DNA of 31,614 nt from Promethearchaeota archaeon (GCA_013375475.1 JABXKD010000040.1:1-31614); one strand, 5' to 3'; positions 1 to 31,614 are shown, counted from the first letter of the stretch. The notes: generated from the letters alone by a model not told the origin. Program-made: numbers and translations.

Positions 1-735
1 TAAAGCGCTAATATCTCCATTTTTAATACCTAATTCTTGAAATAATTTAGTATTGCTTTTAATTGTCGGTTTCGTATCCATTATTGGAGCACTTTGAATA
101 ATAGCTCTATGAAAAAGGCCTTTAGTTAAGGGAATCGAGGTTAAAATTAATGCTGATAAAGCACCTGCAGATTCACCGAAGATTGTAATGTTATTTGGAT
201 TACCACCAAATTTTTCAATGTTCTTTTTGATCCACTTTAAAGCGGCAATTTGATCGAGGATCCCAATATTAGCTATTTGATCTTCAATATATAAAAAACC
301 AAAAGCCCCTAACCTATAATTTAGCGTTACAACAACCACATTTCCTTTCCGCGCTAGTTGTGTGCCATCAACACCATACCAGATATCAGCACCTCCTCCA
401 AATATAAAAGAACCTCCATGTATATATACCATCACAGGCCGAGATTCATTGTCTGTTTCTGGAGTCCATATGTTTAATGAAAGGCAATTATCTTCATTTT
501 GGTTTTCAAAATGACCAAACATCTCCTCTAATAATGTAAATCCTTGTGGTGCGTATGGTCCAAATTCAGTAGCCTTTAGAATACATTCCCACCCCTTATG
601 TACTTGTGGAGGTTGGAAGCGTAATGCGTCAATTGGTGGGCTTGCATAGGAAATTCCTTTAAAAATGGTTATTCCGTCTTTAATAAAACCTTGAACTCTC
701 CCAGACAAAGTATTTATGATTGTAGATTTCTTCAC
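1..735 (-). CDS. Carboxylesterase type B (para-nitrobenzyl esterase-like alpha/beta hydrolase), 3' end truncated by window edge
   Basis: Not in the ORF track; translated by hand from GTG at 735: MKKSTIINTLSGRVQGFIKDGITIFKGISYASPPIDALRFQPP..., with oxyanion motif YIHGGSF, NYRLG and nucleophile elbow FGESAG (codon at 180 in frame). Open to position 1. Confidence 0.93.
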   Translation of the reverse strand, partial: MKKSTIINTLSGRVQGFIKDGITIFKGISYASPPIDALRFQPPQVHKGWECILKATEFGPYAPQGFTLLEEMFGHFENQNEDNCLSLNIWTPETDNESRPVMVYIHGGSFIFGGGADIWYGVDGTQLARKGNVVVVTLNYRLGAFGFLYIEDQIANIGILDQIAALKWIKKNIEKFGGNPNNITIFGESAGALSALILTSIPLTKGLFHRAIIQSAPIMDTKPTIKSNTKLFQELGIKNGDISAL

Positions 736-830
736 TTCAGTTTAAACCTTTATATTATAATTTTTTGAACTTTTCTCTCATTATTCTTTTATCAACATAT
801 TAGCTTAATATTTCGTAGAAATTAAATAAC

Positions 831-844
831 AAAATAAAAAAAAA
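831..844 (-). terminator. Oligo-T (archaeal-type) terminator downstream of the SBP gene
   Basis: T9 run plus a further T tract on the minus strand about 15 nt after the stop at 859; no hairpin. Confidence 0.5.
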
Positions 845-858
845 GGTATTATTTTTAG

Positions 859-951
859 TTAAACGTTTTTTTTATGCTTTATATTGTAGGTTATGAAAGC
901 AATCAAGCCTAGTGTTACTAGTGTTAGTGTGAACATCGAAAAACCAGGAAT
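859..951 (-). other. PGF-CTERM/Loki-CTERM-like C-terminal sorting signal
   Basis: Pro-rich linker PPAPL, then IPGF, about 20 hydrophobic residues and basic tail KHKKNV-stop. Confidence 0.8.
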
Positions 952-3030
952 CAGGGGTGCTGGGGGTTCTATGTATGGATCATACATAATCCGAGCAGGT
1001 AATTGGAACATTTCATCAAAAACATAGTTCAATTGAAAGTCTCTGCTGATAGCGTAGAAATTTTTATCCTGTGAGATCATTATATAGCCGTATTGATAGT
1101 TTGTAAACCAATCAGCGTATTTGCTTAATAGCACCTGATATTCAGCGGGACTTGCAAAATTAAGTCCATCCAACCATTCATCAGCAGTAGAATTATAACT
1201 AAAGCCTAAATTCCACGGTTCACCATCTCCAAGCATCGCACCTACTGGCGGAAGAGTATCGGCCCAAGGCCATAACATGTTAAATGCACCTGCGGTATAG
1301 AAAGGATATGAAGAGCCCCCAAGCCACATCGAATTATAAATTGCTGTGAAGACACGGGGTGAATATTCCCATTCTGCAGATTGATTGGTAGCGCAACCGA
1401 TTTTTTCCATTGCATTATAAACTTCGTTGTTAACATCCTCGTGAGGTACATCCCAAGCGTAGTCAAATACATACAACGGGTTAGAAGCAGCTCGGGCAAC
1501 CCATTCAGCTTCTGTCCAAGTAGAAGATTCTGGAGGTGCTATTCCTCCATCTCTTAATGCTTGTCTTGCTATATCAAGATCATAATATGAGTAAGGAATA
1601 GAGTCATCGTACCATGGAGAACTTGTTCCAACAGGATATCTTACTCGAACCGCACGATTTTTCTTAGTTGCCGAGATATAAGTGTCGTAATCAAAGGCGT
1701 AGGATAAAGCTTTTCTGAACGCCCTTGGAACGCCTTTTCGAACACTCTTATCGCCGTAGTCCATCCAGGATCCAGGGAGTGGGAATAATTCAGCATCAGG
1801 GATAGCCCAATCGTCAATACAGTTTAATGATATTATATTGATGTTTTGATCAAAAGTAGTATCATGCGCTGAAACAAAAGCAGAGGCTACAATATCGTCA
1901 TAATTAAGTGATTCAGTTGCATAGTGGAAACCAAAATCAACTTCTCCTGTAACTAAAGCTGTGTTACGAAGTGCTTCACCACCTCCTACGCCATATGGAA
2001 ACCAAACTAAATTCCAAGTATCAACTACAAAAGTGTCAATAGGCATAAATGGAGCATTCCACCAATCTTCATATTTTACCATTTTTCCTCCTGCTGGGGA
2101 ACCGCCCTCATCGTGGACAACAAACTTATAAGGACCAGTCCCTATCATATGTCCAGGGAAGCCAGTAGTAGGATAAGTTCCAGCTATTACTTGCGCTTCT
2201 GATGGTGTTTGTAGGAATGAAGGATCATTTCCATAACCGATAATAGGCACCTCGAAATAATCCTTATAAGCATCCATAGAAAGCATCATCACTCCCCAAC
2301 CTGACATACCACAAACTACACCGAGAAGACCTGAATTCCAGCTGTTTGATGTGATGTTTATCTTCCCTCCATATTCTAGATCTTCTACAATAGTACAATT
2401 GTTAATTATGGGTACGTATCCGCGCATAGCTTCGTCCTGCATACTTGGTCCACCCCAACTTCCATATTGTGGCATTGTATTATTGAACTTTGTTAGGTTC
2501 CAACTAGGAGTAAAATAATCCTCGAATTCGAGTGCTTCGACATACAAAACATGTTTCCATTTAGATAAGCCGTTTCCAGTCAAATTTCCATCAGCTATAA
2601 ACTTGCGATCAAAATTCCATTTTGCAACTGTTGCATTAAAAGGTGAACCATCATGGAAGGTAACATCATTTCGAAGTGTAAATTCAATTGATTTGATTCC
2701 ACCAGTTTGAAGTATATCTAGCGAATTATTCTCTTCAGGCCAATATTCTATTTCCCAGCTTGATGCAAGATGAGGAATCCAATCCGCTACTTGTCCAGAG
2801 AAATTCACATTAGCAACCCCCAATGTTTCCATTGCATTAAAACTATAATCTTGTACTGGACTTGAACCTCCATTTGAAATCGGATCCCAATCTTTAGCTT
2901 GACCACCAGTACCAGTAGAAAATTCAATAGGAGCAGTTTGGGCAACTACAGTCGGAATCATCGGAATTAAAGGAAAGCCCATAACGCTAAGCATAACCAC
3001 TATAAGAATATATTGGTTAATTTTTTTCAT
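859..3030 (-). CDS. dppA: ABC transporter substrate-binding protein, family 5 (DppA/OppA-like), with N-terminal signal peptide and C-terminal IPGF-TM-basic anchor
   Basis: SBP5 motifs LASSWE, FTLRNDVTFHDGSPFNA..AKWNFDR, IGTGPYKF and RKALSYAFDY. Start moved to ATG 3030 (MKKINQY + hydrophobic stretch) because the extension to 3147 is low-complexity and contains the likely TATA box. Confidence 0.9.
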   Translation of the reverse strand: MKKINQYILIVVMLSVMGFPLIPMIPTVVAQTAPIEFSTGTGGQAKDWDPISNGGSSPVQDYSFNAMETLGVANVNFSGQVADWIPHLASSWEIEYWPEENNSLDILQTGGIKSIEFTLRNDVTFHDGSPFNATVAKWNFDRKFIADGNLTGNGLSKWKHVLYVEALEFEDYFTPSWNLTKFNNTMPQYGSWGGPSMQDEAMRGYVPIINNCTIVEDLEYGGKINITSNSWNSGLLGVVCGMSGWGVMMLSMDAYKDYFEVPIIGYGNDPSFLQTPSEAQVIAGTYPTTGFPGHMIGTGPYKFVVHDEGGSPAGGKMVKYEDWWNAPFMPIDTFVVDTWNLVWFPYGVGGGEALRNTALVTGEVDFGFHYATESLNYDDIVASAFVSAHDTTFDQNINIISLNCIDDWAIPDAELFPLPGSWMDYGDKSVRKGVPRAFRKALSYAFDYDTYISATKKNRAVRVRYPVGTSSPWYDDSIPYSYYDLDIARQALRDGGIAPPESSTWTEAEWVARAASNPLYVFDYAWDVPHEDVNNEVYNAMEKIGCATNQSAEWEYSPRVFTAIYNSMWLGGSSYPFYTAGAFNMLWPWADTLPPVGAMLGDGEPWNLGFSYNSTADEWLDGLNFASPAEYQVLLSKYADWFTNYQYGYIMISQDKNFYAISRDFQLNYVFDEMFQLPARIMYDPYIEPPAPLIPGFSMFTLTLVTLGLIAFITYNIKHKKNV

Positions 3031-3108
3031 TTTTTTTCTCTTTTTATTAGTTTTATAAAATTCAAATTTTTTTATTAGATTTTTTCTAAGTATATTGAAT
3101 TTTTCATC

Positions 3109-3120
3109 TATATAAACTTT
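3109..3120 (-). promoter_or_regulatory. BRE/TATA promoter for the SBP gene
   Basis: Minus strand AAAG-TTTATATA about 80 nt upstream of ATG 3030; matches the archaeal TTTAWATA consensus. Confidence 0.55.
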
Positions 3121-3167
3121 AGATCTTGTAGATAGTGAATTACTCACGTAAAATTTAAAATTACTTC

Positions 3168-3181
3168 CAAAACTATTAAAA
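3168..3181 (+). promoter_or_regulatory. Probable BRE/TATA promoter for the divergent permease/ATPase operon
   Basis: CAAAAC-TATTAAAA about 55 nt upstream of ATG 3237. Confidence 0.4.
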
Positions 3182-3236
3182 AGTAAAGTAAACTCTTTTT
3201 GTTAACATTTTCATTAGAAAACACTTAAATTGAAGA

Positions 3237-3773
3237 ATGGGAAAGATTAAAGAGAAGTCAGCCCAAGGTAGGAATCATTCTACCAAAGAAATTAACAAGG
3301 GGCATGTGTCCATTAATTGGGGCCGCCAAGGAGGCGTAATTCTTTCATATCTCGTTGTTTTGATAGGTTTTTATGGAATAATTGCGAATATCATAATGGT
3401 AGATGCTTATGGAAATTGGATTTCTTATTTAGATCCTAGAATAGACGGAAGGATTCTTATCTGGCCTTATACAACTTACTTACAAACTTATTTTTTACCC
3501 ATTCTTTTATTATTTCTTATTAGTTTTATACTGACATATAAAGAAGATATCCCTTTGTATGGGATTAAAGCTTCACTCTGGTTAATACCTAGCATCATAA
3601 TTGAGGGTTTTGTTTTCTATTGGATGATGTTTGGTCTTTCACTCGAACCATTTGTCTTGCAATTTGGTACGGGAGAAGGGTATTTAAATATTTTAATTTT
3701 GTTTTTAATTACGATTACTGGTTCCTTTAGTGGTATGAAAATAAAACAACTGCTAAGTAGAAGAAAAAAGTAG
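3237..3773 (+). CDS. Hypothetical membrane protein (about 4 TM), first gene of the ABC operon
   Basis: 178-aa ORF with four hydrophobic segments and basic termini; no recognisable family; 52 nt upstream of dppB. Confidence 0.8.
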   Translation: MGKIKEKSAQGRNHSTKEINKGHVSINWGRQGGVILSYLVVLIGFYGIIANIIMVDAYGNWISYLDPRIDGRILIWPYTTYLQTYFLPILLLFLISFILTYKEDIPLYGIKASLWLIPSIIIEGFVFYWMMFGLSLEPFVLQFGTGEGYLNILILFLITITGSFSGMKIKQLLSRRKK

Positions 3774-3825
3774 TTTTAATAGGATTAATTAGTTTAAGAA
3801 AAACAACTATAGAAAGGATGGAAAT

Positions 3826-5121
3826 ATGGCTCGAAAACAAACAAATATGATAAAATATATCATAAAACGAATTTTACTTATGTTTCCTATGCTTTTAGCT
3901 GTTTTAATCGTAACATTTTTACTCTCTCAAATGATGATGGCAGACCCTAGTATGAGTTTATTAAATATTGGAATGGATGAAGGTGCACTTCAAAGAGAGT
4001 TGGATAGATTGGGATTTCGAGACCCAATACATGTAAAACTTTGGAAGTATTTGGTAAATTTCTTTTCAGGCGATTGGGGAGTTTCTTATGTTGCAATGCC
4101 AGGAACTCCTGTATTGGATATGATTGGTAAAATTTGGCCCAAAACAATCGAATTAGTTTTACTCCCAATAATAATTGCTCCTATTATTGCTATCAAACTT
4201 GGAGTTACATCCGCAAAGCATAAAAATAAAAATAGGGATATTATTATACGATTTGTCGCGATTCTTGGAGCAGGTTTCCCAGTATTTTTTATAGCAAAAT
4301 TATTGCAAATGGTATTTTTCAACCTTAGAGTTATTACTTATGATGATATAAATCTACCACTCATGTACTCAAATTCGCCATTGTACTTGGGTTATACATC
4401 AGCAGAGATTGTTCCACCACCCCCATTATTCACGCTAAGTTATTTAATCGTGTTGATATTTTTGATTATTGGTATTGTTCTAGTTTATAAAGGAGCTGTT
4501 TCTTTAAAAAGGAAATTTGTGTCCTTTAGAGAGAAAGAAGATAAATCTAAGCGGACTAAATATATAATTTTGGGAGTATCTTTTATCGCAATCTGCTCAA
4601 TTCTACTTATATTCTTAACTTCTGTTTTATACTCATTTTCATACGGTACAGGATTTAGAATAATTGATGCCATATTATTTAACAATCAACATCATTTATG
4701 GGATACACTAATTCATCTATTTATCCCCGTTATATGCATGGTATTTGTGTCTTTGGCTCCAATTACTAGACAAACGCGTTCAAGTATGTTAGACGTTATA
4801 GATCAAGATTATATCCGAACTGCTCGTGCTAAAGGTGTTGAAGAAAATACAGTCTTGAACAAACACGCTTTACGAAATTCGTTATTACCTACTAGTACTC
4901 TTATTATAGGAAACACAACTGCTGCTTTACTTGGATCGCTTTTTATAGAAATTAGTTTTAACTACACTGGTCTGGGATATTATATGGTTCGTTCTGTATT
5001 CATGGGTGACTATTTTGTGATACAAGGGATACTAGTATTTTCAACTATTATAATACTTATTGGTACACTCCTTACAGATGTGATGTATACAATTATAGAT
5101 CCAAGAGTTACTTATAATTAA
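3826..5121 (+). CDS. dppB: ABC transporter permease DppB/OppB-like, with an extra 2-TM insertion
   Basis: KYIIKRILL N-terminus, GDWGVS, TIEL, P.FF, TGF.IIDAIL, HL.IP, EAA loop RSSMLDVIDQDYIRTARAKGV, HALRNS and C-terminal DPRV. SD-like AGGATGG upstream. Confidence 0.95.
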   Translation: MARKQTNMIKYIIKRILLMFPMLLAVLIVTFLLSQMMMADPSMSLLNIGMDEGALQRELDRLGFRDPIHVKLWKYLVNFFSGDWGVSYVAMPGTPVLDMIGKIWPKTIELVLLPIIIAPIIAIKLGVTSAKHKNKNRDIIIRFVAILGAGFPVFFIAKLLQMVFFNLRVITYDDINLPLMYSNSPLYLGYTSAEIVPPPPLFTLSYLIVLIFLIIGIVLVYKGAVSLKRKFVSFREKEDKSKRTKYIILGVSFIAICSILLIFLTSVLYSFSYGTGFRIIDAILFNNQHHLWDTLIHLFIPVICMVFVSLAPITRQTRSSMLDVIDQDYIRTARAKGVEENTVLNKHALRNSLLPTSTLIIGNTTAALLGSLFIEISFNYTGLGYYMVRSVFMGDYFVIQGILVFSTIIILIGTLLTDVMYTIIDPRVTYN

Positions 5122-5143
5122 ACAACAAAAAAATGGGAATGTT

Positions 5144-6136
5144 ATGATACAAGTAAAAGAGATTGAAATAAAAGATATAGAAGTTAAGCAAAATCGTAAA
5201 GCAAAGATTAAAAAATATTTAAAATTCCTACTAATTCCTGGATGGCGAGACCCCGACATTACAGCTCAAGAATATGAAATTGAAAAAATTGAATCAAAAA
5301 GGAGGATATTCCGACGATTTCTAACTCCTCTAACAATAATAGGAATCATAATGATTTTATTTTGTGTCGTGCTTTCAGTTTTTGCGCCATGGTTAACAAC
5401 AATTCCGTTACAGGAAGTTACGTTACCCTATTATCCTTCGGGCGTCCTTCCTTTCGAACCACCTTCTCCAGATCATCCATTAGGGACAACTTTTTATGGA
5501 TACGATATTCTCGCGAGAATAATTTGGGGTGCTAGGACGACCCTCTCAATGGCATTAGTTCCCGTTATAATTGCTCAAATGGGAGGTCTTGTCTTTGGAA
5601 CAATTTCTGCCTATTTTGGAGGTTGGGTTGATAGCTTAATTATGCGCGTGGTGGATTTAATGTTTGTTTTTCCAATGATAATTCTTGTGATAGTCATTGC
5701 CCCTATGTTAGGCACTGATTTATTGACTACACTTACATTATATGGGTTGTTATTTATACCATTTTATACCAGATTTATGAGATCAACGGTACTCCAAGTA
5801 AAGCAAATGGTGTACGTAAAAGCGGCTAAAACTGGCGGAGCAAAAAAATTTAAAATAATGTTTAGGCACATCGTTCCAAATGCGCTCTCCCCAATGATAA
5901 TTCGCTTTTTTGGGGGGATGGCACGAACAATACTAGGAATAGCTAGTCTAGCGTGGCTTGGTTTAGTTGACCAAACTGTCGCCAACTGGGGAACAGATAT
6001 AAACTGGGCTCAAGAACAATTTACTGCGTTTATGGCCGCTGTTTGGCCAGGATTTTTCATAGGCATTGCCACAATAGGATTTATGCTATTAGGAGATGGA
6101 ATGAGAGATGCTTTAGATCCACGCTTACATATATAA
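5144..6136 (+). CDS. dppC: ABC transporter permease DppC/OppC-like
   Basis: PPSPDHPLGT..GYDILARIIWGAR, YFGGWVD..IMR.VD, EAA loop YVKAAKTGGA, RHIVPNALSP and GDGMRDALDPR. Confidence 0.95.
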   Translation: MIQVKEIEIKDIEVKQNRKAKIKKYLKFLLIPGWRDPDITAQEYEIEKIESKRRIFRRFLTPLTIIGIIMILFCVVLSVFAPWLTTIPLQEVTLPYYPSGVLPFEPPSPDHPLGTTFYGYDILARIIWGARTTLSMALVPVIIAQMGGLVFGTISAYFGGWVDSLIMRVVDLMFVFPMIILVIVIAPMLGTDLLTTLTLYGLLFIPFYTRFMRSTVLQVKQMVYVKAAKTGGAKKFKIMFRHIVPNALSPMIIRFFGGMARTILGIASLAWLGLVDQTVANWGTDINWAQEQFTAFMAAVWPGFFIGIATIGFMLLGDGMRDALDPRLHI

Positions 6137-6201
6137 ATACGTGTAAAAAGAAAATTAGGAGATGATTTATTATATTACAATTTTACCAACCAAATATCGT
6201 A

Positions 6202-8145
6202 ATGGCTATTATTGAGGTAATAATATCGAGTATACTCTTATTTATAATAGTTAATAGCTTGAATAACTGGCTTTCGGAAGAACATCAAATCCCGAAAAAA
6301 GTTAATATGAAAAGTAATCTTATAAGTGTTCTCATAGTTTTTGGTATATCACTGGGTATACGCTTGCCGTTTGAAAATTTAGGATATTATTTCGAATATT
6401 TTGTAATTTTTAATAACCAACCATTACATTTTGCTATAATGGCAACAATTTTCTTTCCTTTTCAACACATATTCGGGAGAAAAAGTTATAATTCTATAAA
6501 AGAGATTAAATCTTACCAAAAAGAAACAGTAGAAAATCACCATGAAATTGTAGATAGCCCTATTTCTAAGAAAAAATTATTTCAAAAGCTGTTAATAATA
6601 TTTGTAATTTTAACATGGGTAGTAGCTATAATATATACATCATTTGGACTACTTGGGATTGAAATACAAAATTTCGACTTAAGGGAGGCAGATATATTAC
6701 ATTTAGGGTTAATTTGGGCTATAATAATGATATTTGTCCTTGTAGTTCTTACTTCAATGTTAAACAGAACCTTGTCAATTGAAGTTAGACTTCCAAAGGA
6801 GGTACTTAGAAATAGTCAAATTATCGGAAGTATTGTTTCATTAGGAGTATGGGCTGTTCAGATCGTTATTTTTGAAATGTATTTATCCAGATTACTTGGG
6901 ATATGGCCATTCGAGCAAGATATTCGCGTCTTAATTGGAGTGGTTAGCAGTGTTTATATAGTTGTTTTTTATATTGGCACAAAGAAGGTATTTTTACCCA
7001 AAGCACATGAAAGAAGTAAATTGAAGATTCAAAATGCATTAGATTTACAGGAAACAGGTCAATCTAACTATCAGGAAGGAAAGAATGTAATTTTGGACGT
7101 GAAAAATCTCACTACCTATTTTTATACGGAAGAAGGAATTGTTCGTGCTGTAGAGGGCGTATCATTTAAAATCCTTGAAGGAGAAGTAGTAGGTCTTGTT
7201 GGTGAAACTGGTTGTGGGAAATCTGTTACTGCTTTATCAATTCTTCAATTAGTTCGTCCTCCGGGAAAAATAATAAAAGGTGAGGTGTTCTTCAAAGGCA
7301 AAGACTTAATGCAAGAATCCGAAAAAATACTTCAATATCGAGGAAAAGATATTACTATGATTTTTCAAGACCCTCTTAATTCCATTAATCCCGTTTTTAA
7401 AGTAGGAGATCAGATTTCTGAAGTATATCTCCTACACATGGAAAAAGAATTATTACTAGAAACCATAAATCACCCCGAAAAAAGTATTTATAGTACAGCT
7501 AAAGATTGGAGCGAAAATCTTTTAAGAGAATTAAATATTCCTGCTCCAGAGCAAATAGTAGATAGATATCCTCATGAATTAAGCGGTGGAATGCGACAGA
7601 GAATTCAGATTGCTATGGGATTGGCGTGCAGTCCTAAACTCCTAATAGCAGATGAACCCACAACCGCATTAGATGTCACCGTTCAAAACCAAATTCTAAA
7701 ATTAATGAAAGATCTTAAAAAAAAATACAATACTTCGATTCTATTTATCACTCACGATTTAGGTATTATTTCAAAGATGTGTGACCGAGTTGCTGTTATG
7801 TATAGCGGATTTATCGTTGAATATGGCAAGATTCAAAAATTATTTTCGAAGCCGTATCATCCCTATACAAAGGGACTTATAAGTTCCGTGCCGGTAGTAG
7901 GCAAAAAAAAGCACCGACTTGAAATTATATCAGGACTAGTACCTAATTTAATCTATCCCCCAACAGGATGTAGATTTCACCCTCGATGTAAATATTGCTT
8001 TGAACCTTGCGATTCAGAGCAACCGAAAAGCATAGAAGTCGAACCAAATTATTATGTAGCATGTTATCTTTACGATCTAGCTTATCACGATAAAGCAGAG
8101 ATTTCTATTAAAAAAGTTCAAGAAGAGGATAAGGCACCGAATTAG
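6202..8145 (+). CDS. dppD: DppD/OppD-like ABC ATPase fused to an N-terminal membrane domain of about 7 TM (true start may be ATT at 6169)
   Basis: NBD from about nt 7087: Walker A GETGCGKS, Q-loop IFQDP, YPHELSGGMRQR, Walker B LLIADEPT, FITHD, and C-terminal HPYT...GCRFHPRC Cys domain. The first 260 aa are strongly hydrophobic. Confidence 0.93.
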   Translation: MAIIEVIISSILLFIIVNSLNNWLSEEHQIPKKVNMKSNLISVLIVFGISLGIRLPFENLGYYFEYFVIFNNQPLHFAIMATIFFPFQHIFGRKSYNSIKEIKSYQKETVENHHEIVDSPISKKKLFQKLLIIFVILTWVVAIIYTSFGLLGIEIQNFDLREADILHLGLIWAIIMIFVLVVLTSMLNRTLSIEVRLPKEVLRNSQIIGSIVSLGVWAVQIVIFEMYLSRLLGIWPFEQDIRVLIGVVSSVYIVVFYIGTKKVFLPKAHERSKLKIQNALDLQETGQSNYQEGKNVILDVKNLTTYFYTEEGIVRAVEGVSFKILEGEVVGLVGETGCGKSVTALSILQLVRPPGKIIKGEVFFKGKDLMQESEKILQYRGKDITMIFQDPLNSINPVFKVGDQISEVYLLHMEKELLLETINHPEKSIYSTAKDWSENLLRELNIPAPEQIVDRYPHELSGGMRQRIQIAMGLACSPKLLIADEPTTALDVTVQNQILKLMKDLKKKYNTSILFITHDLGIISKMCDRVAVMYSGFIVEYGKIQKLFSKPYHPYTKGLISSVPVVGKKKHRLEIISGLVPNLIYPPTGCRFHPRCKYCFEPCDSEQPKSIEVEPNYYVACYLYDLAYHDKAEISIKKVQEEDKAPN

Positions 8146-8202
8146 CATAATTAACAACTTATATAATGTTATAAAAAAACTGAAACCTAAAAGGGAAAAA
8201 TA

Positions 8203-9915
8203 ATGATTTTGCAAATTATCTTACCAACGTTAGAGCAAATTATTACAGAAACGATAGTTTTGATAATAGTTTTATTGATTGGATTTTCTTTTATGGGAAA
8301 ATATGCAAAGAAAAGAAATTGGGAAAATTCCTATATAGTTGCTATAGCTATTAACTTTATATGGTTTATAACTAATTTGTTTCTGGGGATATCTACTTAT
8401 CAGTTATTTAGTAACGGATTTATAATTGATTCAATTTTAGTCGTTATTAACATCTTCGTAGGAAGTATAATAGCTATAAAATTCTTGAAGACCAGCTTGA
8501 AAGAAGCACTCACACTAACAATTATTACTCAAATAGTATTGTTTGCTGTTACTTATATTTTGAATGAAATTCCTAATATAATCAGTATATTTGAAATCGA
8601 ACATCCTTTGTATGAGAGTTCAAAACTCACCTTTATCTTTTCTCTCATCATTATTGTAGCGATTATGAGTTTTATAATGAATTGGGGAGATAAAATTCAA
8701 TTAATTGAATCGAAAAACATAATACTATTATTGAGCATTTTACCGGGAATCTATTCAATAGTCTTCGCATTTACTACACTTAGGGAGGAATTTTACCTAA
8801 ATCTCGGTGAGAGCTTAATCTTAGCGTTTATAATTTCAATAATATTATCTTTAGTTTTAAAAAAAATTGCATATAGAAGTATTAAGTATGAGGAATTGAG
8901 AGAATTAGCTGTTCTCGAAAAGGGCAAACACCTATTAACTATAAAAGATCTTAAAGTGTACTATCCTCTACTCGCAGGAATGCTTAAAAGACAAGTAGGA
9001 GCTGTACAAGCAGTGAATGGCGTCTCGTTCGAGATAAAGACTGGTGAAACATTCGGTTTAGTAGGAGAAAGTGGGTGTGGTAAAACTACAATTGCAAATG
9101 CAATTTTAGGATTAGTAGAAAAGACAGATGGCGATATTTTATTTCATAACGAACCGATCCCGGATGAATTTACAGGATATTTAAGACAAAAAATACAAAT
9201 CGTGTTTCAAGACCCAGATGCGTCGCTAAACCCTCGATTTAAAATTGTAGAAACTATCGCAGAACCTTTAAAAAATATTTTGGGTATTACTGATAAGAAA
9301 CAAATAAGAAGCCATGTTCTGAAATTATTACAACAGGTGTCGTTAAAGCGAGAACATATGGATAGATATCCACACGAGTTCTCTGGTGGACAAAAACAGA
9401 GAATTATCATTGCTCGAGCATTAGCTTGTAATCCAGAGTTAATAATTTTAGATGAACCTACATCTGCTCTCGATGTATCTGTACAAGCCCAAATCCTCAA
9501 TCTTCTTAAAGATTTACAAGAAACGTACGGTTATGGATTTTTATTCATCACACATAATCTTGCCGTTGTAAATCACATTGCTGATCGTATCGGCGTTATG
9601 TATTTAGGGAAAATCGTAGAACTTGGTTCAACTGAGCAGATTTTTTTAAATCCAACTCATCCTTACACTCAAGCCCTTTTAGCATCACGATCTGAAATTG
9701 ATCCCGAAAATCAGGAAATTAGTTTTGTTATATCAGGAGAGGTTCCAAGCCCGATTAACCCTCCCTCGGGTTGTACATTTAACCCACGATGTGTTTCTGA
9801 TGCTCGCACTCTTGAATGTGAAGTTGATTTACCGCATAAAATTAAAATAGAAAAGGATCACTACATTTGGTGTGTTAACCCCCCTGTAGGCTTTACACCT
9901 CCTAATGAGGATTAA
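8203..9915 (+). CDS. dppF: DppF/OppF-like ABC ATPase fused to an N-terminal membrane domain of about 7 TM
   Basis: NBD from about nt 8932: AVNGVSF, Walker A GESGCGKT, VFQDP, YPHEFSGGQKQR, Walker B LIILDEPT, FITHN and HPYT...PSGCTFNPRC. The first 220 aa are strongly hydrophobic. Confidence 0.93.
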   Translation: MILQIILPTLEQIITETIVLIIVLLIGFSFMGKYAKKRNWENSYIVAIAINFIWFITNLFLGISTYQLFSNGFIIDSILVVINIFVGSIIAIKFLKTSLKEALTLTIITQIVLFAVTYILNEIPNIISIFEIEHPLYESSKLTFIFSLIIIVAIMSFIMNWGDKIQLIESKNIILLLSILPGIYSIVFAFTTLREEFYLNLGESLILAFIISIILSLVLKKIAYRSIKYEELRELAVLEKGKHLLTIKDLKVYYPLLAGMLKRQVGAVQAVNGVSFEIKTGETFGLVGESGCGKTTIANAILGLVEKTDGDILFHNEPIPDEFTGYLRQKIQIVFQDPDASLNPRFKIVETIAEPLKNILGITDKKQIRSHVLKLLQQVSLKREHMDRYPHEFSGGQKQRIIIARALACNPELIILDEPTSALDVSVQAQILNLLKDLQETYGYGFLFITHNLAVVNHIADRIGVMYLGKIVELGSTEQIFLNPTHPYTQALLASRSEIDPENQEISFVISGEVPSPINPPSGCTFNPRCVSDARTLECEVDLPHKIKIEKDHYIWCVNPPVGFTPPNED

Positions 9916-10006
9916 CACAAAATTATTTATAGAATCACTAGCAAAATCTACATTGTAAATCTTTAGTTTCAAATTTATATTATCAAATAAAAATAATTAT
10001 AAAAAT

Positions 10007-10013
10007 AGGAGGT
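10007..10013 (+). promoter_or_regulatory. Shine-Dalgarno AGGAGGT for the acyl-CoA ligase
   Basis: AGGAGGT 6 nt before ATG 10020. Confidence 0.7.
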
Positions 10014-10019
10014 TCTTTT

Positions 10020-11684
10020 ATGAAACTTATTAAGGGATTTCAGGATAATCCAAATTCTAATTATCAGCTTAATGTAATAAATCTTATGAAGCATGCTGTT
10101 AGGAATTATAGCAGACAGGAAATAGTAAGCAGAAATCTAGATGGAACTCTATTTCGATATACTTATTCGGATGCTTATAAGAGAATGCAACGGCTAGCCA
10201 ATTCCCTAGAAACAATTGGAATAAAAGTTGGAGATAGGATAGGGGTTATAGCATGGAATACCTACCAACATTATGAAATATACTTTGGGTTACCTGGAAT
10301 AGGCGCGGTAATGGTGTCTTTAAATTTAAAACTTGCTCCACAAGATTTAGCATATGTAATAAATCATTCTGGAATAAAATATATCATCGTAGATGAAGAT
10401 TTGATTCAAGTGGCTGAATCTGTTGTCCCCTTATGCAAAGGATTATTGGGGTATATAATTATAACTAAAAAACCTCTAAACAATGTTAAAACAATACTTA
10501 AACCTAATTATTCTTACGAAGATCTCTTGAGAGAAGCACTGCCTAATTATGAATGGCCTAATCTAGATGAGAACTCCGCTTATGCAGCTTGTTATACAAC
10601 AGGGACTACTGGTAAACCTAAGGGGATTTATTATTCACATCGAAATGTTTATTTACAAGCGATGATGTTTGCAGCGCACTTTTCAATGAGCGTAAATGAT
10701 AATGTTTTCCAATTAGTACCAATGTTTCATGTCATCGGATGGTCTAAACCTCAGGCTGCAACCTATGTAGGTGCTAAATTAATTTTCTCTGGTAAATGGA
10801 ATTTGAACGACCTTGAAGAACTAACAAATATCTTCGTTCAAGAAAAAGTTACTGCCTCCGGTGCTGTCCCTGCAGTTTTCATGGCAATGCTAGAATTTAT
10901 TAGGAAGATGAAACAAAAACCAGACTTAACAGGGACTCGTTTAATTTGTGGAGGTTCAGAACCCCCAATTGCATTGATGCGTGGTTTCTGGGACGAAACA
11001 GGAGCAGAAATAATTCACTCTTATGGTTCCACTGAACTGATGGCAATTACAACATTGAACACATTCAAACCATGGCTTGAAAAAGAGTTATCGGAGGAAG
11101 AACTATGGAACTTGAAGAAAAAGCAAGGCATTATTGTTTCAGGATTAGATGTTAAGATCGTAAATAAGGATGGAAAAGAGCTCCCTCACGACGGAAAGTC
11201 TTCTGGAGAGATTCTAATAAAAGGTCCTTGGATAGCCGAAAAATACTTCGATGCTCCAGAAACTAAAGATAATTTTACAGAGAGGGGGTATTTTAGGACA
11301 GGTGACGCAGGATGTCTTGATTCTGAAGGTTACCTTAAAATTACTGATAGGTTAAAAGATGTAATTAAAAGCGGTGGTGAGTGGATTAGTTCAATAGATA
11401 TGGAGAACTCCTTAATGTCTCACCCTAGTGTTCTTGAAGCAGCCGTGGTTGGAATATCTCATCCTAAATGGGATGAACGACCTTTAGCTTTGGTAGTTTT
11501 ACGTGAAGAATATAAATCCACCACTAAAGAAGAAATCCGTGAACACCTTGCAAAATTGTTTGCAAAGTGGCAGATACCTGAAGATATTATCTTTGAATCT
11601 AAAATCCCTAGAACGAGCGTAGGAAAACTTGATAAAAAACTCTTAAGAATAGAATATAGAGATTACTACACCAATTATAAGTAG
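10020..11684 (+). CDS. Medium/long-chain fatty acid-CoA ligase, AlkK/DmdB-like subfamily
   Basis: AMP-binding motifs YTTGTTGKPKG, PMFHV.GW, YGSTE, FRTGD, DRLKDVIKSGGEWISS, HPKWDERPLA and PRTSVGK. Confidence 0.92.
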   Translation: MKLIKGFQDNPNSNYQLNVINLMKHAVRNYSRQEIVSRNLDGTLFRYTYSDAYKRMQRLANSLETIGIKVGDRIGVIAWNTYQHYEIYFGLPGIGAVMVSLNLKLAPQDLAYVINHSGIKYIIVDEDLIQVAESVVPLCKGLLGYIIITKKPLNNVKTILKPNYSYEDLLREALPNYEWPNLDENSAYAACYTTGTTGKPKGIYYSHRNVYLQAMMFAAHFSMSVNDNVFQLVPMFHVIGWSKPQAATYVGAKLIFSGKWNLNDLEELTNIFVQEKVTASGAVPAVFMAMLEFIRKMKQKPDLTGTRLICGGSEPPIALMRGFWDETGAEIIHSYGSTELMAITTLNTFKPWLEKELSEEELWNLKKKQGIIVSGLDVKIVNKDGKELPHDGKSSGEILIKGPWIAEKYFDAPETKDNFTERGYFRTGDAGCLDSEGYLKITDRLKDVIKSGGEWISSIDMENSLMSHPSVLEAAVVGISHPKWDERPLALVVLREEYKSTTKEEIREHLAKLFAKWQIPEDIIFESKIPRTSVGKLDKKLLRIEYRDYYTNYK

Positions 11685-11825
11685 TTTAAAATCTTTAAAG
11701 ATGGCTTTTATACCATGGAAAGCCGAAGAATTTCACAACGGTTAGGGCATTTTGAAGGATATAAAAGTTCTTAAAGTATATTCGCTTATTTATTTTAATT
11801 TACATTATAGAAATGATGGGCATTT

Positions 11826-12869
11826 ATGGGTAGATTAATATCTCTTAATCGAAGAGAAATAGCTTCAAAACGCTTCAGATTTATTTTCTATGAAATACTT
11901 CCGATATTCGCAATAATTTTTATCCTTTTAGTTTTAGAATGGTATTTATTACCGCTTATAGTAGATCGATCCTCACCGTTATTCAGTATTTATTTTTACA
12001 TTATTAGAGCTTTCGCAATATTTTTAGGAATAATGCTTTTTTTATTTGTATCTCATAAACTTAAGAAAAAAAATTCACGACCTATAAAAAAAGATTTAAC
12101 GCCTCATATTGGTTTTCTAAAACTATATAAAACGACGAAGAAAAATTACACTTATCAACTCCTTTATAGTTTCTTATTGTTCTTCTTAATACTAATCCCT
12201 CTTGAATTTGTAATTGCAATTGGCTTACCCGAGACCATGCCCTTACGTGTTTTTTCAGTAGTCTTTGAATATGATGACAATTTTATATTATTTTTATTTT
12301 ACTCAATTATTATTCAATTAAGTATATCATTTTCAGAAGAAACAGTTTTCAGAGGCTTAATAGTAAAACAAGGGAGTGAACATTTTAACAAGTTATCAGC
12401 TGTAATGATATCAACTCTATACTTTACCTTTGCAGAAGTTTTTTTAAATCCCGCATATTTTTCAGTTAGTAACTATATTGTAGTCATCTGGTTTGTTAAA
12501 TCGTTTTTAATAGGTCTTGTATTATCTTTAACGATAATAAGAAGAAAGTGGTTATTACCGCTGATACTCGCAAAAACACTTTATTCTATTCTATTGAGCG
12601 TGGTTGTTCGGGATTATTTGAGAGGTAGCACTTTGATAATGCCCTTAATTATTATCTACAGCGATCTATTAATTATTAGTTTAATTATCCTTATATTACA
12701 ATTTTCTAGAGTTAAGGAGAGTTTACAAATAGGAGTAAAAATGATAAAGACTTACCTTAAAGATGATATTAAGTCAAAAGAATCTAAAGGTGATAAACTA
12801 TTTCGCATTCTTTTTGATATCCTTTCAGCTTTCTTAGTATTTCTTCTTGGGTTTTTAATTACCGTTTAG
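11826..12869 (+). CDS. CPBP (Abi/CAAX prenyl protease 2) family multipass membrane protein with degenerate catalytic motifs
   Basis: Motif 1 EETVFRG is intact. The later motifs align in spacing and hydrophobicity but lack His (YFTFAE; LLPLILAKTLYS). Confidence 0.75.
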   Translation: MGRLISLNRREIASKRFRFIFYEILPIFAIIFILLVLEWYLLPLIVDRSSPLFSIYFYIIRAFAIFLGIMLFLFVSHKLKKKNSRPIKKDLTPHIGFLKLYKTTKKNYTYQLLYSFLLFFLILIPLEFVIAIGLPETMPLRVFSVVFEYDDNFILFLFYSIIIQLSISFSEETVFRGLIVKQGSEHFNKLSAVMISTLYFTFAEVFLNPAYFSVSNYIVVIWFVKSFLIGLVLSLTIIRRKWLLPLILAKTLYSILLSVVVRDYLRGSTLIMPLIIIYSDLLIISLIILILQFSRVKESLQIGVKMIKTYLKDDIKSKESKGDKLFRILFDILSAFLVFLLGFLITV

Positions 12870-12878
12870 AAAATTAGC

Positions 12879-13889
12879 GTGATATATTTGTTCAAAAAAA
12901 CTCAATACAAATTTAAAACCTATAAATCGGACGCAGCTCCGTTTTTCTTTTATATTGAAATTTTTCCCTTTGATACATCTTTATACCTAAACCCGTATAC
13001 ATCATATCTTATAAAAACAATCGAAAGAAATCCAATTGTTCCAATTCCTATGCGTGTCGATCGCGTATTTAACGGAGAGAGCTCGGTAATCATTCGTCCA
13101 AGGGAAGTTGTTTCTTTTCAAATTTCAGAGGAACAACTCGCTGTTATTAATCCTTTTCATTTTCTTCGTTGTGGAATTAAAAATTTAATTTACTTCTCTG
13201 AAATTCGGTCTTCAGAACAATTATTTAAACATTTGTCAAGCAAAAAATTGATATCCTGGTGGGAGGCAACGAGATTCCTTTATGGCAATCTTTATAGGCT
13301 CGAAGAAGATTTCTCTGCGTTTTTAAAAGCATACTTACATACAATGGTTAAGAATTATGTTGAGGGCGAGGATCTAGTGAGCGCTGCTATCCAATACTGT
13401 GGAATTATAGAGGAAGTTTGTAAAAAAAGGATGCAACAGAATAGAATCTTAACTGAAATTGATCAAGAGCAATCTACTGTGAAAATGTATAAAAAAAAAG
13501 ACTTTACCACATATAAAAAACTTAAGAAAGCAACTGAAATTCAGTATCATCCTGAACTAATTGATATTGAAGTAATTAATTATTCCAGTAATAATTGGCC
13601 TAAAGATACAACTACTATGAATATACTAGAGAGTAGCGTAAAAAAGTACATCCCTTTATTGTTTTACGACGATTTGCAAGAATGTATGCTCCTGAATTTG
13701 AAATTCTTAGAAGAAAATGAAAAAAAAATCTTAAATCCCTCAACCTTGATTAAAAAAAATATTATAACCATAATAGACTCTAAAAATTATGACGACGATT
13801 TCAAGAATAAATATAAATGGTGGAATGCTTTTGATAGCATTAAACCAGATTTAGTCTTAAAGGAGATGCTCCAATCTTTTATAAAATGA
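12879..13889 (+). CDS. Hypothetical soluble protein
   Basis: 336-aa ORF with GTG start, 9 nt after the CPBP-like gene; protein-like composition; no family recognised. Confidence 0.8.
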   Translation: MIYLFKKTQYKFKTYKSDAAPFFFYIEIFPFDTSLYLNPYTSYLIKTIERNPIVPIPMRVDRVFNGESSVIIRPREVVSFQISEEQLAVINPFHFLRCGIKNLIYFSEIRSSEQLFKHLSSKKLISWWEATRFLYGNLYRLEEDFSAFLKAYLHTMVKNYVEGEDLVSAAIQYCGIIEEVCKKRMQQNRILTEIDQEQSTVKMYKKKDFTTYKKLKKATEIQYHPELIDIEVINYSSNNWPKDTTTMNILESSVKKYIPLLFYDDLQECMLLNLKFLEENEKKILNPSTLIKKNIITIIDSKNYDDDFKNKYKWWNAFDSIKPDLVLKEMLQSFIK

Positions 13890-13982
13890 CATCATTTCAC
13901 TCGATATTGTGATAAACATCAAAGAAATCACAAACGATTTTCCATTAAACTTCGAAGTAGTTAATTTTTTCTTAGCACTATC

Positions 13983-14759
13983 TTAATTTTTTAAAAAAAA
14001 TGCTCTATAACTTTTCTTCACTATTTCATGTCGACTAACTTTAACGCTAGAAGGTAATTCTAGATATTGATTCATTTTATCTAAATAAATTTGAACTTTA
14101 TTTTCAAATTTTATATCTAAAAAAACGGGATCTGGTAGATAACATGATCGACATGCAATCAATCCCATTATTGCATTTCCAATGGGATTAACGTGTAAAC
14201 CATCTAGCATCAATTCAGAGTAGGTGTTTTTTTCGTTTTGATACAACGCTGAAAAATACTTGTATTGATCGATAAGCGGTATTTGCCTTTCCGAACTTAT
14301 CACTCTTTTAATTTCCATATATTCTGGAAATTTTTGAAATGTTTCTGGCATTAATTCATATATTGGACAATAATAGGTTTGCAAAATTGGTAAGCAATTG
14401 ATTTTATATAATTTATCAATAATTTTTTCTAAGCTAGCTCTATAATCACCCAATGCCATTCCTGCATTGGCGTCATTACCACCTATGGTTATAAAGGTAA
14501 CTTCTGGTTTGTAATTAATAACATCACGATCGATTCTCTTTAGGAGATCTTCGACCGTTTCTCCATTAATTCCTTGATTTAGGGTGGTTACATGTCTTCC
14601 AATCCATTCCCGGAAAGAAGCTGTTAGCCAAGAGAACCAATTAAAATGACCTAAAGAGTGCCAATGAAGTTCGGTATTACTAGATCCAAAAGCAATTATA
14701 CGAATTGCTTTGTTTGGTTCTTTCTTCCAATTTCTTGTTAATTGTTTAAGTATATTCAA
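13983..14759 (-). CDS. SGNH/GDSL-family hydrolase (lipase/esterase)
   Basis: Block I FGSSNT, block II NQGING, block III IGGND and block V DGLHVN; TTG start. Confidence 0.9.
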   Translation of the reverse strand: MNILKQLTRNWKKEPNKAIRIIAFGSSNTELHWHSLGHFNWFSWLTASFREWIGRHVTTLNQGINGETVEDLLKRIDRDVINYKPEVTFITIGGNDANAGMALGDYRASLEKIIDKLYKINCLPILQTYYCPIYELMPETFQKFPEYMEIKRVISSERQIPLIDQYKYFSALYQNEKNTYSELMLDGLHVNPIGNAIMGLIACRSCYLPDPVFLDIKFENKVQIYLDKMNQYLELPSSVKVSRHEIVKKSYRAFFLKN

Positions 14760-15262
14760 CTCATTTTTCCTTCATATTTCTGTTATTCCTTTAAATATAA
14801 CAAACCTAAAAATTAAATTTTGAGTTTAGAATCCCGTTATATATTTCTTTCGTCATAAGTTCATATCCAGATAATAGTGATTCGAATTATTTAAGTAAAA
14901 ATGCAAAATGTATTAGATTAATTAAATTCAGAAAAAGGTTCGCTTAATTCATTGAATCTCTAGAATAGCTCTTCCAACTAATTTTATTAGCATTATAATT
15001 TTCCTTTCTCTTCTTACTTGATCTATAAATTATCGAATTTTTCAGTAATATAATTCAAAATAATTAATCCTAATTAATAATTTGCATTAAAATTCCAATA
15101 ACGGTTCTAGATATAATTCTTGCTTCTGCTCTTTCACATTAATCTCTTCTTACGTTCATCGTTATTTTTACAGAAAAAAAAATATAAATCAACATTGTAC
15201 ATTCTAAATCTTGAAGAAATAAATATTCTATTAAAAAGAAGCTATAAAACAAGAGATTTAAG

Positions 15263-16198
15263 GTGAAAAAAATCGCTAATAAATTAATGTCTATGAAAGA
15301 AGCTATAAGAAAGTATGTAAATGATGAGGAGATGGTCTTTTTAAGTGGTTTTGGTAATGGAGTCGCATACTCTGCCGCTCACGAAATCATTAGGCAGAAG
15401 AAGAGGAAACTCAAAATTTGTAAATGTAGTGGAGGTATTTTATTTGATCAATTGATAGGTGCCGGGGTTACAAATCAAATAATAACATCTCATTGCTGGA
15501 ACGGACTCGGCCCCCAACCCGCTTGGAACTATAAACGCGCTATGGAAGAACAAATTCCAGAAAGAGTAATTTACAACGAACAATCGCTATTTATGATTAA
15601 TATGTCGTTCTTTGCAGGTTATATGGGCATCCCTTTTGTACCTATTAGGTCACTTGGAGGGACTAGCATTATAGAACACCCAAAAGAAGTGGGAATAAAG
15701 GCCGCTAAAGTTGAATGTCCATTTACTGGACAAAAAATTAGCGTCGTACCTGCGATAAATCCAGATGTAGGAATAGTTCGAGTACAAAGATCAGATCCTG
15801 AAGGAAATGCTCAAATGTGGGGGTTTATTGGAGATACTAAATATGGAATCAATGCTTGTAAAAAGATAATTGTGGCTGCAGAAGAGATTGTAGATAAAAA
15901 TGTTATCATGGAATCCCCAGAACGCACTATAGTAACCTCACATAAGGTCGATGCTGTTGTACACGAGCCATGGGGGGGACATCCTGGGAGTATGCAAGGG
16001 TTTTATTACCCCGATTTAGAATATACCTTCAATTACGCGAAAGAAACAAAAACAATTGAAGACTGGGAGAATTGGCTGGAAAAGTGGGTTACGGGAGTAA
16101 ATGATAGAGAAGAATATTTAAAAGTGTTAGGAGAAAAAAGAATAATAAAGTTAAAAGCAAAAAGCATAATACAAGGAGCTGTTGATTATGGATTCTGA
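15263..16198 (+). CDS. gctA: Family I CoA-transferase subunit A (glutaconate CoA-transferase-like)
   Basis: AAHEIIRQ, DQLIGAG, AGYMGIPFVP.RSLGGT, CPFTG, VPAINPDV...VQRSDPEGN and VVHEPWGGHP. Confidence 0.85.
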   Translation: MKKIANKLMSMKEAIRKYVNDEEMVFLSGFGNGVAYSAAHEIIRQKKRKLKICKCSGGILFDQLIGAGVTNQIITSHCWNGLGPQPAWNYKRAMEEQIPERVIYNEQSLFMINMSFFAGYMGIPFVPIRSLGGTSIIEHPKEVGIKAAKVECPFTGQKISVVPAINPDVGIVRVQRSDPEGNAQMWGFIGDTKYGINACKKIIVAAEEIVDKNVIMESPERTIVTSHKVDAVVHEPWGGHPGSMQGFYYPDLEYTFNYAKETKTIEDWENWLEKWVTGVNDREEYLKVLGEKRIIKLKAKSIIQGAVDYGF

Positions 16199-17042
16199 AG
16201 AAGAAAAAAATTATTGTACTGAATACACAGGCTTTGAGATGATGTTAATATCAGCGAGTAGGCAAATTAAAAAAAATGATATTATCTTTAACGCTTTTCA
16301 TTGGCCATTTCTCGTGGTTCATATAGCAAGATTACTGCACTTTCCTGATCTATACAATTTAATAGAAATAGGTATAACTCAAGACAAACTCATTGAGCCT
16401 ACCAAAATGCCATTTTCTATTAGTGATCCAATTTTGGTTCCTAACTCATTATTCATAGGTGATTCTATTGACACTTTGGCCGTACTCCAACGAGGTGAAA
16501 TAACTTTAGCGTTTCTAAGTAGTTCTATTATTGATAAGTATGGAAATTGCAATACTACTGTAATTGGACCTTACGAGAAACCAATTTATCGTTTACCAGG
16601 CGGAGGGGGCGCTACCGAAATTGCAGGATTATCAAAACGATTAGTCTGGCTTTTAGACGAGCATACTAAACGAAGGTTCCAAAATAAATTAGAATTTATA
16701 ACTGATCCAGGATATTTAGTGGGATATGATAGTAGAGTAAAAGCAGGATATCCTCCAGATACAGGTCCGGAATTAATTATTACACCGCTTTGCATTATGC
16801 GATTTGATCTCGAGACTAAAGAAGCGTATTTGGATGCGTTACACCCAAATATAACGATAGAACAGGTGAAAGAAAACACAGCATGGGACTTAAAAGTGGC
16901 GGACGATATAAAGCAAATTGAACCCCCAACAATCAGGGAAATCGAAGCTTGTAGAAAAACCATGAAAGACGCAATTGAGCAATATTACATATTAAAGCCA
17001 GAATGGACAACTTATTTGGATAAATCATCTTTAAAGCTTTAA
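16188..17042 (+). CDS. gctB: Family I CoA-transferase subunit B (glutaconate CoA-transferase-like)
   Basis: Catalytic Glu in LIEIG, IDKYGNCNTTVIG.Y..P..RLPGGGGA and FITDPG. ATG 16188 lies 9 nt after AGGAG and overlaps the end of subunit A. Confidence 0.85.
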   Translation: MDSEEEKNYCTEYTGFEMMLISASRQIKKNDIIFNAFHWPFLVVHIARLLHFPDLYNLIEIGITQDKLIEPTKMPFSISDPILVPNSLFIGDSIDTLAVLQRGEITLAFLSSSIIDKYGNCNTTVIGPYEKPIYRLPGGGGATEIAGLSKRLVWLLDEHTKRRFQNKLEFITDPGYLVGYDSRVKAGYPPDTGPELIITPLCIMRFDLETKEAYLDALHPNITIEQVKENTAWDLKVADDIKQIEPPTIREIEACRKTMKDAIEQYYILKPEWTTYLDKSSLKL

Positions 17043-17162
17043 TGATAATTTGATCCAAAATTAAAAAAACTATTTTAATAAGAATATTACTTTTACTTAG
17101 TTAAATTTGATAAATTAGAAAAAGAAACTAAAAAGTTAAGAAAAATAGAATGGTATTGAATC

Positions 17163-18380
17163 ATGTCGGGACACATAAATTTTGAAGATCTGGAATTAAA
17201 ATTCGGGTATTCTTGCATGCCGGATAGGTTGCATTATTATTCGAAAGAAGAAAACGATTTTAGAATGGAAGTTCGAAGATGGTGCGAAACACATGTTGCA
17301 CCATATGCAGAACAAATAGATAGAAATCGAGACAAGAATTTAGCGGTAAAAATTTTAAAAGAAATGCCTTATCTCGATATGCTTATCCCCGAAGAAGCTG
17401 GAGGACAAGGGAAAGGAATTCTTTATCGCACGATTTTAGGCGAAGAATTAACTGCCTTTAGCTACGCTTTAGCGGGTATTTTTGGAGCCTCTTCATGCTT
17501 ATTTGCTGGACCTATAATTGAATTTGGTACATCTGAACAGAAAAAGGAATATTTATCTGGGATTGGAGATGGAACAAAAATCGGAGCGATTGCTATTACA
17601 GAGCCAACGGGAGGTTCCGATGCCATTGGTGGGATGAGGTTAAAAGCAGTTCGAGAGGGGGACTACTATATCTTAAACGGTGAAAAATGCTTTATTACAA
17701 ATGGAAGTGTAGCAGATTACTTGTGCATGTATACTATTACTAATGATCAAGTGAAACAGCACAAAGGGATGACGGCATTTATCTTTGAGACAGATACTCC
17801 CGGTTTTGAAGTGATTAAAGATTTTAAGCATATGGGTAGGAGAGGTATGCCTAATTCGCATTTAAGGTTTACCAATTGTAAAGTCCCGGCTAAAAATATG
17901 CTTCATAGGGAAAATGAAGGTCTAGAAGTATTACTTTTTGGGTTAGATGGTGAACGTACTTTTACAGCCTCTCAATATGTTGGATTAGCAAGAAGTGCGT
18001 TCGAAGTAGCTTATCGCTACGCTCATAAACGAGAACAATTTGGAAAATCAATTTACAATTTTGAGGCAAATAGCTTTAAAATTGCTGAAATGTATATGGA
18101 TATAGAAATAAACAGAATCGCTATGGTACAAATTGCGAGAATGCTTGATGAAGGTCACTACCTAAGACCTACAGTTGCAGCATTGAAAGCTAGAATAGCG
18201 GACGCCACCGTACGAATCACGCAAGATGCAGTTCAAATAGTTGGAGGATTGGGATATTCAGAAGAATATCCATTAGAAAGATATTACAGGGATGCAAAAA
18301 TTGGACAAATATCAGCAGGAACATCAGAAATCATGAGATATCTCATTACAAGAGAAATGATTCGAATGTGGGGTAAATAA
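17163..18380 (+). CDS. Acyl-CoA dehydrogenase (isovaleryl-CoA dehydrogenase-type catalytic Glu placement)
   Basis: AITEPTGGSD, LNGEKCFITNG, GLDGER, REQFGK, QIVGGLGY..EYP.ERYYRDAK and ISAGTSE. Confidence 0.93.
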   Translation: MSGHINFEDLELKFGYSCMPDRLHYYSKEENDFRMEVRRWCETHVAPYAEQIDRNRDKNLAVKILKEMPYLDMLIPEEAGGQGKGILYRTILGEELTAFSYALAGIFGASSCLFAGPIIEFGTSEQKKEYLSGIGDGTKIGAIAITEPTGGSDAIGGMRLKAVREGDYYILNGEKCFITNGSVADYLCMYTITNDQVKQHKGMTAFIFETDTPGFEVIKDFKHMGRRGMPNSHLRFTNCKVPAKNMLHRENEGLEVLLFGLDGERTFTASQYVGLARSAFEVAYRYAHKREQFGKSIYNFEANSFKIAEMYMDIEINRIAMVQIARMLDEGHYLRPTVAALKARIADATVRITQDAVQIVGGLGYSEEYPLERYYRDAKIGQISAGTSEIMRYLITREMIRMWGK

Positions 18381-18392
18381 AGGTGAAGATAC

Positions 18393-19184
18393 ATGGAAAC
18401 TAAAATAAAATTAGAAATTGAAGACAAGGTTGCCAAAATTGTTCTCAATGATGGAGAAAATTACAACCCTTTAAATCAAGAAATGGCTAAGCAATTGCTT
18501 GATGTTCTAGAACAACTCCGGAACAATGAAAATGTAAGATGCTTGATGATTACGGGATCTGGTAAAGCTTTTTCTGCAGGAGGAGATATAAAAGCTTTTA
18601 AAGAAAGTATTGAAATAGGGAAACCGGGGGAGCTTATGGACAACCTTCTAAAAAACCTATATAAGATCGCACTTATATTACGCCAATATCCAAAACCCGT
18701 AGTAGCGGCTGTAAATGGATGGGCTGTAGGTGCAGGAATGAATCTTGCGCTCTCTTGCGATTTAATCATAGCATCCAATAAAGCAAAATTTAGACAATCG
18801 TTTAGCAAACTAGCGTTAATTCCCGGTTTTGCAGGAACTATACTGCTTAGCCGTCAGTTAACATGGCAACAAGCAACTGAGATGGCGTTTTTTGGTGATA
18901 CATATACAGCAGAAGATATGTTCAAACTAGGTTTTGTAAATGAAGTTGTTGATCCAGAGAGATTACTAGAACGAGCCAATGAGATGGCATCTAAACTAGC
19001 TAGTGGCCCAACGCTAACATATGCGCGTACGAAAAAACTATTTTTTGATGCTTTAAGCGGATCATTGGTAGATCATCTTGAAAACGAGCGACAGATGCAG
19101 ATTAAATCTGCAGAAACACAAGACTTTAAAATTGGTGTGTTTGCTATTAACGATAAAAAAGAACCAGAGTTTATTGGAAAGTGA
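18393..19184 (+). CDS. Enoyl-CoA hydratase/isomerase (crotonase) family protein, PaaG-like branch
   Basis: GKAFSAGGD, PKPVVAAVNG.AVGAG..LALSCD and LGFVNEVV; SD AGGTGA upstream. Confidence 0.9.
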   Translation: METKIKLEIEDKVAKIVLNDGENYNPLNQEMAKQLLDVLEQLRNNENVRCLMITGSGKAFSAGGDIKAFKESIEIGKPGELMDNLLKNLYKIALILRQYPKPVVAAVNGWAVGAGMNLALSCDLIIASNKAKFRQSFSKLALIPGFAGTILLSRQLTWQQATEMAFFGDTYTAEDMFKLGFVNEVVDPERLLERANEMASKLASGPTLTYARTKKLFFDALSGSLVDHLENERQMQIKSAETQDFKIGVFAINDKKEPEFIGK

Positions 19185-19212
19185 GTTGAAATTAAAGAAA
19201 TAACAACTCAAT

Positions 19213-19875
19213 ATGATGGAACCAGTTAACAGCCTTACAAAGGAACTTATAGAATATTGTGACAAAATCGGTATAGACTTTGTGGGATTTTCTGATACGA
19301 CTAATTTCGATAGTTTTAATAAAAAACATAGACCTGATTCTTTTCTTAGCAATTCTAAAACTGTTATTGTAATTGGGTTTCATTTATATGATATTAGCTT
19401 AGATGCTTGGAATAGAGACGAAGATAAAGGAAAAAGTTATCATTTTGCTGATTTAATATTACTAAATCAATGCCATCGAATAAAGAATTTTTTAGCCAAA
19501 AAAGGCTTTAAATCAAAAATTATAACTTATGAGCCAGGTCTTTTTTTAAAAGATGCTGCTGCGCTAGCTGGAATTGGTCCTATTGGAAAACATAATCTCC
19601 TTATCACAAAAACTTATGGATCTCAAGTAAGGTTAAGGTCATTGGTAACGGATGCAGAACTATCTTTTGGTACCCCTATTCAGGAGAGTGACTATTGCAT
19701 AAATTGTAACATTTGTGTTGAATCTTGCCCTGCGGGGGCTTTAGAAGGTGGAAAGTATAATAAAAATTTGTGCCAGAATTATTGTTTGAAGAATTTAAGG
19801 AACCTATCAGAAAATACCGTGATTTGGTGTAATGTGTGCATTGAATCTTGTCCAATAGGAAGAAAAAATAAATAA
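19213..19875 (+). CDS. Epoxyqueuosine reductase (QueG)/reductive dehalogenase-like 2x[4Fe-4S] protein
   Basis: KDAAALAGIGPIGKHNLLIT..YGSQVRL..LVTD corrinoid-fold motif, CINCNICVESCPAGAL and C...CNVCIESCP Fe-S motifs. Confidence 0.8.
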   Translation: MMEPVNSLTKELIEYCDKIGIDFVGFSDTTNFDSFNKKHRPDSFLSNSKTVIVIGFHLYDISLDAWNRDEDKGKSYHFADLILLNQCHRIKNFLAKKGFKSKIITYEPGLFLKDAAALAGIGPIGKHNLLITKTYGSQVRLRSLVTDAELSFGTPIQESDYCINCNICVESCPAGALEGGKYNKNLCQNYCLKNLRNLSENTVIWCNVCIESCPIGRKNK

Positions 19876-19976
19876 AATTTTACGAGAAATTATAGTAAGG
19901 TTTACAAATATTTGAACTATTTTTAAAAACTATGTGTAATAGAACTAATTTAATATAATTAGAAAAAATTAGAAAA

Positions 19977-21428
19977 ATGACGTTAAAGACCCCAGAAGAA
20001 TACTTAAAAAGCATTCAACGACCTGTAAATTTGTATATGTTCGGTAAGAAAATAGAAGAATTCTGGAATCATCCAATCATAAAACCATCGATAAATACTG
20101 TCATGAAAATTTATGAATTAGCCCAGATGGATGAATATAAGAATTTGATGACGACTAAATCTCATTTAACCGGCGAAATAATAAATAGATTTACCCATAT
20201 CCACCAATCAACAGAAGATCTTATTAACAAAGTTAAAATGCAGCGGTTATTAGGGCAGCATACAGCCTGTTGCTTTCAAAGATGTGTGGGTTTTGACGCA
20301 GCGAATTCCTTATATAGCGTTACCTATGAAATGGACAAAAAGCATAACACTGATTACCATACTCGATTTAAGAATTATTGGATAGAAGTTCAAAAGCAAG
20401 ATCTCATGGTCGATGGTGCTATGACAGATACAAAAGGAGATAGAAGTAAAAGACCAAAGGATCAAGCAGATCCCGACTCTTATTTACATGTGGTTGATAG
20501 AAGTGATGATGGAATTGTCGTTCGAGGGGCTAAAGTGCATCAGACTGGATTTTTAAACTCTCATCGAGCGATTATTATGCCTACTCTCACCTTGAGACCG
20601 GGAGAAGAGGAATATGCAATAAGTTTCGGAATTAATACAAATGAAAAAGGGATAACGATGATTTATGGTAGACAGTCATGTGATACTCGAAAAATTGAGG
20701 CCGATGAACTAGATATTGGTAACTTCAAATTTGGTGGTCAGGAAATTTTCGTGGTTTTTGATAATGTCTTTGTACCAAATGAAAACATATTTATGAATGG
20801 TGAAATTGAGTTCTCGGGGGAATTAGTTAATCGATTTGCTGGTTTTCATAGACAATCCTATGGAGGATGCAAGGTAGGCGTAGGAGATGTGTTAATTGGA
20901 GCTACTGCCCTTATTTCTGAATATAATGGAACAGATAAAGCATCACATGTAAGAGATAAACTAGTCGAGATGACTCATCTCAATGAAACGCTCTATAGTT
21001 GTGGAATAGCTTGTAGTTCCTTAGGATTCCAACGAGAATCGGGTAATTATGAAATGGACATGTTATTAGCAAATGTGTGCAAACAAAATGTAACCCGTTT
21101 TCCCTATGAGATCGGGAGATTAGCTGAAGACATCGCTGGCGGAATGATTTGTACTATGCCCTCTGAGGCAGATCTTAAGTCAGAGGAAATCGGACCTTTA
21201 ATCGAAAAGTATCTAACGACCTGTGAAGGAATGTGTGTAGAAGACAGATATAAGGTGCTTCGTTTTATTGAAAATTTAACTATGGGAGTAGCTTCTGTGA
21301 GTTACAGAACGGAATCTATGCACGGAGCAGGATCTCCTCAGGCTCAAAGAATCATGATTTCTCGTCAAGCAAATTTAGAAGAAAAGAAAGAATTAGTGAA
21401 GAAAATTCTTGAAATCGATCCAGAGTAG
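19977..21428 (+). CDS. abfD: 4-hydroxybutyryl-CoA dehydratase / vinylacetyl-CoA isomerase
   Basis: Fe-S ligand motifs CFQRCVG.D and HRQSYGGCK, plus GAMTD.KGDRS, GAKVHQTG, GGQE and TESMHGAGSPQAQR. Confidence 0.93.
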   Translation: MTLKTPEEYLKSIQRPVNLYMFGKKIEEFWNHPIIKPSINTVMKIYELAQMDEYKNLMTTKSHLTGEIINRFTHIHQSTEDLINKVKMQRLLGQHTACCFQRCVGFDAANSLYSVTYEMDKKHNTDYHTRFKNYWIEVQKQDLMVDGAMTDTKGDRSKRPKDQADPDSYLHVVDRSDDGIVVRGAKVHQTGFLNSHRAIIMPTLTLRPGEEEYAISFGINTNEKGITMIYGRQSCDTRKIEADELDIGNFKFGGQEIFVVFDNVFVPNENIFMNGEIEFSGELVNRFAGFHRQSYGGCKVGVGDVLIGATALISEYNGTDKASHVRDKLVEMTHLNETLYSCGIACSSLGFQRESGNYEMDMLLANVCKQNVTRFPYEIGRLAEDIAGGMICTMPSEADLKSEEIGPLIEKYLTTCEGMCVEDRYKVLRFIENLTMGVASVSYRTESMHGAGSPQAQRIMISRQANLEEKKELVKKILEIDPE

Positions 21429-21463
21429 TTATTTCTTTCAAAACTCATTGAATTGAATTCTAC

Positions 21464-21474
21464 TTTCTTTTTTT
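21464..21474 (+). terminator. Oligo-T terminator after abfD
   Basis: TTTCTTTTTTT about 35 nt after the stop. Confidence 0.4.
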
Positions 21475-21548
21475 GCCATAATCTTATAATTCTGAAGAAG
21501 AAATTTTAAAATCATAACTGCATTATCAAAAGAAAGTAATTTTACCAT

Positions 21549-21869
21549 ATGACTATAGAGGTGAGCATTATAGAAACTAAAAATATATTTGAAAATCAGA
21601 AGTTTAATTTAAATGCACCTTCAAAAGATCCTATCTATATTTCAGATAAATTTAAGGTAATGCGAATTTCCTTAAAAAAAGGGTTAGAAATCGAACCCCA
21701 TCTTGGTTCCCATCCGGTCGTTTTCTTAGTTTTAAAAGGAAGGGGTGTTTTCCCTACTGATTCTGGAGAGGTAGAATTAGGTGAGAACGATTACATAACT
21801 TATAGCGATACCGAATCAAGGGGCATGAAAAGTTTAGAAGACTTAACTGTGCTAGCTATTCGGGACTAA
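21549..21869 (+). CDS. Cupin-domain protein
   Basis: G..IEPH..SHPV.F.VLKGRG.F and ELGEND.I cupin barrel pattern; 4-bp convergent overlap with the pyrG stop. Confidence 0.8.
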   Translation: MTIEVSIIETKNIFENQKFNLNAPSKDPIYISDKFKVMRISLKKGLEIEPHLGSHPVVFLVLKGRGVFPTDSGEVELGENDYITYSDTESRGMKSLEDLTVLAIRD

Positions 21870-23566
21870 TTTATTTTTCTTTTATTTTTATATGTCACGC
21901 ATGCTTCAATAAAATTATAATAAACCTTTGATGGAGCATAGGGTCTAGATTTAAATTCTGGATGAAATTGAGTTCCAACCATCCAATGATCTTTTCTATT
22001 TAATTCTATACTGTTAATTATTTCGCCAGAACCGTTTCTACTTGAAATGACAAGCCCTTTTTCTTTTGCTTTTTCGTCTATAAATCGCTCTTGAATGTGA
22101 TACCTATGTCTAAATCTTTCGAAAATCTCTTTTTGTCCATAAGCTTCGTAAAGTTTTGTATTCTCTTTAATAATTATTTTCTCAGCACCTAAACGCATTG
22201 TTCCGCCTTTTTCAGTAACATCTTCTTGACTTTTCAGAAGATCTACTACGGGAAATGGAGTATTCGGGTCAATTTCGGAAGAATTTGCATTACTCAATCC
22301 CAAATACTTTCTACAGAAGGCAGCAAAGAATAATTGAGCTCCAAAGCAGATGCCAAGAAAAGGAACCTTATTTTCCATTGCATATTCAGCAGATTTTATC
22401 ATGCCCTCTACTGCCCGCTCTCCAAATCCTGGTGTCAACAAGATTCCGTCGCAATCTTTCAATTCATCTTCAATGTCAGTTTCTTCCGTTATATTTATCA
22501 TTTTCAATTCTGTCTTATAACCTTGATGTGCTGCTGCGTGCTCTAAGGCGTCGTTTATCGAGATGTATGAATCTGAAATGTTGAAGTATTTTCCAGGCAT
22601 GGCTAATTTTACTGCTTTATTAGCGCTCTTATACATTTCAACCATTTTCAACCATTCCGAATAATTATTAACCTCGCTATAAGAAACCAGTTTAGCTTTC
22701 AAATCGATTAATTCGCAGAGAAAATCTCCTAATCCCTGTTCTTCGAATAAAATGGGAAGTTCATATACTATTTCTAAATCAGGATTTGAAATTACGGCAG
22801 TTTCGGGAACATTCGAATAAAGGGATATTTTTGATCTGATATCCTCTGTAAGAGGTTTTTCACTTCTACCAATTATAATATCTGGCTGTAATCCCATACT
22901 TTGAAGCAATTTTACAGAATGTTGAGTTGGTTTGGATTTTTGTTGACCAACAGCGCGAGAATAGGGAACAAGAGTAACATGAACGAGAGCTGTGCGATTA
23001 GGAATTTCTAATTTAATTTGTCGAAAAGCTTCTAGAAAAATACTGGATTCTAAATCGCCAACTGTTCCGCCACATTCGATTAAAAGTACATCTAGGTTTT
23101 CATTTTTGGAAATTTCCATCAATCTTTCCTTTATTATATTCGTTACATGAGGAATCAATTGAACAGTCTTGCCTAAAAATTTACCTTTTCTCTCACTTAA
23201 GATTGTTGAGAGATAGATTTGACCAGAAGTTATATTATGGGAAGGATGCATCTCAATTCCTAGAAACCTCGAATATGTTCCAAAATCTTGATCGATTTCG
23301 GAAATTCTATATGATCTTTCGTCTGATCCATGAACAGGAGTAAAATCCCATACATCCTCAGTTATAAAGCATTCTCCGTGTTCTATTGGATTAAGCGTTC
23401 CGGGATCGACATTGAGGTAGGGATCGATTTTAACTACAGAGATGTTGAAACCTCGGAATTGGAGTATTTTTCCCAGACTTGCTGTAGCTACACCTTTTCC
23501 TACAGCAGACATTACACCCCCTGTAACGAATATAAATCGCGTATTACCATTAGTTATATCTGTCAA
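21866..23566 (-). CDS. pyrG: CTP synthase
   Basis: FVTGGVMSAVGKG, KIDPYLNVDPGT, GKTVQLIPH, ECGGTVGDLES, KSKPTQHSVK, GATase GICFG, GGTMRLG, ERFRHRY and QFHPEF. Confidence 0.98.
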   Translation of the reverse strand: MTDITNGNTRFIFVTGGVMSAVGKGVATASLGKILQFRGFNISVVKIDPYLNVDPGTLNPIEHGECFITEDVWDFTPVHGSDERSYRISEIDQDFGTYSRFLGIEMHPSHNITSGQIYLSTILSERKGKFLGKTVQLIPHVTNIIKERLMEISKNENLDVLLIECGGTVGDLESSIFLEAFRQIKLEIPNRTALVHVTLVPYSRAVGQQKSKPTQHSVKLLQSMGLQPDIIIGRSEKPLTEDIRSKISLYSNVPETAVISNPDLEIVYELPILFEEQGLGDFLCELIDLKAKLVSYSEVNNYSEWLKMVEMYKSANKAVKLAMPGKYFNISDSYISINDALEHAAAHQGYKTELKMINITEETDIEDELKDCDGILLTPGFGERAVEGMIKSAEYAMENKVPFLGICFGAQLFFAAFCRKYLGLSNANSSEIDPNTPFPVVDLLKSQEDVTEKGGTMRLGAEKIIIKENTKLYEAYGQKEIFERFRHRYHIQERFIDEKAKEKGLVISSRNGSGEIINSIELNRKDHWMVGTQFHPEFKSRPYAPSKVYYNFIEACVTYKNKRKIN

Positions 23567-23689
23567 ATTAAACTACACTTCTCTGATTGTATCAAAAATT
23601 ATAATATTTTCCTATAAAAATATTAAGTATCAAACACAGCTAATAAGAATTTCGAGTTAATCTCAAAACCAAATAGGGATGAATAATAG

Positions 23690-25210
23690 TTAGGTTATAA
23701 ATAGACTTTTCGAAGAAAAGTTTGGGTCTGATGTTATATTAAGACCTAGTCGTCTTAAACCAGCTTCATCTCCTGGTGTAGGTATGTGAGTTGAGTGCAT
23801 TTCACATCCGCTTAACTCCTTAAGTTTTTCTATAGCTACTTTAGCAGAATGGTTGAAATCAGCGCTGATACTTAAAGCTATTAGAGTTTCTTCAAGATTA
23901 AGACTTAATCGTTTGTTATTGAAAATTTCCGATTTTAGATAACTAATGGACTCTAGTATATTTGGAGATAAGAGGTGTATATTATCAGGAATACCCGCTA
24001 ATTCTTTAATTGTATTTAAGATTAAACTAGAAGCAGCATGCATTAATGGTGAATTACTACCAGTTATAATCTTTCCATTAACCAATTGTAATGCAGCTCC
24101 AGCAAATACTCCTTCGTTTCCTTTTCCTTTTTTTTCGGCAGCTTTAGAAGCTTGTCGAGCTTCATTTACAACTTTTCGATCAATTACATTGAGATTCAGT
24201 TCTTTCATCAACAATTCCGCTCTTTGAACAGTCTTCTTATCTGATCCACCCATCGCATATTCACAACTATATCGCAAATGTCTTCTGATAAGTTCCTGTT
24301 TTGCGGCTTGTTGCACAAGATCATCATGGATTATAGCAAAACCTGCTTTATTCACGCCCATATCTGTAGGTGATTTATAGACTAATCTACTATCCATAAT
24401 TCTTTGCATTATTTTCTTAACCACGGGAAAAATCTCTACATCTCTGTTATAGGTTACTGCCGTTATATTATAAGCTTCAAGATGAAAAGGATCTACTTGA
24501 TTAAAATCGCCAAGATCAGCAGTAGCAGATTCGTACGCCATATTTACGGGGTGTTTCAATGGTAAATTCCAAATTGGAAAGGTTTCAAATTTAGCATAGC
24601 CCGCATCGATTCCGTTTATATGCTCGTGATAAATTTGCGAGAGGCATGTTGCCAATTTTCCACTACCAGGACCGGGGGCAGTAACGATTATTATAGGTTT
24701 TGAAGTTTCGATGTATGGATTTGCACCGTACCCTTCTTCACTTATAATTAAATCTATATTAGTTGGATATCCCTTAATTAAACCATGTGTATAAACTTTA
24801 ATGTTACGACGCTCCAGTTTATTCATAAATTGTTTTACTACTTGTTGTCCATTGTAGCGAGTGACAACCACACCACTTACCTTAATTTCTCCATCTCGAA
24901 GATCATCAATTAATTTCAATGCATTGATGTCATAAGTTATCCCGAAATCTGCCCGAATTTTCCTTCTTTCTATATCTCCGGAGTATATGCAAACAATAAC
25001 CTCAATTTTATCCTTGAGTTCCTTTAGGAGTTTCATTTTTACATTTGGATCAAACCCAGGAAGAACTCGTGAAGCATGATAATCATATACAAGTTTTCCG
25101 CCAAATTCAAGATATAGTTTATTTCCAAATTGAGCTGCGCGATCAACTATGCTTTTAGATTGTTCTTTTAGATATTTTTCATTATCAAATCCAATATTCT
25201 GTTTTAGCAT
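23690..25210 (-). CDS. DUF1846 family protein
   Basis: IGFDNEKYL.EQS..I, KLYLEFGGKL..DYHASRVLPGF, TAPGPGSGKLATCLSQ, AKFETFPIWNLPLKHPVN and YKSPTDMGVN. Confidence 0.9.
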   Translation of the reverse strand: MLKQNIGFDNEKYLKEQSKSIVDRAAQFGNKLYLEFGGKLVYDYHASRVLPGFDPNVKMKLLKELKDKIEVIVCIYSGDIERRKIRADFGITYDINALKLIDDLRDGEIKVSGVVVTRYNGQQVVKQFMNKLERRNIKVYTHGLIKGYPTNIDLIISEEGYGANPYIETSKPIIIVTAPGPGSGKLATCLSQIYHEHINGIDAGYAKFETFPIWNLPLKHPVNMAYESATADLGDFNQVDPFHLEAYNITAVTYNRDVEIFPVVKKIMQRIMDSRLVYKSPTDMGVNKAGFAIIHDDLVQQAAKQELIRRHLRYSCEYAMGGSDKKTVQRAELLMKELNLNVIDRKVVNEARQASKAAEKKGKGNEGVFAGAALQLVNGKIITGSNSPLMHAASSLILNTIKELAGIPDNIHLLSPNILESISYLKSEIFNNKRLSLNLEETLIALSISADFNHSAKVAIEKLKELSGCEMHSTHIPTPGDEAGLRRLGLNITSDPNFSSKSLFIT

Positions 25211-25244
25211 TATAATCCTTAATTTTTAGTTATCTTAACTTATA

Positions 25245-26072
25245 TCATTTTCCTTTAAAAACTGGATCTCTCTTTTCACTTAACGACTTTGTAGATTCCC
25301 TAAAATCGCGTGTTTTTAACGACGCTTGAATACCTTCGTTTTCTTTATCTAAAGTGCTAGATAATATGTCTCTGAAGTAGTCATGCATAGTTTTTTTCAT
25401 AAGCTTTATAGCAGCGCTTGGTCCTTTTGGCGGGATTAAACTTTCGGCTTTTTCTCTTGCTAAAGCCATCAAATCTCCAGGGGGTACTGATTTATTAATC
25501 AAACCTAATTTTTCAGCTTCTTTAGCGTAGATTTTATCTCCAAAATATAATATTTCCTTTGCTTTCTGGAATCCAACATAAAATGGAAGTAAGAAAGAAA
25601 GGCTAAACTCAGGTATAATTGCGCGTTTAACAAATATTAATCCGATATAAGTTTCAGGATCATCGGCCATATAGATTAGATCAGCACCCACCAGGGGCAT
25701 TGTAAAGCCTGCACCTAAAGCCAACCCATTTATAGCTGCAATCACAGGCTTTGTAAAGTTCCAAAATTTCATACAAGTTTTTTTTTGAGCGATATCCATC
25801 AAATCAATTTCCTTTAGTATTTCTTCGGGAATTTGCGTCATCATTTTCATATTAAAATATCCTCCCGAGGAAAAAGCTCTACCCTCCGGAGAGCCAGTCA
25901 TAATTAAGACACGAGTATTTTTATCCTTTTCCATATCATCTAAAACTGTTTGTATTTCTAAAAAGGTAACTTGCGATAGTGCGTTTCTTCTTTCTGGTCT
26001 ATTAAAGGTGATTGTACAAATACCGTTTTCTTCCTTTTCATAAATTATATCTTGAATATCTTCTACCTTCAT
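25245..26072 (-). CDS. Enoyl-CoA hydratase/isomerase family protein (delta3,delta2-enoyl-CoA isomerase-like)
   Basis: NRPERRNAL, AFSSGG, KPVIAAINGLALGAG, and a single acidic residue in IIPEF at the ECI2/PaaG catalytic position. Confidence 0.88.
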   Translation of the reverse strand: MKVEDIQDIIYEKEENGICTITFNRPERRNALSQVTFLEIQTVLDDMEKDKNTRVLIMTGSPEGRAFSSGGYFNMKMMTQIPEEILKEIDLMDIAQKKTCMKFWNFTKPVIAAINGLALGAGFTMPLVGADLIYMADDPETYIGLIFVKRAIIPEFSLSFLLPFYVGFQKAKEILYFGDKIYAKEAEKLGLINKSVPPGDLMALAREKAESLIPPKGPSAAIKLMKKTMHDYFRDILSSTLDKENEGIQASLKTRDFRESTKSLSEKRDPVFKGK

Positions 26073-26123
26073 ATTTTACACTCAAATACCTTAAATTGAA
26101 TATATATAGAGTTTGGTTTACTC

Positions 26124-26140
26124 ATTTATAATTGTTTTCT
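26124..26140 (-). promoter_or_regulatory. BRE/TATA promoter for the isomerase gene
   Basis: Minus strand AGAAAACAA-TTATAAAT about 52 nt upstream of ATG 26072. Confidence 0.5.
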
Positions 26141-26151
26141 ACTAATAAAAT

Positions 26152-26163
26152 AAAAAAAAAAAA
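26152..26163 (-). terminator. Oligo-T terminator after the acyl-CoA dehydrogenase
   Basis: T12 run on the minus strand 25 nt after stop 26189. Confidence 0.55.
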
Positions 26164-26188
26164 GAGATTTAATTTAAAAAATCAATCT

Positions 26189-27490
26189 TTATAGCATTTT
26201 AAATAATTGTCTTAGCGTTAAGCTCATAATATATTGTTGTACTTGTCTTGTTCCTCCGCCAATTTCCTGAATTCTTGTGATTCCTAAAAGATCATGCATT
26301 AATGTATTATCGCAAACTCCTGCTCCACCCATAAGATTAGCGCACTCGTAAACAACTCGCTCGCATAGTTTTGTGCTAAGAAACTTAAGCTGAGAGGCAG
26401 TAGCAACCAGAGCTAAATTAAATTCTTTTGGTAAAGTTCCCATTTTTTCCATCTTATCATCAATCGTTTGGCAAATATTTAAATTAGCTAATGTCATGCT
26501 TACTGTCTGAGCCCACAAATCAGACAGAGGAAATCCTACTCCTTGATATTTCAAGACTTCCTTATCAAATTGCTTTCTCATGTTAGAATATATTACAGCA
26601 TGAGTGATCGCATTCCAAGCTTCTGCTAAATTTAAACATACGATCCCTAATCTTTCTAAATTAAGCCCTTCGAACAAGTGGGATCTCCCTTCGCCCGGTT
26701 TTCCTAGTAGATATTCGGAAGGAACCTTCATATTTGCCATAGTTTCCTTTCCTATATGAATCCTTGGAGTCCAGGGAATGTTAACACGTTCAGCAGTCCA
26801 ACCATCCCAAGATGTATCAATTAGAAACTGAGCCATGGTATTACCGTTATTCTTTTCTGTAACTGCATAAACTACCGCCCAATCTGCTTTACTTCCATTA
26901 GTTTGATATATTTTTTGCCCGTTTAAAATATAACTGCCATCTCCTTGTTCATCACAGGTAGTTAGCATATGAACTGCATCGGATCCCCTCTCTGGCTCTG
27001 TTATGCAAATACATCCAATTTTCTCTCCCGTTACTAATTCCTTTAAAGCTTTTAACCGAACCTCAACGTTTTCGTGATGAAGTAATAAAGGATTCACAGC
27101 TAAAACCGTAGCTCCAGCGCCCATCGAAAGTTGAGGATCAAAGAAATCCATAGCCAAGACTCTCATAAATTCCGTAGTCAGCCCATAGGGTTCAAAATCT
27201 AATCCTAAATTATCAAATTTGTGCATTCGAGTAATAAATCCATTTCTGCCAATTTCCGGTATCCACTCGTAGAAATCTTCGTTATGGGTTATATTTTTTT
27301 CCTTTTCAAATTTCACAAAAAATTTCTGAGCTTGTTTAAGGAAATCAAAATGTTTCGGCTTTAAAAAACTCATCAGATTGTAATTCAAAAACTTATTTCG
27401 GGTTTTTAAAGAGAGTTTTTCGAGGATTTCGTCATTTATACATTGAACTTTTCCTTTTTTATTAACCAATAAGATCAACTCTTTGAACAT
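26189..27490 (-). CDS. Acyl-CoA dehydrogenase (start uncertain)
   Basis: CITEPERGSD, LNGQKIYQTNG, GLNLER, RKQFDK, NLMGGAG and EIGGGT. The first 17 codons look non-coding. Confidence 0.9.
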   Translation of the reverse strand: MFKELILLVNKKGKVQCINDEILEKLSLKTRNKFLNYNLMSFLKPKHFDFLKQAQKFFVKFEKEKNITHNEDFYEWIPEIGRNGFITRMHKFDNLGLDFEPYGLTTEFMRVLAMDFFDPQLSMGAGATVLAVNPLLLHHENVEVRLKALKELVTGEKIGCICITEPERGSDAVHMLTTCDEQGDGSYILNGQKIYQTNGSKADWAVVYAVTEKNNGNTMAQFLIDTSWDGWTAERVNIPWTPRIHIGKETMANMKVPSEYLLGKPGEGRSHLFEGLNLERLGIVCLNLAEAWNAITHAVIYSNMRKQFDKEVLKYQGVGFPLSDLWAQTVSMTLANLNICQTIDDKMEKMGTLPKEFNLALVATASQLKFLSTKLCERVVYECANLMGGAGVCDNTLMHDLLGITRIQEIGGGTRQVQQYIMSLTLRQLFKML

Positions 27491-27568
27491 GAAATATTTT
27501 AATGAGTATGAATAGTATTTGATGAGGTCCTTAAAATATTTTTATAAAATAAGAAAAAAAAGTATTAT

Positions 27569-29305
27569 TTAATCAGTTTTTGTTGATTCTTCTCTTAATG
27601 CTCGTTTTAAGACCTTACCAACTATAGTGAGCGGGAGAGTTTCTCGAAACTCCCATAATCTTGGATTTTCATATTTAGAGAGATTTTCAGCTGCATAATC
27701 TTTTAAATCTGCTTGTACTTTGTCCGTTGGTTCAATTCCTTCTTTCAATTGGACTATTGCTTTAACAATTTCACTTCCAGGGCGATCAGTATCTTTCAAC
27801 CCGATAATTGCTACCATTTCTATATCTGGATGTTTAGTTAATATATCTTCAACATGAACACTGTATACCTTAAACCCGCTCACAATTAACATGTCTTTAG
27901 TTCGGTCTACAATTGTAATATAACCATCTTCGTCCATTACACCTACATCGCCAGTATGAAACCATCCATCGATGATGGTTTTAGCGTTTGCATCGGGCTT
28001 ATTGTAATAACCCCGTGTAACTTGCGGACCTCGACATATTATTTCTCCTGGTTTTCCAAGCTCAACTTGTTCTCCCGTTTCGATATCAACGAGTCTAATG
28101 TCAGTATCGGGGACAGGTAGACCAACGGTACCGACCTTTTTAGTTCCGTAGTATGGGTTCATTGACAAGATCGGGCTTGTTTCAGTCATGCCGTACACTT
28201 CCAATACTTTTTCTTTAGCTTCCATACTATTTTCAAAATCGTTAATAGCTTCAGCTGGAAATGGAGCAGCTCCAGAAATGTAAACTTCAATGTTTTTTAA
28301 AACCTCAGGGGGGATATCTTTAGATTTTTCGTTATTTTTTATTGCTAAATACAAGGTTGGAACATTTACTATAATCATAGGTTTTTTGTTTTTTATTTCT
28401 TCAATTAAATGGTCTGTGTCTCTCGGATTGGCTATTAGTATTTGAGAGGCGGAGAGATAGAGTGTTACCATACTCATAGCTAAACCTGCAAGATGGAACA
28501 GAGGAAAGGCAGACAAATTGTTGGCTTCTTCTTGTTCTTCTGCTGCTCTATCAATCCAAGTGGAGATTTGCACAATGTTGGTAATAATGTTTGCATGAGT
28601 AAGCTCGGTTCCCTTAGGTAATCCCGTGGTTCCGCCAGTATATTGAAGCAGAGCGAGATCGTTTTTGTTATCTATATCAACGTGTTTTAAATCACTATTC
28701 GTCTTTATGACTTCATCAAAATCAAGCACTAATTTACCAGTAAATGGTGATACTTTTCCTTTAGGTATTTTTCCTATCAGTTTTCCTAGGATAACCTTAA
28801 TTTTTGGTAATCCCATATAATCCGAGATATTCGTCGTAATTACACATTCTAGCTTCGGTACTTTTTCCAGAACCTTAGTCAACACTTTTTCGTAAAAAGC
28901 ATCTAAAGTAACAAAGAATTTTGCCTCGCTATCGTTAATTTGATAAGCTATTTCAGTAGGGCTCATTAAAGGCGAACAACCAGAAGCAACACCCCCCGCT
29001 AACAAAGTACCAAGGTGCGCTACTAAATATTGAGGACAATTAGCTAAATTTATTGCCACGCGATCTCCTTTTTTCAAGCCATTTTTTTGTAAGAAGGTAG
29101 CAAATCGATGTACATAATCTCTTAGTTCTCCAAAAGTCATTGCAGTTTCCATAAAATAGCATGAGACGCGTTCGGGATATTTAGCCATAGCTTTATCAAA
29201 TAAATCACCAAGACTCTCTTTGGGATAGTTTAAAGAAGGTTTTACATGTTTATCATAAGATTTCGTCCATATTTTCGCATCATATGGACTCATTTTCATT
29301 TCCAT
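27569..29305 (-). CDS. fadD: Long-chain fatty acid-CoA ligase (FadD-like)
   Basis: LLQYTGGTTGLPKG, PLFHLAG, YGMTETSP, GPQVTRGYYNKP, WFHTGD, DRTKDMLIVSGFKVY and PLTIVGK; SD GAGGT upstream. Confidence 0.93.
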   Translation of the reverse strand: MEMKMSPYDAKIWTKSYDKHVKPSLNYPKESLGDLFDKAMAKYPERVSCYFMETAMTFGELRDYVHRFATFLQKNGLKKGDRVAINLANCPQYLVAHLGTLLAGGVASGCSPLMSPTEIAYQINDSEAKFFVTLDAFYEKVLTKVLEKVPKLECVITTNISDYMGLPKIKVILGKLIGKIPKGKVSPFTGKLVLDFDEVIKTNSDLKHVDIDNKNDLALLQYTGGTTGLPKGTELTHANIITNIVQISTWIDRAAEEQEEANNLSAFPLFHLAGLAMSMVTLYLSASQILIANPRDTDHLIEEIKNKKPMIIVNVPTLYLAIKNNEKSKDIPPEVLKNIEVYISGAAPFPAEAINDFENSMEAKEKVLEVYGMTETSPILSMNPYYGTKKVGTVGLPVPDTDIRLVDIETGEQVELGKPGEIICRGPQVTRGYYNKPDANAKTIIDGWFHTGDVGVMDEDGYITIVDRTKDMLIVSGFKVYSVHVEDILTKHPDIEMVAIIGLKDTDRPGSEIVKAIVQLKEGIEPTDKVQADLKDYAAENLSKYENPRLWEFRETLPLTIVGKVLKRALREESTKTD

Positions 29306-29367
29306 TAGATTAACCTCTTAATTTTTATTCACAAAATTGGTGAATATCTTACTTATTGTTACATGAA

Positions 29368-29380
29368 TTTATAAATTTTT
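29368..29380 (-). promoter_or_regulatory. BRE/TATA promoter for the fadD-like gene
   Basis: Minus strand AAAAA-TTTATAAA about 63 nt upstream of ATG 29305. Confidence 0.55.
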
Positions 29381-29485
29381 ACCGAATTCATCAAAATAAA
29401 TCTGGAAAAAGAGAATTTATGTCATAATTCGTGGGAAGAATCTTAATGATAAAAAAAGAAAATAATAAGAAAAAAAATTAAAAAA

Positions 29486-30505
29486 TTATTCTATCTTAAC
29501 CATGATCTTTATATCGTCATGTAATCCTTTTGATAAATCTTCAAATGCTATGGGAACTTCATCTAGTTTTATTATTTTAGTAATTAGTGGTTTTATATTC
29601 ACCCTTTTCTGATCTAATAAATTTATAGCAGTTTTAAATGTACCTTGATTATATGCAAAAATACCTCTCAATGTGATATTTTTAATTGCAATACCATAGA
29701 AATTTCTTAGGTCCGTGATTTCAGGATCCATACCAATCATTGTGATATACCCTCCTCTTCTTACAAGATCTATTGCTGATGTAATCGTTTCACTTATTCC
29801 TACGCAATCAAATATATGAGTTGGCCCTATTTTATCACATAATCTTTGAATCTTTTTCCAGTTTTGTGGAGTGAATACTTTATTGGCCCCCATTCCCAAC
29901 GCTATTCTGTGCTTAGATTCTACTGGCTCCAACGCATAAATATTACCTGCACCTGCTACTTTTAACGCTAAAATTGTGATTAAACCAATAGTACCCGTTC
30001 CAAAAACCGCAACGCTATCACCTATTTTTATGCCAGACTCTTGAACAGAATAAATACCAACCGCCAGTGGCTCGATCATGGCTCCTTCTTCTAATGAGAT
30101 TGATTCAGGCAAAATGTGAATTCTTTCCTCGTTTACATTAATAAATTCGGCCATTGCACCATCAGTAAGTGATCCTAAAGCTCTAGGGGCAAATTTGCAC
30201 TTATTCTCTTGATTTTGATTACACCAATAACAATTGTAGCATGGAACATTCGGATTTATAGTTACGTGATCTCCAATTTTCACTTTTTTTACATTATCGC
30301 CTATTTCTATTATTTCTCCAGATATTTCATGCCCTATAATTGTCCCTGAACCATACATACCTGCTTTTTTAAAAGATTCAACATCCGAACCACAAATACC
30401 ACAATATTTAACTTTGATTAAAGCCTCGTCTGGTTTAACACTAGGCATTGGTAAATCGTCTCTTACAACAATTTTTCCAACACCTTCATAAGATACGCCC
30501 TTCAC
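29486..30505 (-). CDS. Zn-dependent alcohol dehydrogenase (MDR superfamily, threonine/sorbitol/butanediol DH-like)
   Basis: GICGSD, GHE, structural Zn CYNCYWC...C, IEP and Rossmann GTGTIG; SD GAGGTG before GTG. Confidence 0.92.
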   Translation of the reverse strand: MKGVSYEGVGKIVVRDDLPMPSVKPDEALIKVKYCGICGSDVESFKKAGMYGSGTIIGHEISGEIIEIGDNVKKVKIGDHVTINPNVPCYNCYWCNQNQENKCKFAPRALGSLTDGAMAEFINVNEERIHILPESISLEEGAMIEPLAVGIYSVQESGIKIGDSVAVFGTGTIGLITILALKVAGAGNIYALEPVESKHRIALGMGANKVFTPQNWKKIQRLCDKIGPTHIFDCVGISETITSAIDLVRRGGYITMIGMDPEITDLRNFYGIAIKNITLRGIFAYNQGTFKTAINLLDQKRVNIKPLITKIIKLDEVPIAFEDLSKGLHDDIKIMVKIE

Positions 30506-30545
30506 TTATTTACACCTCAATTTATACAAAATTTTAAAAATAGAT

Positions 30546-31613
30546 TTAAAGGATTCCCATACTTCCCATAAGTTTTGTTGCATCAGGTATTTGAGCCCAG
30601 ATAGTTTTAACATCTATTACTGCTGGTTTTCCGGAGTTTTTAGCTCTTTCTAGAGCCGATCTAATTTCGTTTGGATCCGTCACAACCTCTCCGTAACACC
30701 CAAATCCTTCAGCACACTTAGCAAAGTCGAAAGCGGGTAGATCTACATCAATATAATGCTTACTTACATACATTTTTTGACCTGACTTAAGCATTCCCCA
30801 AGCACTATTATTTGCTATCACGAAGATTAAATTACTTAAACCTAATCTAACAGCAGTCTCAAGATCTTGAATATTCATCATAAAACTTCCATCACCAGAT
30901 ATTGATATTACTTGTTTGTCCGGTTTTGCTAACTTCGCTCCGATTCCATACGCTACCGATGTTCCTAAATGGCCCATACCGATAGCTTGCAAGAAAGAGA
31001 GGGGAGGTCTTGGCTTATAGAAATCTATTTGTTCTATAGAGAAACAAGCTATATCTCCGCCATCATTAATAAATATCGCATCTTCATCCATGAATTCTAA
31101 AACATCCTTAACTAATCTTTGAGGTAATATAGGAATCTTATCTCTTGTCGCTTTTTTCATGATGGTTTCAATATAATTTTGTCTAGATTTAGCTAACTCG
31201 TTTAACCATTCTCTCTGCTCAACTTTTTGACCTTTTTTTGCTACTTCTAAGATTTGCATTAGGAATTGTTTACAGTCGCTAACTATACCAAGTGTAATAG
31301 GCTTAGCGCGTCCGATTATGGAGGGATCAATATCGACTTGTATCATCTTTTGAGAATTACTCCAGAATGGTTCTTCCCCGTGAGCCATAATATAAGTAAA
31401 CTTACATCCTAGAGCGAGAACTACATCTGCCTCTGGACCTGCCTTTAACCCCGGGCCATTTATTGTTGTACCAAGAAAACTTTCTGATTTACTTGAGATA
31501 GTTCCAACACCCATAAGAGTAGTCATAACAGGAATTTTTAAGTATTCCGCAAATTCTTGAAGTTCGTTCCAACCTTCTGCCCTTGATACTCCTCCTCCAG
31601 ATACAATAAGGGG
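30546..31613 (-). CDS. Thiamine pyrophosphate-dependent enzyme (acetolactate synthase / 2-hydroxyacyl-CoA lyase-like), 5' end truncated by window edge
   Basis: TPP motif GDGSF...NNSAWG, IQVDIDP and ADVVLALG. The frame stays open upstream of 31526 to the edge (PLIVSGGGVSRAEGWNELQEFAEYLKIPV). Confidence 0.9.
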   Translation of the reverse strand, partial: PLIVSGGGVSRAEGWNELQEFAEYLKIPVMTTLMGVGTISSKSESFLGTTINGPGLKAGPEADVVLALGCKFTYIMAHGEEPFWSNSQKMIQVDIDPSIIGRAKPITLGIVSDCKQFLMQILEVAKKGQKVEQREWLNELAKSRQNYIETIMKKATRDKIPILPQRLVKDVLEFMDEDAIFINDGGDIACFSIEQIDFYKPRPPLSFLQAIGMGHLGTSVAYGIGAKLAKPDKQVISISGDGSFMMNIQDLETAVRLGLSNLIFVIANNSAWGMLKSGQKMYVSKHYIDVDLPAFDFAKCAEGFGCYGEVVTDPNEIRSALERAKNSGKPAVIDVKTIWAQIPDATKLMGSMGIL

Positions 31614-31614
31614 T

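Follow-up and report, generated by a model that had tools for sequence, protein, structure and literature searches.

ABC importers of the Dpp/Opp/Nik type take up peptides, opines, nickel or, in archaea, sugars, and the ATPase subunits of type I importers of this peptide/opine/nickel group are soluble. Accessory membrane helices are found around other ABC cores: MlaD with MlaFEB and LptC with LptB2FG surround or wedge into lipid-handling complexes. In TAP1/TAP2, TAPL (ABCB9) and ABCC proteins, an N-terminal bundle of 4–5 helices, TMD0, lies outside the transport core and has been described as a hub for interaction and targeting (PMC3437018, PMC6199259, 10.1101/2021.01.29.428621); in this role, the N-terminal extensions of TAP and TAPL are reported to be autonomous (PMC3437018, PMC6199259).

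The DNA studied here comes from an Asgard archaeon (Lokiarchaeia/Promethearchaeota), and the importer genes span positions 859–9915 of the window, i.e., of the whole stretch of 31,614 nucleotides that was analysed. Judged from its sequence, the system appears to be of a known kind, a Dpp/Opp importer. What looks new is the fusion of membrane domains to its ATPases.

Gene content and predicted membrane topology

All six ORFs were found at their stated positions in this interval, and Pfam and NCBIfam assign five of them to the standard parts, so that the complete set of binding protein, DppB, DppC, DppD and DppF announced by the original prediction is indeed there. The substrate-binding protein (SBP; 859–3147, minus strand; 762 aa when counted from the first GTG) matches Pfam SBP_bac_5 (E 6.4e-24) and is divergent from the remaining genes, all on the plus strand, where the permeases and ATPases follow the order B-C-D-F. 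The DppB-type permease (3826–5121, 431 aa) contains BPD_transp_1 (E 9.5e-33, in two stretches) and BPD_transp_1_N, and the DppC-type permease (5144–6136, 330 aa) contains BPD_transp_1 (E 2.9e-30); both are recognized by NCBIfam Opp/Nik/Dpp B- and C-type models, with E-values down to 1e-59, though the scores fall short of the equivalog cut-offs. DppD (6202–8145) and DppF (8203–9915) carry ABC_tran domains (residues 318–488 and 272–421, respectively) followed by oligo_HPY regions (539–603 and 472–530) that hold cysteine-rich motifs. The NCBIfam OppD/DppD and DppF/OppF models match them from residues ~295 and ~238 (E 1e-98 to 1e-107), and the ATPase domains with their oligopeptide-type C-terminal regions occupy 7081–8145 and 8920–9915. 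Each ATPase sequence has legible Walker A, signature, Walker B and H-loop motifs, and each permease sequence an EAA-type loop. The DppB/DppC core (12 helices) and the two ATPase domains look canonical and catalytically intact, and the locus reads as a genuine Dpp/Opp-type binding-protein-dependent ABC importer. It has the family 5 SBP, the B and C BPD_transp_1 permeases and the two ABC_tran plus oligo_HPY ATPases typical of Dpp/Opp/Nik systems and lacks one of their characters, soluble ATPases: 7 predicted helices precede each ATPase domain instead.

In DppD, the extension comprises residues 1–293 (6202–7080). A Kyte-Doolittle scan detected 6 clear hydrophobic segments in residues 1–265, and an AlphaFold2 model of residues 1–294 (pLDDT 76.5) contains 7 helices, the helix at 241–293 running continuously from the membrane to the ATPase domain as a long linker. 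The DppF extension comprises residues 1–239 (8203–8919), with 7 hydrophobic segments in residues 1–227 and 7 helices in the AlphaFold2 model of residues 1–251 (pLDDT 77.4, pTM 0.67). By our own count, the lysine and arginine residues of both extensions concentrate in the loops expected to be cytoplasmic if the ATPase is inside, which is consistent with an N-out, C-in topology.

Two other parts add predicted helices. A 178-aa membrane protein (3237–3773; 'orf178' family), with 4 predicted helices by hydropathy, heads the plus-strand operon. DppB has an insertion of ~76–86 aa (residues ~190–275; 4393–4650, plus strand), visible in the DppB alignment and by hydropathy, that consists of two hydrophobic helices (195–229 and 243–274, Kyte-Doolittle) and a connecting Lys/Arg-rich loop, placed in an outer loop between two conserved motifs. 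The predicted total, 7 (DppD) + 7 (DppF) + 4 (178-aa protein) + 2 (DppB), amounts to 20 extra helices, in line with the about 20 of the original prediction. Its individual elements also held up, namely some seven N-terminal segments on each ATPase, which makes both of them predicted membrane-anchored subunits in departure from the soluble type I ATPases, a family-less four-helix protein as the first plus-strand gene, and a two-helix insertion in DppB. It knew of no transporter with such an architecture, and a literature search likewise found no description of an importer with membrane-domain-fused ATPases.

The SBP has hydrophobic segments at residues 43–69 (N-terminal signal or anchor) and 731–756 (Kyte-Doolittle). 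It ends with IPGF followed by a membrane helix and a basic tail, and a similar C-terminal motif occurs on most SBPs of the related loci. This pattern of PGF, membrane helix and basic tail may represent a PGF-CTERM sorting signal, of the kind that pairs with archaeosortase A. NCBIfam listed no PGF-CTERM model for the SBP, and the genome search with TIGR04125 yielded a sub-threshold match only (33.8 bits, cut-off 75).

Recurrence and integrity of the fused reading frames

The membrane-fused layout recurs in four paralogous operons of the source genome (36–42% identity) and in 29 loci of other Asgard genomes, making 33 loci from many assemblies. The frames are unbroken in all of them, with DppD of 604–675 aa, apart from a 5'-truncated copy of 573 aa (L043), and DppF of 425–754 aa. 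Separate genes in close relatives, which the original prediction had named as the mark of an assembly artefact, were not observed: the parts are fused in all complete relatives. Contigs from other runs bridge both fusion junctions without gaps or frameshifts, two from the source's own study (X3, 6426–7182; X2, 8048–9081) and two from two other studies (X4, 6936–7337; X7, 6871–7370), and the sole indel reported in them is in-frame, of 12 bases, at 8129.

The recorded gene call for the DppD of the window has only 422 aa (P0012), a relative is annotated likewise (P0013), and no clear Shine-Dalgarno-like motif precedes the long DppD start in the window; however, other public gene calls have 620–647 aa (P0001–P0006) and conservation of the DppD extension begins at residue ~5. 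In DNA of ~30% GC, the odds that a frame of ~290 codons stays open by chance are near 1e-10 (our own estimate). As no stop codon lies between extension and ATPase, a ribosome starting upstream must produce the fusion.

Selection on the extensions is also apparent. Compared with the close ortholog L027, dN/dS is 0.06–0.11 in the core parts and 0.2–0.45 overall, well under 1, in the extra parts, which evolve 2–7 times faster than the core. By part, the DppD extension has a value of 0.21, the DppF extension 0.45, the 178-aa protein ~0.18 and the DppB hairpin 0.32, as against 0.06–0.11 for the remaining DppB. The recurrence, the unbroken frames, the dN/dS values of 0.2–0.45 and the bridging contigs together argue that the extensions are not artefacts.

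Identity and variability of the extra parts

None of the extra parts matched Pfam or NCBIfam families, solved folds, permeases or one another. Both hydropathy and AlphaFold2 predict membrane helices in the extensions, contrary to the first of two other outcomes that the original prediction had named as damaging to it, extensions that are not transmembrane. The second, that they are ordinary BPD_transp_1 domains, found no Pfam match even at E up to 5. As candidate permease domains they were also rejected by hhalign comparison with the DppB and DppC alignments (probability ≤0.6%). The DppD extension has no Pfam or NCBIfam family, and the fold searches with it gave nothing above noise (Foldseek best E 0.48; VIA-align best Z 8.8); with the DppF extension, Foldseek gave no fold match (best E 0.51). 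The two extensions are mutually unrelated in sequence (hhalign), and the 178-aa protein matches no Pfam or NCBIfam family. From these searches, the extensions and the small protein define three protein families without known relatives or folds.

Homologues of the DppD extension amount to 66 cluster representatives among 1.84 billion; these include 12 complete fusions, and another 8 break off within the ATPase domain. Nine of the ten long representatives bear ABC_tran and oligo_HPY, and no complete homologue lacks a fused Dpp-type ATPase. The extension occurs in 42 of 400 Asgard genomes, nearly all of one family, and a diverged version of the fused family is present in a closed single-contig genome of a sister family. 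In public annotation, the ATPases appear under the plain name 'ABC transporter ATP-binding protein' or with the extension trimmed off.

Of the four additions, the two ATPase extensions alone are constant throughout the family; both ATPases are extended in each of the 31 loci that have a DppF, and some extension columns are invariant across paralogs of 25–43% identity. The DppF extension comes with 3, 7 or more helices, depending on the locus (long in 18 loci, short in 13). Its three ATPase-proximal helices form a core kept in all relatives and its four distal ones an optional cassette, the short and long forms aligning over the C-terminal part with a hhalign probability of 99.5%. The distal module also exists in free-standing proteins of ~140 aa (e.g., G000 C255:9067–9489). 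The DppD extension is doubled in some loci, and the 980-aa DppD of locus L061 combines the DppD module, a partial second copy and the distal DppF module.

The orf178 family comprises 935 clusters (unnamed or 'hypothetical' among the matches listed), with a mean column identity of 61% in its alignment (A4), and is found in 99 of 400 Asgard genomes. At the importer, it is present in 18 of the 29 loci covering its position. Conservation peaks in motifs of the predicted cytoplasmic N-terminal stretch and of the loop connecting helices 2 and 3. The DppB hairpin is restricted in the alignment to 3 of 29 DppB proteins, those of the window, L027 and L045, with lengths of 425, 431 and 431 aa (431 aa in the window), compared with 347–368 aa in 25 others. 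Thus, all four additions that the original prediction grouped in one operon are present here, but they are separable modules with different distributions and not one co-inherited unit.

Possible roles and comparison with known systems

We give an even chance to the extensions being peripheral accessory membrane domains, similar in kind to the TMD0 of TAP, TAPL and ABCC, mounted on a canonical importer. Their faster evolution, their variable size and presence and the shuffled cassettes argue for a peripheral rather than a core position. Lineage-specific membrane modules have been added onto the importer core; on this reading, they would keep the ATPases permanently held at the membrane beside the permeases and would give one another, the small protein or the membrane-anchored SBP a surface to dock on, without forming a second transport path. 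The original prediction also proposed an accessory membrane module around the core, which we favour too, and the direct evidence bearing on it is one complex prediction. For DppB with DppC (50–330) and DppD (1–285), this reached the grade 'weak support' (median 0.45; 0.53, 0.44 and 0.45), with the best of three controls at 0.00, at least 75% of contacts shared between runs and partner pLDDT of at least 64. Of 80 solved complexes, 58 passed this mark, as did 2 of 110 mismatched pairs; passes at ≤0.60 comprised 7 of those 80 complexes and both mismatches. These counts apply roughly here, as our own alignments were used, and by the tool's own guidance such a pass is wrong more often than not where the proposed complex was not already likely.

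The genomic neighbourhood bears on another idea of the original prediction, in which the additional helices would act as a lateral module handling hydrophobic or lipid-like substrates, comparable to the accessory helices of MlaD or LptC. The window copy is flanked by genes for a carboxylesterase, an AMP-dependent ligase, a GDSL lipase, CoA transferases, an acyl-CoA dehydrogenase and an enoyl-CoA hydratase, and its paralogs by short-chain dehydrogenases, thiolases, a TetR regulator and another AMP ligase; these acyl-CoA- and lipid-rich flanks keep the idea of a hydrophobic substrate alive for these copies. LptF is among the VIA-align matches of the DppD extension, but its Z of 8.0 across 113 residues lies inside the noise range given for helical models. 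However, the esterase and acyl-CoA ligase from which the original prediction deduced a lipid-like substrate are common only to the window and L027, and this deduction did not extend to the family: 15 of the 29 foreign loci adjoin instead a glycyl-radical enzyme of the choline-lyase/glycerol-dehydratase class, which weakens it, and others adjoin sulfatase or GH32 genes. A set of 87 flanking ORFs, which come from 26 of the 29 foreign loci, has the PFL-like glycyl-radical enzyme as its commonest family (21), followed by Fe-S domains (10 each), sulfatase (4), enoyl-CoA hydratase (4) and GH32 (3). The best scores of this enzyme, 445–467 bits, are those against choline lyase and glycerol dehydratase; those against alkyl- or benzyl-succinate synthases are lower (216–238 bits for MasD and TutD). 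Moreover, module composition does not track neighbourhood and the DppB/DppC core is complete by itself, so that we consider a lipid module unlikely. The substrate probably differs between paralogs, and the tight linkage to the glycyl-radical enzyme in many family members offers a handle on substrate and physiology.

We also rate low the probability that the 7-helix domains are sensors of an extracellular or membrane signal, or of SBP docking, that gate ATP hydrolysis through the long helix. This would fit the conserved polar residues of the DppD extension (D164, Q220, E225 and Q239-D240-I241-R242), invariant positions that cluster in helices 5–7, by topology reasoning in their outer half near the outer face, where a ligand site would fit as well. 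It would also suit the unbroken DppD helix 241–293 and the most conserved motif of the DppF extension, in a predicted cytoplasmic loop adjoining the ATPase. Nevertheless, Pfam, NCBIfam, Foldseek and VIA-align revealed no similarity to a known sensor family or fold, the DppD and DppF domains are not related to each other, and the latter can be reduced to 3 helices, which is odd for a shared sensing role.

Near-neutral accretion, in which genes for small membrane proteins became joined to adjacent genes and persist, with no specific role, only because the fused products must fold and insert, would account for the relaxed selection relative to the core, for the frequent gain, loss, duplication and shuffling of cassettes and for the free ~140-aa versions of the distal DppF module. 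It is quite improbable given that dN/dS stays well under 1, that invariant columns persist among divergent paralogs, and that both ATPases are extended wherever DppF is present, with four paralogs retained in the source genome. We see a comparably slim chance that both 7-helix domains and the 4-helix protein make up a second working membrane unit served by the same ATPase pair, for example a receptor for the SBP anchor or a lateral entry or exit route. If so, this would be a two-membrane-module ABC machine, so far of Lokiarchaeia only, with cassettes swapped between subunits and existing also as free small proteins. Finally, an artefact, through mis-assembly, a frameshift error or translation that in reality starts farther downstream and leaves the upstream frame out of the protein, is extremely improbable and already largely refuted by the evidence on the frames given above.

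Compared with bacterial DppABCDF/OppABCDF, the locus shares the family 5 SBP, two BPD_transp_1 permeases, oligo_HPY ATPases and the B-C-D-F order. It differs by the polytopic N-terminal membrane domains on both ATPases (~290 and ~240 aa), the conserved 4-helix protein at the operon head, the extra DppB hairpin and the large (762 aa), C-terminally anchored SBP; the textbook rule of soluble type I ATPases appears broken by a whole family, and on both ATPases. Type IV-fold ABC half-transporters likewise have membrane helices followed by an ATPase on one polypeptide, but the ATPases here belong to the Dpp/Opp importers and are encoded together with a full DppB/DppC pair. Pfam found no ABC_membrane family in the extensions, and exporter chains (TAP, TM287/288, MsbA) compared with the DppF extension gave Foldseek E above 1 and TM-scores ≤0.25. 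MlaD and LptC are separate subunits with one membrane helix each in other types of ABC system, and no homology with them was found. The preferred counterpart, TMD0, is also an extra N-terminal membrane bundle, and the position and the fast, variable evolution of the extensions would fit such a domain. However, its bearers are exporters, it has 4–5 helices instead of 7, and it precedes the core transmembrane domain whereas the extensions here precede the ATPase; Pfam, Foldseek and VIA-align found no sequence or fold similarity between the two, though distant kinship may escape such searches. If the extensions are docking or regulatory hubs, they would be the first importer counterpart of TMD0 and would show the recruitment of accessory membrane domains to ABC systems in the archaeal lineage nearest to eukaryotes.

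Gene content and predicted topology of the operon

The importer operon (window 859-9915) consists of six open reading frames (ORFs): a family 5 binding protein of 762 aa on the minus strand and, on the plus strand, a series encoding a 178-aa protein, DppB (431 aa), DppC (330 aa), DppD (647 aa), and DppF (570 aa), with intergenic gaps of 22–65 bases. Pfam and NCBIfam searches accounted for each of the five parts standard in an importer of the Dpp/Opp/Nik type. EAA-type loops are legible in DppB and DppC, as are the Walker A, signature, Walker B, and H-loop motifs in DppD and DppF, and the alignment with ATPase models starts only at residue ~295 in DppD and ~238 in DppF. Both ATPases also carry Cys clusters in their C-terminal regions (window 7990-8080 and 9740-9860); some Dpp/Opp ATPases bind an iron-sulfur cluster at a Cys-rich region in this position.

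A hydropathy scan revealed six clear hydrophobic segments in residues 1-265 of DppD, seven in residues 1-227 of DppF, four in the 178-aa protein, and two additional ones in DppB (195-229 and 243-274). Alignment-based AlphaFold2 models predicted seven helices in each of the two N-terminal extensions (pLDDT 76.5 for DppD; pLDDT 77.4 and pTM 0.67 for DppF), the last one in DppD (241-293) continuing towards the ATPase. The DppB insertion is a hairpin of ~76 aa with a Lys/Arg-rich connecting loop, and is placed within an outer loop, flanked by two conserved motifs. Hydropathy and AlphaFold2 together bear out the ~20 extra helices of the original prediction (7 + 7 + 4 + 2 = 20), and that observation stands as a whole. 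By hand count, the loops placed in the cytoplasm by an internal ATPase domain contain 16 Lys and Arg residues in DppD and 9 in DppF, as compared with 4 and 2 in the outer loops. This excess fits an N-out, C-in topology of both extensions, according to our own reasoning on the sequences rather than a topology predictor.

Fused ATPases in the source genome and other Asgard archaea

The genome containing the window (3.92 Mb in 288 contigs) encodes four such operons, on contigs C223 (the window), C22, C177, and C111, whose extensions share 36–42% identity in DppD and 31–38% in DppF. It also has one ordinary Dpp operon (C122), whose two ATPases (430 and 375 aa) are devoid of extensions. We found 29 further loci in species-representative genomes, all titled as Asgard metagenome-assembled genomes except for one titled 'uncultured archaeon'. 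A DppD frame of 604–675 aa including the extension occurs in all 33 loci except for a 5'-truncated copy (L043, 573 aa), and each of the 31 loci having DppF shows an extension of this protein too, never shorter than 111 aa. Both extension-ATPase junctions of the window were spanned without gaps by DNA contigs from four other sequencing runs, two of them produced in the source's own study and two in different ones; the sole indel listed among them was an in-frame one of 12 bases at position 8129, in the C-terminal tail of DppD, where run X7 has a variant lacking the bases. There is no stop codon between the extension and the ATPase of DppD (6202-8145). Automatic annotation can hide the extension, because the recorded gene call (P0012, 422 aa) starts at an internal Met, as does that of one relative (P0013); other public calls of DppD are 620–647 aa long. 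By eye, many of the long DppF starts in relatives have a Shine-Dalgarno-like motif upstream, and the long DppD start of the window has no clear one, which is not decisive. In a comparison with L027, a close ortholog of the window operon, the two ATPase extensions had dN/dS values of 0.21 (DppD) and 0.45 (DppF), the DppB hairpin 0.32, and the 178-aa protein ~0.18, versus 0.06–0.11 for the core parts.

A profile of the DppD extension searched against 1.84 billion representatives retrieved 66 at E 0.001 or better: 12 complete ATPase fusions, 8 cut within the ATPase, and 46 without an ATPase part. ABC_tran and oligo_HPY domains were present in nine of ten long representatives. Among the 46 ATPase-less ones, 37 end inside the membrane domain, eight of the other nine at most 39 residues past it, and the ninth (P0021) 120 residues past it; most of them look like contig-end fragments. 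In a survey of 400 Asgard genomes, where all counts are lower bounds, the DppD extension was present in 42 (39/134 in the window's family, 1/1 in family f3, 1/22 in family f16, and none elsewhere, plus the window's own genome), the DppF extension, whole or in part, in 77, and the 178-aa family in 99, including 7 of 14 genomes of the sister family f2. A closed f2 genome (G032) has, at C1:2482040-2488119, a diverged version of the entire layout (L060:6040-12119) composed of a 179-aa relative of the 178-aa protein, DppB, DppC, DppD, and DppF. Its DppD (658 aa) bears a hydrophobic extension of ~250 aa, which the profile detects only at E 5.9e-7, and its DppF (453 aa) a short extension of three helices. 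Through this layout, the architecture extends past the window's family, at low similarity. As far as sampled, it is restricted to Lokiarchaeia-type Asgard archaea.

Separable modules without known relatives

The additions are separable modules. The DppF extension is long in 18 loci and short (~120 aa) in 13, the short version corresponding, by hhalign, to the ATPase-adjoining portion of the long version. The four distal helices exist in addition as free proteins of ~140 aa, two of them in the window's genome (C255:9067-9489, plus strand, HMM E 1.9e-18; C211:1182-1604, minus strand, E 4.9e-6), and within DppD proteins of ~1000 aa. One such mosaic (L061:2079-5021, minus strand) combines the DppD module, a partial second copy, the distal DppF module, and then the ATPase; many open frames of 976–1103 aa in the Asgard genome scans represent these ~1000-aa DppD forms. 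Several other small hydrophobic ORFs surround the C255 copy of the free protein. The 178-aa protein was found in 18 of the 29 loci covering the position before DppB, and also accompanies the ordinary C122 operon. Among 26 complete loci, nine have the small protein and a long DppF, eight a long DppF without the small protein, seven the small protein and a short DppF, and two neither. The hairpin occurs in 3 of 29 DppB proteins; in its place, the DppB of the C111 paralog (L058:8334-9842, 502 aa) is extended N-terminally by a hydrophobic stretch of ~150 aa. The relative of the 178-aa protein in that paralog (L058:4026-4751, 241 aa) has a partly duplicated look, with two matches. On C111, this gene lies beyond that of the binding protein, and a TetR-family gene precedes DppB.

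Three protein families without known relatives go into this transporter variant. BLASTP and hhalign detected no kinship among the two ATPase extensions and the 178-aa protein, and hhalign none between these three additions and DppB or DppC. None of the three matched a Pfam family, with just sub-threshold generic membrane matches at E up to 5, or NCBIfam. Foldseek searches with both extension models gave no PDB match at E 0.001 or better, and VIA-align against 48,161 chains matched generic helical bundles only, with a best Z of 8.8, in a range (below ~13) that may reflect mere common arrangement in helical models. In the ESM Atlas, the DppD extension had no usable match and the 178-aa protein retrieved its own unnamed cluster, with a Bathyarchaeota cluster at 0.86 as a lead only. 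In a literature search that covered mainly freely accessible papers, we found no description of membrane-fused Dpp/Opp ATPases.

Genomic neighbourhood and possible role of the extensions

The genes next to the window operon encode a carboxylesterase, an AMP-dependent ligase, an Rce1-like protease, and a GDSL lipase, as well as CoA transferases, an acyl-CoA dehydrogenase, and an enoyl-CoA hydratase. The region 15263-21428, with CoA-transferase subunits, acyl-CoA dehydrogenase, enoyl-CoA hydratase, a ferredoxin-like protein, and an HpaB-family protein, resembles a gene cluster for acyl-CoA fermentation or beta-oxidation. The paralogous operons of the same genome are flanked by short-chain dehydrogenases, thiolases, a TetR regulator, and another ligase, and these neighbourhoods, together with that of the window, suggest a link with acyl-CoA metabolism. 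After the AMP ligase, the Rce1-like CAAX protease gene and an unassigned 336-aa ORF (11826-13889) form a pair also found in L027 and L036. The esterase/ligase set is shared with L027 only. PFL-like glycyl-radical enzymes account for 21 of the 87 flanking ORFs in 26 of the 29 loci from other genomes, and in 15 of those 29 a single orthologous group (~810 aa, 69–94% identical; e.g., L029:11811-14237) comes directly after DppF (L028-L031, L033, L034, L037, L039, L040, L042, L045, L047, L048, L050, and L054). It scored highest against choline lyase and glycerol dehydratase, with alkyl- and benzyl-succinate synthases lower; among proteins of solved structure, choline TMA-lyase and glycerol dehydratase are its best relatives. 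The enzyme is sometimes present in two copies, and several loci have a radical-SAM activase-like gene nearby. The window's genome contains no ortholog of it (best match 38% identical). Because the neighbourhood pattern is not general, the additional helices have no fixed link with a lipid-like cargo, and the part of the original prediction that had proposed such a substrate from the adjacent genes is not borne out as a general explanation.

The other part, an accessory membrane role, is favoured. The faster evolution of the additions compared with the core, their varying number, and the intact catalytic parts of their host subunits suggest that they would be peripheral accessory domains, outside the transport path. 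A complex prediction with DppB, DppC (residues 50-330), and the DppD extension lent weak support to their association: the median score was 0.45, against 0.00 for the best of three controls. In the calibration of the method, 58 of 80 complexes with a solved structure passed the mark, as opposed to 2 of 110 mismatched pairs; scores of 0.60 or less accounted for only 7 of those 80 and for both passing mismatches, and with our own alignments, all these counts apply only approximately. Contacts agreed by at least 75% between runs, with partner pLDDT of at least 64. According to our topology, the polar residues that are invariant in the DppD domain would lie near the outer face, and the motifs conserved in the DppF domain and the 178-aa protein in predicted cytoplasmic loops, a placement that leaves room for a possible sensor or docking role.

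The binding proteins of the related operons nearly all end with an IPGF/IPGY-type motif, followed by a helix and a basic Arg/Lys tail, which we take to resemble the archaeal PGF-CTERM sorting signal. The binding protein of the window has, at its C-terminus (859-950), an IPGF motif, a membrane helix, and an Arg/Lys run. The NCBIfam search listed no PGF-CTERM model for it, and the archaeosortase-like match in the window's genome (C3:3611-3976) was sub-threshold only. One possibility is that the extensions serve as a membrane partner for this putative anchor.

Among known systems, the nearest functional analogy may be the TMD0 of TAP, TAPL, and ABCC transporters. No homology to it was found, and the extensions differ in their attachment point; TMD0 is described in two sources (PMC3437018, PMC6199259) as a hub for interaction and targeting.
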